Below, in pieces: positions 1 through 64,000 of a DNA stretch of 64,000 nucleotides. Where the stretch lies: assembly GCA_017609605.1 (NCBI GenBank), contig JAFCDO010000004.1, positions 14,184 through 78,183 on the forward strand, written 5' to 3'. Below the pieces are notes generated by a model. That model searched no databases. It had not been told where the DNA came from and worked only from the letters and a program-made list of their open reading frames with translations. Positions within the stretch are counted from its first letter, which is position 1. Each line of letters opens with the position of its first letter. A program made the position numbers and the translations under genes. Source of the DNA: Candidatus Parvarchaeota archaeon. Lineage in GTDB: Archaea > Nanobdellota > Nanobdellia > JAAOXT01.

Positions 1-425
1 TATGCGCGTTCGCGACCAGTTCAATAATCCTTTACGTGGGCGCCATAACTCATTCATTTAACACTTCACTTCTTTTCATAGTTCCCATATTTTTTCTATC
101 CCTATCAAGAGAAATCGTTAAAGACATTGAAGACATGCCTGGCGACAGCATCGTAGGCAAATTCACTTTTCCACTGAAATCAGGGGAAAATAAAGCAGCT
201 CAACTGGCGGCAACAATGATATTCATTTGCCTCATATTCTCTTTCTTCTTCATCCTCTACGCTTTTCCTAAAGGCGTTCTTTTTCTAGCGCTGGTCATAA
301 GCTCGTACTTAGCGATAAAATCTTTTGAAGACTTTTTGAAAAACCCTTCAAAACACGCGATTCAAGTTCAAAAAACCCAAAAAGTCATAATGATTATTTT
401 ACTCTCAGGATTTGTGATACCATGA
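1..425 (+). CDS. UbiA-family prenyltransferase, C-terminal part (probably digeranylgeranylglyceryl-phosphate synthase); 5' end lies outside the window
   Basis: Frame is open from the window edge. Polytopic hydrophobic sequence with the Asp-rich motif KDIEDMPGD (DxxDxxxD). Stop overlaps the ATG of the next lipid gene (ATGA at 422-425). Confidence 0.6.
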   Translation, partial: CAFATSSIILYVGAITHSFNTSLLFIVPIFFLSLSREIVKDIEDMPGDSIVGKFTFPLKSGENKAAQLAATMIFICLIFSFFFILYAFPKGVLFLALVISSYLAIKSFEDFLKNPSKHAIQVQKTQKVIMIILLSGFVIP

Positions 426-1102
426 AACTCTGTATTCTATTAGATCCTAACAAAAAACAAGTGAATAACGTTATTGAAGCCTGCAAGCTTGTCGGCAATA
501 AACGCGAAATAGAATGGTGGGTCGGATGCTCCAAAAGCGATGCGAACTCTGTTAAAGAAGTTAGCCGAAAAATGCGTGAGAAAGGATTAAAACCTATCCA
601 CCTGTTTCCCGGAAGACTTCTTCACTTAAGAGCGCTGAAACACGTGGACAACCTTCTGGTCCCAAGACTCGTCATCTGCAAGAACAAGAAACTAAAGCTT
701 GTTAACACTCTTGGTTACTGGATGACTCGTTGGATAAAAAACAAAACTGTTTTCGGATACCTCGTGACGGGTTCTGATTCAAGTGTTGGGAAAAGGGTTG
801 GGGCGAAAGAACTGGGCGACCAAGAAATAATTGGGTTATCCAAAAAATTTTTGGATAACCACGAAGTTGACGGGTTCTACCTTGAAGCAGGAAGCGGCCA
901 CAAAAAACACGTCACGCCAAAAGTTGTTAAAGCAATCAAAAAAATCTTGAAGAACAAAACATTACTCGTTGGAGGAGGAATAAAGAATCCCAAAATGGCT
1001 AAAGAACTTTTCAAAGCAGGAGCTGACAAAGTCGTTGTCGGAACAGTATTTGAACTGAACGACATTAAAAAAATTGTTAAATCCATCCAATCTTTCTTAT
1101 AA
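422..1102 (+). CDS. Geranylgeranylglyceryl phosphate synthase (PcrB/GGGPS family)
   Basis: 226 aa with typical GGGPS blocks: LFPG, YLEAGSG, LLVGGGIKNP, GADKVVVGT. Translationally coupled to the upstream UbiA-type gene. Confidence 0.8.
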   Translation: MKLCILLDPNKKQVNNVIEACKLVGNKREIEWWVGCSKSDANSVKEVSRKMREKGLKPIHLFPGRLLHLRALKHVDNLLVPRLVICKNKKLKLVNTLGYWMTRWIKNKTVFGYLVTGSDSSVGKRVGAKELGDQEIIGLSKKFLDNHEVDGFYLEAGSGHKKHVTPKVVKAIKKILKNKTLLVGGGIKNPKMAKELFKAGADKVVVGTVFELNDIKKIVKSIQSFL

Positions 1103-1108
1103 AAAAAA

Positions 1109-2275
1109 ATGTTAAAGGACATGGGCTGCGCCCTGTTAGGAGTACTAGCAGGAATCGTCACAGGAGTGATTCCGGGCCTGCACGTAAACACCATCTCCTT
1201 CTTCATCTTATTAAGCAGTACAACCAATACTGGACTAATATTTTTCACGATTGGAATGCTTGTTTCTCACAACTTCTTCGACTTTTTGCCGTCAATATTC
1301 TTAAGCGCTCCTGAAGAAGGAACATCACTATCAGTCAGTGTTGGCAAAAAATGGCTATTAAAAGGAAAAGGTTGGGAAGCCATAAAAATAGCTAATCTGG
1401 GCGGACTTTGTTCGCTCCTGATAAGCGTTCTATTATCTCCCTTACTCTTACTATTCATCCCTTTCCTGTACAATAATTTCAGTTATCTGACAGGGATAAT
1501 CCTTGCAGGAGTAAGCCTGCACTTACTACTGAAAGAAAAAAATTTCTGGAAAGCTGTGACCGTATTCGTCATGGCAGGAACCCTCGGATTCATAACGTTA
1601 AGAACTCACTTGTTACCCCATCCACTAATGGCATTGCTAACAGGATTGTTCGGTATGAGCTCCCTGCTTGAAAGCTTAAAAGAAAAAACTGTGATACCCA
1701 AACAGATCAGGGTTTACGGAAACGAGCTAACCAAAAAAGAGTTAATGACTGGCTCCATGAAAGGCTCCTTATCCTCCATTCTTTTAGGTTTTATTCCCGC
1801 CATAGGCCCGTCGCAAGCCAGTCTTTTAGTAGACGACACCAGGAAAAGCGATGAAGAACTGTTGGTTGGCCTAGGAGGCGTGAACACCTCAGACATAATT
1901 CTATCTTTAATCGCTTTATTCACCATTGGAAAAGCCAGAAGCGGAGCACTAAAAGTCCTGCAAGACAAATTCGTTTTCGAGAACATTTTTTTCTTCTATT
2001 TAATGATTGCCTGCTTCGTATCCGCAATAGCTTCTTTCATCCTGATAAGAATTGTTGGCCCATGGTTCGTCAAATTTTTTGAAAAAATGAATTACCAAAA
2101 GCTTTGTTCAGCAATGCTCGTATTCCTATGCATTCTAATCCTCGCATTTAATGGTTGGGAAGGACTCATAGTGTCAATAACTGGTGCCTTAATCGGTTTT
2201 TACGCGAAAGGTGTGAGAAAAAGCCAGTTAATGTCCGCTTTAATGGTGCCAACCCTATTTTACTTTTTTTTCTGA
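1109..2275 (+). CDS. Polytopic membrane protein, TctA/DUF112-like
   Basis: 388 aa, many TM helices. N-terminal GVIPGLHVNT motif resembles archaeal DUF112 (TctA-like) proteins. Confidence 0.5.
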   Translation: MLKDMGCALLGVLAGIVTGVIPGLHVNTISFFILLSSTTNTGLIFFTIGMLVSHNFFDFLPSIFLSAPEEGTSLSVSVGKKWLLKGKGWEAIKIANLGGLCSLLISVLLSPLLLLFIPFLYNNFSYLTGIILAGVSLHLLLKEKNFWKAVTVFVMAGTLGFITLRTHLLPHPLMALLTGLFGMSSLLESLKEKTVIPKQIRVYGNELTKKELMTGSMKGSLSSILLGFIPAIGPSQASLLVDDTRKSDEELLVGLGGVNTSDIILSLIALFTIGKARSGALKVLQDKFVFENIFFFYLMIACFVSAIASFILIRIVGPWFVKFFEKMNYQKLCSAMLVFLCILILAFNGWEGLIVSITGALIGFYAKGVRKSQLMSALMVPTLFYFFF

Positions 2276-2466
2276 AGCTTCTTGTTAAGAGCCATCACTA
2301 ACTTCTTCGGATCAATTCCATGAGATTTAGCGCCCTGCTCAATGCTTTCAACATTTGCCATCCCGCACATGGCGCAAGCCATGCCATGCTCAAAAAAAAC
2401 CTCTGCGAGCTCTGGATGTTTTGATAGAACTTCACCAAATTTTTCCTTACCATTCAATTTAGCCAT
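2260..2466 (-). CDS. Small redox-disulfide protein (DUF1858 / hybrid-cluster-protein-associated type)
   Basis: 68 aa with the pattern VLSKHPELAEVFFEHGMACAMCGMA...IEQGAKSHGID...L typical of this family. Convergent 16-nt overlap with the preceding gene. Confidence 0.55.
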   Translation of the reverse strand: MAKLNGKEKFGEVLSKHPELAEVFFEHGMACAMCGMANVESIEQGAKSHGIDPKKLVMALNKKLQKKK

Positions 2467-2562
2467 GAATTAACAAAATTAAAAGAACGAATTAATAAAC
2501 TTTACTAAAAATTTAACTATAGTTAATCGAACTTGTATTCTTAAGTATATTAATCTTTATAT

Positions 2563-2610
2563 ACACTGATTATAGTACTATCGTTGGATTTAGAATACAA
2601 CATATTGTGG
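2563..2610. promoter_or_regulatory. Two tandem NrdR-box-like palindromes over the TATA/TSS region of the nrdR-nrdDG operon
   Basis: ACACTGATTATAGTAC (2563-2578) and ATACAACATATTGTGG (2595-2610) match the consensus acaCwAtATaTwGTgt at 11/16 and 13/16 positions. Centre-to-centre spacing is 32 bp. Box 1 abuts the TATA-like TTTATATA (2556-2563). Confidence 0.6.
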
Positions 2611-2663
2611 TTTTGACAACGTTCTTTTTTTTCGATACAACCACCCTGAGGAGATGATATTAT

Positions 2664-3116
2664 TTGAAGTGCCCTTTTTGCAACACGGACAACAATTTCG
2701 TAATCGATAAAAGAGAAAGCCCTGACGGAACGTCTAACAGGAGGCGCAGAGAATGCAATAAATGCAAGAAAAGGTTTACCACTTATGAAACAGTAGCTGA
2801 CATAAACGTTTTTGTTGTTAAAAAAGATGGGAGCAGGGAAGTTTTTGACAAAGAAAAAATGATCAAGGGATTAATGAAAGCCTGTGAGAAAAGACCTATC
2901 AGCTATGAACAAATAACTTCTCTCGCAAACAAGATTGCCGCAAAAATAAAGGATAAGGGCTCAAGAGAAATCAACAGCCGAGAAATAGGTGAACTCGTCA
3001 TGAAAGAATTGAAGAAATTAGATAAAATAGCTTACATCAGGTTCGCCTCAGTGTACAGAGAATTCACGGATTTGAGCTCATTTGAAAACGAGCTTAAAAA
3101 ATTGTTAAAAAAATAG
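2664..3116 (+). CDS. nrdR: Transcriptional repressor NrdR (Zn ribbon + ATP-cone)
   Basis: 150 aa. TTG start preceded by the GAGGAG Shine-Dalgarno. M-KCPFC...CNKC zinc ribbon followed by an ATP-cone (VVKKDGSREVFDKEK...YIRFASVY). Confidence 0.9.
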   Translation: MKCPFCNTDNNFVIDKRESPDGTSNRRRRECNKCKKRFTTYETVADINVFVVKKDGSREVFDKEKMIKGLMKACEKRPISYEQITSLANKIAAKIKDKGSREINSREIGELVMKELKKLDKIAYIRFASVYREFTDLSSFENELKKLLKK

Positions 3117-3128
3117 GTGTGATTAGAA

Positions 3129-6100
3129 ATGTCAATTGAAAGAATACAAAAAAGAGATGGAAGAATCGCAAACTTTGAGCCAAATAAAATAACCGACGTC
3201 ATTTTCAAGGCTGCCGTGGCTGTTGGAGGAAGCGACAGAAAACTTTCCGAAGATCTTTCAAAAAAAGTGATCAAACTGCTGGAAGAAACGTTCCCCAACG
3301 GGGAAATCCCTTGCGTCGAGGACGTGCAGGATGCTGTTGAAAAAATTCTCATTAAAAATGGTCACGCCAAAACAGCCAAAGCCTACATTCTTTACAGAGA
3401 TAGGCGGGCAAGAGTTAGGGACTCTCAGAATCTTTTAATCAACATCAAGGAATTGACGGACGGATACCTGTCGCAAGCAGACTGGAGAGTCAGGGAAAAC
3501 GGAAACATGACTTATTCTTTATCAGGTCTGATGATGCACGTAACCGGAGCAGTGCTGGCTAACTACACGTTATCAAACGTTTACCCTCCTGAAATCTCTG
3601 AAGCTCACAGAAAGGGAGATATTCACATGCACGACCTTGGCATGGGCATCAGTGGTTATTGTGCAGGGTGGAGCCTGAGGCAATTATTGATGGAAGGTTT
3701 TAACGGAGTTCCCGGAAAAATAGATTCCACCCCTCCCAAACACTTGGACTCCGCGTTATGGCAGATGATAAACTTCATCGGAACCCTTCAAAACGAGTGG
3801 GCAGGAGCCCAAGCCTTCAGCTCTTTCGACACTTTCCTAGCTCCGTTCATCAAAACAGACAAGCTGAACTATGACAAAGTAAAGCAAGCGGTTCAAGGAT
3901 TCATATTTAACATGAACGTTCCAAGCAGGTGGGGCGGGCAGTGCGTCAGCGAAGACACTGAATGTCTTACGAACAATGGATGGAAATTCTACAAAGAAAT
4001 AAGTTCGAAAGATAAGATTGCGACGTTCAACGTTAAAACCAAAAAAATAGAATACTTGAAGCAGGAAAGAGTCAAAGAATATGATTATGACGGTTACCTA
4101 ATAAAATTATCAAACAGGACTCAAGAACAATTAGTAACTCCTAATCACAAAGTTGTGAGAAAAGTTTTCAACTCAAACAAATACGTTCTCGAAGAAGCAG
4201 AGGACTTGCTAAAACTTAAAACAGGAGTCATGATTCCTAACTCTGCTTCAACAAACTCAAAAGAAGAAGTGAAAGACTATTTGATTGAACTCATTGCTTG
4301 GCTAGTAAGTGAAGGAACTTTCAGCGAAGACAGGAAAAGAGTATCATTATTCCAGAGCGAAAAAAACAAGAGTAAAGTGGAAAAGATAAGAAAATGTTTG
4401 CGCGAAAACGACTTTAAATGGGATGAAACAAAACGAATCCATGGGTTCGGAAATAATTACACTATAAGGTTCAGACTTAATCAGGAAAGCTCAAGAAAAG
4501 TGCGGAAAACGCTGAATTCAAAACAAGTGCCTGAATTTGTCAAAAAATTGTCAAAAAGACAGATAAAACTTTTCATAGACACGTATGTTCTGGGCGACGG
4601 GCACGTTGAAAAAAACGGGAGAACAAGGATTTACACCAAAGATGAGGGCGTGTTGAACTCTCTTCAGGAACTGTGCTCGCTCTGCGAATACGGGACAACA
4701 GTTTACCAAAGAGAAAACGGGGTTTATACGATAAACCTCATAAGAAACAATGATACGCTGGTAAAACTGTCTAAAGTAAAATATAAAGGAAAAGTGTGGT
4801 GCCCGACCACAAAAAACGGGACTTTTGTGGCGAGAAGAAAAGGGAACGTTTTCATAACCGGAAACACGCCCTTCAGTAATCTTACTTTTGATTGGATGGT
4901 TCCCGACGACCTGAAAAACGCGAAAGCCATTGTTGGAGGTAAAGAAATGGACTTCAATTACGGGGACTGCCAGAAAGAAATGGACATGATTAACAAAGCG
5001 TTTCTGGAAGTAATGATGAGTGGAGACGCGAGCGGGAGGATATTCACTTTCCCAATACCAACCTACAACATAACCAAGGATTTTGACTGGGACAGCGAAA
5101 ACGCAAAAATCCTTTTTGACATGACAGCAAAATACGGGATACCCTACTTTCAGAACTTCATAAACAGTGATCTAAAACCCTCTGACATTAGGAGCATGTG
5201 TTGCAGGCTTCAAATGGACATGAGAGAACTCAGGAAGAGAGGAAATGGCTTGTTCGGCGCTGCAGAAATGACTGGCTCCATAGGCGTTATCACGCTGAAC
5301 ATGGCAAGAATAGGTTACTTATCAAAAAACAAAGAAGATTTTTTGTTCAGAGTTGAAAAACAGATGACGATCGCGAAAAACTCGCTTGAAATAAAAAGAA
5401 AAGTTGTTGAGAAAAACATGGAGGGCGGGCTCATGCCTTTTTCAAAAAGATATCTGGGAACCCTGAAAAACCATTTTTCAACCATAGGCCTCAACGGGAT
5501 GAACGAAGCAATGCTTAACTTCATGGGAAAAGACTTGTCAGACCCCGAAGCAATAAAATTTACAAAAGACGTTCTGGAATTCATGAGAAACAAGATAAAA
5601 GAGATTCAGGAAGAAACAGGCCACATGTATAATTTGGAGGCCACTCCCGCAGAAGGTGTTAGTTACCGGTTCGCCAAAAAAGACGTGGGATTGTTCCCAG
5701 ACATAATCGTGGCAAACCCTGAAGAGTTCAAAAAAGGGGCTGAGCCGTACTACACGAACTCAACCACTCTACCCGTTGACTTAACTGACGACCTGTTCCA
5801 GGCACTGGAATTGCAGGACGATTTGCAAACCCTTTACACGGGCGGAACAGTGTTCCACGCTTTCTTGAAAGAAAACCTTAACAGCGGCGAAACCTGCAAA
5901 AAACTTGTTCAAAAAGTGGCCGAGTCTTTCAAAATGCCTTACTTCACCGTAACCCCAACTTTCAGCATATGCCCAGTGCACGGGTACCTGAAAGGAAGGG
6001 TTTGGACCTGTCCGCACGAACACACCGAAGCACAGATTGAAAAATGGGGGGCAAAAAGAGAGGAAGAAACAGTTATTCCTTGCGAGGTCTTCAGCAGAGT

Positions 6101-6206
6101 GGTCGGGTATTTCAGGCCAGTCCAGCAGTGGAATGACGGCAAACAGTCCGAGTTCATGAAAAGAAAAGAGTTCAGCAACGAAAAACTGTTAGAAAAAGCG
6201 AAATGA
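3129..6206 (+). CDS. nrdD: Anaerobic (class III) ribonucleoside-triphosphate reductase NrdD, interrupted by an intein
   Basis: N-terminal ATP-cone. Conserved NVPSRWGGQ/TPFSNLTFDW block split by the intein. C-terminal glycyl-radical motif SRVVGYFRPV with upstream Cys/His cluster. Confidence 0.9.
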   Translation: MSIERIQKRDGRIANFEPNKITDVIFKAAVAVGGSDRKLSEDLSKKVIKLLEETFPNGEIPCVEDVQDAVEKILIKNGHAKTAKAYILYRDRRARVRDSQNLLINIKELTDGYLSQADWRVRENGNMTYSLSGLMMHVTGAVLANYTLSNVYPPEISEAHRKGDIHMHDLGMGISGYCAGWSLRQLLMEGFNGVPGKIDSTPPKHLDSALWQMINFIGTLQNEWAGAQAFSSFDTFLAPFIKTDKLNYDKVKQAVQGFIFNMNVPSRWGGQCVSEDTECLTNNGWKFYKEISSKDKIATFNVKTKKIEYLKQERVKEYDYDGYLIKLSNRTQEQLVTPNHKVVRKVFNSNKYVLEEAEDLLKLKTGVMIPNSASTNSKEEVKDYLIELIAWLVSEGTFSEDRKRVSLFQSEKNKSKVEKIRKCLRENDFKWDETKRIHGFGNNYTIRFRLNQESSRKVRKTLNSKQVPEFVKKLSKRQIKLFIDTYVLGDGHVEKNGRTRIYTKDEGVLNSLQELCSLCEYGTTVYQRENGVYTINLIRNNDTLVKLSKVKYKGKVWCPTTKNGTFVARRKGNVFITGNTPFSNLTFDWMVPDDLKNAKAIVGGKEMDFNYGDCQKEMDMINKAFLEVMMSGDASGRIFTFPIPTYNITKDFDWDSENAKILFDMTAKYGIPYFQNFINSDLKPSDIRSMCCRLQMDMRELRKRGNGLFGAAEMTGSIGVITLNMARIGYLSKNKEDFLFRVEKQMTIAKNSLEIKRKVVEKNMEGGLMPFSKRYLGTLKNHFSTIGLNGMNEAMLNFMGKDLSDPEAIKFTKDVLEFMRNKIKEIQEETGHMYNLEATPAEGVSYRFAKKDVGLFPDIIVANPEEFKKGAEPYYTNSTTLPVDLTDDLFQALELQDDLQTLYTGGTVFHAFLKENLNSGETCKKLVQKVAESFKMPYFTVTPTFSICPVHGYLKGRVWTCPHEHTEAQIEKWGAKREEETVIPCEVFSRVVGYFRPVQQWNDGKQSEFMKRKEFSNEKLLEKAK
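3942..4865 (+). mobile_element. Intein (308 aa) with LAGLIDADG homing-endonuclease domain inside NrdD
   Basis: Begins at Cys (CVSEDTECLT). Block B is LVTPNH (TxxH). Two LAGLIDADG-type motifs (LIAWLVSEGT, FIDTYVLGDGHV). Ends ...NVFITGN followed by +1 Thr. Removing it restores the contiguous NrdD motif WGGQ-TPFSN. Confidence 0.8.
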
Positions 6207-6892
6207 ACATTGCAGGAATTATCAAAAACTCCTTCATAGATTTTCCCGGAGAGATAAGCGCCGTGGTCTTCACTCAGGGGTGCAACATGTCATGCCCTTA
6301 TTGTCATAACCCTGAATTAAATCCTACCAAGAAAGGAAGCGTTTCAGAAAAAGAAGTTCTTGAATTTCTTAGGAACAGGAAGAAATACTTGTCAGGAGTG
6401 GTGATAACCGGGGGGGAGCCGACGCTACAAAAAGGTTTGGACAATTTTTTGGCAAAAGTAAAGGCTTTAGGTTACTCTGTGAAACTGGATACGAATGGCT
6501 CGAACCCAGAAGTTCTGAAAAGGTTGTTTGGCAAAGGTTTATTGAATTACTTGGCCATGGACGTTAAAGCATCCCTCAAAAAATATGGTTTAACCACGCT
6601 CACTAAGGGTTTGGAAGAAAAAATTGTTGAATCAATAAGTATTATAAAAAACTCTGGGGTTGAGCACGAGTTCAGGATGACTGCTGTGCCGGGATTATTG
6701 ACAAAAAAAGATCTGGAAAGCATAGGAGAACTCGTCAAAGACTGCAAATTATTCGCTTTGCAACAATTCGTGCCAGATAAGGTTTTGAACAAAAAGTTTG
6801 CCAATGTGAAACCATTTTCAATAAAGGAATTGGAAGAATTTGCGAAAATAATGGAAAGTTATGCTCTGAAAGTTGCCATAAGGAATACGTAA
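6203..6892 (+). CDS. nrdG: Anaerobic RNR activating enzyme (radical SAM)
   Basis: CNMSCPYCHN (CxxxCxxC) cluster motif and GGEPTL motif. ATGA overlap with the nrdD stop. Confidence 0.9.
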   Translation: MNIAGIIKNSFIDFPGEISAVVFTQGCNMSCPYCHNPELNPTKKGSVSEKEVLEFLRNRKKYLSGVVITGGEPTLQKGLDNFLAKVKALGYSVKLDTNGSNPEVLKRLFGKGLLNYLAMDVKASLKKYGLTTLTKGLEEKIVESISIIKNSGVEHEFRMTAVPGLLTKKDLESIGELVKDCKLFALQQFVPDKVLNKKFANVKPFSIKELEEFAKIMESYALKVAIRNT

Positions 6893-6962
6893 AACTTAAT
6901 AAATTTCAGCGCGGTTAATTTTATTATGGGGCAGGGAATAATAAAAAAAAATAAGTTTTTTT

Positions 6963-7334
6963 GTGAAGGACAGAAAACAAGCTGAAAAAATTTGGTCTTA
7001 CTTTAAAAAACACAAGACTCGTTTTGAATTACTGGCTCGCACCGCTGGTTTCAAGCTGGACAAGTTCAACTTACCCATGTCAAAAACAATCGACTCTATT
7101 GGTATTACTTTCGGGATTATCGTAACAAAAGAAAAGGATAAGGTTAGACGAGGATTAAATGTTTGTTTCGTGAATAGGGATTTTGGAAGAATGCACGATC
7201 TCGCTGATTCGTACGCTGCAGGAAGTGTTGAAACAATTAATCTAATTAGATTGGACGAAAACGTTTTAGATCAGGTGAGAGAAAAACTTGAATACTGGTT
7301 TGGCGAGACGTTAAGAATACAGCTGCTCACTTGA
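6963..7334 (+). CDS. Hypothetical protein (start uncertain; see the A9 homopolymer finding)
   Basis: 123-codon ORF opening with GTG. A well-placed ATG (6926) with an upstream TATA lies in another frame, separated by an A9 run. Confidence 0.35.
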   Translation: MKDRKQAEKIWSYFKKHKTRFELLARTAGFKLDKFNLPMSKTIDSIGITFGIIVTKEKDKVRRGLNVCFVNRDFGRMHDLADSYAAGSVETINLIRLDENVLDQVREKLEYWFGETLRIQLLT

Positions 7335-10206
7335 TTCCTACAACCACTTTTTTGTCTTTTATTTTAACTTCTTTAATCAGATAATCGTCGAGTTCTTTCT
7401 CATCGGTTAACTCGAAAGTTTTTGCGCCGACAACCCGAGTCATGTTTTCGAGCCAAGGACCTAAAAATTTTTTGAGCCGCTGGTCGCAAATCACAACACA
7501 ATCAATAACTTCCTCTCTTTTCAAACCTTTTTTCTTTCTTAGTTCTTGAACTCTTCTTTGAACTTCTCTGGCGTAACCTTCGCTGAGCAAAGAGTCATTC
7601 ATTTTAGGGTTGATGAAATGCTTGTCTCCAAACATTTTTTTCTTCGGACGCCCAACCAAAACTTTTTTGATGTTTGTCTGAGACTCCACTAACCCTCGCA
7701 GTTCGCCGAGGCTGTGAGGCGCCCACGCCTCCTTTAACGGCCAGCGCTGAGTCACCCCCAATTCCTCCCTGAGCGATAACAAATTTGTTATAACTTTTTT
7801 GGCAACAACCATTTTCGCTTCAAGTTTTGGGTTGATGAACAAGTTATCGGGTTTCGGGAGTTTTTCGTGGTGCACGCTCAACTCTTTGAGCCCGAACGAC
7901 TTGAAGGACTGGTAAGCTTGTTCTGTTATGAAAGGGCAGACTGGCGCCAATAAAGGTAAGAGTTTTTTGAAAACGTGAAGGAGCACTTCCAAAACGGTTC
8001 TTTTTCTCTTATCGTCGCCTAGAGACACGTCATCTCTCACGAATTTTATGTAAGACCTGCTCAAGTCCTCAAGAAAAAAGTTTTGTAAAAGCACGGGTAT
8101 TTCGTTTAAATCGTACTTATCGAGTTTTTCCAAGACTTGTTTGTTGACCGTGTTTATTCTTGAAAGTATCCATTTGTCAGCCACGCTTAATTCTTTTTGG
8201 TTCAGTTTTCCTTTCGGAGCACAGCCAGTGAACTCCACGTAACGGTTGACGTATTCCACTAAGTTCCAAAGAACGTTCAGGCTCCTGTACGTTTCTTTCA
8301 TCTTGGTTTCGTCGAACTTTATGTCAATTCCTGGAGAACTCCCGCCAAGCATGTACAACCTGAAAATGTCTGCCCCGTACTTTTGGAGGGTTTCCTTTAT
8401 TGGCAGGTAGTTTTGCTTGCGTTTGCTGAGAAAGTCTCCTTTCATGTCTGTCATAAATCCATGCAAATACACCGTGTCGTAAAGGTTTTTTCCAAAAGTT
8501 GCTAGGCTCATAGCCATTAATCCGTAGAACCAGCCTCTAAACTGGTCTTTAGATTCTGTTAAAAAGTCTATTTTTGAGAGCTCTTCTTCGAACAATTTTT
8601 TGTTTTTGAACGGGTAACCAAGTGATGCGAAAGGCGTGCAGGAAGAATCTATCCACACGTCAATGATGTCAGAATGCCTTTTGAAAGTTCCTCCGCAGGA
8701 ACACGGCCACTTGATTTTATCGACAACGTCTTTATGCAGGTCTTTCGGCTTTTTTCCTGATTTTTTTTGGAGTTCTTTCAAGCTTCCAATGAATTCTTTT
8801 TTTTCGCATTTATTGCAAATCCATAAGGGGAATGGTGTTCCCCAGAATCTTTGTCTGGTCACGCCCCAATCTTTTATGCATTGCAACCAGTTTTTGAAGG
8901 ATTTTGACCCGGCCCATTCTGGAATCCAGTTGACTTTTTTGTTGGCTTTGAGCATTTGGTTTTTGAACTTGGTTACTTTCAGGAACCATTGGTCTGTCAC
9001 CCTGAACAGCACGGGGGATTTGCATCTCTCGCAGTGAGGATAAGAGTGCTCTATTTGTGTTTGCAGGATGAGAACTCCCTTTTGTTCAAGCATTTCAACT
9101 ATTTTTTTGTCGTCAAATTTTGCTTTCATGCCCGCAAAAACGCCGGCTTCTTCAGTGAAAAAACCTGATTCGTTCACCGGGTTGAACGCTGGAATCCCAA
9201 GCTTAACCCCCATCTCGTGGTCTTCTGGGCCGCAGCCAGGCGCGCAATGAACCAGGCCGGTCCCCGCGCTCAAGTCAACGTACTTGTCTGATAGTATTAC
9301 TTTATGAATCCATTTTCCTTTGAATTCTTTTTGAGCAGGGATTTCTTTCAGGAAAGTGTGCTCGTAAGCCAAACTCTCCAAATCTTTTCCTTTAATTTTT
9401 TCGATTATTTTATAATTTTTTCCTACGAGTCCGAGGACTGCGTTAACCAGGCCCTGAGCGAGTATCCAGACTTCTTCGTCAACGCTTATTCGAACATAGT
9501 CCAATTCTGGGTTAACCATGACAGCCATGTTTGAAGGAAGGGTCCACGGAGTCGTGGTCCAAACGACAAGGTATTCGTTCTTTTCCTTTACTTTGAATTT
9601 TACGAAGACACTGTTTTCTTTAACGTCTTTGTGCACTACTTCGTAGTTTCCTGCCAAGGCCGTGCCGCAGCGAGGGCACCACGTGAGAACTTTGGTTCCT
9701 TCATAAAGTAAACCTTTATTGTAAGCTTTTTTCAGCGCCCACCACATGCTTTCCATAAAAGACGGGTTGATCGCCATGTATATATTGTCCCATTCAGCCC
9801 ATTCCCCGAGCCTGTAGAAAACGTCAGCCATTTCCGCAGACTCTTTTTTCACGAATTCTTTGCATTCTTTTATGAACTTGTCAGTTCCGAAAGCTTCTAT
9901 TTCTCCTTTGTTTCGAAGCCCGAGCTTCTTCTCCATGGTCACCTCGATTGGTAATCCGTGAGTGTCGAATCCTGGCTGGTCCCAAACGTTAAATCCTTGC
10001 ATTCTTTTCATCCTGCGGACAAAATCTTTAACGCAGCGGTTCCAGGCGGTGTGGGGTCCGGATTCGCCGGTTGTGTACGGCGGGCCGTCGTGAAGAACGA
10101 ATCTCTTGTTCTTAGAGTTTCTTTTCTTAAGCTTCTCGTAGACCTTATCATTTTTCCAAAATTTTATTACTTCGAGTTCTAACTCTGTTGGAACGTATTT
10201 ACTCAT
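7327..10206 (-). CDS. ileS: Isoleucyl-tRNA synthetase (archaeal/eukaryal type) with diverged class I signature motifs
   Basis: IleRS blocks present: WCPRCGTALA, TTPWTLPSN, GTGLVHCAPG, DWGVTRQRFWGTPFP. Start set at ATG 10206 (the ORF track starts at an upstream GTG). The HIGH position reads PHTAW and the KMSKS position reads FLSKR. Confidence 0.85.
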   Translation of the reverse strand: MSKYVPTELELEVIKFWKNDKVYEKLKKRNSKNKRFVLHDGPPYTTGESGPHTAWNRCVKDFVRRMKRMQGFNVWDQPGFDTHGLPIEVTMEKKLGLRNKGEIEAFGTDKFIKECKEFVKKESAEMADVFYRLGEWAEWDNIYMAINPSFMESMWWALKKAYNKGLLYEGTKVLTWCPRCGTALAGNYEVVHKDVKENSVFVKFKVKEKNEYLVVWTTTPWTLPSNMAVMVNPELDYVRISVDEEVWILAQGLVNAVLGLVGKNYKIIEKIKGKDLESLAYEHTFLKEIPAQKEFKGKWIHKVILSDKYVDLSAGTGLVHCAPGCGPEDHEMGVKLGIPAFNPVNESGFFTEEAGVFAGMKAKFDDKKIVEMLEQKGVLILQTQIEHSYPHCERCKSPVLFRVTDQWFLKVTKFKNQMLKANKKVNWIPEWAGSKSFKNWLQCIKDWGVTRQRFWGTPFPLWICNKCEKKEFIGSLKELQKKSGKKPKDLHKDVVDKIKWPCSCGGTFKRHSDIIDVWIDSSCTPFASLGYPFKNKKLFEEELSKIDFLTESKDQFRGWFYGLMAMSLATFGKNLYDTVYLHGFMTDMKGDFLSKRKQNYLPIKETLQKYGADIFRLYMLGGSSPGIDIKFDETKMKETYRSLNVLWNLVEYVNRYVEFTGCAPKGKLNQKELSVADKWILSRINTVNKQVLEKLDKYDLNEIPVLLQNFFLEDLSRSYIKFVRDDVSLGDDKRKRTVLEVLLHVFKKLLPLLAPVCPFITEQAYQSFKSFGLKELSVHHEKLPKPDNLFINPKLEAKMVVAKKVITNLLSLREELGVTQRWPLKEAWAPHSLGELRGLVESQTNIKKVLVGRPKKKMFGDKHFINPKMNDSLLSEGYAREVQRRVQELRKKKGLKREEVIDCVVICDQRLKKFLGPWLENMTRVVGAKTFELTDEKELDDYLIKEVKIKDKKVVVGIK

Positions 10207-10305
10207 GATGACTAACACCCAGAAACCAGTATTTAAAAACTTTAAGAAAATTATGCAGAGCTTTGCACAAGAGATTCTAAAAACGAGATAATTCTAATAT
10301 ATACG

Positions 10306-10315
10306 AAACTTATAA
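10306..10315 (+). promoter_or_regulatory. BRE/TATA-like element AAACTTATAA
   Basis: Begins 35 nt upstream of ATG 10341. The identical decamer sits at the identical spacing upstream of ATG 58936. Confidence 0.5.
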
Positions 10316-10340
10316 AAATTTTCAGCATTTATTCATTATA

Positions 10341-10646
10341 ATGGCAACAATACGTTATTTATTGGGTTGGCCTATTTCAGCTGAAAAAAGGTTAAAAATT
10401 AAAGAACTTATAAAAAAACACATTGATAATACACGTTACTTTACGGGTAACAAATGTTGTATTTCAGCTGTTGGGGAAGTAACTCCTGAAGGAATAGACG
10501 CTTTACTCATTGACATGAATGAACAAGAAGATTTGCCTAATTGGCATTTAGGAATTTCTTTACTCGAACCAGAGGAAGATTTCTTAAGTAAAGTTCCAAA
10601 ACCCCATCATGTAACACTGAGATATGAAACAGATACAAAAAGTTAG
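10341..10646 (+). CDS. Hypothetical protein (101 aa)
   Basis: ATG ORF with a correctly spaced TATA element. No recognisable domain. Confidence 0.45.
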   Translation: MATIRYLLGWPISAEKRLKIKELIKKHIDNTRYFTGNKCCISAVGEVTPEGIDALLIDMNEQEDLPNWHLGISLLEPEEDFLSKVPKPHHVTLRYETDTKS

Positions 10647-10693
10647 TTGAAATCAACTGCTATTAAATTGTATCTGAATGGATAAGCATCTTT

Positions 10694-13600
10694 CTAACTA
10701 ATGAATTCTGTTAGCCCTGTTTGCTTCTCTATTTCGTAACCAAAGTTTTGCTCAATCCTCTCGTTCAACAGTTCAAGAACTTGCTTTAAGTAATCGTTCA
10801 TGTGAAATTCTTTTCCAAGATTCATCGAGATATCAACGTATTTTTTAACGCTTCCCTCAGCTATCGTAAAAATTATTTTGCCACCGCACCTAGAGCACTT
10901 GCCTGACAGGGGCGGCCTGCGAAACTTTTCGTTGCAGCTAACGCACCTGACTTGCTGGGTTGAAAACTTTCTCAAATTACCTTTAATATCTCTTAAGAAG
11001 TGTCGCTCAATCACCAGCCTAGCAACGTCATCAGCGTCAACCGCGCTAATCTTCTCCGCCAAATCCATCTGCCCCTTGACCTTATCCAGCATCGTGGTCA
11101 ACGTTTTATAAGCTGAAACCGTTGCGCCCGCGCTCAACGAAGACGTGGGGTGAGTGAACCACAAGTTCTTGTATTGTTCAGGCTTCCCAAGTCTCGTCCC
11201 AACTTTGTCAATTTTCACGTCCCAAGGGTAAAGCATTTTTTCAGTTGCCTTATAAAATTCAAGCGGATACTTTTTCACGGTGTCCAACGCGTGCACCTCG
11301 CTGTCTATTTCTAACGGGTTTATCATCGTCGTCATCACTAGCGGGGCGTCCATGGTTCTTCCTCCCCTTCGATTTGGCAGGTATTGTCTGCTAAAGTTTA
11401 GGAGCGCGTCCATCAGCATTAAAACACAGTCCTCGTCTCCATCACAATTTCTTCTGGTGGCGGCGTGCATGTAAGGGTGAGCGTAAAAAGCCTGTGAATC
11501 ACTGAAACCAATTATTCTTCCAAGAGTGGCTGCGCTGGTGTGAGGGGCTAGCACGAGCACTAACTGGCCGAGAAGATCTTCTTCTTTTTTTATCCTGTAA
11601 ACAGGTTTAATCTTGTAAATTTTTTCGAGCTCCTCGTCAACAAAGTTGCAAATCTTAGTCAACTCTTCCGCAGCGTTCGATTCAGCGTGATTTTTGCATT
11701 TTGGCAGTATAACATCCTGAGGAAAGAGTTCGAGCAACTGGCCTTCATTATCCAAGAGTTTGCCGTCAACATCCTCAGTATACCCCAATTTTTTCAGGTC
11801 TTTAACGCTCGCCGATATCTCGTGAGGGTAAAAATGGGTTACCGGCAGTTCAATCATGTCAAACCTTGAAGTCCCATCTTTATTGACATAAGTCTTATTC
11901 TTCGCTCTCAATATTGATTTCGGCAGTATTTCAGAAATATGATACTTATTGCTCGTTCCTCGGGGTCCTTTAACGAGTTCAGGCATATCGCATTTCAACC
12001 TTTTCAAAACGTTTTCCGTGTAATCTTCAATTCTGATAGGTCTTTTATTGTAATTTAATGTTTCATTGTTGCAATGAATTTTTTCTTTGGTTAAAACCCC
12101 GCACCTCACGCAAGTTCTTTGGCGCTCGCAACCCCCCCCGCACTTTTCGCATAAAGAAGTAATGGTTTTGCTCCCGCAGTTATTGCATTTGTAAAACGGG
12201 AAGTCTGTCTCAATAAAACCTTCTTTTATCGCGGCGTTAAGGCTTCTCAGCCTCCCCCCTTGAACCCCTACGGGAAATAATCCGTGAGGCTTCCCTTTAA
12301 GGGTTCTAAGCTTCGCTTTTTCAGGTCTTCCCATTCGCGACCCAACATAAATACCCGCTTTATCCTTCAACGAGTGCTTACACAACTGGTTCACCGCATC
12401 CAAACAGTCTTTGCTGTTTTTGAGTATGTCAAGAATGTTTTCTTTTTCTAAACCCCCCAAGTTCAAAAGTATGGAACTCGCTTCAGTTCCTTGAATGATT
12501 ATTTGCTCGCCGATTAGTTGATGAGGCAGAAACAAGTTTTCAAGAATTTCTTTCACTTTCTCGTTGAACTCTCCTTTTATCAGTTCACTTGATTTTTGAG
12601 AGCTTCTCAACCAGGAATAAATCCTTTCTAGTTCGCGCAACGAAATATTATTCCAAAACAAGGTGAACTCTGGGTATAAAGCAATTCCTAGCCTCTCAGA
12701 AACAATCTTTGCTTGCATAAGGTTGGGTTTTTCTGTAAAAGGCTTGTCAACCCAACTCATCAATTCCTCTCTTGTTATGCCAAGCTTGTCAGCTAAGAAA
12801 ACGTCTTCTCCCATGTTCTTTTCCAACAATAAAGCCCACCACTCCCTAACAAACGGGGATGGGATTAGGGCTTGACCGTTTTCAGAGAACTCGCCGTGAC
12901 TTACAAGAATGTCGCCCAAAAACAGGATTTTCTTTATTTTTGACAGGACTTGGTTGGCTTGTTCAACGGTTTCCACATTAACGACTGACCCATTTTCTAA
13001 AAGAACGACAGGACCATTTATTGAATCGCAAGGAGTGAGAGCGGTAGCTTTTCCCGGCCGCTCAATTTTCAGCTGGGTTCCTATGGCCAAGAAGTCTCCA
13101 GTCACTTTCATCGTTGCTGGATGTATTGAACACGCTGCTAACCCGCTAAGCCTGCTTCTCCCATACCTTAACCTAAAACCTCCTCTTCTCATAGGATAAC
13201 CGACTATGGGTCTTCCAGCAACAGCGTCCTGAATGTATCTCGTGTTAGGAGCGACTCCTTTGTCTGATCCAGAACCTTTTTTGCTTCCAAGTATTTCTGA
13301 CTGAATCCTTAAGAACTCGTCAAGGAAAAGCCAGTTTTCCAAACCAAAATCTTTTCCCCATTCATGAATTTTTTTCACCACTTTCTTCGCTTTCTGAGCG
13401 ATTCCTTCCGCAATAACGAGGCACATGCCTCCTCTAATCATGTTCGTCTCAACCCTTGGCAAATCCTTGTCCTTGGATACTTCAAACTTGGTTGTCGGAT
13501 CACCAGTTATCTCGACTGGAAGATTCTTCAAAAGAAAAACTATTTCTTTTCTTGAAGGATGGTACTGCAGTCTTGAAACCCTATCATGATAATCGTTAAT

Positions 13601-14176
13601 CTCCGTAACGTATCGCTCAATTTCTTTCTCGCTCGGATCATATTCTGAAAAACCCATTTCTTTCCTGATGTAATCAGCGATGAGAACGCTGACCGCTTCT
13701 GCCGTTCCTCCAGAAGCGCGTATGGGCCCAGCGTAATACACTGCCACGTAGTCTTTGCCGTCCCTTCTCTTCTTTATTTTTGCTTCAACAAAGCCTTCCA
13801 GAGGTGCTGAAACTATTCCTAGCGTGATGTAAGCAAGAGCTATTCTAACTCCTGCTTCAAAAGCTTTCACGGGTTCATCAAATTTTAAGAATTTACTCGT
13901 CGCAACTTCTTTTCCAATGATTAAGGCGACCCTCCAGTCACTGAAACCAAATTCTTTCTCTAACTCAATTATTCTTTTTGGAATTCCTTTACCCACTATT
14001 TCAGGAATCACTGCTGAAACCAATCTGACAACCCTTTCAGCCATGTTTTTGGCCATTGGAATGTCAACGTTTGTTTCAGGGTCAAAACCTTTTTCTCTCG
14101 CTTTTGTCGCGACGCCGTAAAGTTTTTCAGTCTCTTCCTGAAGTCTTTTAAAATATTCTTCGATGTTCATCTGCAA
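10694..14176 (-). CDS. DNA polymerase D (PolD) large catalytic subunit DP2
   Basis: 1160 aa. Characteristic DP2 N-terminus (EEYFKRLQEE...KAREKGFDP) and Cys-cluster zinc modules (CNNCGSKT...CEKCGG; CVSCNEKF...CSRCGG). No intein. Confidence 0.95.
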   Translation of the reverse strand: MQMNIEEYFKRLQEETEKLYGVATKAREKGFDPETNVDIPMAKNMAERVVRLVSAVIPEIVGKGIPKRIIELEKEFGFSDWRVALIIGKEVATSKFLKFDEPVKAFEAGVRIALAYITLGIVSAPLEGFVEAKIKKRRDGKDYVAVYYAGPIRASGGTAEAVSVLIADYIRKEMGFSEYDPSEKEIERYVTEINDYHDRVSRLQYHPSRKEIVFLLKNLPVEITGDPTTKFEVSKDKDLPRVETNMIRGGMCLVIAEGIAQKAKKVVKKIHEWGKDFGLENWLFLDEFLRIQSEILGSKKGSGSDKGVAPNTRYIQDAVAGRPIVGYPMRRGGFRLRYGRSRLSGLAACSIHPATMKVTGDFLAIGTQLKIERPGKATALTPCDSINGPVVLLENGSVVNVETVEQANQVLSKIKKILFLGDILVSHGEFSENGQALIPSPFVREWWALLLEKNMGEDVFLADKLGITREELMSWVDKPFTEKPNLMQAKIVSERLGIALYPEFTLFWNNISLRELERIYSWLRSSQKSSELIKGEFNEKVKEILENLFLPHQLIGEQIIIQGTEASSILLNLGGLEKENILDILKNSKDCLDAVNQLCKHSLKDKAGIYVGSRMGRPEKAKLRTLKGKPHGLFPVGVQGGRLRSLNAAIKEGFIETDFPFYKCNNCGSKTITSLCEKCGGGCERQRTCVRCGVLTKEKIHCNNETLNYNKRPIRIEDYTENVLKRLKCDMPELVKGPRGTSNKYHISEILPKSILRAKNKTYVNKDGTSRFDMIELPVTHFYPHEISASVKDLKKLGYTEDVDGKLLDNEGQLLELFPQDVILPKCKNHAESNAAEELTKICNFVDEELEKIYKIKPVYRIKKEEDLLGQLVLVLAPHTSAATLGRIIGFSDSQAFYAHPYMHAATRRNCDGDEDCVLMLMDALLNFSRQYLPNRRGGRTMDAPLVMTTMINPLEIDSEVHALDTVKKYPLEFYKATEKMLYPWDVKIDKVGTRLGKPEQYKNLWFTHPTSSLSAGATVSAYKTLTTMLDKVKGQMDLAEKISAVDADDVARLVIERHFLRDIKGNLRKFSTQQVRCVSCNEKFRRPPLSGKCSRCGGKIIFTIAEGSVKKYVDISMNLGKEFHMNDYLKQVLELLNERIEQNFGYEIEKQTGLTEFIS

Positions 14177-15645
14177 AACTCCATCATCAGCATCTTATTG
14201 TTCTGCAAGTTTAATATCGGGACTTTACCCGGGTGAGGAGTTATCCCCAGTTTTTGCTGGAAAGACGTTTGTGCCTGCCAGCAGGAAGCGGACAACGCGA
14301 TAGTGCTGTTATAACGAGTTATGGCTGACACGTGCAAGTGGCCAGAAGCAAGCACGTCTGGAACAGTGCTCATCACGAGATGATCTTGTTCATACATGTC
14401 ACGACCAACCGCTCCATGAGGCGTTCCTAAATGCCGCTTTTTTAACAAAAATTTCAGCACTGCCTCAGGGTGCTCGTAACCCCTTTTTCTAAGACTATTA
14501 ACGTTGTCAAGGTACCACGTAAACGAGGTTCCATGATAAAGCAGCACGTCAAACCCGCAAAAATCGTTTTTAGCGTGGATGTTAACGCGACTCGGATTCG
14601 ATAACAGGGTCGCGTTTGGAAGCTCGTATAAATCCTTTGCAAAGCTTTTTCGCGGAAAAGGTTGCGGTTCTATCAATCTTGTCGCATCGTGATTGCCAGG
14701 AATCATTATTAAATTTATTTCTTCAGGAATCTGGGACAAATACTTGCCTACCTCTCGGTACTGCTGATAAACATCATTTATTAAAAGCTCTTTATCCTGC
14801 TCCGGATAAATTCCAACCCCCTCCACCAAGTCTCCGACCACGAATAAATATTTTATTTTTCTAGCAACATTCCTCTGGTTTTCAGGCCCCTCATCCCCTT
14901 TCAACCATTTCAGGAAATTTGAGAACTCCTTGCTCAAAAAATTGTTTGAGCCCACGTGAAGGTCCCCGATGAAAGCCGCGTAAACTTCTTCATCCGCGCG
15001 CTTGGCTTGCCTATCAGAAGGTATTTCAGGGAAAAAAACGTTATCCACGTACAAGTACCTGCCTTTTTTAGTTCCTTCAACCCCTATCACTTCATCATGG
15101 ATAATGCTCTCCGCTAAAGGATAAGCTAAGGACTTGGTCGTTATCATCCCCCTTATCTTACCTGTCGGGTCTTCAAATTCCAAAAAATAGTTTCCAGAAG
15201 ACACTTTCTTCACTTCAGAAACCATCACTATTGCCTGCACTTTATCACTACTTCTCTGAGAAGTTATCCTTGAAAGAGATAGGGGCATGGAAAGCGACGG
15301 CCTGTTTAAAAGAATTTTTTTAAGGGAATCATACCTGTTAAGATAATGTTTCACGAAATGCTTTAACTTGATTTCTCGATTACTCCACTTATAGCTTTTC
15401 AAAACGTTGACTCTTGAATGCAAATCCTCTCTAAAAGTTTTAGACTCTTTTGTTTTCAATATTTTGACTGGTTTTTGAAATTCCTTAAACTTCAGGTAAA
15501 CTTCCTCATTGATAACGAAAGGTTTGGGCTCCATTTTTTTGACAAAATCCAAGAAAGGGTTTATTTCATGCCCCATGTCCTCCAAGTTAAAGGAAGAGTC
15601 CAACAAAAACCCGCTATTATAGAACTCCTGGATGAGGGTTTTCAT
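14167..15645 (-). CDS. DNA polymerase D small subunit DP1 (Mre11-like phosphoesterase)
   Basis: 492 aa with calcineurin-like phosphoesterase motifs GDLHVGS, VVGDLVEGVG, PGNHD, GHLH. Overlaps both neighbouring genes, consistent with an operon. Confidence 0.9.
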   Translation of the reverse strand: MKTLIQEFYNSGFLLDSSFNLEDMGHEINPFLDFVKKMEPKPFVINEEVYLKFKEFQKPVKILKTKESKTFREDLHSRVNVLKSYKWSNREIKLKHFVKHYLNRYDSLKKILLNRPSLSMPLSLSRITSQRSSDKVQAIVMVSEVKKVSSGNYFLEFEDPTGKIRGMITTKSLAYPLAESIIHDEVIGVEGTKKGRYLYVDNVFFPEIPSDRQAKRADEEVYAAFIGDLHVGSNNFLSKEFSNFLKWLKGDEGPENQRNVARKIKYLFVVGDLVEGVGIYPEQDKELLINDVYQQYREVGKYLSQIPEEINLIMIPGNHDATRLIEPQPFPRKSFAKDLYELPNATLLSNPSRVNIHAKNDFCGFDVLLYHGTSFTWYLDNVNSLRKRGYEHPEAVLKFLLKKRHLGTPHGAVGRDMYEQDHLVMSTVPDVLASGHLHVSAITRYNSTIALSASCWQAQTSFQQKLGITPHPGKVPILNLQNNKMLMMEFCR

Positions 15646-17153
15646 AATTCCAGAACCTCTTTAAGAATGTTATTCACTTTCAACAAGGAATCTGAAGGGA
15701 TTGCCAGAGATATCTGCCTTGTCCTCCCCCCCCTACCCCTATACAGGATTTTCGTGTTTATTATCCCCATAAGATCTAATTCAGCTATAAGGTCTGACAC
15801 TCTTCGACTAGTCAAAGGTTTCAGCCCGACCTTGTTAGCTATCTGCCCGTACATATCGTAAATATTGCTTGATTCGACAGGGGACTCGACTTCTAAGAGT
15901 TTTATTATTGAAAAAAGGACTATTTGAGATTGTTTAGGCTGTTTTTCAATAAGTGTTGCCACATTATCTCTCTCAATCTTTTCCTGAGCCATGTCCACGT
16001 GAGCTTCTCTGACGGAGCTAGATCTCTCCCTTTCAGCTAACTCTGCCGAAACCCTAAGCAATTCCAGAGCTTTTCTCGCGTCACCGTTTTCTCTTGCAGC
16101 ATAAGCCGCGCATTTAGAGATAACAGGTTCTTTAACAACTCCATCAAAAAAAGATATGTTCGCCCTTTCAGTTAACAAGTCTTTTAACTGGTCAGCATTG
16201 TAAGGAGAGAAAACGAATTCTTCTTCGCCTAAAGAAGATTTGGTTCTCGGGTCAAGATATTGTATGAATGTTGTGTCATTAGAAATGCCGATAAAAGATA
16301 TTTCTGAATTCTGAAGTTTATCCGAATTAATTCTTGTCAAACTATACATCAACTCACTTTTTTTACCGTCCTTCTTAACAAGATTGTCTATTTCGTCAAG
16401 AACAAGTATCACTTTCCTTTTATTGGAATCAATGGATCTGCAAAAAATGTCGTAAACTTCTTGTGTTGGAAGCCCTGTTGCAGGAACTTTCTCCCCAAAA
16501 TTTCTTGCCAGCTCCGCGAACAACCTGTACTCAGTATCCGCGGACTTACCAATCTTACAATTAAGAAACACTATATCCATGGGAATATCGTTCTCTTCGG
16601 CCTTTTTCTTTAACTGCTCGCAAACAAATTTAACGCAAACAGTCTTCCCTGTTCCAGGCTTACCATACACCAATAAGTTGGAAGGTTTTCTTTGATCAAG
16701 GATTGGAGAAAGAACGCTGGCGAGTTGGAGAATCTCCTCATCCCTATGAACTATTTTTTCAGGAAAATATCTAAGGGTCAAGGCCTCACCATTTTTAAAC
16801 AAAGTCTTCTTATCCTTCACAATATTATCAAATATGTTGGAAGTCATATCCCCCGGGAGTTCCTCAACAGAATCAAGGGACTCCTCTGCGCTTTCATGCC
16901 CGCTCGCCTCTGAGGACACAATATCAAATATGTTTGTCCCTTCCACTAATTCTTTAGATAACTCTTTCTCAGTTTCTTCCTCTTTTTCAGAAACACTTTT
17001 CTTCCCGACCGCGTTCTCAGACAACTCTTTTTTAGATTCCTTAAAAGTCTTTATTGACTGAATCAATAGCGTTAAATCCTCTTCAGACAACCCGTCGAAC
17101 AATCTTTTAACTGTTTCATTCTTAATTAAATTGAAAGAAGACTGTTTAGACAT
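15642..17153 (-). CDS. cdc6: Orc1/Cdc6 replication initiator with a long acidic N-terminal extension
   Basis: Walker A GKPGTGKT, Walker B VLDEID, C-terminal winged helix. Start moved to ATG 17153 (MSKQSS); the track's GTG at 17180 lies inside an ORB repeat. Confidence 0.9.
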   Translation of the reverse strand: MSKQSSFNLIKNETVKRLFDGLSEEDLTLLIQSIKTFKESKKELSENAVGKKSVSEKEEETEKELSKELVEGTNIFDIVSSEASGHESAEESLDSVEELPGDMTSNIFDNIVKDKKTLFKNGEALTLRYFPEKIVHRDEEILQLASVLSPILDQRKPSNLLVYGKPGTGKTVCVKFVCEQLKKKAEENDIPMDIVFLNCKIGKSADTEYRLFAELARNFGEKVPATGLPTQEVYDIFCRSIDSNKRKVILVLDEIDNLVKKDGKKSELMYSLTRINSDKLQNSEISFIGISNDTTFIQYLDPRTKSSLGEEEFVFSPYNADQLKDLLTERANISFFDGVVKEPVISKCAAYAARENGDARKALELLRVSAELAERERSSSVREAHVDMAQEKIERDNVATLIEKQPKQSQIVLFSIIKLLEVESPVESSNIYDMYGQIANKVGLKPLTSRRVSDLIAELDLMGIINTKILYRGRGGRTRQISLAIPSDSLLKVNNILKEVLEL

Positions 17154-17172
17154 CTTACTTCCAAAGAAGCAA

Positions 17173-17285
17173 CACCCCACTTATATTTCTTATGGAAGTG
17201 AATTATATAGTACCTGAGTTCAAAAAGAATACCCCTGCGTTTCGGATGGAAACGCCACCTACACTCACCTAGATTTCTTATGGAG
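17173..17285 (-). repeat. Three ORB-like origin recognition boxes, left cluster (read on the minus strand)
   Basis: Reverse complements of 17173-17197, 17231-17251 and 17264-17285 read TTCCATAAGAAATATAAGTGGGGTG, TTCCATCCGAAACGCAGGGGT and CTCCATAAGAAATCTAGGTGAG. Confidence 0.7.
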
Positions 17286-17404
17286 ATATGAAAACATCCT
17301 CCATTTCCTTTGAAAGCCTCGAACTTTTGTGCCAAGAGCTCATTAACAAACACACAGTTAAGTTAAACCACTAAAAGCGCCATATTCAAAGAAAATGGGG
17401 TTGT

Positions 17405-17550
17405 TATGCACTTATTTAACTTAATAAAACTTGTTTTACTGATTAAATTCGTTTTTAATGTTTATTTATTATTTATTATTTATTTACTATATTGTAAATA
17501 AATATATAATATATATAATATAATATATATAATATAAATTATATTATAAG
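17405..17550. other. AT-rich candidate DNA unwinding element of the replication origin
   Basis: ~145 bp composed almost entirely of A/T (TTTATTTATTATTTATTATTTATTTAC...ATATATAATATATATAATATAAT...), centred between the inverted ORB clusters. Confidence 0.65.
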
Positions 17551-17555
17551 CATTT

Positions 17556-17704
17556 TTCCATGGGAAACAGGGGAGTATGGTTCTATTTCTTGCAAAAGGA
17601 GTGTTTACTTCTTCATTGGAAATAAAGGGGTGTGTTTTGGACCCTGTTCTTGTTTTAGGTATGGAAAGAGTGTAATGAAATCTTCCATAGGAAGTTAAGG
17701 GGTG
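17556..17704 (+). repeat. Three ORB-like origin recognition boxes, right cluster (plus strand)
   Basis: TTCCATGGGAAACAGGGGAG (17556-17575), TTCATTGGAAATAAAGGGGTG (17612-17632), TTCCATAGGAAGTTAAGGGGTG (17683-17704). Degenerate half-sites GGAGTGT and GGAAAGAGTGT lie between them. Confidence 0.7.
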
Positions 17705-18207
17705 TGTGTGTCATATAGATTATTTTTGGCTTTTTTGAATAATGTTAGGTAATCTCTGCTCATCTTTTTGAACGTGCAAAATTGAATTAATGAATCTATT
17801 TTATTAAGAATTTTTTGTTTTTCAATGTCTGATATTTTTCTTTTGATCTTTTTTTCTATAATTTTTAATTCTTTTTCCATGACTTTTGTCCAATCAAATT
17901 CCATTTCTCTTTTTTCCATTTCCGGAATTTTTTCGGAGACGCGAATTGCTTGTGGGCCCAATGTGTAGTATGTTCTTTCTGTTTGGTCTCCCCAAGTGTA
18001 GTTACCTAGTTCTTTTCTTACTTTTACTAGTTGCACTTCTCCTGTTTTAACGCCTTGTTTTAGGTGATAATATATTGATTTCATGCTGACTTGTCCGAAA
18101 ACGTTTTTGTATATATGGTATATTTCGTAGCCGTAGGAGAATCCTTTTCTGTGCAGTATCTGACAAATCCGGTTTCGTATGATTGATCCTTTTGGCCGGC
18201 CCCTCAT
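17695..18207 (-). CDS. Winged-helix transcription regulator, PadR-like, with coiled-coil C-terminus
   Basis: Pattern GYEIYHIY...SIYYHLKQGVKTGEV...YYTL resembles the PadR wHTH. Start set at MRGRPKG (ATG 18207), which has a TATA ~38 nt upstream. Confidence 0.5.
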   Translation of the reverse strand: MRGRPKGSIIRNRICQILHRKGFSYGYEIYHIYKNVFGQVSMKSIYYHLKQGVKTGEVQLVKVRKELGNYTWGDQTERTYYTLGPQAIRVSEKIPEMEKREMEFDWTKVMEKELKIIEKKIKRKISDIEKQKILNKIDSLIQFCTFKKMSRDYLTLFKKAKNNLYDTHTP

Positions 18208-18240
18208 TTTATTACAATATTGTAAATTTCTGTTTGTGAA

Positions 18241-18250
18241 ATATATAAAT
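18241..18250. promoter_or_regulatory. Single TATA box shared by divergent genes
   Basis: ATATATAAAT is centred 38.5 nt from ATG 18207 (minus strand) and 39.5 nt from ATG 18285 (plus strand). Confidence 0.4.
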
Positions 18251-18284
18251 CTTTTAATATCCATTCTTTTGTTTTGTTATATTC

Positions 18285-19283
18285 ATGATATCTTTATCAG
18301 TGGACACAATTGTTGCTAAAATTGTTGAGGCATCCAAGCTTGATGAAAAAGTGGTTAGGGATAAGATTGTTGAGAAGAAAGCTGAGTTGTCTGGTCTTGT
18401 TTCTGATATAGGAGCAGCTCACATTGTCGCTAATAAATTGGGAGTCAATCTTATTCAACGTAGCGAGGGAGGCAGGATATTGATTAAGGATTTGGTTCCT
18501 GGTTTGAGGAACGTGGTGTTGCTGGGGCGCGTTTTGAATGTGAGTAAACCTGTGGTTTTTGATAGGAAGGATGGTAAGGGTAAGGTGAAGGTGGGTAACG
18601 TTTTTTTGCAGGATGAGAGTGGGAAGACAAGGGTTGTTTTTTGGAACGAGCAGACCACCGTTTTGGAGGATGGCACGATTAAGGAAGGTAAGGTCGTAAA
18701 GTTTTTTTATGGTTATGTCAAGCAAGGCAGGAATGATTATCCTGAGGTTCATTTGGGTGGAAGCTCTAAGTTTTTGATTGATCCTAAAAGCGATCCTGAT
18801 TACAGTAAGATTCCTGTTTCGAGTGGTTTTAATGGTCCTCAGAAGAGGTCTAAGATTTCTGAGTTGGAGGAAGGAAGATTTGAAGTGTTGGGAACTATTG
18901 TTAGCGTTTTTGAACCAAGATTTTATGATTCCTGTCCAGAGTGCAATTCTAAGGTCGTTGAAGGAGCGTGTTCTAAGCACGGGAACGTTGTTTCGAAGAG
19001 TAGTGGTTTTATGAGTGTTGTTTTGGATGATGGTTCCGGAACGATTAGGTGCACTTTTTTCAGGGATGTTGCTGAGAGTTTATTAGGGGAGAAGTTTGAG
19101 GTTTTGAAAAGTTCTCCTGATTCGTTTGAGAAAATTAAGGATTCTTTGCTCGGCTCTCAGATAATGGTTCTTGGAAGGATTAAGAATAATGAGCGGTTCG
19201 GCAATTTGGATATGGTGGCGTCATCAGTGGATAAGAATGTTGACTTTGCTGACGAGGCGAAAAAAGTTTTAGAATCTTCTTAA
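18285..19283 (+). CDS. Replication protein A-like ssDNA-binding protein (OB folds + zinc ribbon)
   Basis: 332 aa. N-terminus typical of archaeal RPA/RFA (IVAKIVE...LSGLVSDIGAAHIVANKLGV). OB-fold segments. CPECNSKVVEGACSKHG zinc motif. Confidence 0.8.
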   Translation: MISLSVDTIVAKIVEASKLDEKVVRDKIVEKKAELSGLVSDIGAAHIVANKLGVNLIQRSEGGRILIKDLVPGLRNVVLLGRVLNVSKPVVFDRKDGKGKVKVGNVFLQDESGKTRVVFWNEQTTVLEDGTIKEGKVVKFFYGYVKQGRNDYPEVHLGGSSKFLIDPKSDPDYSKIPVSSGFNGPQKRSKISELEEGRFEVLGTIVSVFEPRFYDSCPECNSKVVEGACSKHGNVVSKSSGFMSVVLDDGSGTIRCTFFRDVAESLLGEKFEVLKSSPDSFEKIKDSLLGSQIMVLGRIKNNERFGNLDMVASSVDKNVDFADEAKKVLESS

Positions 19284-19678
19284 GTTTTTTTCACAACAAC
19301 TATTTTTTTTCCAAATTCTCCTAAGTCCATGAATACAATTTGGCTTCCTTCTGAGACTCTTGTTTTAAACTCGTCAGGGATTTCTATTTCGAACACTTCG
19401 AAGGACTCGCTGTTCATTATTTGAGCATTGTTTTCTGTTATGCTTAGCACTTGTCCGTTCTTTTTTTCTATTATTGGAGATTCCACTCTTTTTCCGCCGG
19501 CGATTACTATGACTCTTTTGTTTTTGCTGATGATTCCAACGCCGGTTATCCTGAATTTTGCGTGGCCGTGCTTGCCTGGTGCTGAACGGTTTATTTCAGT
19601 TATTTGGCAGGGTTGATCTTCTATCATTATGTAACTGCCTTTTTTTAGTCCGTGAACGTCTGCTTGTTTTATCTCCAT
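19280..19678 (-). CDS. Translation initiation factor aIF5A
   Basis: 132 aa with the hypusination loop SAPGKHGHAKFRI. Confidence 0.9.
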   Translation of the reverse strand: MEIKQADVHGLKKGSYIMIEDQPCQITEINRSAPGKHGHAKFRITGVGIISKNKRVIVIAGGKRVESPIIEKKNGQVLSITENNAQIMNSESFEVFEIEIPDEFKTRVSEGSQIVFMDLGEFGKKIVVVKKT

Positions 19679-19685
19679 TATTTTT

Positions 19686-19904
19686 TTATCCTTTGCTGGC
19701 GAGTTTTATGTCTTTTGATTTGATTGTTTTTCTTCCCGCGTGTTTTGCTAATTGATTTGCTTTTTTTCCGATTTCTTCTCCACGTCTTTCCAGTTCTTCT
19801 CTTAGCGTTTTTTTCGCTGGTTCTGACACTCTGGTCGCGCCAGCGTGTCTTAAAATTTTGTCGATAGATGAAATGGATATGAAACCTTCTTTTCTTTTTG
19901 CCAT
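19686..19904 (-). CDS. Archaeal histone (HMf-type histone fold)
   Basis: 72 aa: ...IDKILRHAGATRVSEPAKKTLREELE...AKHAGRKTIKSKDIKLA. Confidence 0.85.
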   Translation of the reverse strand: MAKRKEGFISISSIDKILRHAGATRVSEPAKKTLREELERRGEEIGKKANQLAKHAGRKTIKSKDIKLASKG

Positions 19905-19952
19905 TTAGTCAAGCACGTTTTTCTTTTTGTTCTGAGAATTATTTAAATCTTA

Positions 19953-21035
19953 TTATTCCAAGCGATACCTGAGTATTGCTCCGAACCCGCTTAGTTCTTC
20001 GAATTGAGTTCCTTCTTTTGTTTCTGTTGAGATTATTTTGATGGTCGTCCCGTATTTTTTGGCTTCTTCGATGACGTGGTCTATTTTTTTGTCGTCCACT
20101 GATTCGCTTATAAGAATTTTTTCGGCCGACCCTTTTTTTATTGCTTCCATGACATCGTTTTCACCGTAGGCGACTATGGGGGAGTCTTGGGCTAGGAGTT
20201 CCATGAATTTTTTTACTTCTTCTTTTTCTTGTATTATACTCTCTTGCTCCAGCACTTCTTTTGATCTTTCCACTAGTTCGTTGAGCCCTGAAATGTTTGT
20301 GTTTGCCAAGTCTTTTGTGGCTATCACTTTCTGTTTTAGGGGGCCCAGGTATCCGTCTGCGAGTTCTTCTTTTGATGCTCCTGGTCCGCCGAGCAGGATT
20401 CCAGCGATTTCTTTATTGTCTAGTGATGTTCGAAGTGTTGCGGCCACTTCTTTGTAGAACTCTTTTTTCAGGCCTTCTCTTACTCGTTGAAATCTTTGAG
20501 CGCTCTGACCCCCGGCACGGAACTTCCCGAAGACGTGTGAATCAATTTCTTTTAAGATTTCAATACTTTTTCCTTTGAGGAGTCCGATAACTGCTTCTCG
20601 CGTGTCCATGACTACTAGTCCATAAACTTTTTTGACTTCCAGCAAGTCTTTGAATGGTTCTGTGACAAATTTTTGGTCGCACCTATAGATTCTAATGTTT
20701 AATGGAGTGGGGGGTTGTATGACTTCTAATACCCATTCTTCTTCTCCTGGTTTTTCGCTGACGTTTCCGCAGAAGATTGCCATCCCGTTAGGAAGAGTTT
20801 TTTTGTATTTTTTGAGTTCTTGGAGCATTTTGGTTAGCGCGTTCATCACGTTTTTTCGCGTGCTCTTGGATTTTATGTTGACAGCAGTCCCGTATTCTTG
20901 GTTTAGTTGGGTGATGACTAGGTTGAGGTTGTAGTCTTTTGGCACGTAAACGCTTACGAGTTCTGTGTGCCGTCCCCTAACTTTTTCCAAGTATTTTAGT
21001 AATTTTTTCAGTTTGTAAGATTGATCTTGTTCCAT
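19953..21035 (-). CDS. Peptide chain release factor aRF1
   Basis: NIKS motif (AVNIKSKS) and GGQ motif (RAGGQSAQRF). 360 aa, somewhat short for the family. Confidence 0.9.
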   Translation of the reverse strand: MEQDQSYKLKKLLKYLEKVRGRHTELVSVYVPKDYNLNLVITQLNQEYGTAVNIKSKSTRKNVMNALTKMLQELKKYKKTLPNGMAIFCGNVSEKPGEEEWVLEVIQPPTPLNIRIYRCDQKFVTEPFKDLLEVKKVYGLVVMDTREAVIGLLKGKSIEILKEIDSHVFGKFRAGGQSAQRFQRVREGLKKEFYKEVAATLRTSLDNKEIAGILLGGPGASKEELADGYLGPLKQKVIATKDLANTNISGLNELVERSKEVLEQESIIQEKEEVKKFMELLAQDSPIVAYGENDVMEAIKKGSAEKILISESVDDKKIDHVIEEAKKYGTTIKIISTETKEGTQFEELSGFGAILRYRLE

Positions 21036-21092
21036 TCTGACTTAAAATCAGGAGTTGGTCTGTCTTTATAATTCCTATGGTAAAATCGTTTC

Positions 21093-22280
21093 TTAAAACA
21101 GTTCTATTTTTCCTTGCACGACTTGTAGGGTTATTTCTTGAATATTGTTTAAATCGTGGTCAACTATTCTTTTGGCTTGTTTTTCCATGCTTGAAGTGAG
21201 CTCTTTTTCGGGTATTATTTGCACTGAAGCCATTTTTGGGTGGTCAATTCTTTGACCAATCTCTGATAGCAGGCGCACGTAAACCTCTTTTATTCCTTCA
21301 ACTTCTTCACTGATTTTTTCAGCTATTTTTTGGGATAGAATGTTGTAGATTTTTCCGACGTGGTTAACAGGGTTTTTTCCGGCAACTGCTTCCAGGCTTG
21401 AAGGTCTGTTGAATGGAATGAGTCCCATTACGCGGTTTCCTCTGCCAACCGCGCCGTCGTCTCCCATTTCCATGCTTGTGCCGGTCACTGTTAAATACAG
21501 GCTTGCTTTTCCTCCTTCGGGCCTGTCAGCAGAATTTAAGTTTATCGAGAACTTTTTGGTTGTGTGTCTTTGGAGGAAGGATTCTAGTTCTTCTTTTACT
21601 GCTTGTTTTTTGTCTTTGTAGTCTTGCACTGAGTCTATGAATTTGTCTACCATTGCCATGGCGACAGTGATTGTCAAAAAGTCTTTTTCTCTGAGAGTCA
21701 TAACTTTAATGTCTTCGCCTGAACACGGGTGTTTTCTTTTGAATTTAGGGTGGTTCAGCCATTTTTCAAGTTTTAAAGTGAGGTTTTCTGCTTCTGTTAG
21801 TGGGGCGAAGCCCAGTCCAATAGATGTGTCATTAGCGCCCATGATTTCATCTCTTCTGTGGTAGAGGTCTTTGAGGTCTGAAGAACCGCTTTTGGTTTCT
21901 ACTTGGTAGTTGAACATGTCTGGTTTCAGGAACCTGAAATTTTCTTTAATCCATTGCTTTGCTGATTGGACAGCGATTTCTTGAACAGGGACTTCGTTGC
22001 TGGCTCTTCCGCTGAAGAAAACCAGCATTTTTTTGTCAATGGTTCCGCCCCTGAATTCAGGGGTGGTGTGACCTCCAACAATGTCTAGTTTGTCTACGTT
22101 ATGATGGAGGATTGTTCCGAATTGCTTGAGGTATTCTTTACAAAGAGCTATTGAGAATCGCTCTGCAAGAGAGTCGGCAATGAAATCGGGGTGTCCAAGA
22201 CCTTTTCTTTCAATGATTTCAACACTTTGTTCTGCAACGGGTTGTTTTCGAGAATGTTCGATAAAAATTTTTTTATTCAT
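21093..22280 (-). CDS. Archaeal-type S-adenosylmethionine synthetase
   Basis: 395 aa. N-terminal [18 protein letters not shown] block typical of archaeal MAT. Confidence 0.85.
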
Positions 22281-22333
22281 AAAACTTAAGATTAACCAAA
22301 AATTTATATATACTTTTTCATATTGAATAGGCC

Positions 22334-22846
22334 ATGGTTATAACTGGCAGTTATATTAGGGATTTGAGAAAAAAGTTTGGTTTGAGCCAGGACGCTCTTG
22401 CTAAGCTCTCTAACATTTCTCAAGCGCACATAGCTAAAATTGAGGGGGGTAAAGTTGACCCGCGGCTCTCAACGTTTAATTCTCTTTTGATAGCCCTTAA
22501 TTTAAAGAAGGTTTTGTGCGAGGATGTGATGACTAAGAATATAATTCATATTGGTTCAGAGAAGTCTTTGAGGGATGCAGCGGTTTTGATGAGGGAGCAT
22601 AACGTTTCTCAACTTCCTGTTATAGAGCGGGGCGTTCTTTTGGGGTTGATAACTGAGGAGGATATTCTTCGGTCAGAAGGAGATTTGGTTGGGAATTGTA
22701 TGGGTCCTGCGTCCCCTCAGGTTAGTCCTATGACAAGTGTTTTTGATGTTAAACCTTTGCTGGACGTTTTTCCGTGCGTTATTGTTTTGGATAAGTGTAA
22801 AAGGGTTGGGATTATTGCTCGTTCTGACTTGTTGTGCTTGAAATAA
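22334..22846 (+). CDS. XRE-type HTH regulator fused to a CBS domain
   Basis: LRKKFGLSQDALAKLSNISQAHIAKIEGG (HTH_3) followed by a CBS module (VMT...REHNVSQLPVIE...LITEEDILR). TATA AAATTTATATA lies 34 nt upstream. Confidence 0.7.
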   Translation: MVITGSYIRDLRKKFGLSQDALAKLSNISQAHIAKIEGGKVDPRLSTFNSLLIALNLKKVLCEDVMTKNIIHIGSEKSLRDAAVLMREHNVSQLPVIERGVLLGLITEEDILRSEGDLVGNCMGPASPQVSPMTSVFDVKPLLDVFPCVIVLDKCKRVGIIARSDLLCLK

Positions 22847-22891
22847 ATAACTTTTTAAGTTCGTTTTTGTGAAGTAAGTTCACAGAAACAG

Positions 22892-22924
22892 GAATTACGT
22901 TTCGCGTAATTCAAACCGTTTTTT
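22892..22924 (+). terminator. Hairpin plus T-run downstream of the HTH-CBS gene
   Basis: GAATTACG-tttcg-CGTAATTC perfect 8-bp stem (22892-22912) followed by the T-run 22919-22924. A second hairpin, TGTGAA-gtaag-TTCACA, lies at 22868-22884. Confidence 0.3.
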
Positions 22925-22998
22925 GGGCCTGTAGCTTAGTCTGGTGGAGCGCACGGCTGATAACCGTGAGGTCTCGTGTTCGAATCACGACAGGCCCA
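22925..22998 (+). tRNA. tRNA-Ile (anticodon GAU)
   Basis: Acceptor GGGCCTG/CAGGCCC. Anticodon stem CACGG/CCGTG with loop CTGATAA. T-arm TCGTG-TTCGAAT-CACGA. No encoded CCA. Confidence 0.9.
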
Positions 22999-23036
22999 TT
23001 CCTAAATCAAAACTTGTTTTTTTTTCGTGAATTCTT

Positions 23037-23378
23037 CTAGGATACTTGGGTTCCTTCTTCTGCGTGCTGGCTTGTCGTGATTAAAGTTATTTTCTCGTTT
23101 TCTCCAGTTCCTTCAACCGCTGCGAGCAGCATTCCATGACTTTCCACTCCCCTGAGCATTTTTGGCTCCAGATTCGTGAGAATCACCACTTGTTTTCCTT
23201 GCAAGTCATCTTTTTTGAGTTGAGGTTTTAACCCTGAAACAATCTTTCTTTCTTCGTTACCCAAGTCCACGTGTATCACGAATAGTTTGTCAGCGTCAGG
23301 ATGGTCTTCTACTTTGAAAATCGTTCCTACGCGTAAATCCAGTTTTTTGAAATCGTTGTAACTAATTTTTTCGCTCAT
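23037..23378 (-). CDS. Stand-alone tRNA-binding domain protein (Trbp111/CsaA-like; MetRS beta-subunit type)
   Basis: 113 aa: DLRVGTIFKVEDHPDADKLFVIHVDLG...ILTNLEPKMLRGVESHGMLLA. Its ATG lies 1 nt after the metG stop, in a different frame. Confidence 0.8.
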   Translation of the reverse strand: MSEKISYNDFKKLDLRVGTIFKVEDHPDADKLFVIHVDLGNEERKIVSGLKPQLKKDDLQGKQVVILTNLEPKMLRGVESHGMLLAAVEGTGENEKITLITTSQHAEEGTQVS

Positions 23379-23379
23379 T

Positions 23380-24987
23380 TTACTTTATCACCTTTTTGAT
23401 TTGTTCGCACTCTATTTTTTTGAAAGCAGGAGTCGTTTTGCCTATTCTCCACGTCTTGTTGAACTGGTTGGCTTGCTTCCAGTCTATTTTTGTTTTCATC
23501 TCTTTGCTTAGTTTTTTCATTGCAAAAGGGGTGAAAGGGAACATTAGTGAGCACAAATTTTTGCAAGCGTTGGCGCAAACACTCAGTATTTGACCAGCTT
23601 TTTTCTTGTCATTTTTTATGAGTTTCCACGGTTCGTTGTCTTGGAAGTACTTGTTGGCCATTCCGGATAACTTGAGCACGCCTTCCAAACCTTTTTTGAG
23701 TTCAACACGTTCCATGTGCCCAGTTACTTTTCGGTATTCTTGTTTCCATTTTTTGACGAAGTCTCCAGGTCCTTTGGATGAAGGTACTTGACCGTCAAAG
23801 TATTTGTTTATGAAATAGGTTGTTCTGTAAAGGAAGTTGCCAACGTTTCCTATTAGGTCGCTGTTAACTCTGCTCATAAAGTCTTTCCAATTCCAGTTCC
23901 CGTCAGTGTTAGCGTTCGGAGTTATTAACGTCATGTAGAAGCGAAGGTGGTCTGGATCGAATTTTTGCAGGTATTCTTTAAGACTTACGTAGTTGCCCCT
24001 GCTTTTCGAGAATTTTTGTCCCTCCAGGTTTAGGAATCCTCTTGCAGGCATTTTTGTTGGAAGCGTAAGGTCTCCTGCTCCCATGAGCATTGCAGGCCAG
24101 AAAAGGTAATGATGGTAGATTATGTCTTTGCCTATGAAATGAACTATCTTTGTTTCTTTGCCCCACCATTTTTTCCAATCTTCTTTGTTTTCTTTAGCCC
24201 ATTTTTTCGTGCTGCTAATGTATCCGATTGGCGCGTCGAACCACACGTAAAACACTTGGTTTGAGCCAGGTATTTTAAAACCCCATTTCAGGTTTCTGCT
24301 CATGTCCCAGTCGATCAGTCCTTCTTTTATCCAGTTTTTAACGTAGCCAACAATGTCTTGTTGTAATTCCTTGTTTTTTTTGAACCACGCAGAAATCTTT
24401 TTTGAGAACGCGCTTAATTTAAAGAAGTAGTGTTCGGACTCTCGGAGAACTGGTTCTTTTTTGCAAAGAGTGCACCGAGGCTTTATGAGGTCCCCAACTT
24501 TCAATGATTTGCCGCATTTTTCGCATTGATCAGAGTACTGATTTTCCGCTCCGCAAGAAGGGCATTTACCTTTTACGTACCTGTCCGCCAAATATTTTTT
24601 GTCGTGCTCGCAGTAATATTCCTTTACCTCTTTTTGGTATATGTACCCGTTTTCCCGTAATTTTTCGAATAATTGAATGGTTGCTTCCTTATTTTCCGGA
24701 GAATGAGTCCTGTGGAAAACGTCGAAATCCAGTCCCAGCGCCCTGAACTCTTTTTCGTCCCTGTCATGCCAATAGCGTGTGTACTCTTCTGGTTTTCTGC
24801 CTTCTTGCTCAGCTTTTATGAGAGCTGGGGTTCCGTGGTCGTCGGTAGCGCAAACGTAAATAGCTTTTTTTCCTGAGGATTTCAGGTATCTGGTGTAAAC
24901 ATCTGCAGGAAGGTAAGTGCTTCTGAGGTGGCCTAAGTGAATCTCTCCGTTTGAGTAAATGAGTGCAGCGGTTACAAGGGTTCTCAT
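23380..24987 (-). CDS. metG: Methionyl-tRNA synthetase (catalytic and anticodon-binding core)
   Basis: HIGH-type motif NGEIHLGHL, KMSKS-type motif KFSKSRGN, zinc knuckles CPSCGAEN...CEKCG. Confidence 0.9.
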   Translation of the reverse strand: MRTLVTAALIYSNGEIHLGHLRSTYLPADVYTRYLKSSGKKAIYVCATDDHGTPALIKAEQEGRKPEEYTRYWHDRDEKEFRALGLDFDVFHRTHSPENKEATIQLFEKLRENGYIYQKEVKEYYCEHDKKYLADRYVKGKCPSCGAENQYSDQCEKCGKSLKVGDLIKPRCTLCKKEPVLRESEHYFFKLSAFSKKISAWFKKNKELQQDIVGYVKNWIKEGLIDWDMSRNLKWGFKIPGSNQVFYVWFDAPIGYISSTKKWAKENKEDWKKWWGKETKIVHFIGKDIIYHHYLFWPAMLMGAGDLTLPTKMPARGFLNLEGQKFSKSRGNYVSLKEYLQKFDPDHLRFYMTLITPNANTDGNWNWKDFMSRVNSDLIGNVGNFLYRTTYFINKYFDGQVPSSKGPGDFVKKWKQEYRKVTGHMERVELKKGLEGVLKLSGMANKYFQDNEPWKLIKNDKKKAGQILSVCANACKNLCSLMFPFTPFAMKKLSKEMKTKIDWKQANQFNKTWRIGKTTPAFKKIECEQIKKVIK

Positions 24988-25126
24988 GAAGAAGACTTCA
25001 GTAAGCGTTCTTTTTTAACTTTTTGTGAAAAAACCTTCTTTTTAGCAACATTTATAAAAGGATTTAGTCACTAACTTTTGAAGGTTCTAGAATACTGGTG
25101 TATTAGAAAGGGCGTAATTATTTTTA

Positions 25127-25717
25127 ATGGAATCAAAAAAGGGAACGACAACTATAGGTGTCGTGTATAAAGATGGAATTATCCTAGTCGCGGATAGAAG
25201 GGTCACTGCAGGTAATCTTGTGGCGCACAAATCTTTCAAGAAGTTATACATGATTACTGATAACATCGCTGTAAGCGTGGCGGGAATGGTTTCAGACAAC
25301 CAGATGCTCATAAAATATTTGAAGTCCGCGATGAAAAAGTACGAGATTGAACGTGACAGGGAACCATCTGTTAAAGCTTGCTCAACTTATTTGTCCCACT
25401 TACTTTATGGTAATAGGTTCTCATTCCCTTTCCAAGCGAGAATCCTTATCGGAGGATACGATTCTAACGGTCCCTGCCTTTATTCTCTTGGAGGAGACGG
25501 GTCAAGAATAGATGATGATTACATTTCAACAGGTTCCGGTTCTCCAGTAGCTTACGGTGTTTTGGAGAGTTCTTACAGGAAAAACATGTCTGTTGAACAA
25601 GCGAGAGAACTCGCAATGAATTCCTTAAAAGCTGCGATGGAAAGAGATGCTTTCACGGGGGAAGGAATAGATTTGATGACGATAACAGTTAAGGGAATTA
25701 AATACGAGAGAGTTTAA
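25127..25717 (+). CDS. psmB: Proteasome beta subunit
   Basis: Short propeptide MESKKG followed by the catalytic Thr block TTTIGVVYKDGIILVAD. Confidence 0.9.
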   Translation: MESKKGTTTIGVVYKDGIILVADRRVTAGNLVAHKSFKKLYMITDNIAVSVAGMVSDNQMLIKYLKSAMKKYEIERDREPSVKACSTYLSHLLYGNRFSFPFQARILIGGYDSNGPCLYSLGGDGSRIDDDYISTGSGSPVAYGVLESSYRKNMSVEQARELAMNSLKAAMERDAFTGEGIDLMTITVKGIKYERV

Positions 25718-25735
25718 AATCAGGGAAAAAAAAAG

Positions 25736-27643
25736 ATGAAAGAGAAAAGATTTCCTATTTTTGGAAAAATAAAAGAACTATTGCCTGCCAACGCGCAGAT
25801 ATCCGATTACTTGTTCGAAGGAGCTAACATAGTTCTTTACACTAAAAACAAAAATCTTTTCCTAGAAGGAAGCGATTTGACCAGAAAAATTGTTAACACC
25901 ATAAAGAAAAGAGTGGAGTTCAGAATTGACCCTTCACTACTTCTTGGAGTTGAGCCAACAGAGGAGTTTATAAGAAAAATTATTCCAAAAGAGGCGGGTC
26001 TGAGAGACGTTTTCTTCGATAATCAAAGAAGTTTCGTGATCGTAGAGTCTGAAAACCCTGGTTCGGCCTCTGGCAGAGGGGGAGAAGTGCTCGAAGAAAT
26101 AAAAAGAAATACCCTTTGGATTCCGCGAATGATAAGAGTGCCTGCCATAAAGTCTGACATTGTTCGCACTATTCGCCGTTCACTGTTCGAGCAGTCAGAT
26201 TATAGGAGAAAATTCCTTAACTCCATAGGCGAAAAAATTTATTCAAGGTGGACTCGTGACAACAAGAAATATTGGATTCGCCTGTCCGCGTTGGGCGGTT
26301 TCAGGGAAGTCGGAAGGTCTTGCATGCTGTTGCAAACACCTCAGAGCAAGGTCATGATGGACTGCGGGGTTAACGTGGCGTCAGAAGATTACGGTTTCCC
26401 CCATCTGGAAGTTCCTGAATTCAACATTGATGAATTGGACGCGGTTATCATCACTCACTCCCACTTGGATCATTGTGGTTTCCTTCCTTACTTATTCAAA
26501 TTTGGTTACAAAGGACCAATTTACTGTACAGAGCCTACAAGGGACGTGATGACTTTACTGCAATTGGATTACATTGACGTGGCCCAAAAAGAGGGGAAAA
26601 AAATTATTTACACAAGCAAAGAGATAAAAGGATTAGTTCATAACACAATCTGTTTGAAGTACGGAGAAGTTAGTGACATAACTCCTGACATAAGAATAAC
26701 TCTTTTGAACGCTGGTCACATCCTCGGCTCTTCAATGATTCATCTTAACATTGGGAACGGTTACCACAATTTATTGTACTCCGGAGACATTAAGTACGCT
26801 AATTCTACAATGCTAGACCCTGCGCACACTTACTTCCAGAGATTGGAAACACTGATTCTTGAATCAACATACGGGGGGAGGAACAGTTTTCAACCTTCTT
26901 TAGAAGAATCTGAGAAAAAATTGTTGGATTTAACTAATAAAACGATTGAGAGAGGTGGAAAAATACTTATTCCAGTCTTAGGTGTGGGAAGAGCTCAGGA
27001 AATCATGCTTATCCTGGAAAAAGCTTTTCGTGAGAAGAAGATAAAACCCGTGAAAATTTTTGTGGATGGAATGGTGTGGGATGTTACAGCGATAAGCACG
27101 ACTTACCCCGAATTCATGAACAAAGAAGTTCGCAGACTGGTTTTCCAGAAAAACCATAATCCTTTTTTAAGCGAGATTTTCAACAGGGTTGGATCTAACA
27201 AAGAAAGAACTAAGATTATAGAGGAAGAAGGTCCGTGCATAATCCTCGCTACAAGCGGTATGCTGACAGGAGGTCCGAGCGTCACTTACCTGAACAGGTT
27301 GTGCGATAATAAGGATAACTCTTTGCTTTTCGTGTCTTATCAATCGGAAGGCTCGCTAGGAAGAGATTTGCAAAAGGGGATTAGAGAAATCCCTATTCCT
27401 AAAGGAAACAGGACAGAATTGATGAGAGTTAAGCTTGAAGTCGATACCTTGGAAGGGTTCAGCGGGCACAGTGATAGACAACAATTAATCAATTTTGTTA
27501 AACACTTAAGGCCTAGGCCAAGACGAGTAATTTTAGACCACGGAGAAAGTTCTAAATGCCTTGACTTGTCCAGCAGTCTTCACAACACTTTCCGAATTGA
27601 AACAACAGCTCCAAGAGTCTTAGACGTGGTTAGAATCAAATAG
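25736..27643 (+). CDS. aCPSF1-type beta-CASP ribonuclease with N-terminal KH domains (FttA-like termination factor)
   Basis: 635 aa. KH-like N-terminus. Metallo-beta-lactamase HSHLDHCG. Beta-CASP region. Conserved archaeal adjacency to psmB. Confidence 0.9.
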   Translation: MKEKRFPIFGKIKELLPANAQISDYLFEGANIVLYTKNKNLFLEGSDLTRKIVNTIKKRVEFRIDPSLLLGVEPTEEFIRKIIPKEAGLRDVFFDNQRSFVIVESENPGSASGRGGEVLEEIKRNTLWIPRMIRVPAIKSDIVRTIRRSLFEQSDYRRKFLNSIGEKIYSRWTRDNKKYWIRLSALGGFREVGRSCMLLQTPQSKVMMDCGVNVASEDYGFPHLEVPEFNIDELDAVIITHSHLDHCGFLPYLFKFGYKGPIYCTEPTRDVMTLLQLDYIDVAQKEGKKIIYTSKEIKGLVHNTICLKYGEVSDITPDIRITLLNAGHILGSSMIHLNIGNGYHNLLYSGDIKYANSTMLDPAHTYFQRLETLILESTYGGRNSFQPSLEESEKKLLDLTNKTIERGGKILIPVLGVGRAQEIMLILEKAFREKKIKPVKIFVDGMVWDVTAISTTYPEFMNKEVRRLVFQKNHNPFLSEIFNRVGSNKERTKIIEEEGPCIILATSGMLTGGPSVTYLNRLCDNKDNSLLFVSYQSEGSLGRDLQKGIREIPIPKGNRTELMRVKLEVDTLEGFSGHSDRQQLINFVKHLRPRPRRVILDHGESSKCLDLSSSLHNTFRIETTAPRVLDVVRIK

Positions 27644-27709
27644 CCTTGCACTTTGGTTCAAGATTGAATAAAAATTTATAAACAACGCAATTCTTTTTCT
27701 TTTTCATTG

Positions 27710-28231
27710 ATGAAAACAGGTCTTTTGATAAGGGATGCGATGACATCGGAACCAGTTCACTGCAGTAGTGACTGGACGGTTAACAAAGCTGTTGACCTCA
27801 TGATCAAAAAACGGGTTGGAAGCCTTATAGTCAAAGAAGGAGATTTCTTAAAAGGAATACTAACTGAAAGCGATTTGATAAAAAAAGTTTTATCAAAAGG
27901 AAAAAACCCTAACAAAATACTTGTTTCTGAAGTGATGACTCACGACGTGGTTACCATCGGGCCAGACAGGGACGTGACTAAAGCCATGACTTACATGGCT
28001 AAGAAAAAAGTGAGAAGACTTCCAGTTGTTGAAAAGGAGAAAATCGTGGGCGTCATAACCATGAAGGATATAATCAAGATTCAGCCAGAATTGATTGACT
28101 TATTGTTCAGGAGAAAAAAAAGTGTGAACGAAGGGTTAGGGATTATCGGGGAGTGCGAGAACTGTCAAGCCAAACAAGTTAGTCTTATGGGTGTTGGGGA
28201 CAGGCTTCTCTGCAAGAATTGCATGGAATAA
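27710..28231 (+). CDS. CBS-pair protein with C-terminal zinc ribbon
   Basis: Two CBS repeats (MTSEPV...; VMTHDVVTI...RRLPVVE...GVITMKDI) followed by CENCQ...CKNC. Confidence 0.7.
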   Translation: MKTGLLIRDAMTSEPVHCSSDWTVNKAVDLMIKKRVGSLIVKEGDFLKGILTESDLIKKVLSKGKNPNKILVSEVMTHDVVTIGPDRDVTKAMTYMAKKKVRRLPVVEKEKIVGVITMKDIIKIQPELIDLLFRRKKSVNEGLGIIGECENCQAKQVSLMGVGDRLLCKNCME

Positions 28232-28317
28232 AGTGCCACGCACAAAAATAATGTTTGACGCATGAAAAATTGGCGTAATAAAAAACTTTTTAATCACATA
28301 CTATTTCTATAATCATC

Positions 28318-28791
28318 ATGCCTGAAGAAGAAACAGTAGCTAAAACAAAGATAAAGTATAAGGGAGGGTTTGACCTAGGAGATGCTTATGATGTTCTTCA
28401 CGACTTGTTCGTGACCATGGGTTACACTGTTGAAGAAAAAAAATACAAGGAGACCGTTAAAAAGGATAAAGGAGAGAAAGATTTGCAAATAACCTGGGAA
28501 TGCGATAAGAACGTTGATGATTTCACCAAATTCATGATAAACATTAACTTCTTCATAATTGGTTTTAAGAAAGGGTGGGCTGACGCTGAAATAGCTTTCA
28601 AGTCCGCGCTCAGAACGGATTATGAAGGAAGATGGGAGACCAATCCTTTCCTGAAATTCTTAAAAGGGGTTTACAAAAAATATTTGTACAAAAGCGTTTA
28701 CGACGAGTGGAAAACGCAGGTCAGGGATGAAATGTACCAAATAAAAACTGAACTGGAATCTTACCTGAGAGTCGAGAAACTAGCCAGATAA
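28318..28791 (+). CDS. Hypothetical protein (157 aa)
   Basis: ATG ORF with AAAACTTTTTAAT about 36 nt upstream. No recognisable motif. Confidence 0.4.
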   Translation: MPEEETVAKTKIKYKGGFDLGDAYDVLHDLFVTMGYTVEEKKYKETVKKDKGEKDLQITWECDKNVDDFTKFMININFFIIGFKKGWADAEIAFKSALRTDYEGRWETNPFLKFLKGVYKKYLYKSVYDEWKTQVRDEMYQIKTELESYLRVEKLAR

Positions 28792-29025
28792 GAAAGGTTT
28801 TTAAAGGACAAAAATCGCTCTGTTTATTAATTCACACTAAAGAAAGAAATTTATTTCGTACATATTACAAATCACAGAAAAAAAATCATTAATATTCATT
28901 TGCATTGCAAAATCTTTTCACAAAAAAGTTTTTTTGGGAAAAAATCCTGACTGGTGCAAGAAGCAAAAGGTAACACCTTTTTCTGCGCGAATTTCTTTCC
29001 TTGAAGTGAGGAGGTAAACAAAAAC

Positions 29026-30210
29026 ATGGGAAAAGTTTCACAAGTATCATCAAAATACATAATACACGCTCGCATTGAAGTGTCCGGCCTTGTTGAGAAG
29101 CCAGACGTTATTGGAGCAATTTTCGGCCAAACAGAAGGATTGCTTGGCGCGGAATTAGAACTAAGAGAATTGCAAAAATCCGGGAGGATAGGCAGGATAG
29201 ACGTGTCTTTAAAATCGGGTAACGGAAAATCTTTCGGAGTCATTACTGTTCCGAGTTCGCTGGACCAGGCTGAGACCAGTCTTGTCGGCGCCGCTCTTGA
29301 AACCATCGAAAGGATTGGTCCTTGCGACGCAAAAATAAACGTTGAAAAGGTTGAAGACGTTCGCATTAACAAAAGGCAGTTCATCATTGATAGGGCTAAA
29401 GACTTGCTTAAAAAAATGGTTAGTAGTGAGATGCCTGACAGTCACGCGATAACTGATAACGTTAAAAAGTCCGTGCGGGCAATGGGGATCGTGGCTTACG
29501 GGCCTGAAAAACTTCCTGCAGGACCTTTTGTGGACGTTATGGACGAGTTATTTATTGTTGAAGGGCGAGCGGACGTGATAACCATGCTTAGGAACGGTTT
29601 CATGAATGTTATAGCTCTTAACGGGACGTCAATACCTAAAGCAATAGTTGGATTATGCAAAACCAAGATTACAACCCTTTTCATTGATGGGGATAGAGGC
29701 GGGAAAATAATTCTTAAGGAATTGTTAGCTCAGACAAAAGTGGATTTCGTTGCAGTAGCTCCTGACGGCAAAGAAGTGGAGGAACTGACCAAGAAAGAGG
29801 TTCACATCGCTATTCGAGGCAAACAGAAAGCAAATGAGTTTGTGGGCGGCAGGCCAGCGAGATTCCAAAAAAACGATGTAAGAACAAGACCTCTTAGGAA
29901 GCCTTCCATAGAACCAGCACTGTACAAAAAGTTTAAAAAAATGCTTGAAAGTCTTGTCGGCACTAAAGCTGCTTACATACTTGACAAAGAACTAGCGATT
30001 CTTGGCAAAGTGCCTGTCAAAGAGTTAGAAGCAACTCTTATGAACGTTGATAACGCGTTCGCAGTTGTTTTTGACGGTGAAATAAACTTCAGCATCGTTC
30101 AAACAAGTGAAGTAAGAAGAATTAAGTTTTTGATTGGCATGCGCGGTGAAGGAAGGTCTCGCAAAGTGAAGATTTTTAACGGCAAAAGCTTCAAGATTTT
30201 TGAAAGCTAG
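29026..30210 (+). CDS. dnaG: Archaeal DnaG (Toprim primase / exosome-associated)
   Basis: N-terminus KYIIHARIEVSGLVEKPDVIGAIFGQTEGLLG. Toprim motifs VEGRADV and DGDRGG. Strong SD GAGGAGGT upstream. Confidence 0.85.
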   Translation: MGKVSQVSSKYIIHARIEVSGLVEKPDVIGAIFGQTEGLLGAELELRELQKSGRIGRIDVSLKSGNGKSFGVITVPSSLDQAETSLVGAALETIERIGPCDAKINVEKVEDVRINKRQFIIDRAKDLLKKMVSSEMPDSHAITDNVKKSVRAMGIVAYGPEKLPAGPFVDVMDELFIVEGRADVITMLRNGFMNVIALNGTSIPKAIVGLCKTKITTLFIDGDRGGKIILKELLAQTKVDFVAVAPDGKEVEELTKKEVHIAIRGKQKANEFVGGRPARFQKNDVRTRPLRKPSIEPALYKKFKKMLESLVGTKAAYILDKELAILGKVPVKELEATLMNVDNAFAVVFDGEINFSIVQTSEVRRIKFLIGMRGEGRSRKVKIFNGKSFKIFES

Positions 30211-30258
30211 GCTTCGCTAAACATTAAAAAACTTCGAATAAATAATATATTAATTAGT

Positions 30259-31173
30259 ATGCGAAAACTATCACTATTAATTTTTTTTGTTTTGTTTCCA
30301 ATAGTTATGGGCGGAGAAGTAGGACCCCCTGCTTCCGAGCCAGAAGTGTTGGGCGGCGTTCTCGGCCCGGCAGTCGTGGTCCAGCAAGCCAACCTGTCTT
30401 TTGACATGGCGAGTGTTGAGCAAGCTTTTTTAGGAGAGCAATTCCAACCCGAACTATATTTGACGAACGTGGGAGACGGTGACGCGTTGATAACGTCTTC
30501 AGAGCTTGTCTGGACTTCGAACCAGAAGGGTTACGTGTCCGTTTCTTCTCCACAAGTCATTCCTCCAGGGTACACTTCAAGGTTTTCTTTTATCGTGGAC
30601 AAGTCTTCTTGCGTTGACTTTTCAACCAATCAAACTTTTCGTTTTAACATAACTTATTCTAACGCGACGGATGACACCGCCAATTTTCTCAGCAGTTTTT
30701 ATTGGCATAACATTAGCTCTCCATTGAGCATTAGAGGATTATCTGTGGACACCAATCAAGTGTTTCCTGTCTCGATGAGAGGTTTGGACAGGTTTACTTT
30801 CCTGTTCAGAAATGATGGAGCTGACGAGATAGATTATTCTTTGAGCGTTTCTTACCCTCAATCAGTGTTTCCAGAAATCGTTACTTCAGTTGGTGTTTTC
30901 CAGCCCGTCGACCTGCCAGACCAGAGTTTCAGCATTTCAGGGCTGGACAAGCAGGTTTTTGGAGTCATTCTTTACCCCATAACTCCTTCAGGTCCAAACC
31001 CTTTTGAGCTTAATCTGACAACGAATTGCGGTAACACTTCTCAAACCATTGGTTTCAGTTTGGAAGTCGTGTCAGAGCAGGCAGGTTTTTTCGCCACGGT
31101 TCCAGGGATTCAACCAATCTTTTTCTTAATCCTCCTGCTTTTAGCTGGATTGTTCTTATACCAAAAGCTTTAA
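30259..31173 (+). CDS. Secreted/anchored surface protein with a PGI-type C-terminal membrane tail
   Basis: Signal peptide MRKLSLLIFFVLFPIVMG. 7 N-x-S/T sequons. C-terminus VPGIQPIFFLILLLLAGLFLYQKL. Confidence 0.6.
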   Translation: MRKLSLLIFFVLFPIVMGGEVGPPASEPEVLGGVLGPAVVVQQANLSFDMASVEQAFLGEQFQPELYLTNVGDGDALITSSELVWTSNQKGYVSVSSPQVIPPGYTSRFSFIVDKSSCVDFSTNQTFRFNITYSNATDDTANFLSSFYWHNISSPLSIRGLSVDTNQVFPVSMRGLDRFTFLFRNDGADEIDYSLSVSYPQSVFPEIVTSVGVFQPVDLPDQSFSISGLDKQVFGVILYPITPSGPNPFELNLTTNCGNTSQTIGFSLEVVSEQAGFFATVPGIQPIFFLILLLLAGLFLYQKL

Positions 31174-31176
31174 AAC
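31163..31176 (+). promoter_or_regulatory. TATA-like element for the SRP RNA
   Basis: AAAAGCTTTAAAAC lies ~25-30 nt upstream of the start of the GC-rich RNA. It overlaps the stop codon of the upstream gene. Confidence 0.4.
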
Positions 31177-31199
31177 ATTCATTATCCCCGTCTTTTTTT

Positions 31200-31474
31200 G
31201 GCTAGGCCGGGCAGCTAGCAGTTGCTTGTAACCACAAACCTGCTTTACGGTGGGGCTGAAGCTTGCCATGAGGGCTTGCGTTTTGGGAGTGGCCCGCGCT
31301 TTGAGCGTCGAAGCCTCGCCCGGACGGGTGCTTGTCCTCGTGAATCGGGTCAGACGGGGAACCGAGCAGCCCTAAGCGAAGTCATTGCACGCTGTTCGGA
31401 TTACGGGGTGGAGCGAGAAGCCGGAACAACCGTTCCCGGAGCGTTTGGTTCGAAAGGCAAGCACGCCAAACTCT
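31200..31474 (+). ncRNA. Signal recognition particle RNA (7S/SRP RNA)
   Basis: ~275-nt GC-rich island in an AT-rich genome. Helix-8 signature GGGTCAGACGGGGAACCGAGCAGCCCTAAG matches the conserved GGUCAG...GGAA...AGCAGCC..AAG. A T-run follows. Ends are approximate. Confidence 0.8.
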
Positions 31475-31512
31475 AACAATTTTTATTAACTCGTAAAATC
31501 ACGAGTTATGGG

Positions 31513-34500
31513 TTGAAATCTTTCAAAAACAAGAACGCTTTGGTAGTTTTAGGGATAGGTATTTTTATCTTTTTTTTCGTGCTGGCAGGTTTCTCCAGTA
31601 AAGCGTTCTTAAAAAGAAACGTGGTTTCATTGCTCTGCGTGTTTTGGTCAGCGGTTCTTGCAATCAATTTTTTGCTTCTTGAAAATCCTGTTGGAAAGAA
31701 AGCGTTTTCAAGACTTTTTTTTTACGCTCTGATAATATCTTTTTTTACGGTTTACACAGTGTTTTTCAGTGATCCCCAAATCGTTTTGGCTGCTTCAGCA
31801 GAGTACGGGCCTTGCACGGTTGATGGGGACTGTAACTCAAATAATTGTGTTGCTAATTACACTTCACCCTGTTACACTGAATGCATAGCTGACGGTCAAT
31901 GCGCCACCCAGACTCCTGGCATAGGAGCTTTTGGCTGGTTCCCTGAAGGGAGTTGTACTCTCCAAAGAGGAGATGATTCAACAAGCGGGTGTGGTTGTGA
32001 ATGTAGCAATAACCCCGCTGACACAACTTGTTGGGATGCCACTGGCACGAAGTGTTGCTCGAATTCTGCAGATGACTGGCTTTTCACTGGAAGCTCGACA
32101 AAAGGATGCGACAACGGCGTAGTTGTTAACTGCGCTTCAGGAACAGCTTGCCGTTTCATTGACGGGGCGACAGATTATTACTGCACTGGAAGCATTTTTA
32201 CAGAGGCTTCCACGGCAGCGGGCCAAACGTGCAACACAAATTATGTTTGTGACGGGAACGAAGGGACTTGTTGCAATTCAAACCTAATAAAAGACACTGA
32301 TACGAGCACTTACAATTGTGGTTGCGACGCTTACCATGACGGGTTCGCGTGCGACGGAACCGTAACAGGTGGAACGTTCACTCAAGACAAAGTTTGCATG
32401 TTCGTGGCTGCGCAAAGTAATTACTTGTGTTACGCTGCAATGGCTTCTTATAATAGCGGACTTAACAGGTATATTTACGGCTGCGAATATCCAACGGGTA
32501 CACCTCTATACGGAGATATATGTGATACGACTTACACTAACGGGAATTTTAACGCGAATGGAGTTTGTTATGGTTCAGGGAGTTGTTGCACCACGACGTA
32601 CGTTGACGGGGACAATGATGGAAATTTTGATGACAACGACTGTGGATGCTCTTCCACCCACGATGGCAAGAGATGTGACAGCAACGTTGACAGAACTTGG
32701 GATGGTGTATGCGCGTATACTGGTGCCGCCTGGACTTGTGATACTTCAGGTGTTTTTTATGATGGATCGGATTATAGAACTGCTGGTTCTAGCGCTACTG
32801 ATGGTTATCGTTGTATGAGTGGTTCAGTGGGTTCTGGAGGCTTTTCGCAGAACGGTATGAGTTCTGCTAGTTCTTGCACTACCTCTGATGTGGTTTGTCC
32901 TAACGGGAAGGGAAGTGCTTGCTCGTCTTGTTCGGCTAGTTCTGACGGGAACATGTGTGATTCTACAGTAACGTCTGGGGATTTCGGTCAGACGGGGATT
33001 TGTGCTAGCGTGGATGGGAATTCTTTTGATTGTGACGTGTCTGGTCACGTGGTTTATACGAGCGTGTATTATGATTCTGAGTGCGCGGGTTTGGAGAGTA
33101 AGACTTGTGATGCTTCTATTGTTTCGGGGGGGAATTATGGTGCTGAAGGGGTTTGTGTTGATAGTGGTTGCGTGACTGGTTTGGTGTCTTGTAATTGTGG
33201 TGTTGATGAGTCATGTTCGGGGGATGTGACTGATGCTAAGTGTAGTAGCGCGTGTTCGGCGGGTTATGCGTGTGACGCTGATGTGGGCGGTAACGCTTTT
33301 GAGCAGGACGGGCTGTGCTTGGACGGAACGACTTGTGATAACGCAGGAGTAGTTGCTAAATCAGGAAGCACGTATTACGCTGACTGCACCGCCAATTATG
33401 TGTGCGATGATTCCATAACCTTGGGAGATTGGGTGCAAACAGGTGTATGTTATGGTGGCACGACCAATTGTTGCACCAGTAATAATGTAATAGATAGTGA
33501 TAGGAATGGGAACGCTGACGTTTGCGCTGCCTGCTCTGCCACGTATAACGGGGACAAGTATGATAGCGCGCTGACCAGCGGGGTTTACGCGAGTGAAGGA
33601 CGTTGTGCTGGTTCCACGAAGTGTACTGTTGATTACGTGGACGCTGATGATAATGATTTGTTTGATGACGCGGTTTGCGGATGTACAGTAACTTATAATG
33701 GTAAAAAATGTGTGACCGATGCTGACGCGGATTCGTGGGATGGAATTTGCGTGACGACTGATGACGGGTCAACTTGGGATTGTGTTACCAGTGGTGTTTT
33801 TTGGGATGGTACTTATTATCGGAGTAGTGGGTCTAATGCTACTGATGGTTATCGTTGTATGAGTGGTTCAGTTGGATCGGGAGGCTTTTCGCAGAATGGT
33901 ATGGGTGCTGAAAGTGTGTGCAGAACTTCTGGAACAATCGCATGCCCTGCTGGGTCTGGAAGTGCTTGTTATTATTCTTGCACTTTATCAGAGGATGGTT
34001 ACCAGTGCGATAATACTGTTACTTCTGGTGATTTCAGCCAAACCGGGGCTTGCGCCACCAACGATGATGGGTCGACATGGACTTGTGATACAGATGCTTC
34101 AGACGTGGCGAGCACTGGGACTTATAACGCGACGGACTGCTACGTGAGCGCGTCGTACAATTACTTGGCTAACTCTTGCGACAGTCTTGGTAACAGTGGA
34201 GGAAACGTGGCTTATGATGGGGTTTGCTTCCAGCAAACAGGCACGACTTGGAATTGCTGCACGACTTATTCGACCAATAGCACGGAACTCGACAACCCTG
34301 ATGTGTGCGGAAACGAGGCAACAGTTTGCGGCGCGAGCTCGAACGGTTTAAAATGCGATGACGTTAGCGACGCGACGTGGAGTCCTGGTGACCAGAGGTG
34401 CGATGAAAGCAGCACTTCTTGTCGTGTTTGCACTTTTGCGACTCACGTTGATAGCGAAGCATTATGTGAGTCAGGATGCGGAGCCAACAGTATTTGCGAC

Positions 34501-37500
34501 GAAATCGCTATAGAAGCAGTATCTGGCAATTATTGTTGTCATTCTTGCACATCCCCTGATAACACTGTGTCAGGAACAGTTGTTTGGGGTGACTGTGACT
34601 ACAGTTCGCAGACAGGATCGAGCGATTATTGTTTTGATTTGAGCGCTGACCAGTGTTTCCACCAGTCAGGGGACTCGTGCACTGCTACGGGATGGGATTT
34701 CACTGAAACGGGTTGCCCGAACCCGAGACACCAAAACCAAGCGGGAAGCTGGGTTAACAATTCTTACTGCACAAGTAACTGTGCAGACTCCGGAACGTCA
34801 TGCTATTATGAGACGGGTTCAAACACTCCTGCAGACAGGTCTGATGATTGTAGTGCGTCGGGCTGCCAAGTAACTAGTTGTTCGATGCAAAAAGGATTTT
34901 TGTGCCAGGCAACAACTGGTTGCACTTGTGATAATACTGAATGCGCTGCTGACGCTGTACGGCAGGGATACCAGACGGGCAGTTGCTCTGGCGGGGCGTG
35001 CAATTATTCTCCAAAAGTTGACACGCATTCCATGAGTCCAGACCCTGTGTACATTAACGAGGAAGTGACATTCACTGCAACAGTTTCATCGGATGATGAG
35101 GACATAGCGAAAACAGAGGTTTGGGCTTACGTTACAGGAGATTACTCTGCTTATGAGATGAGTTGCACTGATGGCTCTTGCAGTTATTCACATAACTTCA
35201 CCGACCTCGGGCAGGGACAGTATTACATCAACGTTACGGACAACAATGGCTTGAGCAACACCAGCACTGTCGCTAATTGGTATCAAGAGTCGCTAACAGT
35301 GGATTATTTGAATTTCACTCCAACAGGTCACTACCCTGAAGCTCACTTGGATTACGGGCAAGACATTGTGGTGCAAGGCCATTTAGTTAATGACAGGACT
35401 AATGCTGACGAAACAGGGATTAGTGTAACAGTGAAAGTCATCAACACTTCTTGGCTGTTAGACAATGAATATTCGTGCTCTGGAAACACTGACGGGACAG
35501 GAAACTTCACTTGTACTATGACAAGCGTAAACCTGACCAAGCCAGGAAATTACAATTTGACAGTGTTGTTGGATGAAGTTCAGAACACGGATGATATTAA
35601 GAACGATGAAAACACAACGAAAGAGTTCAAGTTTTATGAGCCAATAGTTTTCACCAATGATTTCTGGGGAAAACCAGACGAACTTCACGTGAACACCACT
35701 GCGTCGTATCAGAACACTGGAACACTTGTTTCTTGCACTGATTGCGGAAATTATACATTAATGGATGCTGATAGTGGAGAGCACAAGTACCTTTTCACAA
35801 CGGACGCTAGCGGCGTGAACAAAACTATAATCACGGATACACCTCTTAAACCCGGCGTGAACACTTTCACAACATTCGTTGAGTATTATGGTAACGGCAC
35901 TTCATCCTCTACATCCATTATCGTGAACGGAACAGTTTATTCAGTATCACTCAGTGATTCAATATTGAGCCATTCCTCAGACGATTTGACAGTAACAGTT
36001 AACGTGAATAATACTGGAAACATAAACTTGTCAAGTCTTTGGGGTTTCACCGAAATTTATTATGGAGAGGATAATCTTGAACCCCTGGGTTCTCCGGAAA
36101 CAGCGGCTAGCAAGCTGAATGATTCCGATTCGTATATTGGTTTATTAACTCCTGCACAAACCCTTCAAATGACGTATGATTACGTTTTCAACGAAACATT
36201 GCCTGTCGGAACTTATGGTTTGCTATCGTACTTTGGGGACACAAACACGGGCGGAACATCTTGGGATAATAAAGTGGGTGTCAACCAGTCTGGAAACGCT
36301 TGGAGTAATATGCTTCCACAATTTTATTTGTATAATTACACGGCAACTCATGGCTCAGTCCTCGACCCCGTAAATGTTACGGAACAAACTATTTACGCAG
36401 ATCCGGTTAGGGATGAAGAATATGGTTCTACAACGAGTTGTTATGATAGCGGGACTTGCACAATCTTGTTGAACGTGACGAGAAATGAGGAGGTTGACGT
36501 GTACGCGAAGAACGCTCAACTCACGTGGAACAGCACTAGCAGTCGTTATGATTACACTTTTTGGCCAAATCTTTGCTACGAGAACAATTACACGATTTGG
36601 GTGGGAGACACTGCAATGGTTAACAACACTTTTAACGGAACTTTCTATTTCAACTGCTCTCTTAACACTAGAGCGTTGGTGTACAGGCAACCAGAAGATG
36701 ATGAGGACATAGGAATTTTTGAAGGAAACTTTATAGATAAAACTAAAGGAACAATCACTTTTTTCTTAGAGGCTTTTGACCCTTCTGGTCACGAGAACAT
36801 AGATTTCGTGGGATGGAACATAACTAACACTGATACTGGAGAGGTTTACACGGAATTCAGTGGTTCTTGCATGAACACTAGTCTTAAGAAGTGGAGGTGC
36901 AACCAAACACTTGACCCTGAGTTATCGGGTTGTCATCAAATGAGTTCTCAAATGTATGTGCAGGGAACGAATGCTTCCAGGAATAGTTCTCGCTCCCTTA
37001 ACTTTTACGTTGACGCGATTGACGCTTTATTCGATTATGATTCTAGCGTTCTTCTTGGCACGAACCAGCCAGTGATAGGACAAGTAAGTTATTGCAGTGG
37101 AGAGACTTATGGGGATTACTCCAACCTGAGCATTGAGATAACCACTCCTACTTCTGGAGAGGTTAAGAAAACTGAGACAATCACGCCTAGCGGAAACTTT
37201 TATTCTTCTTACACACCAGACATTCAGGGCTCAAAACATTTGAGAATTGAGGTGACTGATAGCAATATGGTCAGAGGATTCACTTTATCCTTCATTGATG
37301 TAATAGCAATATCTAAAACGGTTTTGACCCTTTCTCCAATAACGCAAGCGTTTGATTTGGGCAGGGAGGGTCAAAGAGCTTACATGTACGTTATAGATAA
37401 TCCTTCCTCGGAGCCAATGAGTTATAACTTGCAGTTGACTTCAGCAGCACTGCCAATGCTTTTCAGCGATAACTTGGCATCTTATAAGAACTTGACTGTT

Positions 37501-37746
37501 GGTGGGGACCAGGAGTACGTGGGGTATGTTGACGTCCTGCCAGTATCCATTGGAGAGTATTCGACCACTTTCTTCTTAGCGAACAAAGATTTCCCGTATG
37601 ATAACACTTCAACCGAATTGACAGCGGATGTTAGCGTGAGGTTTCAGCAGTCAGGGTTTCATTATAGTTTGTTGCCGGGTTTGAACGCGTTCTTCTTAGT
37701 TTTACTCTTACTTGTTGCAGGCTTTTTCCTGTGGGAACGTTTATAA
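31513..37746 (+). CDS. Giant (2077 aa) membrane-anchored surface protein: N-terminal TM helices, ~1050-aa Cys-rich region, ~930-aa sequon-rich beta-type region, PGL-type C-terminal tail
   Basis: Uninterrupted 6.2-kb ORF. By my count ~112 Cys lie between residues ~100 and ~1150, and 36 N-x-S/T sequons lie after that. C-terminus LLPGLNAFFLVLLLLVAGFFLWERL. The start (TTG 31513) is uncertain. Confidence 0.8.
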   Translation: MKSFKNKNALVVLGIGIFIFFFVLAGFSSKAFLKRNVVSLLCVFWSAVLAINFLLLENPVGKKAFSRLFFYALIISFFTVYTVFFSDPQIVLAASAEYGPCTVDGDCNSNNCVANYTSPCYTECIADGQCATQTPGIGAFGWFPEGSCTLQRGDDSTSGCGCECSNNPADTTCWDATGTKCCSNSADDWLFTGSSTKGCDNGVVVNCASGTACRFIDGATDYYCTGSIFTEASTAAGQTCNTNYVCDGNEGTCCNSNLIKDTDTSTYNCGCDAYHDGFACDGTVTGGTFTQDKVCMFVAAQSNYLCYAAMASYNSGLNRYIYGCEYPTGTPLYGDICDTTYTNGNFNANGVCYGSGSCCTTTYVDGDNDGNFDDNDCGCSSTHDGKRCDSNVDRTWDGVCAYTGAAWTCDTSGVFYDGSDYRTAGSSATDGYRCMSGSVGSGGFSQNGMSSASSCTTSDVVCPNGKGSACSSCSASSDGNMCDSTVTSGDFGQTGICASVDGNSFDCDVSGHVVYTSVYYDSECAGLESKTCDASIVSGGNYGAEGVCVDSGCVTGLVSCNCGVDESCSGDVTDAKCSSACSAGYACDADVGGNAFEQDGLCLDGTTCDNAGVVAKSGSTYYADCTANYVCDDSITLGDWVQTGVCYGGTTNCCTSNNVIDSDRNGNADVCAACSATYNGDKYDSALTSGVYASEGRCAGSTKCTVDYVDADDNDLFDDAVCGCTVTYNGKKCVTDADADSWDGICVTTDDGSTWDCVTSGVFWDGTYYRSSGSNATDGYRCMSGSVGSGGFSQNGMGAESVCRTSGTIACPAGSGSACYYSCTLSEDGYQCDNTVTSGDFSQTGACATNDDGSTWTCDTDASDVASTGTYNATDCYVSASYNYLANSCDSLGNSGGNVAYDGVCFQQTGTTWNCCTTYSTNSTELDNPDVCGNEATVCGASSNGLKCDDVSDATWSPGDQRCDESSTSCRVCTFATHVDSEALCESGCGANSICDEIAIEAVSGNYCCHSCTSPDNTVSGTVVWGDCDYSSQTGSSDYCFDLSADQCFHQSGDSCTATGWDFTETGCPNPRHQNQAGSWVNNSYCTSNCADSGTSCYYETGSNTPADRSDDCSASGCQVTSCSMQKGFLCQATTGCTCDNTECAADAVRQGYQTGSCSGGACNYSPKVDTHSMSPDPVYINEEVTFTATVSSDDEDIAKTEVWAYVTGDYSAYEMSCTDGSCSYSHNFTDLGQGQYYINVTDNNGLSNTSTVANWYQESLTVDYLNFTPTGHYPEAHLDYGQDIVVQGHLVNDRTNADETGISVTVKVINTSWLLDNEYSCSGNTDGTGNFTCTMTSVNLTKPGNYNLTVLLDEVQNTDDIKNDENTTKEFKFYEPIVFTNDFWGKPDELHVNTTASYQNTGTLVSCTDCGNYTLMDADSGEHKYLFTTDASGVNKTIITDTPLKPGVNTFTTFVEYYGNGTSSSTSIIVNGTVYSVSLSDSILSHSSDDLTVTVNVNNTGNINLSSLWGFTEIYYGEDNLEPLGSPETAASKLNDSDSYIGLLTPAQTLQMTYDYVFNETLPVGTYGLLSYFGDTNTGGTSWDNKVGVNQSGNAWSNMLPQFYLYNYTATHGSVLDPVNVTEQTIYADPVRDEEYGSTTSCYDSGTCTILLNVTRNEEVDVYAKNAQLTWNSTSSRYDYTFWPNLCYENNYTIWVGDTAMVNNTFNGTFYFNCSLNTRALVYRQPEDDEDIGIFEGNFIDKTKGTITFFLEAFDPSGHENIDFVGWNITNTDTGEVYTEFSGSCMNTSLKKWRCNQTLDPELSGCHQMSSQMYVQGTNASRNSSRSLNFYVDAIDALFDYDSSVLLGTNQPVIGQVSYCSGETYGDYSNLSIEITTPTSGEVKKTETITPSGNFYSSYTPDIQGSKHLRIEVTDSNMVRGFTLSFIDVIAISKTVLTLSPITQAFDLGREGQRAYMYVIDNPSSEPMSYNLQLTSAALPMLFSDNLASYKNLTVGGDQEYVGYVDVLPVSIGEYSTTFFLANKDFPYDNTSTELTADVSVRFQQSGFHYSLLPGLNAFFLVLLLLVAGFFLWERL
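32599..33036 (+). repeat. Intragenic module copy 1 (146 aa) of the giant protein
   Basis: YVDGDNDGNFDDNDCGC...ATDGYRCMSGSVGSGGFSQNGM...CDSTVTSGDFGQTGIC...FDCD. Homologous to 33634-34089. Confidence 0.8.
33634..34089 (+). repeat. Intragenic module copy 2 (152 aa) of the giant protein
   Basis: YVDADDNDLFDDAVCGC...ATDGYRCMSGSVGSGGFSQNGM...CDNTVTSGDFSQTGAC...WTCD. The 69-nt core 33838-33906 differs from 32794-32862 at 5 positions. Confidence 0.8.
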
Positions 37747-37773
37747 AACATTTACAACTTTTTAATCTTCATT

Positions 37774-37857
37774 GCTGGGGTGGCGGAGCGGTTTAACGCG
37801 CAGGCCTGCTAAGTCTGTGGGAGCAATCCCGCGAGAGTTCGAATCTCTCCCCCAGCG
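37774..37857 (+). tRNA. tRNA-Ser (anticodon GCU)
   Basis: Acceptor GCTGGGG/CCCCAGC plus discriminator G. Anticodon loop CTGCTAA. Long variable arm. T-loop TTCGAAT. Confidence 0.9.
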
Positions 37858-37895
37858 TAAAACATTTAACTCACCCTCTCCATTAATTTTGAATA

Positions 37896-38426
37896 ATGGT
37901 TTTTGGAAAATCTTACAAAGAACTTAAGCAATGGGTGGTGATTGTTTTCAAACTTTTTGATGGAATGAAAGTCGGTTTTTTCGCGCCAGAAAAGTGTAAT
38001 GAAATGATAAAGAATTCCGGGTTTACTAATCCTGAATTGGCTTCCGCGTTTTTATCAACCAGATCGGTAATACGGATTATATCTGATGCAAGAACAAAAG
38101 CGAACGCTTCATTAGCTTTGCAAGAAAGTGGCTTTGACTTATATTTTGAAAGAGAGGTTCAATTTAACGATCCTGTTTTAAACTGGAAAATATCTGCTTT
38201 GCACCCAAGAAAAGATGCTGAATGGAAGAAAAGAAATGAAAGGATTACCAGAGTTCAAATAGAATTGTCAGAATTGCAAATCGAGATTTTAAAAGAGATT
38301 TCAAAGGATATGAACAAGCTTAAAACAAAAAAACCTAATTCAGTGGGGTTAATAGACCATAATTCTAAAGAGTTTCGTAAGATATGTGAGAAAGTTCAGA
38401 AACTTCTTGACAATCGTTTAAGTTAA
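37896..38426 (+). CDS. Hypothetical protein (176 aa)
   Basis: ATG ORF. AAAACATTTAAC lies 36 nt upstream and abuts the 3' end of tRNA-Ser. No recognised domain. Confidence 0.4.
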   Translation: MVFGKSYKELKQWVVIVFKLFDGMKVGFFAPEKCNEMIKNSGFTNPELASAFLSTRSVIRIISDARTKANASLALQESGFDLYFEREVQFNDPVLNWKISALHPRKDAEWKKRNERITRVQIELSELQIEILKEISKDMNKLKTKKPNSVGLIDHNSKEFRKICEKVQKLLDNRLS

Positions 38427-38683
38427 TCTTGTTCCACTTTGTAATTCTTGATTGACTTTCCGGGGTCTATGAGTTTTAATCGGGCAAGAGCGTCGAGGAG
38501 TCCGAAAACGTAGACGAACAGTTCGAAAGCTTCCAAAAACTTTTTTTGACCGTAAAAGTGTTCCGCGTCTTTGGAGTACGAGTCGACGAGCTCCATGACG
38601 ACACCAGCTTTCTTGTCCAAGATAGTAAGATCTTTCAGCGCTTCACGAACCCTTTTTCTCTCTTTGTCAGCTAGTTTTTTCAT
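38423..38683 (-). CDS. Small alpha-helical protein, possibly DUF357-like
   Basis: 86 aa. YSKDAEHFYGQKKFLEAFELFVYVFGLLDALARL resembles the archaeal DUF357 pattern from memory. Last gene of the operon. Confidence 0.35.
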   Translation of the reverse strand: MKKLADKERKRVREALKDLTILDKKAGVVMELVDSYSKDAEHFYGQKKFLEAFELFVYVFGLLDALARLKLIDPGKSIKNYKVEQD

Positions 38684-38917
38684 TTAACTTTTTTTTCCCC
38701 TTCTTCTTTTTAAAAATTCTTGGGAGGCGATGATGTGCGAGCAAGGAGTTCTTTTAATGGAGAAATGCCTGCAGGAACACGACCACCCTTTGTTTTTTGA
38801 GAAAATGACTGAGTGCTCATCATTGGACACCACTTTGAAGTGAGCTCTTTGACTGGTTTCCAGTTCAGCCACCACTTTATTGTTTTTCAAAAGTTTTTTT
38901 GCTTTAACATTATTCAT
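38684..38917 (-). CDS. SWIM zinc-finger protein
   Basis: CSCRHFSIKRTPCSH matches the CxCxnCxH signature. Start moved to the internal ATG (MNNVKAKK), giving a 4-nt overlap with the upstream stop. Confidence 0.55.
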   Translation of the reverse strand: MNNVKAKKLLKNNKVVAELETSQRAHFKVVSNDEHSVIFSKNKGWSCSCRHFSIKRTPCSHIIASQEFLKRRRGKKS

Positions 38918-39801
38918 TTTAGTTGTTCGAGGATTTGGCAGGTCTTGCAAACCTTTCTTGAAGTTGGTCCTCCACAGTTTTCGCATTTGTTTAAACGATT
39001 CTTCATAACCTTTTTTTCCAGGTTCGGGACTAACCTGTCAAAAATCATTTGCAGGTTGACCTTTGAGCCATGGAACTTGAATTCCAAGTCGTTCAATTCT
39101 TCTCTTATAAGGCTTCTGAAAGATTCTGAAACGTAAGGGCACGCCCCTTCATTTGATTCAAATCCTTTGATTATTGAGTAAGCCATGGATTCTCTTTCGC
39201 TGACCCTGCGGAAAGGTTTGATTCTTTGAACAAAGCTCGGGCTAATTGACTTGGTTCTAGCCAGTTTTTCCATGTTGAACTGGAAAATGTTCATTAAAAT
39301 GTCTTGGCAAGTGTCGTCTAAGTTGTGCCCAGTGACGAGCTTGTCAGCTCCGAGCTCTAACGCTTTCTTGTTGATTAAATATCTTCTTAGCACGCCGCAT
39401 TTGGAGCACGGAGAGGTTTTCGTGCTGTCAAGTTTAACTATTTGGTCGGTTGTCGTGCCGAACTCTTCTTTGAAAGAAGATGTGTGCAAGGTTATCTTGT
39501 GTTTTTTGCAGAATTTTTTTAGGAATGATTTGGAGCGTTCACGATAATTTTTAATGCCTTCATCAATGAATAGGGCTTCGACTTTGGGAAAGTTTTTGTG
39601 AAGAATGTGCAAGAGGTTGGTGGAGTCCTTTCCTCCTGAGGCAGCGACTAAAACCTTATCATTCCTGTTTATCATGAAAGTTTTCTGAACTGTTTCCAAA
39701 ACCTTTTTTTCAACGCTGGCAACCAAGTGTTCTTCGCAGAACCACTTATCAGTATGTCTGACGTGAATAACGCTTGTTTCCCTGCAAAAATCGCATTTCA
39801 T
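38914..39801 (-). CDS. tRNA 2-thiolation PP-loop ATPase of the TtuA/Ncs6 family
   Basis: PP-loop VAASGGKDS. N- and C-terminal zinc fingers (CDFC...CEEH; CENCGG...CKTC). Putative Fe-S ligands PCSKCGVLRR and GACPY. Confidence 0.8.
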   Translation of the reverse strand: MKCDFCRETSVIHVRHTDKWFCEEHLVASVEKKVLETVQKTFMINRNDKVLVAASGGKDSTNLLHILHKNFPKVEALFIDEGIKNYRERSKSFLKKFCKKHKITLHTSSFKEEFGTTTDQIVKLDSTKTSPCSKCGVLRRYLINKKALELGADKLVTGHNLDDTCQDILMNIFQFNMEKLARTKSISPSFVQRIKPFRRVSERESMAYSIIKGFESNEGACPYVSESFRSLIREELNDLEFKFHGSKVNLQMIFDRLVPNLEKKVMKNRLNKCENCGGPTSRKVCKTCQILEQLK

Positions 39802-39992
39802 CCTTTAGAACCCACTTTTATTATTTGAACAACATCTTCTTTTTTGAGCTCGTAATCCTCCGCAATCATTTTCCCATCCTTTTTCACTATGATTTCTTCA
39901 GGGTTTTCCCCGGATTTCACGAGGACTTTTAGCAAAGAACCCTCTATCTCAACTTTTATCTTCGCGCCATCTGGGTATTCAAAGGTTACCAT
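39798..39992 (-). CDS. ThiS/MoaD-like beta-grasp protein (candidate sulfur carrier)
   Basis: 64 aa. Pattern ...KKDGKMIAEDYELKKEDVVQIIKVGSKG. 4-nt overlap with the TtuA-like gene. Ends in -SKG rather than -GG. Confidence 0.5.
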   Translation of the reverse strand: MVTFEYPDGAKIKVEIEGSLLKVLVKSGENPEEIIVKKDGKMIAEDYELKKEDVVQIIKVGSKG

Positions 39993-40104
39993 GCTCTTTT
40001 CTTTGTTCTGAAATGTTTTAAAGATTTTTCCATGCTCTCTTTTTAAGAGCTCGGAAAAAGGTTGTCCGTAAGCCTTATTAGTTCGTTGACCCTGATATTA
40101 TTGC

Positions 40105-40776
40105 ATGGTTGGAGAAGAGATAACTGGTCCGTTGAGTCAGGTTGGGGACTGGCTTATTGGAATCACTGTGCAAGCAGTGCCCCTCATAATTTCTTCCGCC
40201 TTGATAATATTTATTGGGTGGGTGGTCGCATCCATCATTGAGAGGATTGTGTCCAAGACTTTGCGTGGCGTTAAGCTGGACAAATGGCTTAAAGACAGGA
40301 ACATAACAAAGGCTTTGTTTAACGTTTCCATGGAGTCCTTAGTGGCTTCAGTAATCAAATGGTACGTGTTTTTGCTTTTCTTGCAGGAAGCCGCGTTTCA
40401 AATAAATTTTCTTGCAATATCCACTTTTTTTGGTTCAATACTTGTGCTGATACCCCAATGGTCTATTGGAGTGATTACGATAGCAGTGGCCCTCATAATC
40501 GGCAATTGGTTTAAGGACAGGATTAACGAGTCCGGCGCGATTTTCAGTGGTTGGATTGGGAACGTTATTTACGGTTTTGTCGCGTATGTTGGAGTTGTTC
40601 TTGCACTGCCAAAATTTGGTTTCACTAACGTAGAAATATTGACGGACGCGTTTAAACTGGTTGTTGGAGGATTATCTTTGGGTTTGGCTTTGGCAATAGG
40701 AATTGGTTTCGGCTGGGCTCTCAAAGAGGGGCCTGCAAAAGATTTTTTCAAACGGTTTGATAAAAAAGAAGAATAA
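40105..40776 (+). CDS. Polytopic membrane protein (conserved TM-helix repeat type)
   Basis: 223 aa with 4-5 TM helices. TATA-like AAGCCTTATTAG lies 34 nt upstream. Confidence 0.45.
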   Translation: MVGEEITGPLSQVGDWLIGITVQAVPLIISSALIIFIGWVVASIIERIVSKTLRGVKLDKWLKDRNITKALFNVSMESLVASVIKWYVFLLFLQEAAFQINFLAISTFFGSILVLIPQWSIGVITIAVALIIGNWFKDRINESGAIFSGWIGNVIYGFVAYVGVVLALPKFGFTNVEILTDAFKLVVGGLSLGLALAIGIGFGWALKEGPAKDFFKRFDKKEE

Positions 40777-40793
40777 AAAACAGTTCTTTTTTT

Positions 40794-41810
40794 TTAGAAC
40801 CATTTTTTCAGGTTTTTTTGCTCTTTTTCTTGAAGGGATTTGTTCAAGTTTTTGAACGCGTTGTCAATCCTGTTTTCGGAGAATTCGTGCTCGTCGCACA
40901 GTATTTTTTTTATGGCTTCAGGGTCTGGTTCACCCCATTTTGGCGTGACTTTTTGGGTCGTGGGTTTTAGGAAGAAGTCTCTTATCTCTTCTGGTTTAAT
41001 CTTGAAATTCCAGTTAACTTCTTTGAATATTTGCTCCCAAGATTTTTGTTTGACCAGTTTTAGGCCTGTTTTTGGCCCGATTCCTTTAATTCCTTTTGGG
41101 TTGTAATCGGTTCCGACGAGGATTCCAAGAGTTATTAATTGCTCCCGGGTGAGCCCTGTTTCTTTTAGGGCTTGGCTTAAAAATATTATTTCAGGTTTGA
41201 TAGTGTAGTAAACGGGTTTGCCGGGAACTTTTCTGCGGCCAGTTATGTTGAGGTTTCGGATGAGTCTTTCAGCCCCGAATAGTAAGGAGTCGTAGTCCTG
41301 TGAGACCACTGCCCATACCGTGCCGTCTAATACCATGCTCGCGCACTGGGCTTCTCCTTCGCTGAGCGCTTGAATGCAGGGGACTCCTAGGGCGGTTAGT
41401 AACTGTTTGGATTCTTCGACCATTTCTTCGGTGAGCTTGGAGGTTTGCTGAGCGTACCGCATCATTAGAGCCTCATCCCCTTTTTTCCTTGCTTCAGCGA
41501 GTTTTTCCATAGCCAGCTTTTTTCTTTTAGCTCTTTCTTCTGCAACGGCTTTGAACTCTGGTGGTTTTCCGTCAAAAACGAAGCAGGGTTTTACGTTGTT
41601 TTCTAAAAGTTTTAGCGTTCGATAAAAAAGTCCTGATAAATGAGAAGTAATCCTTCCTTTGCTGTTTTTTAGGGGGGTGCCGTCAGCTTGTCTTATGATG
41701 CTTAAGAACTGGTATATTATGTTGAAAGCGTCGACACCGACTTTTTTTCCCGTGAGTTCTTCAAAACTTGTTTCCTCTCTTGAAATAATGTCTTTTAGGT
41801 TTACGCCCAT
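40794..41810 (-). CDS. fen: Flap endonuclease FEN1
   Basis: MGVNLKDII...VGVDAFNIIYQF...GRITSHL... Conserved acidic residues. C-terminal PIP box QKNLKKWF. Start set at ATG 41810. Confidence 0.9.
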   Translation of the reverse strand: MGVNLKDIISREETSFEELTGKKVGVDAFNIIYQFLSIIRQADGTPLKNSKGRITSHLSGLFYRTLKLLENNVKPCFVFDGKPPEFKAVAEERAKRKKLAMEKLAEARKKGDEALMMRYAQQTSKLTEEMVEESKQLLTALGVPCIQALSEGEAQCASMVLDGTVWAVVSQDYDSLLFGAERLIRNLNITGRRKVPGKPVYYTIKPEIIFLSQALKETGLTREQLITLGILVGTDYNPKGIKGIGPKTGLKLVKQKSWEQIFKEVNWNFKIKPEEIRDFFLKPTTQKVTPKWGEPDPEAIKKILCDEHEFSENRIDNAFKNLNKSLQEKEQKNLKKWF

Positions 41811-41888
41811 GCTGTTACGAGAATCAAAGCTTTTTTTTAAGTCTTTCACAAACGTTTAAATCAGTGCACAACCATTTTTTTTTGTTAT

Positions 41889-42740
41889 ATGGTTTTGGAG
41901 TCGTTGATAACTGCGAGGCTTGCTAAGAACAGGCCAGTGTACACTTTCTTTTTCGCTTTTGTTTACATGAACTTGGCGTTCATAATTGCTTTAACCGTTT
42001 TTCCTGGAGACCCGTCGACGCCAGCAATTTTTTTGGTGACAATGATGTTTGTTCCTTTTCTCGTGAACTTGTTGAAAGGCGCGGAGCTTTACGCTGAAAC
42101 GCAGATAATGTTAAGGAATATTGTTTTGATGAAGAAGTATACTAAAGTGTTTTTAATCTTTTTTTACTTGTTTTTAGGTGCTTTGGTGGCCACGACTTTT
42201 TGGGCTTCCCTGTCCTCGCATGAAGTTTACGCCAAGCTTTTTTCCAGTCAGATAAGCGTGATTTCCGAGATTTCTTCTCAATTCACAAGGGGTTACGTGA
42301 CGGGTTCGTACGGTTTTCAGATGATATTGTTGAACAATTTTAAAGTACTGGTTTTCGTTATACTGTTCTCTTTTATTTTCGGGGCTGGAGCCATTTACAT
42401 TCTTGCATGGAATGCCAGCGTTGTTGGAGTGGCTATTGGCAATCTTATCAGGAATTACTTCAGTTCCTGGGTTCCGGGCACTTCTTTTTATTCGTACTTG
42501 CACGTCGTGCCGCTGAGTTTCGCTAAGTTCATGACGCATGGAATAATCGAGGTTGCCGCTTATCTTTTTGCGGCTATTGCGGGAGGAATAATTAGTGCAG
42601 CGATTATTAGAAGGTCTTTGGCGGACGAAGAGTTTTCCGGCATATTGCGCACGTGTTTTGATTTAGTGTTAACGGCGTCCATCCTGCTGATTTTGGCGGC
42701 GATAGTTGAGGTAACGATTTCTCCTCTGATCCCCGTGTGA
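41889..42740 (+). CDS. Membrane protein, SpoIIM/DUF95-like
   Basis: 283 aa. LLNNFKVLVFVILFSFIFGAGAIYILAWNASVVGVAIG resembles the DUF95 core. Confidence 0.45.
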   Translation: MVLESLITARLAKNRPVYTFFFAFVYMNLAFIIALTVFPGDPSTPAIFLVTMMFVPFLVNLLKGAELYAETQIMLRNIVLMKKYTKVFLIFFYLFLGALVATTFWASLSSHEVYAKLFSSQISVISEISSQFTRGYVTGSYGFQMILLNNFKVLVFVILFSFIFGAGAIYILAWNASVVGVAIGNLIRNYFSSWVPGTSFYSYLHVVPLSFAKFMTHGIIEVAAYLFAAIAGGIISAAIIRRSLADEEFSGILRTCFDLVLTASILLILAAIVEVTISPLIPV

Positions 42741-42788
42741 ATCTTGTGTAAAAGTTTTTAAGGATTTGATAAATAGTTATTCCTCATA

Positions 42789-45221
42789 ATGGATGATGAG
42801 TATCAGGTATCTCTTACAGACTTGGTGAGCAAGGTTAAAAAAAATAAAGACTTGTTGTTTTATTCAGGAGTTTTCGCGTTGTTGTGCTTAGCGTTCGTGA
42901 TAAGAACTGCTGACATGAAGAATTTGGGTTCAGAGTTGTTGGCGAGCGACCCGTACGTTTTTTTAAGGTACGCTGAAGACATGGTTGAGAGAGGGGGAAT
43001 CCCGCTTAATGATACTATGAGGTATTACCCTTTTGGTTTTGACACTAGTTTTGAAGCGCCCATGCCTTCTTACGCGATAGTATTGATTTATTCTATCGCC
43101 AATTTCTTCAATCCTGGAGTGGCTTTGTTGTGGGCTGCTCAGATTTATCCTGCAATCTTTAGCGTTTTGGCTTTGTTCGTGTTTGCTTTAATAGCTAAAG
43201 AGTTGACGGGAAGTAAGCGAATTGCTTTGGCTTCGCTTGCTCTTTTGTTATGTCTTCCAGCTTTTTTGTATAGGACTAGCGCGGGTTTCGCTGATAAAGA
43301 GCCTGTTGTGACGTTGTTCTCTTTGCTGATGGTTTACGCTTATGTTAGAGCCTTAGGGTCTGATAAGAAGTATTGGGTTTGGGCTGTTGTTTCAGGAGTG
43401 TTCACGGGTATTGCAGCGTTGTCTGGGGGCCTGTTCATTTTCGCCGTGTTTTCGATATGTGTTTACAACCTGTTCTCAATGTTGTTCTTGAGGATTGGGA
43501 GTAGAAGGATTAAAATCCTGGTTTTATGGTTTATTTCACAACTGCCAGTACTTGTTTTCGCGACTAAGCGTTTCGGCGGGCTGGAGATTTACAAGCACAT
43601 GGCTTTTCAAGCGCCTGCAGCGACGTTGGGAGTCTTAGTGGTTTATTTATTGGTAAAAAGATTGAAGGTGTCTGAAAAGTGGCCTGCGAGCGTGATAACT
43701 TTTTTTGTGCTTTTCGCGCTCGGTTTCACGGTTCTTGCGTTAACCCAGCAGGGAGGGATTGCTTCCGCGCTTTCAAGCATTCACACTCGACTCATGTATC
43801 CGTTGGGTTATAACGCGTTCCAGCAGAGCGTTTCCGAGAACCAGTCCCCTTACGTTTATGACCCTCAAGGCAGGACTGATTGGTGGAGCAATTTCGGATT
43901 CACTTTTCCTTTAATGCTTGCCGGTGCCATAATGCTTTTTTATTTCACTGTGAAGGACGTGAAAAGAAGTAATTTATTGACATTGATGTTTGCAGTCTTC
44001 CTGATATTTTTTATTTTCTCGCGATTCTCTTCAGACCCTGATTTCAGCGCGATAACGAGTTTTTTCACTGACTTCAATCTTTACGCTTTATACGCTTTCT
44101 TAGTTGCTTTGTTATTGTTCGTTCTTTATAATGGAACTAAAGCGGATTATGATAAGATTTCTTGGAAAACTCTTTTCCTTGTCTCGTGGTTTTTGATGAC
44201 AGTCATAGGAGCCAGAGGGGTTATCAGGTTGATGTTTGTGGCAGCCCAGCCGGCGATGATAGTTACCGCTTACTTTTTGATAAAGTTAAGTGATTTGATA
44301 CATAAGAAAACCAAAGACGCTTTGTACACGGCGGTTCCGTTAATAGTTTTAGGAGCTATTTTTATATTCTTTTCTTATCAGACTTACGGTTCAGCAAGTC
44401 ACACGTACCCAACATACAATCATTTCTGGAATGACGCGATGAATTGGGTGCAGGACAACACAAAGTCTTCTGACGTGTTCGTTCACTGGTGGGATTATGG
44501 TTACTGGATACAATCTCGCGGGGACAGGGCGACTGTTCTTGATGGGGGCAACTTTTTTGGACCAGAAATTATTGCTCGCCACTTTTTCACGTCCACTAAC
44601 ATTAGTGAGATAAGAGAAACACTTGATTATTACGGCAACCCAGAGTACTTATTAATAGAATCTAGCGACGTGTTTAAGTTTTATCAAATATCAAGGATTG
44701 GTGGAAGAGAGTCCTGGTTCTCAGGATTAATGTTTTACGGAGATAGAGGGATTAATCCGTCTATAGATAACATGTCCGCCGTCCTGGTTTACAACGCTGG
44801 CGGGGGCATACAGATAAGAGAGGATTATGTTAGGGACGGGAAGTTGTGGGCGAAGGACTCGACTTACATTGTTCAAGCAGTTATTCCTCATAACGAGACG
44901 GATAAACTTGACCCGCAGGTCGTGTTAATCAATAATTATGTTGGTCAGGCTTTGTTCCCGATAAGCTGTGTTTGCAAGTACGGGGCTTGCAGGACTGTTG
45001 ACGAGACGGGGGTTCCAGGGTGTCTGGTGTTGTTTGATGACGCCATGATTTACGCTCCTGACGAGTTGAGGGACATGCTTTTCACAAAGGTTTATTTGCT
45101 GAACAATTTTAGAGGAATAGAAAAAGTTTATGACAATCAAGTTCCATTGAGCGCTAACGCTTTTTATGGAGGGGTAACAAATATAAGAATTTATAGGATA
45201 AATTATACTGAACTAATATGA
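42789..45221 (+). CDS. aglB: Oligosaccharyltransferase AglB (STT3 family)
   Basis: 810 aa with ~13 TM helices and a C-terminal globular domain. Catalytic WWDYG motif at 44487-44501. Confidence 0.9.
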   Translation: MDDEYQVSLTDLVSKVKKNKDLLFYSGVFALLCLAFVIRTADMKNLGSELLASDPYVFLRYAEDMVERGGIPLNDTMRYYPFGFDTSFEAPMPSYAIVLIYSIANFFNPGVALLWAAQIYPAIFSVLALFVFALIAKELTGSKRIALASLALLLCLPAFLYRTSAGFADKEPVVTLFSLLMVYAYVRALGSDKKYWVWAVVSGVFTGIAALSGGLFIFAVFSICVYNLFSMLFLRIGSRRIKILVLWFISQLPVLVFATKRFGGLEIYKHMAFQAPAATLGVLVVYLLVKRLKVSEKWPASVITFFVLFALGFTVLALTQQGGIASALSSIHTRLMYPLGYNAFQQSVSENQSPYVYDPQGRTDWWSNFGFTFPLMLAGAIMLFYFTVKDVKRSNLLTLMFAVFLIFFIFSRFSSDPDFSAITSFFTDFNLYALYAFLVALLLFVLYNGTKADYDKISWKTLFLVSWFLMTVIGARGVIRLMFVAAQPAMIVTAYFLIKLSDLIHKKTKDALYTAVPLIVLGAIFIFFSYQTYGSASHTYPTYNHFWNDAMNWVQDNTKSSDVFVHWWDYGYWIQSRGDRATVLDGGNFFGPEIIARHFFTSTNISEIRETLDYYGNPEYLLIESSDVFKFYQISRIGGRESWFSGLMFYGDRGINPSIDNMSAVLVYNAGGGIQIREDYVRDGKLWAKDSTYIVQAVIPHNETDKLDPQVVLINNYVGQALFPISCVCKYGACRTVDETGVPGCLVLFDDAMIYAPDELRDMLFTKVYLLNNFRGIEKVYDNQVPLSANAFYGGVTNIRIYRINYTELI

Positions 45222-46204
45222 TATTACTGTTGTCACTGCTAATCGCGTTGCTCGGTTCTTTGATTTTGACTAAAGCTTCAATTTCTTACTTGAGAACAAT
45301 TGGTCTTGAGAACAGTGACGTTCACAAGCCCGCTGGAAGCGCGAAGGTGGTGGAAGGGGGTTTGGGCGCGGTTTGGGCTTTTTTCGCTGGGATCATGGTT
45401 TACGTTGGCTTAATCACTTTTCAGGAAGGAGGTCAGGTTTTGAGCATTTTCGCCCCGGTTTGCACGATAATCATGGTGTCTTGGATCGGTTTTATTGATG
45501 ACATAAAAAAGATAAAGAAATGGAAAGGCGGTTTAAAACAGTGGCAAAAACCGTTGCTAACATTGTTAGCGGTTATCCCGTTGATGGCTGTCCGCGCTGG
45601 AAGCACTTCCATGAGCATTCCTTTCATTGGAATAGTGGATTTCGGGTTGCTTTACACTTTCATCTTGATTCCGATAGGCGTGGTCGGGGCTTCTAACGCG
45701 ATAAACATGCTTGAAGGTTTTAACGGGTTGCAAGGCATGGGCGTGATAGTTCTTGTATTCCAGGGAGTTTACGCTTATTGGCATGGCCAAACTCTTGCGG
45801 CAGCTATAGCTTTTTGTTTCGCTGCAGCCCTGTTAGGTTTTCTTAAGTTCAACTGGCGCCCTGCTAAAATTTTTCCAGGAGACACTTTGACTTATGCTGT
45901 TGGCGCAGCCATTGCAAGCGTCGCGATAGTTGGTAACATTGAAAAATTTAGTATTTATTTATTGGCTCCTTGGATTCTGGAGTTCTTCTTGAAATTGAGA
46001 ACCCGTTTTAAGGCAGAGTGTTTTGGCAAGTTACAAAAGGACGGGACTTTAAAAGCGCCGGAAAAGGTAGGTTCTTTAACGCATTTGGTTATGAGGTCTG
46101 GCAGGTGGACTGAGAAGCAAGTTACCATAATACTTATATTCATAGAATTGTTGGTTGGTTTAATCGCTTTAGGGGTGACTTCATGGCAGATTTTACAGTG
46201 GTAA
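45218..46204 (+). CDS. Polyprenyl/dolichyl-phosphate HexNAc-1-phosphate transferase (MraY/WecA/AglH family)
   Basis: Polytopic, with the NAINMLEGFNGL motif. ATGA overlap with aglB. Confidence 0.8.
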   Translation: MILLLSLLIALLGSLILTKASISYLRTIGLENSDVHKPAGSAKVVEGGLGAVWAFFAGIMVYVGLITFQEGGQVLSIFAPVCTIIMVSWIGFIDDIKKIKKWKGGLKQWQKPLLTLLAVIPLMAVRAGSTSMSIPFIGIVDFGLLYTFILIPIGVVGASNAINMLEGFNGLQGMGVIVLVFQGVYAYWHGQTLAAAIAFCFAAALLGFLKFNWRPAKIFPGDTLTYAVGAAIASVAIVGNIEKFSIYLLAPWILEFFLKLRTRFKAECFGKLQKDGTLKAPEKVGSLTHLVMRSGRWTEKQVTIILIFIELLVGLIALGVTSWQILQW

Positions 46205-46878
46205 TACCAACGTTCAACGAGAAGGAAAACATTGACGAATTAGTGAAACATTTTCTTAAAATGTTCGACCAAAAAAAGCTGGGAGGAGAGTTGTTGGTAG
46301 TGGATGATGATTCCCCGGATAAGACTTGGGAGTTAGTGGAGGCTTGGACGAAAAAGGATTCTCGAGTCAAGTTATTGCACAGGAAGGGAAAGAAAGGTTT
46401 GGCAAGCGCGGTCATTGACGGTTTTGAAAAAGCGGGTTCAAAAATTTTGGTGGTGTGCGACGCCGATTTCTCGCATGATTATTCGATTATTCCGACAATG
46501 GTTTCGTTAATCCGTCAAGGGGAAGACATTGTCATCGGCTCTAGGTTCGTTGAAGGAGGAGGGGTTAAAGGATGGCCTGCTTACAGGCTCTTCATAAGTA
46601 AAGGAGCTAGACTACTATCACGAGTGTTTTTAGGGGTGAAGGTTAAGGATCCTATGAGCGGTTTCTTCGCTTTAAAGAAGAGTGTTTTCAAAAAAATAAA
46701 GGATGACATGAGCCCTCAAGGTTACAAAATTCTTTTGGAAATAGTTTTTAGAAGCGGTTCGAACAAGATTAAAGAAGTGCCTTTCGTTTTCAAAGACAGG
46801 GAACTGGGAAGTTCTAAGCTTAGCGGGAAAGTGATGGGCGAATACTTGAAAATGGTTTTAAACTTGGCTTTCAAGTAG
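46183..46878 (+). CDS. GT2 dolichyl-phosphate mannose/hexose synthase-like
   Basis: VVIPTFNEKENI, VVDDDSPDKT, DADFSHD. Confidence 0.8.
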   Translation: MADFTVVIPTFNEKENIDELVKHFLKMFDQKKLGGELLVVDDDSPDKTWELVEAWTKKDSRVKLLHRKGKKGLASAVIDGFEKAGSKILVVCDADFSHDYSIIPTMVSLIRQGEDIVIGSRFVEGGGVKGWPAYRLFISKGARLLSRVFLGVKVKDPMSGFFALKKSVFKKIKDDMSPQGYKILLEIVFRSGSNKIKEVPFVFKDRELGSSKLSGKVMGEYLKMVLNLAFK

Positions 46879-48388
46879 TCATGTTGTAAACCACGAAGTC
46901 GGTTAATGTTTCGTTTTTGTACCCTTTGCGTGAAAGGAAGCCTCCAAAACTGGACAGGACAACACTATCTTCTTTGTTTATGACTATGTAAGTGGGTATC
47001 TGGGAGGCGGTTCGAGTCCATAACTCAAAGTAGTTTTGTTCAGTGTTAGGATCCCAATAAGCATAATAATATGAGTGAGTGAACTTGAACGGGTTGAATT
47101 GTTTCTTGTTTTTCATGAACTCCCATTCCAATAGTTCGGGAGAGTGAGTGCCGTAGTCAGGGCAACCCCAATCCTTGTTAGTGCATATCAGGTAGTAAAC
47201 CATTTTAGGGTCTTCAGCGAAGCTGACAACTTCTTTAACGTTCACGTTTTCCCGCTGAACGAACAAAGGAAGGGTTGAGAGGAGTATCAGGCCAGCGCTT
47301 AGAACTATTACCGCGTTAAAAAATTTCTTGTCAAGTTTTTCCAGAAAATTGGCGAACAATATGAAAAGGAACGGAACTGCAGGTAGCGTGTACCTCAGGT
47401 CTTTGTTGTCGATGAAAGTTGAGACTAGGTAAACGATTATTATGAATAGCGCCGCCCTTTCCAGGAAAGTGTTGAAGCGCAGAGAAAGTTTGCCTTTCGA
47501 TTTGTGAAATAAACCAAGAATTCCGAGCAGGAATAGCCCGCTTGTCTGCTCGAAAAAGCCTGTTACGTAATACGTCCATCCCGCGGGTTCCTTCCAGTTA
47601 GGATCGTTTTCTATGATTCCTTGGTTCTGACTGTAGTAATGGTAATGGCGAATCATGTCGTTGTCGATGAGCGAGAATTGAAGCCAAGGAAGAGCGATTA
47701 ACAAGCAGAGCGTGAATTGAATCGCGAAGCGGAAAATCATTCCAGAACGAATTCTTTTTTTGACAGCCCACTCGATTATGAAGTAAGCAAAGATGAAAGC
47801 GGATAGGAAGATTATGGAAGTGTATTTTAACATGAACGCTGCGAGCAGGGGGATGGTTCCAAGAAACATTTTTTTGATTCCTTTTTGGTGGAAGAAGTTG
47901 TAGTACCACACTATCATCATCGCTGCAAGCGATGAGTCAACTAAAGGTTCTCTCGCCCACCTGAAAAAGATGGGGGAAAGCGATAAGAGAATTGTTGTTA
48001 ATAGCGACGTTCTATAACCAAATTTTTTTCTCAGAAGCAAGTAGAAAAAGTACAGTCCAACGATGACAAAGATTTGTGTCGCGAGCCTGGAGACCAGTTC
48101 ATTAATCCCAAAAAAAGGGAACAGGATTCCTTCTAGGATTGCGTGGGCAGGGGGGTGGTAAAGCGCTGCCCACCTTATGGGGTACACTTGAGAGTATTGG
48201 TTGTAGAAGTCTGGAAGCGAGATTAGTTCTCCGGAAAGCACGGTTTTGAAGTAGTCAGCGAAGAAAACGCCTGCCGCTGCGTGAACGCTTTCATCCCAGT
48301 TCAAGGAAGGGTTTGTGAGGAAGTTGCAAAGGATTAGGTAAAACACGAAGTAAATTATCAAGAAAAATTTTCTTTTTCCGAGTTGCAT
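46871..48388 (-). CDS. GT-C membrane glycosyltransferase (GT39/ArnT/PMT-like)
   Basis: 505 aa with >10 TM helices and a C-terminal soluble domain. N-terminal loop WDESVHAAAG resembles the PMT_2 acidic loop. Confidence 0.6.
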   Translation of the reverse strand: MQLGKRKFFLIIYFVFYLILCNFLTNPSLNWDESVHAAAGVFFADYFKTVLSGELISLPDFYNQYSQVYPIRWAALYHPPAHAILEGILFPFFGINELVSRLATQIFVIVGLYFFYLLLRKKFGYRTSLLTTILLSLSPIFFRWAREPLVDSSLAAMMIVWYYNFFHQKGIKKMFLGTIPLLAAFMLKYTSIIFLSAFIFAYFIIEWAVKKRIRSGMIFRFAIQFTLCLLIALPWLQFSLIDNDMIRHYHYYSQNQGIIENDPNWKEPAGWTYYVTGFFEQTSGLFLLGILGLFHKSKGKLSLRFNTFLERAALFIIIVYLVSTFIDNKDLRYTLPAVPFLFILFANFLEKLDKKFFNAVIVLSAGLILLSTLPLFVQRENVNVKEVVSFAEDPKMVYYLICTNKDWGCPDYGTHSPELLEWEFMKNKKQFNPFKFTHSYYYAYWDPNTEQNYFELWTRTASQIPTYIVINKEDSVVLSSFGGFLSRKGYKNETLTDFVVYNMTT

Positions 48389-48444
48389 GTTTAATTAATT
48401 AAAGGTTAATATTTTAAATCATATCGGATATAGTCCTTGATATA

Positions 48445-49131
48445 ATGATTAGTGTCGTGCTGCCAGCGCATAACGAGGCCAGGAATCTTGAACGAACAGT
48501 GAAAAAATTGGCTGGTTTTTTAGAAAAAGGTTATGAAATAATTGTTGCTGAGGACGGGAGCACTGACGGGACTGATCGGGTTGCGAGAAGATTGGAGAGA
48601 AAAGGTTTAATAAAATTCATGCATTCTGACGAGCGGTTGGGGAGGGGCAAAGCGTTGTCCGCAGCGTTCAAAAAAGCTAGGGGGAACGTTATCGTTTACA
48701 TGGATGTTGATTTAGCAACGCAGTTATCGTCTCTCAAACAATTAATCAATGAAGTGCGGGGAGGAGCTGATATAGCGATTGGTTCTCGCTACTGTAAGGG
48801 GTCTGATGCTAAAAGAACTTTTTCGCGGTTGTTGGCGAGCAAGGCTTACAACTTGTTGGTTTTCGTTTTGTTCGGGTTAAAGCTCAGCGATATGCAGTGC
48901 GGTTTCAAAGCGTTTAAGAAAGATTCTCTGATGAAAATGTTGTGTGACGTGAAGGACACGCACTGGTTTTGGGACACTGAATTGCTCATAAGGGCTAGCA
49001 GGAAGGGGTATAAGATAGTTGAGGTACCTGTTAGGTGGCGTGAGGGTGAGTCAACGACTGTCAACGTTTTAAAAGATTCGTTGGACATGGGATCCAATCT
49101 TTTCAAGTTGAAGTTGAGAGGCGTAAAATAA
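48445..49131 (+). CDS. GT2 dolichyl-phosphate glycosyltransferase
   Basis: VVLPAHNEARNL, EDGSTDGT, DVDLAT. Confidence 0.8.
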   Translation: MISVVLPAHNEARNLERTVKKLAGFLEKGYEIIVAEDGSTDGTDRVARRLERKGLIKFMHSDERLGRGKALSAAFKKARGNVIVYMDVDLATQLSSLKQLINEVRGGADIAIGSRYCKGSDAKRTFSRLLASKAYNLLVFVLFGLKLSDMQCGFKAFKKDSLMKMLCDVKDTHWFWDTELLIRASRKGYKIVEVPVRWREGESTTVNVLKDSLDMGSNLFKLKLRGVK

Positions 49132-49162
49132 TTTAATGTTTGAAGGGAGGGATTAAGTGGGC

Positions 49163-49405
49163 ATGCAAGAAAGAATAAGGAGTTTGTTACTTGATGGGGA
49201 GACGTCTTTGAAAGATTTGTGCAGAAGAACTGGTTTTGAGAAGAAGAAGGTTAAAAAAGTTTTGAGAAAGGTTGGTGCCGTGAAGGTTAAACGGGACGGC
49301 GTAACTCGTTATCATCTGGTTAAAAGAAAGGGTTTTACTTTAAGAATTTCTTTAGCCAGGATAAAAAACTTTTTTGAAGTTAACAATTTTGTTAAGGTAA
49401 AATGA
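49163..49405 (+). CDS. Small basic protein, possibly winged-helix
   Basis: ~80 aa. SD GGGAGGGA upstream of ATG 49163. Its 3' end lies inside the 85-bp direct repeat. Confidence 0.4.
   Translation: MQERIRSLLLDGETSLKDLCRRTGFEKKKVKKVLRKVGAVKVKRDGVTRYHLVKRKGFTLRISLARIKNFFEVNNFVKVK
49314..49398 (+). repeat. 85-bp perfect direct repeat, copy 1
   Basis: ATCTGGTTAAAAGAAAGGGTTTTACTTTAAGAATTTCTTTAGCCAGGATAAAAAACTTTTTTGAAGTTAACAATTTTGTTAAGGT is identical to 51481-51565. Confidence 0.95.
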
Positions 49406-51471
49406 AGTTAAAAATAAAAATGCCAGTTAACAAAAAGCATGTTTTACTACTAACATTCTTATTAGGACTTTTCATTGTTTTAAGAGTTCAAGGTTTTAGA
49501 CCTGATAATTCGGTTCCAAAACACATTGATTTTGGAGTTCACTTGCATAGGGTTCTTTTTCTGCAAAGGTATGGGTTCACTTTTTGGGACCCTTACGTGG
49601 CCGCGGGCTACCCTATCTTTCGTTACAGTAGCGTACTACCATGGGCTTTGACAGCGAGTTTGGCAAGTTTTTATGGAACGGTTCTTGGCTTTAAAGTGAT
49701 GCAAGTATTTCTTGTTGGGCTTATCTATATGTTCTTTTTTCTTTTTTGCAGAAAATATATTAAAAATAATTTAAGCATTATGGTTGCGCTATTGTTCTTC
49801 GCAGTCATTCAGAGACAAACAAGTTTTCCTCACGATGTTTTCTCAGATTTTTTAATGCACAGAAGTTTTCAATTCGTTTTCACACTCATTTTTCTTTACT
49901 TTTTTTTGGATAAGAAAAGGTTCGGCGTAAAACAAATAATTTTGTTGGGGTTATTATTAGCGGCTAGTTTTATGTCTCATAACCTGCAAGGAATAATGCT
50001 TCTAAAATTAGTTTTCATATTCTTGATTGCACGATTTTTCTTAAGCAAAAAGTTGATTCAAGGATCAACATTTCTTTTTGGGGTTTTCGTCGTGTTCTTT
50101 CTGGTGACCGGAGTGGTTCTCGTTCCAATGTTTCTTGAATCTGGTTTGATGAACATGCCTTTTAATGAACCTTACCTCCGTAATTGTGCTAAATCCTTAC
50201 AAGCATCTTTTCAGGATAATCTTAGGAGCCAGATTCAAAACTTGTCATTGAACTTAACGTTATTGAGCGCTAACGCGCAAACAATTTTGTTTTTATTTGT
50301 TTTAGGATTCATTTTTTTGAATTATAAGAGGATGAAGGAGTTAAGAACGATTTTGATTTTTATAGGGTTTATCGTTCTGGCAAATCTTTTATGGAGTGTT
50401 GGCATGACTTTAGCTCCAGAAGACATTGTAACTTATTTGTCTGTTCTTATTCCTTTGGACAGTAAGATTGTATACTTTTTCTTACCCATATTGCTTGTTG
50501 CTTCGTTCAATGCTTGCAAGTCTAATTGGAAATACATTTTTGCATTGAGTATTCTGGTAGCAGTCATAGGCAATTCTTTTTTGCAGGTTGACAAAATGTT
50601 TTTGTGGAGAGATTTTAATGTTGGGTCTGAATTGGAATCTGAGATATCCACAATATATTCTTATTTGAAGGATTATGAAAGGGTCGCTCTTTTCCCATCT
50701 CTTGGTTTTTTTTCAAAACTCCGCAACATTTACTTGGGCGGTCCTTTGAATGGTTGCGAATCTTATTTTTCGCTTGTGAACAATGTTAGCATAATAAACT
50801 TTCATCACGCGCCCTCTGACCCAAAATTTGATGTTTACACAGGGAAAGTCCAGAACCCTTTTATTAGTTATACTGAGAGTTTTTGTGATATAGAACCAAA
50901 CATAGCTAATTTCTCTGCAAAACCTTTCTCACTAGCAGGAAAGGTTGCTTATATGATGAACATATCAGAATTCAATAACATGGTGAATGCAGGAAATATT
51001 CAAGCAGTTGTGCTTAATCCTGTTTACAAACCGTTTGTGGATTTTTTCTTTTCCAATCAAGAGTTCAAATTAGTTAGGCAGATTAAAATTAATGCAACAA
51101 ATATTGGTAACACGTATTTGATCTTTGAAAAAGTTCCAAAGCCTAGTTTGCTTAAGTGCGGTTCAAGAGGAAATTATTCTATTCAAGACATAAGTCCAGA
51201 CATAACCAGAATATCATTTGATAACGTGACTAAAGGAGATAACTGTGAATTATCAATAACTTATCATCCATCATTAAATATGCAGATAGACGGTAAGCCA
51301 ATCGCTTTTTCAAGAACCAATTATGGATTCATAAGTTTTGATGCTCCTGCCGGTGACGGAGTTATAGAATTGAGTCTTGGGCATTCTTATGAAAAAATTC
51401 TTGCTTGGGTTTCTTTAATCTCTCTAGCAATTCTATTGTTTATCCTTTTTAGAACCCAAAGTGAAAAGTAA
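49402..51471 (+). CDS. Large polytopic membrane protein with C-terminal extracytoplasmic domain (GT-C-like candidate)
   Basis: 689 aa with ~12 TM helices, a ~250-aa soluble region and a terminal TM helix. Visibly more AT-rich than its neighbours. Start overlaps the upstream stop (ATGA). Confidence 0.55.
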   Translation: MKLKIKMPVNKKHVLLLTFLLGLFIVLRVQGFRPDNSVPKHIDFGVHLHRVLFLQRYGFTFWDPYVAAGYPIFRYSSVLPWALTASLASFYGTVLGFKVMQVFLVGLIYMFFFLFCRKYIKNNLSIMVALLFFAVIQRQTSFPHDVFSDFLMHRSFQFVFTLIFLYFFLDKKRFGVKQIILLGLLLAASFMSHNLQGIMLLKLVFIFLIARFFLSKKLIQGSTFLFGVFVVFFLVTGVVLVPMFLESGLMNMPFNEPYLRNCAKSLQASFQDNLRSQIQNLSLNLTLLSANAQTILFLFVLGFIFLNYKRMKELRTILIFIGFIVLANLLWSVGMTLAPEDIVTYLSVLIPLDSKIVYFFLPILLVASFNACKSNWKYIFALSILVAVIGNSFLQVDKMFLWRDFNVGSELESEISTIYSYLKDYERVALFPSLGFFSKLRNIYLGGPLNGCESYFSLVNNVSIINFHHAPSDPKFDVYTGKVQNPFISYTESFCDIEPNIANFSAKPFSLAGKVAYMMNISEFNNMVNAGNIQAVVLNPVYKPFVDFFFSNQEFKLVRQIKINATNIGNTYLIFEKVPKPSLLKCGSRGNYSIQDISPDITRISFDNVTKGDNCELSITYHPSLNMQIDGKPIAFSRTNYGFISFDAPAGDGVIELSLGHSYEKILAWVSLISLAILLFILFRTQSEK

Positions 51472-51480
51472 TTTATTATT

Positions 51481-51565
51481 ATCTGGTTAAAAGAAAGGGT
51501 TTTACTTTAAGAATTTCTTTAGCCAGGATAAAAAACTTTTTTGAAGTTAACAATTTTGTTAAGGT
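51481..51565 (+). repeat. 85-bp perfect direct repeat, copy 2
   Basis: Identical to 49314-49398. Continues in frame to ...VKVR-stop (TAA 51570-51572). Confidence 0.95.
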
Positions 51566-51580
51566 GAGGTAAAAAGAAAT

Positions 51581-52573
51581 TTATTTTTCTATTTTTGCAG
51601 GGTTTATGATTGGCAGTAATAAGGCTCCGACCAGTATTGTCACGTACAGGGTTGCGAACCTGAACAGAATTGAGATGCCTGTTCCAACGTCACCGGATAT
51701 TCCTTGATACGTGAACAACATGATTAAAGCACCTTCAGCTATTCCTAATCCTCCAGGGGTTAGTGGCAGCGCGGTTATTAGGGCGGTGAGTATTGCTAGG
51801 AATCCTAGGAAGTAGAAGTTTAGGGTTATCCCGAAGGCTTGGACGACGAACGCTAGAGACACTATTTCCAGCATCCAAATGGTTACTGTAAGAACGAATA
51901 TGTTAAAAAGTTTTTTTTTGTTCTTGAATATTCTGAATCCTTGCTGGAATTTTTCCCACGCGTGTTCAAACTTTTCTGAAAACCTGGACAGCAGGGGAAG
52001 CGAGAAAACTGATTTCATGAACTTTTTTGCAAAAGAAGGTTTCCAGAGCATTAGGGTTAAGAAAAACGAGCCTGCGATGACGAATAGTAAAGACGTGTTT
52101 AAGGCGCTGGTGATAAGGGGTTGCGTTATTTTAGCGGAGTAGACGAAGAAAAAGGATAAAATGATTATTATCACTAAGTCGAAGAATCTTTCAAGCAGTA
52201 TTAATGCAATGATTTTTGAACGGGACACGTCAAGCTTTTTGGCGGACCAGATTCGGTACGCTTCACCGAATTTCGACGGGCTGATGCTGTTAAAAAACCA
52301 TGTGAAGCAAATAATTTTGAATAAGGGTGAAAACCTGATTTTATAGCCTTGAGCTGATAACAAGGTTTTCCATCTAATGGTTCTGAGAGGATATGTTAGA
52401 AAGAAAGCGAATAAGGCTAAACCGTAATACATTGGGTTTATCGTCAAAATTTTTTCTAAAACAAGTCCTAAATCGATTTTGCTGAACACTAGCCAGAGAA
52501 TTATCACGGATAGGATTAGCCCGAGCAAAACCCTTTTGATGGGGAACTTTTTTATGTCAGAAGATTTTTTCAT
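51581..52573 (-). CDS. UPF0104 / lysyl-PG-synthase-TM-like protein (flippase-like domain)
   Basis: 330 aa with 8 TM helices. KIDLGLVLEKI...PLRTIRWKTLL pattern. Confidence 0.6.
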   Translation of the reverse strand: MKKSSDIKKFPIKRVLLGLILSVIILWLVFSKIDLGLVLEKILTINPMYYGLALFAFFLTYPLRTIRWKTLLSAQGYKIRFSPLFKIICFTWFFNSISPSKFGEAYRIWSAKKLDVSRSKIIALILLERFFDLVIIIILSFFFVYSAKITQPLITSALNTSLLFVIAGSFFLTLMLWKPSFAKKFMKSVFSLPLLSRFSEKFEHAWEKFQQGFRIFKNKKKLFNIFVLTVTIWMLEIVSLAFVVQAFGITLNFYFLGFLAILTALITALPLTPGGLGIAEGALIMLFTYQGISGDVGTGISILFRFATLYVTILVGALLLPIINPAKIEK

Positions 52574-52623
52574 TAGTATGTTTATCAGAAGGTTTTTAAA
52601 ATTTAAAAAGTTTTCATGTTTTG

Positions 52624-53298
52624 ATGATGATAAGCTTCTTAATCCCCGCTTATAATGAGGAAAAAAGGATTGTTAAAACGCTCAAACGAATTATTAGCTT
52701 TGCAGAAAAATTTTGTAAGAAATATGAGGTAATAGTGATTTGTGATGGAAATGACGATACTGCTAAAAGAGCAAGGTCTTTCAAAAAAGTCAAGGTTTTG
52801 GGGTTTAAGACGCGTTTGGGTAAAGGAGGAGCTCTTGTTAAGGGTTTTGAGGCGTCTCGCGGCGAGGCAATAGTTTTTTTGGATGCTGACTTGAGCACGC
52901 CTCCCAAATATGTTAAGAAACTTGTTGGCGCCCTGGATTCCAGTGACGTCGCTATTGGTTCAAGGTACTTGAAGAATTCTAGGATAAACATTCCTTTTAA
53001 GAGGTTAATCGCTTCCAGAGGTTTCAACTTTTTAGTCAGGTTGTTCACTGGTTTGAACGTGAACGACACGCAGTCGGGTTTTAAAGCTTTTAAGAGAAGT
53101 GCTTTAGAATCAGTGTTTCCTCTGCGAGTGACAGGTTTTTCTTTTGACGTTGAACTGCTTAAGAAGTTGAAGGGAAAGGGTTTTAGCATGAAAGAGGTTC
53201 CTGTCGAATGGGTTCACGACCCTGACTCGAAAATGACTTATTCTAAGGCTTTAGCCATGTTTCGCGATTTATTGCGCATTGTTGTATATGATGAGTAA
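52624..53298 (+). CDS. GT2 dolichyl-phosphate glycosyltransferase
   Basis: LIPAYNEEKRI, CDGNDDT, DADLSTP. ATG at 52624; the track's TTG is 3 nt upstream. Confidence 0.8.
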   Translation: MMISFLIPAYNEEKRIVKTLKRIISFAEKFCKKYEVIVICDGNDDTAKRARSFKKVKVLGFKTRLGKGGALVKGFEASRGEAIVFLDADLSTPPKYVKKLVGALDSSDVAIGSRYLKNSRINIPFKRLIASRGFNFLVRLFTGLNVNDTQSGFKAFKRSALESVFPLRVTGFSFDVELLKKLKGKGFSMKEVPVEWVHDPDSKMTYSKALAMFRDLLRIVVYDE

Positions 53299-54714
53299 GG
53301 GAGATATTCTGTCTTGGTATGATTGAGTGTACGTTTTTGCAACGCTAAGGTTGAGGGTGTAGGCGTATTCTGGGTGGGTTTCGAAAACGCTCACCACGAC
53401 GAACTTGACGCGTTCGTCTTTTAGTAAGCTATCTAGTTCTTCTAAGGTTTCGGGAAAGTTGATGGTTGTTCTTTCACTGTAGAAAGTGTTTTGAGGGATG
53501 GACGCGCTCACGACGACCTGGCCGGGCAACGAGTTTTGTTTAATCCATTCTCCTGCCTGGCTTACTTGCGCGTAAGAAGGTCCTTTTGAGGTTATCAATG
53601 AGTGCCCGTAGCTTAGGTTGGAGTAGAATACTATTGCTAGGCAGGCGATGACCACTATTTTTCGGGTCTGCTTGTCTGCAAAGAGTTGTCCGATTTGTTT
53701 TATTCCTAGTCCTGTTAGCAGGAAGAAGTAGGGTAGTACGTACATCATGAACCTGTCTTCTTTGTGCTGGATGAGTGAGAAAGCCAGGAAAAAAGTGGCT
53801 ATCACTGCCAGGAAGAAAAACACTTTTTTCTTTTTGACTTGTTTTAGGGATGCCGCCAGGCCTAGTAGTGTTAGTAGAAGAGTGGGGGATACGAGCAGGC
53901 TTCCTAGGAACCCGAATCCCGGGATCATCGTGGTTAACTCTAATAATTCTCCCATGAGGTGAGGCATGCCTGCGAAGAAGTACCAGAAGGGTTCAACTCC
54001 TGTTCCAGGTCCTGCCACGTTGAACGCGAAGAACTCTTGAATTGATTCCAATGGGTTGCCGTAAACTAGAACGTCGTACACGGGAAGCATCATGAAGAAG
54101 CCGAGAGCGAATAAGATCCACGAGTAGTTTTTGATTTTTCTTTCTTTGTTCAGTAATTGATGCAGGAGTAATGGGAACGCGACCACTATTGCGGCGAACC
54201 TGATGATTGTGGCAAGAGCTATTGACGCACCCATCAGTAAAGGGTAGTGTTTGTTCTCATCTTTTTTTAAGAAGAAGAGTACTGCAAGCATGGCGAGCGC
54301 TGTTGAAGGGATTCCTGTGAGAACGCGGACGCCGTAAAAGTTGAACATCCACGATACCGCGACCATTGATGAGCCGATGAGGGCTACGTCCCTGTTAAAA
54401 ACGATTTTGCCAATCTCGTAGGTTAGGAATACGATGCTTGTTGCGAAACCTATTCCTATGAGCTTGGCCATGAATTCGTTGCCCAGCGAAGGTAGAAGCA
54501 TTAACGGGAATATGAAGGTTCTGCCAGCCCACCACCCCGTGTCGGGGGTGCCGTACAACCAGTTCTTGGCTTTGACAAGATAAGTGGATTCATCCCACCA
54601 TAACGCTTGATTGGTGTTGATGTAGAAAAGCTTGACAACTACTGTGAGGATTAGGATGCCTATGAGGAGACCGTTTTTTTCGAATAGTTTTTTCAACTTT
54701 TTTTGAGATATCAT
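53269..54714 (-). CDS. GT-C membrane glycosyltransferase (GT39/ArnT-like)
   Basis: ~480 aa, polytopic, with the WWDESTY loop motif near the N-terminus. Start set at ATG 54714, which has a TATA ~35 nt upstream. Confidence 0.6.
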   Translation of the reverse strand: MISQKKLKKLFEKNGLLIGILILTVVVKLFYINTNQALWWDESTYLVKAKNWLYGTPDTGWWAGRTFIFPLMLLPSLGNEFMAKLIGIGFATSIVFLTYEIGKIVFNRDVALIGSSMVAVSWMFNFYGVRVLTGIPSTALAMLAVLFFLKKDENKHYPLLMGASIALATIIRFAAIVVAFPLLLHQLLNKERKIKNYSWILFALGFFMMLPVYDVLVYGNPLESIQEFFAFNVAGPGTGVEPFWYFFAGMPHLMGELLELTTMIPGFGFLGSLLVSPTLLLTLLGLAASLKQVKKKKVFFFLAVIATFFLAFSLIQHKEDRFMMYVLPYFFLLTGLGIKQIGQLFADKQTRKIVVIACLAIVFYSNLSYGHSLITSKGPSYAQVSQAGEWIKQNSLPGQVVVSASIPQNTFYSERTTINFPETLEELDSLLKDERVKFVVVSVFETHPEYAYTLNLSVAKTYTQSYQDRISPLLIIYNNAQ

Positions 54715-54764
54715 ATTTAAATCACATTCTTGCAACCAATATATTTTAACTTTATTGCTGAGAG

Positions 54765-55247
54765 CTACCGATTTCTCCCAATAATAATATTTAATTTGCT
54801 TCTGATTTTGTTTATTTTATTTTCATCTAATTTTAAAATGATTGACTTGCATTTTACAAAAAGTTCAGGGGCTTTTTTAACCATGTTATGGAACTGCTTA
54901 TCTGGGACAGCCCGGTTCACGTAGTACTGCGAGTCTATTCTTGATTTGAGAGAATCCTCTAAGAAATCGATTTCATTTTCGCTGAAAAACTCGTTTAGGT
55001 AATTCTTGGCAAATTGTAATGTACAAGAGTGGATTCCGCATTTCACCCCGATTTTCATGAGAATAGAGTAAAGAGAGAAATACATGGTGTAATACGCAGT
55101 CGATATCTTCCATTCTTTAATCTTGTTAATTCTTATCGACTTTAGAGAGTTTTCTGCTTTTTTTATATAAGCTTCAGCAAGATTCGAATTCGGTTCAACC
55201 AGACTGATTCCATCATTTTGCTGTAAGCACCAATCCATCTTATTCAT
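54765..55247 (-). CDS. HEPN-domain protein (toxin-like partner of the upstream nucleotidyltransferase)
   Basis: 160 aa, all-helical pattern (AEAYIKKAENSL...AYYTMYFSLYSILMKIG...SRIDSQYY). 8-nt overlap with the MNT gene. Confidence 0.6.
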   Translation of the reverse strand: MNKMDWCLQQNDGISLVEPNSNLAEAYIKKAENSLKSIRINKIKEWKISTAYYTMYFSLYSILMKIGVKCGIHSCTLQFAKNYLNEFFSENEIDFLEDSLKSRIDSQYYVNRAVPDKQFHNMVKKAPELFVKCKSIILKLDENKINKIRSKLNIIIGRNR

Positions 55248-55830
55248 TTCTCAACACCATTTTTACTAATTCCTCAGCATTCAAAAATATTATGTGGTCT
55301 TTCAAAACCTCTTTTATCAAAATATCATTCTTAATGTTTTCTTCAAAGATACTCGTAGGGTAACTCTTAATACTTATCTCAACCCCATACATACTCGAAA
55401 TTTTTTTGACACGTTTTTTATCATAACTTCCTACAACGAAGATGTCAAGGTCAGATTCTTCTTTCTCAAGAGCTTTTGCATAACTGCCAAACACGAATCC
55501 AATCCCGTTTATAAAAGGAGTTATCTTAGCCAAAATTTCTCTTATTAAATCATGATTCTCCAAAAAAATTATTTTTTTGTATTGTTCAACAAAAATTAAG
55601 TAATCTTCGGCAATATCACTTTTTTTGATTTTATATACTTTGATTTTGCCTTTTGTTGATGATTCGAGAACAATTTTGTTCTCCAAATCGTTTAAAATAA
55701 GTTGGGCAGTCCTTGGACTTATTTTTAGAATTTTCTGAACTTCCCTTATATAATATTCTTTATCAAACCCTTTTGTGAACAAAGAAAGCACTTGCAAATG
55801 ATTCTCAGTTATGTTTAATTTTTCATACAT
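55240..55830 (-). CDS. wHTH + minimal nucleotidyltransferase (MNT) protein
   Basis: C-terminal GFVFGSYAKALEKEESDLDIFVV matches the GSxxxG...SDxD NTase motif. N-terminal HTH (IREVQKILKISPRTAQLILNDLE). Confidence 0.7.
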   Translation of the reverse strand: MYEKLNITENHLQVLSLFTKGFDKEYYIREVQKILKISPRTAQLILNDLENKIVLESSTKGKIKVYKIKKSDIAEDYLIFVEQYKKIIFLENHDLIREILAKITPFINGIGFVFGSYAKALEKEESDLDIFVVGSYDKKRVKKISSMYGVEISIKSYPTSIFEENIKNDILIKEVLKDHIIFLNAEELVKMVLRNE

Positions 55831-55941
55831 ACGTATTATTTATAATACAGTTAGTATTTAATTGTTCTGGCTCAAGCATTTTACGCCAACGAGATTTAAG
55901 TGAAGTTTTTATTCCTCGTTTATGATGGGTGGAGCCCTGCT

Positions 55942-56811
55942 TTATTTGATTCTTGCTGTTTCCGCTTTCTCCCATATTTGTTTCAAATCCTTTTTTTTGA
56001 TGTTTAAATCAATGAAGGATAAAGCCCAGGCGTAAGTTCTCGCGGTTATGAGTGCAAAGTACCAGACCAGTTCTTTTAAGTTTTTCGCGTAACCAAAACC
56101 TTTTGTGAAGTGAGAGGATTCTTTGAGAAAACTTCTGGTTCTGTGTCCGGGGAACCATTTTTGAATTTGGTGGTAGCCTGCCATGGTTCTTCTTTTTTGC
56201 TTAACCCAGTCTTTAAAGTTGTCCGGGTACCTGACTTTGACCCAAGCGTCCGGTTCGTAAACGATTTTATAGCCTTTTTCTCGTATCATGTGAGATATGA
56301 CTGCGTCGTCAGCCAGACTTTGTTCTGGAATCTTTTTTATGACGTTGCGGATGGCGTAGAACTCGCCAGAGCATATGAGAAAACCTTTTTTTGACAATCT
56401 TTTTTTGTTCTCGTGAGCGCCTGCTTCGCTTAGAAAGTTGGCCCACCATCCCAACATATCGTTTTTAGGGTTTTCGCAAACCACTCTTGAGCTCGCCGCC
56501 CCGACTTTCGAGTTCTTGAAGTGTTTGAGCAGTTTTGGGATAGAGTTTTTCTGGATGATCACGTCCCCGTCAGTTAGGATGATTATGTTTCCTTTGGCTT
56601 TTTTGAAAGAAAGGTTCAGGGCGTGGGGTTTGCCTTTGCCAGGGTCGTTCACTATTTTGACGCGCTCAAATTTTTTTGCTTGTTGGATGGTCGGTTCGTC
56701 CGGTGCTACCACGATTAGCTCGTCGTTTTTTTCTATTTGGCTGAGTATTGCTTTGATTGCGCGGCCAATGGTTTTCTCTTCTTTAAAAGCTGTTATTATC
56801 ACTGTGTTCAT
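55942..56811 (-). CDS. GT2 glycosyltransferase
   Basis: VIITAFKEEKTIGRAI and TDGDVII motifs. Start set at MNTVIIT, giving a 4-nt overlap with the upstream stop. Confidence 0.7.
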   Translation of the reverse strand: MNTVIITAFKEEKTIGRAIKAILSQIEKNDELIVVAPDEPTIQQAKKFERVKIVNDPGKGKPHALNLSFKKAKGNIIILTDGDVIIQKNSIPKLLKHFKNSKVGAASSRVVCENPKNDMLGWWANFLSEAGAHENKKRLSKKGFLICSGEFYAIRNVIKKIPEQSLADDAVISHMIREKGYKIVYEPDAWVKVRYPDNFKDWVKQKRRTMAGYHQIQKWFPGHRTRSFLKESSHFTKGFGYAKNLKELVWYFALITARTYAWALSFIDLNIKKKDLKQIWEKAETARIK

Positions 56812-57737
56812 TTTGTTTTCAGGAAGGAGATTATTGATAGGAGGGAGCGCAAGAACACTATGCAAGTGTAGGATAAAGTTTCTTTGATGTGTTTGAAGTC
56901 CAGGTAGAACTTGTAAGTGCTGTACGAGAAGTACGCTGTCAGCGCTAATAGTAGTGGCAGTCTAAAAACTGGGAGGATTATTAACGGGGTTGCTAATAAT
57001 AGTCCTCCTCTTAACCCGTTTATCAATAATAGTTTTGCAGCCATTTTTTTGCGACCGGTTTTCAGTAAAGTTTTTATTCCTTTGCCAAACCAGTTTGCTT
57101 GTTTTAGGTAGAGTTGCAGGGTGTCAGGGTCTTTGTGGTAAAGCACTATTGATGGGTCGTGGACAAGTTTGTATCCTTTGTTCAGGAAGTTTTGTGTTAG
57201 CAGGCCGTCTTCAAAGTAGAAAATGTTTTTCGGGTAGCCGCCCAGTTTTTTGAACACTTCTTTTTTTATGCAGAAAATGAATGCGGGTGTTTCATTAACA
57301 ACCGTTTTTTCGTATTTTTTGGAGTAAACCCTGTTTCTGAGGTCAAGAGCTTTAGCAATGATGGTTTTTGGTTTGTAACCGTAAACGTTCCACGTCACGG
57401 CGTCAGCACCGTATTTTTTTAGGTTTTGGTCAATTTTTTTTAAGCAATTTTTTGGAGCTATCTGGTCCGCGTCCACGAACACGAGCACTTCTCCTTTGGC
57501 TTTTTTGACGCCTTGGGTTCTGGCGAACGCTGCGCTGTGTCCTTGCTTGAAGTTGACGAGTTTTAGGGTTTCGTGTTTTTTTTGGCGGTTTTCAACGATT
57601 TTTTGCGTCCCGTCTTTGGACCCGTCGTTCACCACGATCACTTCATAATCTTTGAATGATTGTTTTAGGCATGAGTCTAGGCAGTCAGGAAGGTCTGTTT
57701 CTTCGTTGTGAGCTGGTATTATTATGCTGAACCTCAT
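56808..57737 (-). CDS. GT2 glycosyltransferase with C-terminal TM helices
   Basis: FSIIIPAHNEE, VIVVNDGSKDGT, FVDADQ. Confidence 0.8.
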   Translation of the reverse strand: MRFSIIIPAHNEETDLPDCLDSCLKQSFKDYEVIVVNDGSKDGTQKIVENRQKKHETLKLVNFKQGHSAAFARTQGVKKAKGEVLVFVDADQIAPKNCLKKIDQNLKKYGADAVTWNVYGYKPKTIIAKALDLRNRVYSKKYEKTVVNETPAFIFCIKKEVFKKLGGYPKNIFYFEDGLLTQNFLNKGYKLVHDPSIVLYHKDPDTLQLYLKQANWFGKGIKTLLKTGRKKMAAKLLLINGLRGGLLLATPLIILPVFRLPLLLALTAYFSYSTYKFYLDFKHIKETLSYTCIVFLRSLLSIISFLKTK

Positions 57738-58771
57738 ACTTTTTTGTACACCTCTAACGTTTTTTTAGCAACTTTTTGTGGGCTGAATTCATTCACTATT
57801 TTTGTTCCGTTTTTGATCAAGCGATTTTTGAGTTGAGGGTCTTGTATTAGCATTTGAATTTTTTGAGAAACATCTTCCACATTGTTTTCTGAGTAGAGTA
57901 GGGATTTTCCGAAGACTGTGGGTGTTGCTCCTCTGTCAAGTGCTATGCAGGGGGTTCCTGACGCGAGGGCTTGGGCGAAAACTATTCCAAAGGATTCTTT
58001 GCTTGACAGGTTGACGAGCATGTCCGCTGTTGAGAGAGTGTTTAACAATTTTTTTTCGCTTACAAAACCTAGAAAGCGGATTCTGGTGTCTCCTCCACCA
58101 ATTTTTTTGAGTCTTTGCTCGTCCGGGCCTGATCCGATGATGCTTAATTGTATGCCGTTGAGTTTTTTCACTGCTTGAATCAACGTGTCAACGTTTTTGT
58201 ACGCGTCCAATCGTCCAATGAATAGGACGTGGTTGTTCCACGTTTTTTTCTTTATTTTTGAAAACTTTTTTAGTTCTAACGGGTTTGGAATGGTGGTCAT
58301 GTTGTTGTTAAATTTTTTGAGGATTTTTTTTTCGTAATCCGAGGAAGTTATCACTTGAGAGGCTTTTTTGATTGCTGGTTGGCCGAATAACAGGTCAAAC
58401 ATTTTTCTTGTGAACAAGTTTTTTTTCCCTTTTTCGTGAAAGTGGGTGGTGAACACGTATTTGTCAACGCTTTTTGAAACGATGAAGGGTTGGAAAGTTG
58501 AGTAGTTTTGTGCGTGGACAATGTCTGCTTTGAAGTCCTTTATTTTTTGAATCATTTCTGGCGTGTAGCCCAACCCTTTATACGGGACTCGTTCAATGGT
58601 TATTTTTCCTTCTTTGCTAAGACCTGGTTTTTCGAAGCCCGCGGGAGTTTTTGTAGTGCAAAGAATTCGAACATCATGTTTTTTTGAGAATTCTTTTGAG
58701 ATTAGGGCAACGTGTTTTTCAACCCCTCCAAGCTCGGGGTGATAACTCAAGCAGACTTGCATTATTCGCAT
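57734..58771 (-). CDS. GT4 (GT-B fold) glycosyltransferase
   Basis: MRIMQVCLSYHPELGGVEKHV N-terminus. C-terminal ...ESFGIVFAQALASGTPCIA (E-x7-E region). TATA AAATATTTAAAAAAG lies ~35 nt upstream of ATG 58771. Confidence 0.8.
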   Translation of the reverse strand: MRIMQVCLSYHPELGGVEKHVALISKEFSKKHDVRILCTTKTPAGFEKPGLSKEGKITIERVPYKGLGYTPEMIQKIKDFKADIVHAQNYSTFQPFIVSKSVDKYVFTTHFHEKGKKNLFTRKMFDLLFGQPAIKKASQVITSSDYEKKILKKFNNNMTTIPNPLELKKFSKIKKKTWNNHVLFIGRLDAYKNVDTLIQAVKKLNGIQLSIIGSGPDEQRLKKIGGGDTRIRFLGFVSEKKLLNTLSTADMLVNLSSKESFGIVFAQALASGTPCIALDRGATPTVFGKSLLYSENNVEDVSQKIQMLIQDPQLKNRLIKNGTKIVNEFSPQKVAKKTLEVYKKV

Positions 58772-58900
58772 AGACGTGTTAGGTGTTGGAACTTTTTTAA
58801 ATATTTGGTTTAGACAGCAGATTTGAATTATACGGCACACATTCTTTTTTAGAGCACTGAAAAAATCAGAGGAAAGCGAGTAAAAAAAGGTGTTCTAGAA

Positions 58901-58910
58901 AAACTTATAA
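58901..58910 (+). promoter_or_regulatory. BRE/TATA-like element AAACTTATAA
   Basis: Begins 35 nt upstream of ATG 58936. Same decamer and spacing as at 10306. Confidence 0.5.
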
Positions 58911-58935
58911 GAACATAGAGCGTTTATTCTTATTC

Positions 58936-59883
58936 ATGACGAACGGTTCTTATCAGCCAAGTTCTCTCGCGGGAAGGAGGTTGACTGGCGAAGCCATTTC
59001 TCCGACGCACGGTACTTTCGGGACCAGCCAAGAAGGGGTTGGTATGGTTGCTACAAAAGAGTTGAAGAAACTGTGGAAAAAAGAGATTGACCACGAGAAA
59101 AAGATGTGCGGTAAAATCTTTGACTTCACGAAAGATTATGTTAAGGATGATGTTAAGAATTTTAAGAAAAGAGCGAAGGATGTTCTGAATTATATTTACA
59201 ACATGGAAAAGAAGTTTCAAGGGATGACAAGAACTGGAGCTATGACTAAAAGAGGTGGGCGAGTGGACTTGAAGAAACTCCGAAAAAACGTTCAAAGATA
59301 TTATGGGGTTGGAGCGGATGATATGATAAAAGGAAAGAAAAGAGATAAGAGCGTGAAACCCGGCGAGTCAATAATTGAGAAAGCAGAGTTTTATGGAACT
59401 GACCGTTACCTAAAAGACGAAAAGAAGAATCAAGAGAAGAATTATGACCTCATTAAAAGGGCAATAGATGCTGGTTTCGTGAACACGCCTTCAGGAGTGA
59501 AAGACGGGGTTCCTGGAAAAGTTATTGGATTAATGGGGATTATAGGCATGGCAGAACAAATATGTTCGCAAGTTAGAACTTTTGTTGATTCCACTTTAGA
59601 AAATAATATTGCAGATATCATCACTAACGGGAAACAGGGGCTTGAAGCGTTTGGGGACACAGCGGATAAAGGCGCTGACCTTTATCGTGGTAGGCTTACA
59701 GGGGTTAGGATAGCGTATGATAGGAGGCGAGCAGGAGTCTCAGGAGCTATTGACAACGCTCGTTCTCGCGTGCAGGATGTTAAAACCGTTTACCAGCCTC
59801 CTAAAGAGCAATTCCGAACAGCGCAGTCACCGCCTCCGGGAAGCCCGCCTGTAACGAAACCGCCAGCGCCTCCAGCGGTTTAA
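58936..59883 (+). CDS. Hypothetical protein with Lys-rich core and Pro-rich C-terminus
   Basis: 315-codon ORF ending ...SPPPGSPPVTKPPAPPAV. No recognised domain. An alternative start exists at ATG 59044 (RBS-like AAGGGG). Confidence 0.4.
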   Translation: MTNGSYQPSSLAGRRLTGEAISPTHGTFGTSQEGVGMVATKELKKLWKKEIDHEKKMCGKIFDFTKDYVKDDVKNFKKRAKDVLNYIYNMEKKFQGMTRTGAMTKRGGRVDLKKLRKNVQRYYGVGADDMIKGKKRDKSVKPGESIIEKAEFYGTDRYLKDEKKNQEKNYDLIKRAIDAGFVNTPSGVKDGVPGKVIGLMGIIGMAEQICSQVRTFVDSTLENNIADIITNGKQGLEAFGDTADKGADLYRGRLTGVRIAYDRRRAGVSGAIDNARSRVQDVKTVYQPPKEQFRTAQSPPPGSPPVTKPPAPPAV

Positions 59884-60830
59884 ACACTAAAAATTTTTCT
59901 TTTAAGTCTTTGAATTATTCCTGAGAAGACCAGCAGGTTCCTGAACGTTTTGTAAAAAGGGTAGATCAGTACGGTTTTTATTTTGCGGGTTTTGAACAAA
60001 GCCCTAATCATTTGATAAGGGATTATGAACGCGACCAGTCCACAGGATAACGCGAACCAAAAGGGGTTTAAAAAATAGGATAACAGGGTTAAAGGATAGA
60101 ACGCTCTGAACGCGATGGCGCCGAGCAGTAGCGTGCCCCGAGCCTTATTTTTCCGCCAATAAGCTGGTAGGGTGCGGCCATACCATAACAACTGGTTCTT
60201 AACTGATTCAAGGTCTTGTGGCTCGCGATGGTAAACAACGATTTCTGGAAAATATTTTTTCCTGAAGCCGTGCTCGTCAAAACGGCGGGCGATATCTCTG
60301 TCCTCGCCGAAACCCATGTCCTCGTCAAAACCGTTGAGCGCTTCGTAAACCTGTTTCTTGTAAGCGTTAGGCATGGCTTTCCGAGGGTTGAACCAAATCC
60401 GTCTCTCCACTTCGTACAATTCACCGATAAGGTTGGGTTCGAAAGCAATGGTGTTCGTGCACAGCGCGTCAATGTCAAAATCTTCAAACCTTTTCAGGAT
60501 TAGTGCTAACTCGTTTCTTGATAGGATGTTGTCGCCGTCCAGGAAACGAAGTATTGGCGCCCCAGCTTTTTTTACGGCAAGGTTTCGCGCGCGGGCAGGA
60601 CTCTTCGGCTCATCTTCGATGATTAGCTTCCAGTGAGGATGCTTGTAGTTCTTGATGATTTTTTGGGTTCTGTCAGTGCTCCTGCCGTCAACGAAGATGA
60701 CTTCAAACTCATGCTTATCCAGCGTCTGGTCTCGCAAAGATTTTAACAAGAAAGGAACGTCTTTTTCCTCGTTTTTTGTAGCGATGATAACACTAATCTT
60801 CGGAACTTTTCTTTTCAAAAAACCAAACAT
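59880..60830 (-). CDS. GT2 glycosyltransferase with C-terminal TM helices
   Basis: ISVIIATKNEEKDV, VIFVDGRSTDRT, LDGDN. Confidence 0.75.
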   Translation of the reverse strand: MFGFLKRKVPKISVIIATKNEEKDVPFLLKSLRDQTLDKHEFEVIFVDGRSTDRTQKIIKNYKHPHWKLIIEDEPKSPARARNLAVKKAGAPILRFLDGDNILSRNELALILKRFEDFDIDALCTNTIAFEPNLIGELYEVERRIWFNPRKAMPNAYKKQVYEALNGFDEDMGFGEDRDIARRFDEHGFRKKYFPEIVVYHREPQDLESVKNQLLWYGRTLPAYWRKNKARGTLLLGAIAFRAFYPLTLLSYFLNPFWFALSCGLVAFIIPYQMIRALFKTRKIKTVLIYPFYKTFRNLLVFSGIIQRLKRKIFSV

Positions 60831-60852
60831 TGTCTTAATTAATTGTTTTTTC

Positions 60853-61800
60853 TTATTTTTTTATGTATTGTTTTAGGTACTCAATGGTTTTTTGTAGTCC
60901 TTCGTCCAAACTGGTTTTTGGCTCCCAACCCAGCACGCTTTTGGCTTTGTTTATGTCTGGTAAGCGGCGTTGCGGGTCGTCGATAGGCAGTTCTTTGTAA
61001 ACCATGCCAGTTTTTCCGACGAGTTCTTGAATTTTTTCTGCAAGTTCTTTCATGGTTTTTTCTGCAGGATTGCCCAGGTTGAAAACTTCTCCTGAAATGT
61101 TTGGGGTGTTCATGACTTTGTGCACTCCTTCGATGAGGTCGTTCACGTAACAGAAACTACGGGTTTGCTCTCCGTCGCCAAAAATGGTTAAGGGTTGGTT
61201 GTTGAGTGCTTGGGTGATGAAGTTAGTCACGACTCTTCCGTCACCTGGCTTCATTCTTGGACCGTAAGTGTTGAAAATCCTGATTATTCTGACTTCTACT
61301 TTGTGTTGCCTGCGGTAAGCCATGCATAATGCTTCGCCGAAGCGTTTTGACTCGTCATAGCATGAGCGCGGCCCGAGTGGGTTGACGAAACCCCAATAAG
61401 TTTCAGGGGTGGGCAGGACTTTCGCGTCACCGTAAGTTTCGCTCGTGCTCGCGAAAACAAGTACTGCCCCGTTTTTTTTGGCGAGTTCTAAGAGGTTAAG
61501 GGTTCCGAAACTGTTTGCCATAAGTGTTTCGATGGGGAATTCTTGATAGTCTGGCGGCGAGGCCCTGCTCGCGAAGTGAAGAATGAAGTCCAGTTTTTCG
61601 TCAACACCGATTTTTTTGGTTATGTCCGCGTTTATGAACAAAAAATTTGGGTTGCTCTTTAAGTGTTCAATGTTTTTTTGTCTGCCGCTGCAAAGGTTGT
61701 CCACTCCAATGACTCTATAACCTTTTTTGAGCAGGAAGTCAGTTAGGTTTGAGCCTATGAATCCTGAGCACCCGGTTAAAAGAACTGTTTTCAATCCCAT
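60853..61800 (-). CDS. UDP-glucuronate decarboxylase (UDP-xylose synthase)-like SDR
   Basis: GCSGFIGSNL Rossmann motif and YDESKR catalytic motif. DGRVVTNFITQAL...FGDGEQTRSFCYVNDLIEG is typical of UXS. Confidence 0.8.
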   Translation of the reverse strand: MGLKTVLLTGCSGFIGSNLTDFLLKKGYRVIGVDNLCSGRQKNIEHLKSNPNFLFINADITKKIGVDEKLDFILHFASRASPPDYQEFPIETLMANSFGTLNLLELAKKNGAVLVFASTSETYGDAKVLPTPETYWGFVNPLGPRSCYDESKRFGEALCMAYRRQHKVEVRIIRIFNTYGPRMKPGDGRVVTNFITQALNNQPLTIFGDGEQTRSFCYVNDLIEGVHKVMNTPNISGEVFNLGNPAEKTMKELAEKIQELVGKTGMVYKELPIDDPQRRLPDINKAKSVLGWEPKTSLDEGLQKTIEYLKQYIKK

Positions 61801-62591
61801 TTTTTTACCATGGCTTCCCTGTCAGCTACGAATTCTTCGAAACTTTTTTTCTCCATCATTTTTCTTTTCGCTTCGAACACGGTTTTCCATTTTCCTATAT
61901 CCATGTAATCTCCGTCCAGTTGGACTGCGTAAGCCGTTTCACCGTTTTTAACTGCGTTAGCAATGCTGTCAGTTATCCATATCTCTCCTCTTTTTCCGGG
62001 CCTAGTTTTTTCTATGTACTCGAAGATTTTCGGGTCGAAAACGTACACTCCACAAATAGAGTAATAACTCCCGTCACTCAAGTATTCTTTGGCTTCTTCC
62101 GGGTCTGGTTTTTCTATGAGTTTAGTGATTTTTCCATCAGAATCAAATTTTACGACTCCGTAGCTCGCGGGGTCTTCAATTTTTTGGACGAGAAGGGTTG
62201 CGATGGGTTTTTTTTCCTCATGTTTTTTTATTAAGTCCATTATTTTGTGTTTTGGCTCTATGAAGGAGTCTCCCAGGAGTGTGATGAAAGGTTTTTTAAT
62301 CCAGTCTTTTGCTTGCAGTATTGCGTGTCCCAGACCTTTTGGTTTCATTTGGTAAAGGTAAGAAATGTTGGTGTCGTAAGGCTCCCCGTTTCCAAGGTAG
62401 TCCATTATCGCTCCTTTTTGGTGGCCAACGATGACGAACACTTTTTTTATGCCCCCTATTTTAAGACAGTCAATGCCGTGCTCTATGCTTGGCTTGCCCA
62501 TTAAGGGGTAGAGTTCTTTTGGTATGGCTCTTGAAAAAGGGTATAACCTTTTTCCAGAACCTGCTGCAGGGATTAATCCCACGAATTCCAT
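61791..62591 (-). CDS. Sugar-1-phosphate nucleotidyltransferase (Glc-1-P uridylyl/thymidylyltransferase family)
   Basis: GLIPAAGSGKRLYPFSRAIPKELYPL N-terminal signature. Confidence 0.8.
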   Translation of the reverse strand: MEFVGLIPAAGSGKRLYPFSRAIPKELYPLMGKPSIEHGIDCLKIGGIKKVFVIVGHQKGAIMDYLGNGEPYDTNISYLYQMKPKGLGHAILQAKDWIKKPFITLLGDSFIEPKHKIMDLIKKHEEKKPIATLLVQKIEDPASYGVVKFDSDGKITKLIEKPDPEEAKEYLSDGSYYSICGVYVFDPKIFEYIEKTRPGKRGEIWITDSIANAVKNGETAYAVQLDGDYMDIGKWKTVFEAKRKMMEKKSFEEFVADREAMVKKWD

Positions 62592-62640
62592 TCAAAAAAA
62601 ATGGAACTTGTTAAAGCTTTTAAAACTTGCTCTTTCATTA

Positions 62641-62653
62641 AAATTTTATAAAG
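62641..62653 (+). promoter_or_regulatory. TATA element for the flippase gene
   Basis: AAATTTTATAAAG lies 36 nt upstream of ATG 62677. Confidence 0.45.
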
Positions 62654-62676
62654 CCTTTCCGAATAAGATTGTAGGA

Positions 62677-64000
62677 ATGAGTTTTGATTTCTTAGTTAAG
62701 AAAGTTGGTAAAGGCGCTTCTCAATTATCTTTGGCAAGGTTCATCTCTTATCTTAGCGCTTTTGTCATATCTGTTTTTATCGCTAGAATGTTGTCTCCTC
62801 ATGAGTACGGGTTGTTTCAAATAGTTTTCTCGTTGTTCTTGTTGTTTTTCACGCTTTCAGAGTTGGGCATGGGGCAGGCATTGGCTTATTTTGTTCCTAA
62901 GTTCAACGCGATTGGTGAGGAAAAAAAGTCTGTTTACCTTGTTAGGTACGCGGTTAAGTGGAGGCTTTTGTCATCCTTTGTTTTTGGAATCGTTTTTTTC
63001 TTTTTGTCTGGAATGTTTGCGAGTGTTTACAAGGATGCTTCGGTTAAGGGTTATGTTCAAATCTTTTCTCTTTTCATGGTTTTTTACAGTTTGAGCTTTT
63101 TGTTCAACTTTGTTTTTCAAGCGCTTCAGAAATTTAAGGAGTTTTTGTATAGGGAAGTGGTTTTTTCGGTTTCACGGTTGATGGTGCTCGTGTTTTTGTT
63201 CGCGGGATTTGGTTTGACATACGTTTTCATTGGTTATGGAGTTTGTTACGTGATATCCGCGGTTTTCTCGATTTATCTTGTTCTTAAATTGATAAAGATT
63301 AGGGAGTGGGAGCCCACTTCCGTGAAGGGTTTTTGGCATTATTCTTTGATCATGACTGTGGGGGTTATCGCCATGTTTGTGGCGAATTATATTGTGACGC
63401 CCGTGCTCGGCTTGTTTGTTCCGCCTGAGCAAGTCAGTTTTTTCAGCATTGCTTGGACCATAAGTTTTGCAGCGATAACGCCTTCCGCAGCAATAATTTC
63501 GGCTTTTCTGCCTGTTGTCAGCGAGTTGTCAAGTAAGGGTAGAGAAGAGGAGTTGGCTAAAGTTTTTAGGTGGTTGTCAAAGTTTGTTATTATAACAACT
63601 TTTTTTTGGACTGCTTTTGCGTACGCGTCATCAAGGCCAGTGCTGGTAATGGTTTTTTCTGATAAGTACGTGGCGGCTCTTCCTCACGTTGGTTTGTTGC
63701 TCATGGCTTTCGGGCTTGACGCAATTTTCTTTATCATGAGTGCTTATTGGGCGGGGATTGGGAAAGCCGGGAGGGCTAACGAGTACATAATAGTCAGGAG
63801 TGTTTGCGTTGTTCCATTAGCGTTCGTGATGTCTTACCTTTATGGTTTGAGCGGAGGGGTGCTGGCTTTTTTGATAGCTGTTGTGATAGGTGTTCTCTGG
63901 CTTTTCTTCAGGACAAAGAACTATGTTGATTTTGATTATTCTATTCTTTACAAAGCCGGTTTTTCAGCTCTTCTCATGTTGTTCGCAGTTAATTTAGTGA
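62677..64000 (+). CDS. Wzx/MOP-type oligosaccharide flippase, 3' end outside the window
   Basis: My own translation from ATG 62677 stays open to the window end (>440 codons), which is why it is absent from the ORF track. The product is polytopic (MSFDFLVKKVGKGASQLSLARFISYLSAFVISVFIARMLSPHEYGLFQ...), typical of polysaccharide flippases. Confidence 0.7.
   Translation, partial: MSFDFLVKKVGKGASQLSLARFISYLSAFVISVFIARMLSPHEYGLFQIVFSLFLLFFTLSELGMGQALAYFVPKFNAIGEEKKSVYLVRYAVKWRLLSSFVFGIVFFFLSGMFASVYKDASVKGYVQIFSLFMVFYSLSFLFNFVFQALQKFKEFLYREVVFSVSRLMVLVFLFAGFGLTYVFIGYGVCYVISAVFSIYLVLKLIKIREWEPTSVKGFWHYSLIMTVGVIAMFVANYIVTPVLGLFVPPEQVSFFSIAWTISFAAITPSAAIISAFLPVVSELSSKGREEELAKVFRWLSKFVIITTFFWTAFAYASSRPVLVMVFSDKYVAALPHVGLLLMAFGLDAIFFIMSAYWAGIGKAGRANEYIIVRSVCVVPLAFVMSYLYGLSGGVLAFLIAVVIGVLWLFFRTKNYVDFDYSILYKAGFSALLMLFAVNLV

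Follow-up and report, generated by a model that had tools for sequence, protein, structure and literature searches.

A probable Orc1/Cdc6-type replication origin beside the cdc6-polD genes of an uncultivated DPANN archaeon

Genes of the cdc6-polD locus

The 64-kb stretch of DNA analysed here (the window) contains a non-coding spacer of ~540 bp (17154-17694) that separates two minus-strand ORFs, orc1/cdc6 and an ORF at 17695-18264. The genes that surround it are as follows.

10694-14176, minus strand: PolD large subunit DP2 (Pfam PolC_DP2_N, PolC_DP2_central, PolC_DP2_cat)
14167-15645, minus strand: PolD small subunit DP1 (Pfam Metallophos, DNA_pol_E_B), directly downstream of cdc6
15642-17153, minus strand: orc1/cdc6, 503 aa from the ATG at 17153 (Pfam Cdc6_C, Cdc6_lid, AAA_22)
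17695-18264, minus strand: ORF with no confident family; weak Card1-like match (E = 8e-4) and PadR match (E ~0.4)
18285-19283, plus strand: RPA-like ssDNA-binding protein (Pfam OB-fold domains, Rep_fac-A_C), the next gene but one across the spacer from cdc6

An earlier note on this DNA had read the order cdc6 - PolD small - PolD large from the sequence and had likened it to the Pyrococcus oriC region; the Pfam and NCBIfam assignments confirm the order, and the synteny matches that of Pyrococcus (PMC1904270). RPA had been placed as the next gene but one on the other side, and an RPA-like protein is indeed encoded there, beyond the ORF at 17695-18264; it matches the NCBIfam 'replication factor A' family with E = 4e-45, which is below the equivalog cut-off. 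Further housekeeping genes in the surroundings encode IleRS, MetRS, aIF5A, aRF1 and SAM synthetase, so the context is chromosomal housekeeping DNA. A Pfam scan of ORFs around the origin and across the window detected no integrase and no other gene of a mobile element. The spacer itself contains no credible ORF (the largest, of 75 aa, is an overlap artefact) and matches no Rfam family at E up to 1.

The product of orc1/cdc6 scores 405.9 bits against NCBIfam TIGR02928, for which the cut-off is 181.3. Its best matches among solved structures are Orc1-1 of S. solfataricus (2QBY_A, E = 1.6e-95) and ORC1 of A. pernix (2V1U, E = 2.4e-86), both of them ORB-binding initiators with known structures on origin DNA. 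From its AAA+, lid and C-terminal winged-helix domains, and from its proximity to the ORB-binding Orc1-1/ORC1 proteins, it is predicted to be an initiator of the Orc1-1/oriC1 class. The alignment also revealed an unusual, clade-specific N-terminal extension of ~100 aa, which is made up of a conserved head of 40 aa and an acidic linker of low complexity.

Inverted ORB boxes around an AT-rich tract

Six boxes in the spacer share a common register, TCCA-N3-GAAA-N(2-7)-GGGGT, which is that of the canonical archaeal ORB. L1 to L3 are minus-strand boxes on the left of an AT-rich tract and R1 to R3 plus-strand boxes on its right, and all six G-runs are distal to the tract. The features of the spacer are listed here; bits refer to a weight matrix built from boxes of relatives and mismatches to an a-priori ORB pattern, both described below.

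17173-17197, minus strand: box L1, TTCCATAAGAAATATAAGTGGGGTG; 7-nt spacer; 16.7 bits
17231-17251, minus strand: box L2, TTCCATCCGAAACGCAGGGGT; full ORB with a 4-nt spacer; 0 mismatches to TCCA-N3-GAAA-N4-GGGGT
17265-17285, minus strand: box L3, CTCCATAAGAAATCTAGGTGA; 4-nt spacer, CTCC core; 24.0 bits
17255-17285, minus strand: box L3 in its longer extent, CTCCATAAGAAATCTAGGTGAGTGTAGGTGG; GT-rich degenerate G-string (GGTGAG)
17295-17314, minus strand: variant box, TTCAAAGGAAATGGAGGATG; inverted partner of 17385-17403 (inverted repeat I25, 93% complementary over 14 nt); weak as an ORB
17385-17403, plus strand: variant box, TTCAAAGAAAATGGGGTTG, bordering the AT tract on its left; its G-run points towards the tract, whereas those of the six main boxes point away
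17405-17552, no strand: AT-rich tract, presumed DNA unwinding element (DUE); 90% A+T; core 17453-17552
17556-17576, plus strand: box R1, TTCCATGGGAAACAGGGGAGT; abuts the AT tract; 2-nt spacer; 1 mismatch; 12.9 bits
17590-17607, plus strand: degenerate partial copy, TTGCAAAAGGAGTGTTTA, read from the sequence (direct-repeat family D5); weak evidence
17612-17632, plus strand: box R2, TTCATTGGAAATAAAGGGGTG; full ORB with a 4-nt spacer; reads TTCA-TTG-GAAA
17612-17636, plus strand: box R2 in its longer extent, TTCATTGGAAATAAAGGGGTGTGTG; at 26.1 bits the top match to the relatives' matrix in the window; 1 mismatch
17660-17676, plus strand: degenerate partial copy, TATGGAAAGAGTGTAAT, read from the sequence; weak evidence
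17683-17704, plus strand: box R3, TTCCATAGGAAGTTAAGGGGTG; full ORB with a 4-nt spacer; 1 mismatch; 25.7 bits
17683-17711, plus strand: box R3 in its longer extent, TTCCATAGGAAGTTAAGGGGTGTGTGTGT; its GT tail overlaps the final codons of the ORF at 17695-18264

The earlier note had described six boxes, three on each side of the tract, with every G-string pointing away from it, and all of them are present in those places and in that orientation; the half-sites that it saw among the right-hand boxes are present as the degenerate copies at 17590-17607 and 17660-17676. Its shared pattern, TTCCAT-N2-GAAA-N3-7-GGGGTG, stood as a composite of core and G-run but not in its details: the register is TCCA-N3-GAAA, the G-run of L3 is degenerate, and the distance from GAAA to the G-run varies from 2 to 7 nt rather than from 3 to 7, being 4 nt in four of the six boxes (L2, L3, R2 and R3), 2 nt in R1 and 7 nt in L1. 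A '3+3' box count is, moreover, a simplification, as L1 is mini-ORB-like and there are additional variant boxes. The variant-box pair TTCAAAGRAAATGG (17295-17314 on the minus strand, 17385-17403 on the plus strand) encloses 70 bp of DNA that is not rich in A+T, and the copy at 17385-17403 is kept in the related locus L001. The origin is asymmetric in plan, with R1 abutting the AT tract and L3 ~120 bp away from it, the variant-box pair lying in between.

The tract had been called nearly pure A/T. Although the stretch 17405-17550 is 90.4% A+T and so not pure, it is the extreme of the window: the most AT-rich 145-nt segment of the 64 kb is 17413-17557 (91.7% A+T; runner-up 80%), and the least stable 100-nt duplex is 17453-17552, with a nearest-neighbour stability 5.8 SD below the window mean (z = 5.8). 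Short tandem units, TTATTTA and ATATAATATATATA, make up the tract.

The boxes were compared with chance expectation in several ways. A regular expression for the composite box gave six matches in 64 kb, all in the spacer, whereas Markov-simulated sequence gave 0.52 and never more than two within 600 nt. Because this expression was derived from the data themselves, two independent motif tests were added. One used the canonical form from the literature, TCCA-N3-GAAA-N4-GGGGT (cf. the motifs of Methanomicrobia and Sulfolobaceae, PMC4164010), as an a-priori pattern; with two mismatches or fewer it matched five times, always within 17231-17703, against 1.8 matches expected in the whole window. The other used a weight matrix built exclusively from the boxes of five loci in other genomes (L002 and L008-L011), which placed the six boxes among the 7 best of ~128,000 positions and scored R2, R3 and L3 at 24-26 bits, where the best null score was 18.5. 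By the matrix and the a-priori pattern, the 64 kb contain no further ORB cluster outside the spacer. Within dp1 (14167-15645), no matrix match of 10 bits or more and no match to the a-priori pattern was found, and there is one isolated core with 1 mismatch at 14529. The 12-nt core alone (TTCCATNNGAAA, with at most 1 mismatch) shows no enrichment over the 64 kb (13 matches, 11 expected); only the composite box with its G-run is diagnostic, not the core by itself.

Relatives of the locus were gathered by protein search and contig look-ups, and a scan of the genome collection with Cdc6 gave three loci. The nearest public genome is that of the Nanoarchaeota MAG DPANNHV_H2.bin.114 (JAAOXT010000001.1), whose Cdc6 is 97% identical and whose origin region is 96% identical, with all boxes kept except for two changes in the G-run of L1. 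Cdc6 is 47-57% identical in L002 (Nanohaloarchaea) and L008-L011 (Woesearchaeota/Nanoarchaeia). The gene order is cdc6-DP1-DP2 in L008, L009 and L011 and cdc6-DP1 in L010, and DP1 also stands beside cdc6, as in the window, in L004 and L005. The spacers upstream of cdc6 in L008-L011 are 370-720 bp long and 74-82% A+T, and that of L002 is 61% A+T. In all five of these more distant loci (L002, L008-L011), inverted ORB-like boxes with distal G-runs are found upstream of cdc6 in an ORB(-)/AT/ORB(+) layout, and a matrix made from the boxes of the window has its best matches in the same cdc6-upstream spacer in each of the five. The contigs of L004-L007 end at or beside the AT tract, and the comparison there covers the cdc6-proximal half. 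In that half of L004 (Cdc6 83% identical), five boxes of the same orientation align with L1-L3, the spacers having diverged; the position of L2 is conserved, and L3 aligns with a GGTG-type box. Taken over the clade, the ORB consensus is roughly tTTCCAyNNGAAAT-N2-3-GG(G/T)GTG, followed by a GT-rich tail.

Box L1 differs from the others in what is conserved. Four genomes (the window, L001, L004 and L005) have an identical 17-nt block within it, CATAAGAAATATAAGTG, but differ in the G-run behind the block, which reads GGGGT, AGAT, TATC and CGGT; the relative at 97% identity carries mutations in this run, and L004 and L005 lack it. Inside L1 lies a TATA-like element, AAATATAA (17181-17188), which spans -35 to -28 relative to the cdc6 ATG, the position expected for the TATA box of a near-leaderless archaeal mRNA. 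Since its G-run is not conserved, we read L1 as probably a mini-ORB core fused to a TATA-like element, the putative cdc6 promoter; it may also be a promoter only or a mini-ORB only. The overlap of box and putative promoter suggests that cdc6 could be autoregulated.

Strand asymmetry at the spacer

The earlier note had proposed a skew analysis as a check, which was run on the 64 kb. The cumulative G-C curve has its minimum in the window at 17387, and the sharpest change from left to right is at 17372. The AT, RY and MK disparity curves gave a different picture: they do not turn at the spacer, but at ~7.1-7.3 kb, where gene orientation changes. Extremes of these three curves are not obligatory for archaeal origins. 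Overall skew is positive again in the genes at 2-7 kb. The G-C minimum is local to the window, because only 17 kb of sequence lie to the left of the site, and a deeper skew extreme or a second origin may exist elsewhere on the chromosome.

Because the coding strand also affects skew, the skew of each gene was modelled by regression with two predictors, the gene's orientation and the side of the site on which it lies. With orientation corrected for, the effect of side remained 0.079 +/- 0.015 over all positions and 0.158 +/- 0.029 over third codon positions alone. On the left, plus-strand third-position skew ranges from -0.09 to -0.24 in DP2, DP1 and cdc6; on the right it is +0.33 to +0.52 in six genes, on either strand. 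The jump is from -0.24 in cdc6 itself to +0.33 to +0.49 in the genes that come next. The sign of the skew also switches at the cdc6-upstream spacer in L001, L008, L010 and L011, whereas L009 shows no GC3 switch there. A GC/GC3 switch at the spacer in the window and in four of five Nanoarchaeota relatives argues that replication forks have diverged from this spacer over evolutionary time.

The spacer as a candidate oriC, its rivals and known systems

The locus has the features by which archaeal oriCs of the Orc1/Cdc6 type are recognised computationally: it is adjacent to cdc6, its boxes fit the ORB consensus and stand in an ORB(-)/DUE/ORB(+) arrangement, it holds the least stable duplex of the window and the G-C minimum, and its layout is conserved. 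The three motif tests, the layout, the skew and the relatives support the candidate origin of ORB/mini-ORB architecture that the earlier note had proposed. The ORB(-)/DUE/ORB(+) arrangement has been called the minimal layout of a functional archaeal origin (bioRxiv 10.64898/2026.08.15.744077; PMC4010727) and occurs in 59-67% of predicted Cdc6-type origins (Ori-Finder-Arch, bioRxiv 10.64898/2026.08.15.744077); PMC3089459 and PMC5333045, searched for how ORBs are oriented with respect to the DUE, were uninformative. On this evidence the spacer at 17154-17694 very probably serves an uncultivated DPANN archaeon (Nanoarchaeota/Nanobdellota) as its chromosomal oriC, or at the least as one origin that depends on Orc1/Cdc6.

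By analogy with characterised oriC1-type origins (PMC4010727; PMC1904270; PMC3089459; bioRxiv 10.64898/2026.08.15.744077), such an origin would work as follows. The Orc1/Cdc6 encoded by the neighbouring gene would bind each ORB as a monomer, as in Sulfolobus, Aeropyrum and Pyrococcus, with its winged helix on the TCCA-N3-GAAA core and its AAA+ initiator-specific motif on the GGGGT run. Since the left and right sets of boxes are inverted, the bound initiators would face each other across the 150-bp AT tract. Two MCM helicase rings would then be recruited at the tract, which would melt, and replication would proceed bidirectionally. Binding of the initiator at the cdc6-proximal box, ~30 nt upstream of the start codon, would probably also repress transcription of cdc6.

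The alternative to which we give most weight, though we regard it as improbable, keeps the boxes as genuine Orc1/Cdc6 sites but has the locus serve mainly to regulate cdc6-polD transcription, or persist as a dormant origin, with replication starting elsewhere or by recombination. It is consistent with the place of L1, which overlaps a TATA-like element ~30 nt upstream of the cdc6 ATG and in which core and TATA are conserved and the G-run is not. Precedents also exist: Cdc6-type origins that lie dormant or can be dispensed with are on record (PMC5663688; bioRxiv 10.64898/2026.08.15.744077), Thermococcus kodakarensis grows without Cdc6 and oriC, so an origin-like locus can be dispensable (PMC5663688), and Orc1 paralogues that are not initiators act as transcription regulators (PMC9738581). 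A promoter, however, would not need a 150-bp tract of 90% A+T between inverted sets of boxes, and the GC/GC3 switch, which is independent of gene orientation, falls exactly at the spacer and recurs in four of five Nanoarchaeota relatives.

More improbable still is a secondary origin derived from an integrated extrachromosomal element with its own orc1, in place of the ancestral chromosomal origin. Archaeal chromosomes often carry replicator-initiator pairs from such elements (PMC4010727), and the N-terminal extension of Cdc6 is unusual, but the Cdc6 is of the Orc1-1/oriC1 class, the ORB is of the ancestral oriC1 type, the housekeeping synteny of cdc6-DP1-DP2 and IleRS is common to relatives down to ~55% Cdc6 identity, and no integrase or mobile-element gene is present among the Pfam-scanned ORFs of the window. 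That the repeats are chance or low-complexity similarities in AT-rich DNA, or sites of an unrelated transcription factor, is consistent with the lack of enrichment of the 12-nt core alone; this reading we consider the least credible of all. The composite of core and G-run is confined to the spacer (six against 0.52 expected), a matrix from unrelated genomes reaches 24-26 bits there, where the null maximum is 18.5, and five further genomes have the same boxes upstream of cdc6. The regular-expression, matrix, a-priori-pattern and cross-genome tests together effectively refute it.

Within the oriC interpretation, a fuller reading than a plain 3+3 set of boxes can be put together from three parts, namely autoregulation through L1, a variant pair that binds a second factor or state of Orc1, and a regulatory layer in the N-terminal extension; taken jointly, we consider it speculative and rather unlikely. 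The mini-ORB/TATA composite may allow the initiator, when the origin has been loaded, to switch off its own gene and the PolD genes that run in the same direction. The variant-box pair may be recognised by a second factor or by Orc1 in another conformational state, and the extension could add a regulatory layer reminiscent of the N-terminal tails of eukaryotic Orc1/Cdc6. If true, this would make the locus a small replicator-initiator module, from a DPANN symbiont, that lends itself to experiment.

The plan of the locus is the standard archaeal one, which will not surprise a specialist, and the current view of how archaeal replication starts is unchanged by it. Automated oriC predictions are already claimed for assemblies from across the Nanobdellota (bioRxiv 10.64898/2026.08.15.744077), and Nanobdellota genomes are routinely rotated to the ORC1/Cdc6 gene, the locus being taken as the origin (bioRxiv 10.64898/2026.05.13.725050). 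No experimentally characterised DPANN replication origin was found in the literature searched. The locus offers a compact example of ~540 bp with defined boxes, an unwinding element and a cognate initiator, and it yields a clade-level ORB consensus as well as GC3-skew evidence that the site is actually used. It could serve to anchor genome coordinates, to estimate growth rates from read depth, and as a base for replicating vectors or in-vitro binding assays.

Among known systems, the oriC1-type origins of S. solfataricus and A. pernix (oriC1 in both) and of Methanomicrobia share with the spacer the TCCA-N3-GAAA core, the ~4-nt spacer and the GGGGT run (PMC4164010; PMC1904270), the motif in Methanomicrobia being TCCA[GC]T[GT]GAAA[CT][AG]A[AT]GGGGT (PMC4164010). 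They likewise have inverted boxes around an AT-rich DUE, beside orc1/cdc6. The present locus differs from them in its DPANN host, in the ~100-aa N-terminal extension of its Cdc6, in a G-string extended into a GT-rich tail (GGGGTGTGTG or GGTGAGTG), and in a spacer length that varies from 2 to 7 nt among boxes. With the oriC of Pyrococcus and other Thermococcales it shares a single cdc6 immediately downstream of the origin, with PolD DP1 and DP2 after it (PMC1904270), and with that of Pyrococcus the mixture of inverted ORBs with partial or mini copies and AT-rich stretches (PMC1904270). However, the ORBs of Pyrococcus are 34 bp long with a 9-nt spacer (TTCCAGTGGAAATGAAACTCTGGGGGG, the ORB1 oligonucleotide, PMC1904270), whereas those described here are ~20-25 bp with a spacer of mostly 4 nt; Pyrococcus oriC has many 13-bp mini-ORBs (PMC1904270), where the present spacer has few partial copies; and Thermococcales carry a second ORB cluster inside dp1 (PMC1904270), of which dp1 here has no counterpart. 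Finally, compared with the oriCs predicted for Nanobdellota and other MAGs by Ori-Finder-Arch/DoriC, the locus falls under the 'Type I' rule (intergenic, initiator-adjacent, with ORBs; bioRxiv 10.64898/2026.08.15.744077), and the GC3-skew regression and the cross-genome matrix tests are what the present analysis adds to a prediction of that pipeline type.

Disparity curves and third-position GC skew

Cumulative AT, RY and MK disparity curves were computed along the window, and all three peak at 7094-7334, the stretch in which the genes switch from the plus to the minus strand. The coincidence shows that, in this genome, these disparities follow the direction of transcription and not that of replication. 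Third-position GC skew was also compared among genes. Within 25127-37746 it is about 0 (-0.08 to +0.08), and the flanking genes of the same replichore have values of +0.2 to +0.5; the near-zero skew is compatible with the block having recently been inverted or acquired.

Other genes and RNAs in the window

The following features were annotated:

3129-6206, plus strand: NrdD, anaerobic ribonucleotide reductase, 1025 aa; matched by the NRDD profile in two stretches
22924-22999, plus strand: tRNA-Ile(GAT)
31195-31472, plus strand: archaeal SRP RNA, 128.7 bits
31513-37746, plus strand: 2077-aa ORF
37773-37858, plus strand: tRNA-Ser(GCT)

The 2077-aa ORF gave no Pfam or NCBIfam match. The part of the window that holds it is the richest in GC (0.47-0.49 versus about 0.41). 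The ORF's third-position GC skew is near zero, which sets it apart from most genes right of the origin; it may encode a giant surface protein or be recently acquired DNA. Residues 479-544 of NrdD form a LAGLIDADG-like domain, and this protein probably bears an intein or homing endonuclease insertion.

Orc1/Cdc6 and the margins of the origin

The Cdc6 encoded beside the origin is 503 aa long and carries an N-terminal extension; nearly all of its homologues measure about 400 aa.

16810-17153, minus strand: Orc1/Cdc6 N-terminal extension, residues 1-115
17695-18264, minus strand: 189-aa ORF on the far side of the origin

The extension combines a head, conserved over about 40 aa (MSxQ...F..LSEED..L..S.K), with an acidic and lysine-rich low-complexity linker, whose length varies, and a second NIFD motif. 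No Pfam domain was found in these residues, and among the best 120 matches Cdc6 proteins longer than 440 aa occur only in the three closest clusters (P0001-P0003). Within the origin, the 70 bp at 17315-17384, bracketed by the pair of variant boxes, are not AT-rich and constitute its most variable part when the window is compared with its 97% relative. On the far side, the GT tail of box R3 overlaps the final codons of the 189-aa ORF. This ORF has no confident family, only weak matches to a Card1-like nuclease (E = 8e-4) and to PadR-like winged-helix proteins (E about 0.4), and its position is occupied in relatives by other genes, TrmB or PRC-barrel.

The origin region in relatives

For the closest intermediate relatives (L004-L007), every metagenome contig stops at or just beside the AT tract of the origin, within that tract in L004 and 38-80 nt upstream of cdc6 in L005-L007:

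L004:1-330, contig-end stretch
L005:1-80, contig-end stretch
L006:1-38 and L007:1-38, contig-end stretches

These endings suggest that the origin, which is extremely AT-rich and repeat-bearing, systematically breaks assemblies. In two Woesearchaeota/Nanoarchaeia loci, the window's matrix picked out strong ORB-like boxes of 16-26 bits at L010:2463-2547 (minus strand) and L009:1095 (minus strand), 2-4 kb from the cdc6-upstream spacer. Two of them, in L010, occupy the gap that separates the TBP gene from the TraB-family gene, close to MCM. These outlying boxes may be accessory Orc1 sites.

Follow-up and report, generated by a model that had tools for sequence, protein, structure and literature searches.

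A repeated four-cysteine module in a giant putative surface glycoprotein of a DPANN archaeon

A 64-kb window—by which we mean the whole stretch of DNA analysed—contains an ORF of 2077 aa, a length and position already given by the first-pass annotation and borne out by the ORF listing (Table 1). It raises the questions of whether a frame of this size is a real gene, to which family its repeated Cys motif belongs, and what a protein of this build might do. The host is best read as a DPANN (Nanoarchaeota-like) archaeon: SRP RNA, PolD, Cdc6, and AglB are archaeal markers, and by its NrdD, NrdG-like activase, and NrdR the organism looks anaerobic, as had been supposed.

Table 1. Features of the giant gene and its surroundings (positions in the window)
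Feature	Position	Strand	Details	Basis
Whole gene	31513..37746	+	2077 aa and stop codon	ORF listing; TTG start
N-terminal hydrophobic region	31513..31797	+	aa 1-95	Translation
Cys-rich N-terminal cap/tip	31798..32313	+	aa 96-267, 21 Cys	Ortholog comparison
Array of 14-15 units	32314..34605	+	aa 268-1031, 75 Cys; units of ~50 aa with four conserved Cys each	HMM hits, alignments
Four-unit supermodule	32491..33102	+	aa 327-530	AlphaFold2 model
Six-unit block, missing in ortholog	33079..33975	+	aa 523-821 (299 aa), 30 Cys	Global alignment
Non-repeat Cys-rich segment	34606..35037	+	aa 1032-1175, 16 Cys	Cys count
Cys-poor, sequon-rich stalk	35038..37662	+	aa 1176-2050, 35 sequons, 14 Cys	Shuffles; Cys count
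C-terminal tail LPGLNAFFLVLLLLVAGFFLWERL	37663..37743	+	PG[LI] motif, hydrophobic helix, short charged end	Read from sequence
Putative TATA-like box TTTTTATTAA	31480..31489	+	~24-33 nt before TTG start	Read from sequence
Archaeal SRP RNA	31195..31472	+	Directly upstream	Rfam RF01857, 128.7 bits
tRNA-Ser(GCT)	37773..37858	+	Directly downstream	
Neighbouring 304-aa secreted protein	30259..31173	+	Same tail, VPGIQPIFFLILLLLAGLFLYQKL	
AglB/STT3 oligosaccharyltransferase	42789..45221	+	First gene of glycosyltransferase island	Pfam STT3, STT3-PglB_core

Gene and locus

The ORF is a real, intact gene. A syntenic ortholog of about 90% identity, P0002, is present in an independent MAG, where SRP RNA and giant gene are arranged in the same way and the 40-nt spacer upstream of the gene is nearly identical. 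Third-position substitutions prevail in the divergence of the two genes, with 338 synonymous versus 118 nonsynonymous codon changes over aa 839–2077; toward the start of the gene, this bias is clear at codons 54–95 and ambiguous at codons 1–53. An artefact—a chimera assembled across repeats, or a long ORF without coding function—might be suspected, given a repetitive metagenomic source and an ortholog that falls short by 277 aa. However, the length difference reflects an in-frame indel in unit register, with a 299-aa repeat block cleanly missing from the ortholog in the global alignment, and the internal DNA repeats include no long near-identical ones, the best extending over 157 nt at 78% identity. 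Together with the strong substitution bias, the recurrence of gene and context in a second MAG, and 15 further genuine distant homologs, this leaves an artefact scarcely credible, and the assembly chimera against which the first-pass annotation had cautioned is rejected. Upstream of the gene, TTTTTATTAA may act as a TATA-like box, the alternative being the oligo-T terminator of the SRP RNA.

Architecture of head, stalk, and anchor

The ORF encodes 127 Cys, of which 110 fall into aa 100–1150—close to the ~112 counted before for the ~1050 aa that follow the N-terminal helices—and 16 follow after aa 1150. The pattern C-D-x(5-8)-G-x-[FWY]-x(2-3)-G-x-C, first noticed as a ~20-residue unit in about a dozen copies, matches literally only five times, versus 0.01 ± 0.11 times in composition-preserving shuffles; the four example peptides given for it are all present, at aa 482, 631, 587, and 337. 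The copy number holds for the degenerate unit, for which a profile gives 14 hits from aa 270 to 990, plus one weaker hit, the 15th, at aa 985–1031. The unit length had to be revised: the motif is the core of a unit of ~50 aa with four conserved Cys and the consensus sC1s...dGd.C2Dstvt.G.Fsq.G.C3a...tC4dT.... A large internal duplication—aa 334–549 versus 680–906 at 50–65% identity—had gone unnoticed. AlphaFold2 models the four-unit supermodule at a pLDDT of 89.7 and a pTM of 0.81, composed entirely of short β-strands. Between array and stalk, the non-repeat Cys-rich segment resembles by eye the C-terminal part of P0018, one of the family members described below.

Across 100 units, C1 and C3 tend to be present or lost together (phi 0.69), which suggests C1–C3 and C2–C4 disulfides. 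Cys counts are even in the two orthologs (126 and 96), from which about 63 disulfides in all would be expected, and also in the indel block (30); in the stalk, the 14 Cys form seven near pairs. The covariation favours disulfide over metal chemistry. Alternatively, free Cys thiolates might bind metals or sulfide minerals and serve, for example, vent-mineral attachment, metal sequestration, or electron transfer—a reading compatible with a head of 10.4% Cys, an apparently anaerobic host (NrdD and activase), the isolate label DPANNHV_H2.bin.114 of the closest MAG, and D-rich loops of the acidic head, such as DGDNDGNFDDND, that resemble Ca-binding loops. We consider this quite improbable: paired loss and even counts fit disulfides, His is very scarce (0.7%), the conserved Cys lie 10–26 residues apart whereas metal sites typically use CxxC or CxxH pairs, and AlphaFold2 confidently folds the units as compact β-hairpin modules without a cofactor.

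The two-part build proposed by the first-pass annotation is reinforced by opposite sequon statistics. Of the 41 N-x-S/T sequons, 36 lie beyond aa 1150, just as claimed, and sequons are enriched 2.2-fold in the stalk (35 versus 15.6 ± 3.3 in shuffles), whereas the head is depleted (6 versus 15.7 expected). The head, comprising the distal ~1080 aa, is also very acidic, with 138 D+E versus 33 K+R. For the stalk, Pfam returns only a marginal K319L-like PKD match (E 0.85, aa 1182–1253), hhalign detects no internal repeats, and the AlphaFold2 model is unusable at a pLDDT of 29, with β-strands only. An AglB-centred glycosylation island a few kb away, likewise proposed before, is evident from Pfam matches: it begins 5 kb downstream of the giant gene and extends to about 62 kb, with ~10 glycosyltransferase genes after AglB and GT4, GT2, PMT_2, GT22, and GT1 among the families of the island. 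The stalk is thereby a candidate for N-glycosylation.

At the N-terminus, the TM helices of the first-pass annotation correspond to three hydrophobic segments (aa 10–27, 37–56, and 68–85), which may instead be an extended signal peptide: the third is laid out like a cleavable signal peptide, with an n-region, an h-region, and an A-x-A motif (GKKAFSR...VLAASA, followed by EY). Should all three instead persist as uncleaved TM helices, both ends of the protein would be tethered. Over aa 1–95, the ortholog is 85–95% identical; identity drops to 42–54%, with a 23-aa indel, in the tip, compared with 90–95% elsewhere, and the hypervariable stretch is aa 117–177. The other MAG encodes a 388-aa secreted protein with a module paralogous to the tip, and tip and paralog form a local mosaic. 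Ratios of nonsynonymous to synonymous changes relative to the ortholog are alike in head and stalk, and hence the argument for diversifying selection reaches no further than the tip.

The C-terminal end carries a PG[LI]–hydrophobic–basic tail, a feature the first-pass annotation does not mention. The neighbouring ORF shares this layout, as do both orthologs. This 304-aa neighbour ends in a domain homologous to aa 1945–2077 of the giant protein (E 5e-6, small local database) and gives a subthreshold HYDIN/VesB Ig-like Pfam match (E 7e-4). Archaeosortase substrates share a tripartite layout of short motif, hydrophobic helix, and charged tail (PMC6098224), and such a C-terminal signal is found in both LPGLNAFFLVLLLLVAGFFLWERL and VPGIQPIFFLILLLLAGLFLYQKL. 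The curated sorting-signal models (PGF-CTERM and related NCBIfam/TIGRFAM) give no match, whether with the full-length proteins (E up to 1) or with the tails alone (E up to 10). Pfam on 33 of the roughly 43 window ORFs and the Pfam record of the syntenic L001 genes contain no exosortase or archaeosortase; archaeosortases have been described only for a subset of Euryarchaeota (PMC6098224).

Distribution of the four-cysteine module

That the unit has no named domain, as the first-pass annotation held, agrees with all comparisons. The giant protein matches no Cys-repeat domain of Pfam or NCBIfam at E up to 1, nor do the Cys repeats of eight relatives at E up to 0.01; the described Cys-rich domains considered were EGF, furin-like, TNFR, hevein/Chitin_bind_1, DUF4215, TSP_3, Ephrin_rec_like, and others. 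Against PDB sequences, phmmer and two profile searches remained nonsignificant, with a best E of 0.079 to an unrelated Ig lectin, which is spurious. Foldseek with the supermodule model likewise gave no match (best E 7 in PDB and 9.3 in BFVD). The unit might still be a very divergent EGF/laminin-EGF, TNFR/furin-like, hevein-like, disintegrin/Cys-rich, or DUF4215-type repeat too remote for HMMER and Foldseek: small disulfide-rich folds are hard to match, with irregular domains of this kind a weak spot of Foldseek, and the sole Foldseek rows are disintegrin/Cys-rich chains of snake-venom metalloproteinases (2dw1 and 2e3x), though at E 7–8 and TM 0.10. With Pfam, NCBIfam, PDB, and BFVD all without a match, we regard such a hidden known repeat as rather unlikely.

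A profile HMM of the unit, of the kind the first-pass annotation had proposed, was searched exhaustively against 1.84 billion proteins and yielded only 17 clusters. Sixteen cluster representatives besides the giant protein score at E 5.6e-4 or better; P0013 among them is a low-complexity tandem repeat and was rejected as spurious. Membership in the family was defined by tandem units xC1x6Gx2C2Dx5GxFx3GxC3x5C4xT and a significant summed HMM score in this search, and the giant protein with its 14 units displays both. The four-unit supermodule is kept in P0009, P0011, P0014, P0017, and P0018, and relatives carry Laminin_G_3, Glug, Big_13, and DUF2341 domains. Hosts include one Nanoarchaeota MAG and one Micrarchaeota MAG, and some family contigs carry the bacterial markers GroEL and DciA. 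The module is best read as a family without earlier description in the databases compared, apparently common to a small set of giant, probably surface-exposed proteins from ultra-small organisms, both DPANN archaea and CPR-like bacteria. A bolder reading, for which we can make only a tentative case, is that of a new disulfide-rich fold forming a portable attachment rod, which would be exchanged between DPANN and CPR episymbionts and gain its partner specificity by a cassette-like recombining tip and by changes in repeat number. If true, this would imply unrecognised oxidative folding in an anaerobic DPANN archaeon, with ~63 disulfides per protein.

Role at the cell surface and comparison with known systems

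On balance, we lean slightly toward a giant glycoprotein of the cell surface made up of anchor, stalk, and head: the stalk would be N-glycosylated and anchored at its C-terminal end, the head bare, acidic, and locked by disulfides, with a hypervariable tip. The protein would be exported through Sec, with the third hydrophobic segment as signal peptide cut after VLAASA, and held at the membrane by its C-terminal PGL–hydrophobic–charged tail, which could be a plain TM anchor or the substrate of an archaeosortase-like enzyme. The membrane-proximal ~875 aa, β-rich and—as a statistic only—with twice the expected N-x-S/T sequons, would be coated with glycans by the nearby AglB pathway. The distal part consists of the Cys-rich tip, the 14–15 modules, and a Cys-rich connector. 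Each module is modelled as a small β-hairpin unit, probably locked by the two disulfides, and the modules could stack to a rigid rod, which might present the fast-evolving tip (aa 117–177) to a partner cell or surface and change its reach by gain or loss of repeat blocks. Against this reading counts that the organism is an apparent anaerobe and yet would bear ~63 extracellular disulfides. The 33 ORFs of the 64-kb window scanned with Pfam include no thiol-disulfide oxidoreductase.

The location at the cell surface is predicted from the sequence, and the role suggested before—adhesin or S-layer-like protein—has to be weighed for both options. If the protein were instead structural—the chief glycoprotein of an S-layer or cell envelope, or part of a sheath—its Cys-rich region would rigidify a lattice. 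This would account for a large secreted protein with a sequon-rich region near the AglB island; the 304-aa neighbour with the same tail could be its partner, and the C-terminal anchor is like that of the Haloferax S-layer glycoprotein (PMC6098224). Still, within a lineage S-layer proteins are as a rule conserved, and here there is a single ortholog, a repeat number that varies between close relatives, and a hypervariable tip. A second paralog in the related MAG and the multidomain, adhesin-like character of the family members, bacteria included, further argue against a structural role, which we deem unlikely. The anchored adhesin is the preferred reading, and attachment is probably its function. 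Accessory domains of the relatives, the hypervariable mosaic tip, and a repeat number that differs between orthologs form the adhesin context.

Among known systems, the ArtA substrates with PGF-CTERM, such as the Haloferax volcanii S-layer glycoprotein, share Sec export, heavy N-glycosylation, an AglB context, and a tripartite C-terminal signal (PMC6098224), all of them predicted here from sequence. The giant protein differs from them by PGL/PGI instead of PGF, by matching no curated models, and by a Cys-rich head without counterpart there. TNFR/furin-like domains, Giardia VSPs, and snake-venom disintegrin/Cys-rich domains are likewise surface rods of small disulfide-locked β-hairpin modules, as predicted here; however, Cys spacing and the CD...G.F...G.C core differ from these eukaryotic repeats, and with Foldseek at E 7–8 and TM 0.10 the resemblance is one of kind only. 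Within DPANN archaea, Hamm et al. are said to have proposed in 2019 the SPEARE-type giant proteins of Nanohaloarchaeota as episymbiont surface proteins for host contact; their reported domains are those of protease, adhesion, and endonuclease function rather than Cys repeats. They resemble the giant Cys-repeat protein, by its predicted location, as giant surface-associated DPANN proteins, but no homology was detected. Giant repetitive surface proteins are also known as adhesin-like proteins of Methanobrevibacter and Methanosphaera (PMC11532034) and as bacterial Ig-repeat adhesins (PMC10619420). With these prokaryotic giant adhesins, our protein has in common its size, a stalk with a distal region, a strain-variable repeat number, and accessory lectin/Ig domains in relatives—whereas their repeats are Ig-like, Big, or β-helix repeats recognised by Pfam, and here the repeats are 4-Cys modules of ~50 aa.

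The giant gene and its ortholog

The existence of the 2077-aa ORF singled out by the first-pass annotation was confirmed; it is a genuine gene, and its host is a DPANN archaeon. It is directly preceded by an archaeal SRP RNA and directly followed by tRNA-Ser; the window also encodes PolD, Cdc6, aIF5A, an archaeal-type AdoMet synthetase, and an anaerobic ribonucleotide reductase operon (NrdR, NrdD, and activase), whose NrdD probably contains an intein, as judged from its LAGLIDADG_3 match. The coordinates of these and further features are collected in the table.

Features of the window and of related loci (window positions unless a locus is named)
Feature	Position	Strand	Length	Remarks
NrdR-like repressor	2664-3116			flanks NrdD
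NrdD	3129-6206	+	1025 aa	LAGLIDADG_3 match at aa 479-544
Radical-SAM activase	6203-6892			flanks NrdD
ORF adjoining Cdc6	17695-18264	-	189 aa	weak sub-threshold Card1-like endonuclease match, E 8e-4
Secreted protein, sequon-bearing	30259-31173	+	304 aa	adjoins giant gene
Archaeal SRP RNA	31195-31472			128.7 bits
Giant protein gene	31513-37746	+	2077 aa	ORF, TTG start
Variable stretch of giant protein	31861-32043			aa 117-177
AglB/STT3	42789-45221			followed by GT4, GT2, PMT_2, GT22, and GT1 genes to ~62 kb
Glycosylation-island ORF	49402-51471	+	689 aa	no Pfam match
HEPN-domain ORF and nucleotidyltransferase ORF	54765-55830	-		side by side within glycosyltransferase island; toxin-antitoxin-like
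Glycosylation-island ORF	58936-59883	+	315 aa	no Pfam match
Secreted Cys-rich gene, related MAG	L001 8501-9667		388 aa	between 295-aa gene and SRP RNA, just upstream of the latter
Family member beside further giant genes	L005 1-6702			
Family member beside further giant genes	L009 11182-16657			

Only one close relative of the giant protein was found, the 1800-aa P0002; its MAG bears the label Nanoarchaeota archaeon, isolate DPANNHV_H2.bin.114, and its locus is in full synteny with that of the window. A scan of genome contigs gave a match only in this already known MAG, and two scans of metagenome contigs—one with the stalk (aa 1176-2050), the other with an alignment of the four-unit supermodule (aa 327-530) as query—gave no confirmed relatives; an exact search of the contig index for the giant protein itself yielded no entry. 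The two orthologs, ~90% identical, differ chiefly in aa 523-821: P0002 lacks these six repeat units, and the gap is clean and in register. Smaller indels occur around aa 117-147. The idea that a conserved partner gene of 176 aa lies downstream was rejected, as the 176-aa ORFs following the giant gene and P0010, a paralog in the related MAG, are unrelated.

That the giant ORF is an artefact can be given almost no credence. Over aa 839-2077, 338 synonymous codon changes stand against 118 nonsynonymous ones, and third positions dominate the nucleotide differences from the ortholog. The longest internal DNA repeat spans only 157 nt at 78% identity, which makes assembly collapse or chimerism across repeats very unlikely. 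The mature regions of the two orthologs hold 126 and 96 cysteines and the indel block holds 30; all of these numbers are even, which likewise argues against an artefact. Hence, an assembly chimera, which the first-pass annotation had named as a concern, is rejected by the in-register indel, the third-position bias, and the weak internal repeats.

The N-terminus bears three hydrophobic segments, the third of which (GKKAFSR-LFFYALIISFFTVYTVFF-SDPQIVLAASA/EY) resembles a Sec signal peptide. Relative to the ortholog, a clear third-position bias is absent from codons 1-53, and the true start of the protein is thus uncertain. A TATA-like TTTTTATTAA is found 24-33 nt 5' of the TTG codon; a leaderless transcript starting there would fit this element, which could equally be the terminator of the SRP RNA.

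The cysteine-rich unit

The giant protein contains 127 cysteines, 110 of them within aa 100-1150, close to the ~112 noticed earlier in a region of ~1050 aa. The first-pass annotation had described about a dozen copies of a ~20-residue unit. Its four example peptides were located (aa 337, 482, 587, and 631), and the literal motif occurs five times in the Cys-rich region as compared with 0.01 expected from composition-preserving shuffles. This motif is the core of a larger unit of ~50 aa: with a profile derived from the unambiguous copies, 14 units were located within aa 270-990 and a further, weaker unit at aa 985-1031, so the copy number held, whereas the unit length had to be corrected. On a larger scale, tiled self-BLAST reveals a duplication of aa 334-549 and 680-906 at 50-65% identity.

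The consensus from 100 family units reads sC1s...dGd.C2Dstvt.G.Fsq.G.C3a...tC4dT. C2 and C4 are almost invariant, and C1 and C3 tend to be present or absent together (phi 0.69); this points to a predicted C1-C3 and C2-C4 disulfide pattern. That the giant protein is a thiolate binder of metals or minerals is very improbable.

The distal module is a rare four-Cys repeat family, which is modelled confidently and has no counterpart in Pfam, NCBIfam, the PDB, or BFVD. At E up to 1, neither Pfam nor NCBIfam has a match to the Cys-rich half, and all PDB sequences were searched with phmmer and with two profiles to no significant result. The repeats of eight family proteins gave no Pfam match; outside the repeats, Pfam recognizes only Laminin_G_3, Glug, Big_13, and DUF2341 in these proteins, as accessory domains. 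No relevant description of a Cys-rich DPANN/CPR surface repeat was found in the literature. The supermodule, which is kept in several family members, yields an AlphaFold2 model from a 10-sequence alignment with a mean pLDDT of 89.7 and a pTM of 0.81; this model consists of nothing but short β-strands and three-residue helical turns. Foldseek did not match this model to the PDB (best E 7-8 at TM 0.10, for snake-venom metalloproteinase chains) and reached a best E of 9.3 against BFVD. The earlier impression that the unit fits no named domain is borne out by these sequence and structure searches; that it is a very remote relative of a known disulfide-rich fold, in which case the claim of a new domain fails, is unlikely.

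Distribution of the family

An exhaustive HMMER search of 1.84 billion cluster representatives with the unit profile yielded no more than 17 proteins with an E of 1e-3 or below. P0013 among these is spurious, owing to a low-complexity repeat. Where family proteins carry a source name, their annotation is 'hypothetical', with one exception, a 'DNRLRE domain-containing protein'. Archaeal members are the giant protein itself, P0002 and P0010 of the Nanoarchaeota MAG, and P0007 of a Micrarchaeota MAG. Bacterial context is found for P0004, whose contig carries GroES and a bona fide GroEL (TIGR02348, 804 bits), for P0022, which adjoins DciA, a bacterial-type PheRS, and a T4SS pilin, and for P0008, binned as Patescibacteria. 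Because archaeal and bacterial members align with each other (27-39% identity over 120-800 aa; best for P0010 and P0004 with 34.6% over 535 aa, E 2e-60), the unit family, as judged from these alignments, spans both domains, with the binning of the short contigs being uncertain. Every member typed by label or by context belongs to an ultra-small or uncultivated lineage, and the family is shared by DPANN and CPR-like genomes. Other family members, at L005 and L009, are neighbours of genes for a Laminin_G_3 protein of 3333 aa and a protein of 3189 aa that has faint Big_7 matches; in these places, genes for giant surface proteins appear to be clustered.

Stalk, tip, and anchoring

The giant protein carries 41 N-x-S/T sequons, and the 36 previously assigned to its C-terminal part were recounted beyond aa 1150. 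In the stalk, 35 sequons compare with 15.6 +/- 3.3 in shuffles, whereas the Cys-rich part holds six versus 15.7 +/- 3.4 (depletion P ~0.001). The 14 stalk cysteines are arranged as seven near pairs. Pfam gives only a marginal PKD-like match for the stalk (E 0.85), an hhalign self-comparison found no internal repeats in it, and AlphaFold2, with three sequences only, reached a pLDDT of 29.

Within the tip, identity to the ortholog falls from a background of 90-95% to 42-54% over aa 117-177, a stretch that includes a 23-aa indel. The related MAG bears an extra 388-aa gene that is paralogous to this tip and absent from the window. The nucleotides of aa ~127-152 are 67% identical to this paralog as compared with 50% to the giant gene's own ortholog, with an identical 17-mer included; in the flank, the relation is reversed, with the ortholog now closer (82% versus 57%). 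This small mosaic, comprising few sites, suggests possible gene conversion or exchange between tip cassettes.

With slightly better than even confidence, we regard the giant protein as a C-terminally anchored surface glycoprotein for attachment, in which a stalk coated with glycans would project an acidic rod that is bare of them, locked by disulfides, and variable at its tip. The gain or loss of a repeat block between close relatives, the hypervariable tip, and the lectin and Ig accessory domains of relatives would all fit such an attachment role; an S-layer or envelope structural protein appears rather unlikely.

DPANN and CPR genomes encode many unannotated giant surface proteins, and to our knowledge it is largely unknown how these archaea and bacteria recognize and hold their partners. 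The giant gene defines a compact, modellable repeat family that matches no described domain and has clear unit boundaries and a predictable disulfide pattern—rare (17 clusters among 1.84 billion), yet present in archaeal and bacterial contexts. Its aa 327-530 are a concrete construct for structure determination, and the unit profile is a marker for finding such proteins. Whether attachment hardware is shared across domains, and whether anaerobes make use of extracellular disulfide chemistry, can be tested with this family. Should it prove to be a divergent form of a known fold or an ordinary envelope protein, the finding would amount to one more lineage-specific surface protein.

The giant protein ends in LPGLNAFFLVLLLLVAGFFLWERL and the neighbouring 304-aa protein in VPGIQPIFFLILLLLAGLFLYQKL; both share a PG[LI]-hydrophobic-basic tail. 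The neighbouring protein has a sub-threshold Ig-like match, and its last domain is homologous to aa 1945-2077 of the giant protein. Their genes bracket the SRP RNA gene. Archaeosortase substrates have a tripartite C-terminal layout (PMC6098224), and both tails show this layout as well. However, they match no curated sorting-signal model, and their assignment as known sorting signals was hence rejected; a Pfam scan of 33 window ORFs found no archaeosortase. As a whole, the protein is of a known kind, that of giant, repetitive surface proteins in archaea of the episymbiont type, but its distal module is of no described kind.

Follow-up and report, generated by a model that had tools for sequence, protein, structure and literature searches.

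Probable insertion of a foreign single-gene unit by homologous recombination into the tail of a small gene in a Nanoarchaeota glycosylation island

Campbell-type or ends-in integration, as known from non-replicating plasmids and gapped integrative vectors, leaves an insert bracketed by direct repeats, each of which is a reciprocal hybrid. The target gene is preserved, and precise loss through the repeats gives an empty site. The locus analyzed here shares these features, including the empty site, which is found in relatives. It differs from such vectors in that the event was natural, occurred in a tiny, symbiotic and uncultivated DPANN archaeon, used about 100 nt of homology, and brought in a single-gene cargo without vector backbone. 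Elements that an integrase inserts at 3' ends of tRNA or protein genes likewise show attL/attR-like hybrids and an identical core, and they bring a copy of the 3' end by which the gene is restored; the same holds for their satellites that lack an integrase (cis-mobilizable elements). In contrast to the integrase elements, neither the unit at our locus nor any Pfam-scanned ORF of the window (the whole 64-kb stretch of DNA that was analyzed) encodes an integrase, the unit is 2.17 kb long with one gene, and the arms are diverged alleles of one gene instead of unrelated element DNA. Integron gene cassettes have reportedly been found in Archaea too. Like an integron cassette, the unit is little more than one ORF and a recombination site of about 100 nt, with hardly any further noncoding DNA, and it is oriented with an upstream gene able to drive its expression. 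Unlike an integron cassette, it has no attC-type hairpin, integron integrase, attI or array, and a piece of a protein-coding host gene serves as its site.

Displacement of gene 3' ends that leaves orphan remnants has been described for T6SS effector-immunity, Rhs and CDI loci (PMC5361080). As at our locus, an incoming module arrives with a copy of a conserved gene's 3' portion and recombines within it, so that the previous end is displaced downstream and survives as a remnant; homology drives the process without a dedicated recombinase. What varies in the T6SS, Rhs and CDI loci is the toxin domain of the recombining gene itself, and illegitimate joining is suggested for the far end (PMC5361080), whereas here the target was altered by one residue, an unrelated gene was added, and both junctions are homologous. 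Surface-glycan flexible genomic islands are exchanged by homologous recombination (PMC4033161). They resemble our locus in the strain-level variation of a glycosylation island through homologous recombination, with a changed cell surface as the likely pay-off. However, that exchange is a double-crossover replacement in conserved flanks, accompanied by SNP peaks (PMC4033161), while here a single gene was added with duplication of the target and no SNP peak.

Integrase-less, homology-mediated insertion of a single gene is a known kind of event, seen here in an unusual host, and its mechanism is not new. DPANN archaea, whose genomes are tiny, rely on contact with host cells, and surface glycans therefore probably matter for their attachment and for escape from viruses. 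To our knowledge, the acquisition of new glycan enzymes by DPANN archaea is poorly documented. As a gene gain in a surface-sugar gene cluster, the locus described here is clean, though ordinary in its mechanism. It is also a rare one that allows the event to be reconstructed base by base, with a filled site, empty sites both within the species and among outgroups, and a record of the event at the junctions. In the list below, resident and foreign types were assigned by comparison with relatives, among them the contigs L001 and L006.

48445..49131, + strand: resident GT2 glycosyltransferase gene, 228 aa, left flank (Pfam PF00535, E 2e-29)
49157..49405, + strand: small resident gene, 82 aa, putative insertion target, now ending VKVK-TGA
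49301..49313, + strand: copy 1 left edge, resident type, GTAACTCGTTATC, encoding V T R Y H, with 0/13 differences from L001 and L006
49314..49398, + strand: copy 1, 85-bp perfect core, attL-like
49399..49405, + strand: copy 1 right edge, putative foreign type, AAAATGA
49402..51471, + strand: inserted gene for a 689-aa polytopic membrane protein of predicted GT-C fold, with a distant PF10131 (PTPS_related) / YfhO relationship
51468..51480, + strand: copy 2 left edge, putative foreign type, GTAATTTATTATT, reading V I Y Y Y in the small-gene frame
51481..51565, + strand: copy 2, 85-bp perfect core, attR-like, belonging to a promoterless, start-less remnant of the small gene
51566..51572, + strand: copy 2 right edge, resident type, GAGGTAA, giving the end of a Val codon, Arg and stop; original small-gene end
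51581..52573, - strand: resident convergent gene, 330 aa, LPG_synthase_TM / flippase-like, right flank (PF03706, E 8e-57)

The initial annotation had described identical 85-bp repeats at 49314-49398 and 51481-51565, and both their identity and their length were confirmed. The pattern matched the window exactly twice, against 0 matches in 100 dinucleotide-preserving shuffles and a chance expectation of 0, and the window holds no copy of the core beyond these two. The repeats are spaced 2,167 bp start to start. The full homologous stretch is about 104 nt and consists of the perfect core plus short diverged edges. To the left, the similarity extends for 13 nt (49301-49313 and 51468-51480) with 4 mismatches. 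To the right, it extends for 7 nt and reaches the stop codon; including the last two core bases, the right edge reads GTAAAATGA in copy 1 and GTGAGGTAA in copy 2, again with 4 mismatches. The two copies thus differ at 8/22 edge positions, and all 8 differences are transitions. True alleles are also transition-rich (15 transitions versus 2 transversions). The border between core and edge is sharp: G/C sites were changed at 4/5 positions in the 13-nt edge and at 0/22 in the core.

The small gene may start at 49157 or at an alternative ATG at 49163, which would give 80 aa. Its 5' part has an ordinary GC content (0.424), and its 3' part has a GC content of 0.267. The product matches PF21476 (PF0610-like_N) weakly, at E 0.008 and short of the curated cut-off, and is possibly a winged-helix protein. 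As had been noted before, copy 1 forms the 3' end of this gene (ORF 49157-49405), which ends VKVK-stop, and its TGA overlaps the ATG of the 689-aa ORF (ATGA). The frame of copy 2 runs to VKVR-TAA (51570-51572) and stops 8 nt short of the stop of the convergent gene. Copy 2 is therefore a gene remnant: it lacks a start codon, and there is a stop codon immediately upstream of it.

We compared the site with that of relatives at varying distance. L001 is a contig from a Nanoarchaeota MAG with 96-97% nucleotide identity over about 20 kb. It aligns with the window at 39147-49399 (97.2%) and at 51476-54718 (96.0%), and a single segment of L001, 10153-10243, aligns to both repeat copies. The initial annotation had predicted an empty site with one repeat copy and the VKVR-TAA end, and had taken the end of copy 2 for the ancestral one. 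Exactly such a site was present in L001, L006 and L005: each carries the repeat once, its small gene runs to VKVR-TAA, and the convergent gene follows immediately. In L001, the spacer between VKVR-TAA and the convergent flippase-like gene is 8 nt. The right edge of copy 2 agrees with the end in these three relatives and is followed by the same 8-nt spacer and the same convergent gene. L009 and L010 are empty as well. The neighborhood is conserved in that the small-gene homologues of L001, L006, L005 and L009 are all convergent on an LPG_synthase_TM gene, the convergent protein is 98% identical in L001 (annotated there as "flippase-like domain-containing protein"), the GT2 gene upstream of the small gene is syntenic in L001 (9291-9977), and a GT2 homologue lies upstream of the small gene in L009. 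L001 and L006 are identical over the aligned stretch around the site. On these alignments, the insertion is polymorphic within a species. We infer the direction of the change, gain or loss, and its date from parsimony and composition. No import tract of raised SNP density was found beside the insert; the density was ordinary there, as elsewhere, and patchy throughout.

The edges of the two copies were compared with the resident alleles. At its right edge, copy 1 reads GTAAAATGA, against GTACGGTAA in L001 and GTAAGGTAA in L005; all of the differences are transitions, and this edge is unlike every resident end compared. The AAAATGA at this point provides the new last codon and the stop of the small gene and also the ATG of the 689-aa gene. 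At its left edge, copy 2 matches the L005 allele (GTAACTTATTATT, YYY type) at 12/13 positions, but copy 1, L001 and L006 (resident RYH type) at only 9/13; L009 reads T-Y-Y-F here. The edge holds the TAA stop of the 689-aa gene (51469-51471), which lies inside a small-gene-derived GTAAYT. In a control with all 127,974 13-mers of the window, 12/13 was reached by one only, at the site itself. This count, together with the transitions-only mismatches, ruled out a chance similarity in the 13-nt left extension. The foreign edges are joined to the core as GTAATTTATTATT plus core and as core plus AAAATGAAG. Judging from these edges, each repeat copy combines resident and foreign sequence, in reciprocal arrangement. 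Within the core, copy 1 has four synonymous differences from L001 (49316, 49324, 49327 and 49396), and copy 2 has the same four states. The core identity between the copies includes three substitutions that are specific to the lineage of the window.

The bracketed unit had been described as AT-rich, and the composition of the 689-aa gene bears this out. Its GC content is 0.344, against 0.422 +/- 0.017 for the 35 other ORFs of at least 200 aa in the window (z = -4.5), and its GC3 is 0.336 against 0.463 +/- 0.041 (z = -3.1). It has the lowest GC content among all long genes of the window. No paralogue was found in the window, and tblastn found none in L001 or L008. With these GC and GC3 outliers, a best homologue at 27% identity and no paralogue, the gene is foreign by the evidence of its sequence.

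We propose that a foreign single-gene unit of about 2.1 kb was probably inserted by reciprocal homologous recombination into the tail of the small gene, within the glycosylation island of this Nanoarchaeota (DPANN) genome. The insertion point would be the last 35 codons of the small resident gene. The incoming DNA would have carried the 689-aa gene joined at both ends to the roughly 104-nt 3' end of another allele of the small gene. It may have been a circle with one tail copy (Campbell) or a linear molecule with a split copy (ends-in or gap repair). In the Campbell version, the junction of the free circle would read ...AGTGAAAAGTAATTTATTATT, core, AAAATGAAGTTAAAAATA. A single reciprocal crossover within the shared sequence would then produce two hybrid repeats, copy 1 with the resident left edge, the core and the foreign right edge, and copy 2 with the foreign left edge, the core and the resident right edge. 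The hybrid copies observed are what such a crossover predicts, in support of the Campbell-type or homology-mediated cassette insertion suggested by the initial annotation. Since the unit encodes no recombinase of its own, the host recombination system presumably acted.

The small gene would be kept intact by this event, with its last residue changed from R to K, while its old end would persist downstream as a dead remnant. Because the stop of the small gene overlaps the new ATG (ATGA), the 689-aa gene can be cotranscribed and translationally coupled. The same repeats would permit precise loss of the insert, and the new enzyme would alter the cell surface. One feature calls for an extra step: a diverged foreign allele should differ within the core too, yet the core is identical. 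The core may have been homogenized by gene conversion, by gap repair with the chromosome as template, or by several rounds of excision and re-integration. On our reading, the trace left at the junctions is that of a reciprocal crossover between homologous sequences, the target gene and another of its alleles. Some 100 nt of homology, without a dedicated recombinase, would be enough to add a ready-to-express predicted gene to a glycosylation island, and gene additions of this kind can be polymorphic within one species.

It is also conceivable, although we consider it unlikely, that the repeats are an old duplication kept uniform by concerted evolution. The insertion would then have occurred in the common ancestor of the window and L001, when the small gene was of YYY type; copy 1 would later have changed to RYH, gene conversion would have held the core, and the L001/L006 lineage would have lost the insert precisely. 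The YYY/YYF type, which is present in the outgroups L005 and L009, looks ancestral, so what copy 2 has at its left edge could be a relic of the early resident allele instead of foreign DNA. A single pop-out deletion would account for both L001 and L006 with their identity around the site, and a sharp border between core and edge is expected from gene conversion between short repeats. On the other hand, gene conversion would have to go on during 3-4% divergence, over which about 4 core differences are expected and 0 were seen. Three changes would be required within two adjacent codons of copy 1, whose right edge must still be foreign or heavily altered, and repeats that recombine enough to stay identical should often delete the insert.

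The hybrid attL/attR-like layout, the frame-restored 3'-end target and the identical core with different arms are all typical of integrase elements. The core, or part of it, could thus be an att site at which a tyrosine or serine recombinase from elsewhere, encoded in the genome or by a helper element, inserted a non-autonomous circle, akin to the integrase-less satellite or cis-mobilizable elements that restore gene 3' ends. We give this reading little credence: neither the unit nor the ORFs of the 64-kb window that were scanned against Pfam encode a recombinase, the core has no other copy in the window, its conserved 32 nt had no match among viral contigs, and the arms are homologous alleles of one gene, for which simple homology suffices without a dedicated enzyme. 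An assembly artefact, in which the chromosomal contig took up a free circle of about 2.17 kb, or DNA of a second strain, through the shared 85 bp, appears very improbable. The genome has a single assembly, with the same 79,678-bp contig in NCBI and in JGI/IMG, and a graph loop from the core through the 689-aa gene back to the core could be resolved either way; however, the junctions from the end of the 689-aa gene to the core and from the core to its start must exist in real molecules, a 2.17-kb circle would be lost for want of a replication gene, copies that differ at their edges are not what a simple duplication error would give, and the frame-preserving ATGA overlap and the restored small gene resemble a selected, integrated state. 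Scarcely credible, in our view, is a one-ended or non-homologous insertion, either by homology-facilitated illegitimate recombination, with a homologous anchor at the left and a microhomology joint at the right, or by a transposon with a long target duplication. The GTAA common to the end of the 689-aa gene and the small gene is a possible microhomology, and in T6SS, Rhs and CDI loci incoming modules are proposed to displace the 3' ends of genes (PMC5361080). Against this, both junctions are homologous to the small gene, and at the right junction 13 nt match a small-gene allele at 12/13, far more than microhomology, in addition to the 85-bp core. A transposon or insertion sequence was rejected, with no transposase in the unit or the Pfam-scanned ORFs, no terminal inverted repeats at the ends of the insert, and a duplication of 85-104 bp; the transposon target duplications known to us are far shorter.

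Returning to insertion by reciprocal homologous recombination, a more far-reaching version can be imagined, which we regard as rather improbable. The small-gene tail might be a homing site for integrase-less "homology cassettes", each made of one gene and about 100 nt of host-gene tail and cycling between circle and chromosome by host recombination. If this were true, each cycle would take up the host core and keep the edges of the cassette, and a perfect core with diverged edges would be the footprint of repeated cycling. Surface-glycan enzymes could then spread among DPANN strains as if by an integron without an integrase.

We searched for a recombinase, a donor and further cassettes. The inserted unit carries one ORF only, and the earlier claim that it lacks an integrase or transposase held, for the unit and also for the window, where Pfam scans of nearly all ORFs of at least 100 aa, the 2077-aa ORF excepted, revealed neither. 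There was no integron integrase among the same ORFs, attI and a cassette array were absent too, and the window has no further copies of the repeat. An attC-like hairpin was not significant, since the DNA fold of 49295-49410 had z = -1.14 and 29/200 shuffles folded as well; the repeat region contains only a local 7-bp inverted repeat (TTAACAA/TTGTTAA), and Rfam gave nothing above noise for 48000-53000. Viral contigs contained no relative of the 689-aa protein, plasmids and phages gave no match to the region or to that protein, and a metagenome scan with the small protein gave two distant matches and nothing more. These searches yielded no donor, circular form or second cassette at the site, and the cassette described here was the only one of its kind found. 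Exact look-ups of the 82-aa and 689-aa proteins returned no record. The closest homologue of the 689-aa protein, P0007 (locus L007), lies in a pilus-type locus without a bracketing repeat; a 35-nt similarity flanking it was rejected as a cassette repeat, since it stems from the N-termini of two pilin-like genes. Flanking repeats are absent from a second insertion in the island (54719-55917), so the repeat mechanism does not apply to every insertion there, and att-like repeats are absent from the region downstream of tRNA-Ser.

We also analyzed the inserted protein, which had been called GT-C-like. A word search of 5.8 billion proteins returned only the protein itself, and it had no Pfam match of its own at E <= 0.01. 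HMMER against 1.84 billion representatives gave 35 matches, the best at 27% identity. Eight of ten remote homologues match PF10131 (PTPS_related) and/or PF09586 (YfhO), so that membership of the family is transitive. An AF2 model built with the alignment reached pLDDT 72 and pTM 0.78 and was used, while a single-sequence model (pLDDT 42) was discarded. The model that was used shows about 14 long helices up to residue 400, then a strand-rich mixed alpha/beta domain, and a final helix at 662-688, in agreement with the GT-C layout of an N-terminal polytopic membrane domain and a following extracytoplasmic domain. With this model, the top 17 Foldseek matches in the PDB were all GT-C enzymes (DPY19, AftD, STT3/AglB/PglB, AftA and ArnT), DPY19 with E 6e-6 and TM 0.47, in line with the earlier assignment. 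A profile search of the PDB with the protein gave AftD as the best match (E 0.007). D43, H47, W62 and G69 are conserved in the predicted first loop region; in the aligned homologues, D43 is found in 23/27, H47 in 24/27 and D35 in 14/27. The position would suit the catalytic or metal-binding Asp that GT-C enzymes conserve in their first extracytoplasmic loop. The model and these matches predict a membrane glycosyltransferase of the GT-C fold; its most likely role is to add sugars from lipid-linked donors to glycans or proteins at the outer face of the membrane. The surrounding island contains AglB/STT3, GT4, several GT2, PMT_2 and GT22 genes (Pfam), and the context, with dolichol-phosphate-type GT2 genes, GT4 and AglB alongside, fits the use of a lipid-phosphate-linked donor.

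The 689-aa membrane-protein gene is bracketed by a perfect direct repeat of 85 bp (49314-49398, copy 1, and 51481-51565, copy 2; spacing 2167 bp), as the initial annotation had claimed. The 85-bp pattern had two matches in the window, still exactly two when up to 3 mismatches were allowed, and none in 100 dinucleotide-preserving shuffles. The VKVK-stop/ATGA overlap at copy 1 and the VKVR-TAA end 8 nt from the convergent gene at copy 2, both described from the sequence alone, were present in the following layout.

About 42.8 kb to 62.6 kb: glycosylation island with AglB/STT3, GT4, several GT2, GT1 and sugar-nucleotide enzymes
Also within the island: two GT-C genes (PMT_2 and GT22 types) and the flippase-like LPG_synthase_TM gene
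49157-49405: small gene, an 82-aa ORF whose final codons are copy 1, ending VKVK-TGA
49402-51471: 689-aa gene, its ATG shared with the small-gene TGA as ATGA
51481-51565: copy 2, from which the small-gene frame runs on to VKVR-TAA (51570-51572)
51581-52573: flippase-like gene (330 aa), convergent, its stop 8 nt beyond the VKVR-TAA of copy 2

Copy 2 lacks a start codon and is closely preceded by a stop codon, and so represents a gene remnant. The stop codon of the 689-aa gene falls inside GTAAYT, which is derived from the small gene.

Using the small protein as the query of a genome-collection scan, we recovered contig L001 (JAAOXT010000001.1, from a Nanoarchaeota MAG); it was 97.2% identical to window 39147-49399, 96.0% to 51476-54718 and 96.0% to 55918-58917. 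L001 has the gene order of the window, a single repeat copy (10153-10243 aligns with copy 1 and copy 2 alike) and no 689-aa gene; its small gene ends VKVR-TAA, and the convergent flippase-like gene follows 8 nt on. The predicted empty site, with one repeat copy and a small gene ending VKVR, was thus found. The empty arrangement was also present in four further contigs: L006 (a Logan contig; small protein the same as that of L001 across 80 common residues), L005 (an ENA contig; small protein 81% identical), and L009 and L010 (small protein 44% and flippase-like protein 69% identical). The nucleotide identity of about 96-97% places the window and L001 in a single species, inside which the 689-aa insert is a presence/absence polymorphism. 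The L001 contig name, k83_46380, points to assembly by MEGAHIT with k going up to 83, at which an 85-bp exact repeat could not be crossed in one unitig. The uninterrupted empty site would then imply an insert branch that was missing from that sample or only minor in it.

The 689-aa gene has a GC content of 0.344 and a GC3 of 0.336, compared with 0.422 +/- 0.017 and 0.463 +/- 0.041 in the 35 other window ORFs of at least 200 aa (z = -4.5 and -3.1, respectively), which bears out its claimed AT-richness. Because GC was ordinary in the other membrane glycosyltransferases of the island, the low GC is not due to membrane-protein composition. The empty outgroups and the foreign composition make gain of the gene more parsimonious than loss.

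Alignment of both copies with L001, L006 and L005 showed that the homology between the copies exceeds 85 bp and is mosaic. The left edge is GTAACTCGTTATC (V T R Y H) in copy 1, L001 and L006, GTAATTTATTATT (V I Y Y Y) in copy 2 and GTAACTTATTATT (V T Y Y Y) in L005; L009 has T-Y-Y-F at this position. The left edge of copy 2 shares 12 of 13 positions with the L005-type allele and only 9 of 13 with copy 1 of its own genome, and among the 127,974 13-mers of the window (both strands) a 12/13 match was reached by one, the copy 2 left edge itself. At the right edge, copy 2 carries the resident type (GTGAGGTAA; compare GTAAGGTAA in L005 and GTACGGTAA in L001), whereas copy 1 has GTAAAATGA, unlike the other three. 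All edge mismatches between the two copies (8/8) were transitions, which also dominate between true small-gene alleles (15 transitions and 2 transversions between L005 and the window), so that both edges are diverged homologues and not unrelated DNA. The core boundary is sharp, with 4 of 5 G/C sites changed in the 13-nt edge and 0 of 22 in the core. Copy 1 thus reads as resident on the left (RYH) and foreign on the right (VKVK-TGA), and copy 2 as foreign on the left (YYY) and resident on the right (VKVR-TAA). A single crossover, in which the tail of the chromosomal gene met the incoming tail of another allele, appears to have yielded this reciprocal pair of hybrids.

In the proposed insertion, a tail copy of another allele, about 104 nt long and linked at either end to the 689-aa gene, would be inserted by the host homologous recombination system. 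The insertion lies in the tail of the small resident gene, which it restores apart from a single K-for-R change, and the new gene follows directly in the ATGA overlap. The 689-aa gene may be co-transcribed and translationally coupled with the small gene; its ATG is preceded, at a distance of 4 nt, by a weak AAGGT motif similar to those at other window genes. Precise loss through the repeats would be possible and could keep the gene polymorphic. The reciprocal hybrid edges and the empty site support the homology-mediated or Campbell-type insertion put forward in the initial annotation.

Both cores carry three synonymous substitutions (49316, 49327 and 49396) that are absent from L001 and L005. 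The cores of copy 1 and copy 2 are identical, yet 8 of the 22 edge positions differ between the copies; L005 differs from the window core at 8 of 85 positions. Since differences would be expected in the core too if the allele had diverged as far as its edges indicate, the core must have been made uniform, possibly by ends-in gap repair from the chromosome, which would copy the resident core into both repeats, by later gene conversion between the repeats, or by repeated excision and re-integration in the population. A uniform core with diverged edges would also fit the main rival, an old duplication, in which the resident allele was then of the YYY type, the core evolved in concert and the insert was precisely lost in the L001/L006 lineage. 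For that history, conversion would have had to continue, with no deletion, while the lineages diverged by 3-4%, and copy 1 would have had to acquire three changes within two neighbouring codons; the right edge of copy 1 would still have to be foreign or altered. We ranked this history below insertion by a single crossover.

The mechanism, homology-mediated insertion, is of a known kind and is documented unusually cleanly here for a DPANN archaeon. In its working, the 689-aa insertion is like homologous integration of the Campbell or ends-in type. Integrase-borne elements aimed at the 3' ends of genes are similar, but are defined by a recombinase, which is missing here; integron cassettes are comparable in their size and layout, but differ by their attC structure and integrase. 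Pfam scans, which took in nearly all window ORFs of 100 aa or more other than the 2077-aa ORF at 31513-37746, revealed no integrase or transposase, in agreement with the absence claimed earlier for the bracketed unit. A close parallel is the displacement of 3' ends that has been proposed for T6SS, Rhs and CDI loci (PMC5361080), but in the 689-aa insertion both junctions are homologous, so that one-ended illegitimate recombination is unsupported. Flexible glycan islands are replaced by double crossover (PMC4033161), whereas the 689-aa gene was added with target duplication. As one cassette and no intermediate were found, there is so far no evidence for a recurrent cassette system, and we consider a self-homing, integrase-less cassette class improbable.

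The 689-aa protein itself had no Pfam match and, in a word-indexed search of 5.8 billion proteins, matched only itself. HMMER, run in full against 1.84 billion representatives, yielded 35 matches, the best 27% identical; 8 of 10 tested homologues matched PF10131 (PTPS_related membrane protein) and/or PF09586 (YfhO). An AlphaFold2 model made with a 27-sequence alignment had a pLDDT of 72 and a pTM of 0.78. When it was compared with the PDB by Foldseek, all of the first 17 matches were GT-C glycosyltransferases (DPY19, AftD, STT3, AglB, PglB, AftA and ArnT), with E-values as low as 6e-6 and TM-scores of about 0.45-0.5, and AftD was the top match in a PDB sequence profile search; the protein had been called GT-C-like before these searches. 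In the first loop region, D43 is conserved in 23 and H47 in 24 of 27 homologues. GT-C enzymes transfer sugars from polyprenyl- or dolichyl-phosphate donors at the outer face of the membrane, and by analogy the 689-aa protein most likely does so as well. No paralogue was found in the window, L001 or the relative's contig L008, and no relatives in viral, phage or plasmid collections. The closest homologue, P0007 (27% identity), lies in the region 7733-10500 of contig L007, in a locus resembling those of type IV pili, where T2SSE and T2SSF genes precede it and two small genes with similar pilin-like N-termini flank it, a setting which hints that the family may glycosylate pilins. L007 and L008 come from the same sequencing run.

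The window is core chromosomal DNA, encoding Orc1/Cdc6, both PolD subunits, aRF1, aIF5A, a proteasome subunit, FEN1 and tRNA synthetases. In L008, the block of PMT_2, GT2 and small gene is absent beside the flippase-like gene, which abuts GT2-GT4-AglB (7215-12335), indicating that this corner of the island differs among lineages. L009 (641-2485) and L010 have GT2 and a 76-aa small-gene homologue at the 3' end of the flippase-like gene. A second AT-rich insertion relative to L001 (window 54719-55917, GC 0.31) replaces 20 bp of intergenic spacer (L001 13396-13415) and carries two genes.

54765-55247, minus strand: HEPN gene
55240-55830, minus strand: nucleotidyltransferase (MNT-type) gene with an N-terminal extension, overlapping the HEPN gene

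The pair looks like a toxin-antitoxin module. A search for a direct repeat flanking 54719-55917 found none, so its route of entry was not that of the 689-aa gene.

Three further short, strongly AT-rich ORFs (10341-10646, 17695-18264 and 37896-38426; GC3 0.21-0.32) have absent or faint Pfam matches; one has a weak Card1-like endonuclease match, and one lies directly downstream of tRNA-Ser (37773-37858), where no att-like repeat was found. The 2077-aa giant ORF, with an unusually high second-position GC (0.49) and an internal repeat of 157 nt (32731-32887 and 33775-33931, 78% identical), probably encodes a repetitive surface protein. In the anaerobic ribonucleotide reductase NrdD (1025 aa, 3129-6206), residues 479-544 match LAGLIDADG_3 and have an NRDD stretch on either side; this insert is probably an intein with a homing endonuclease.
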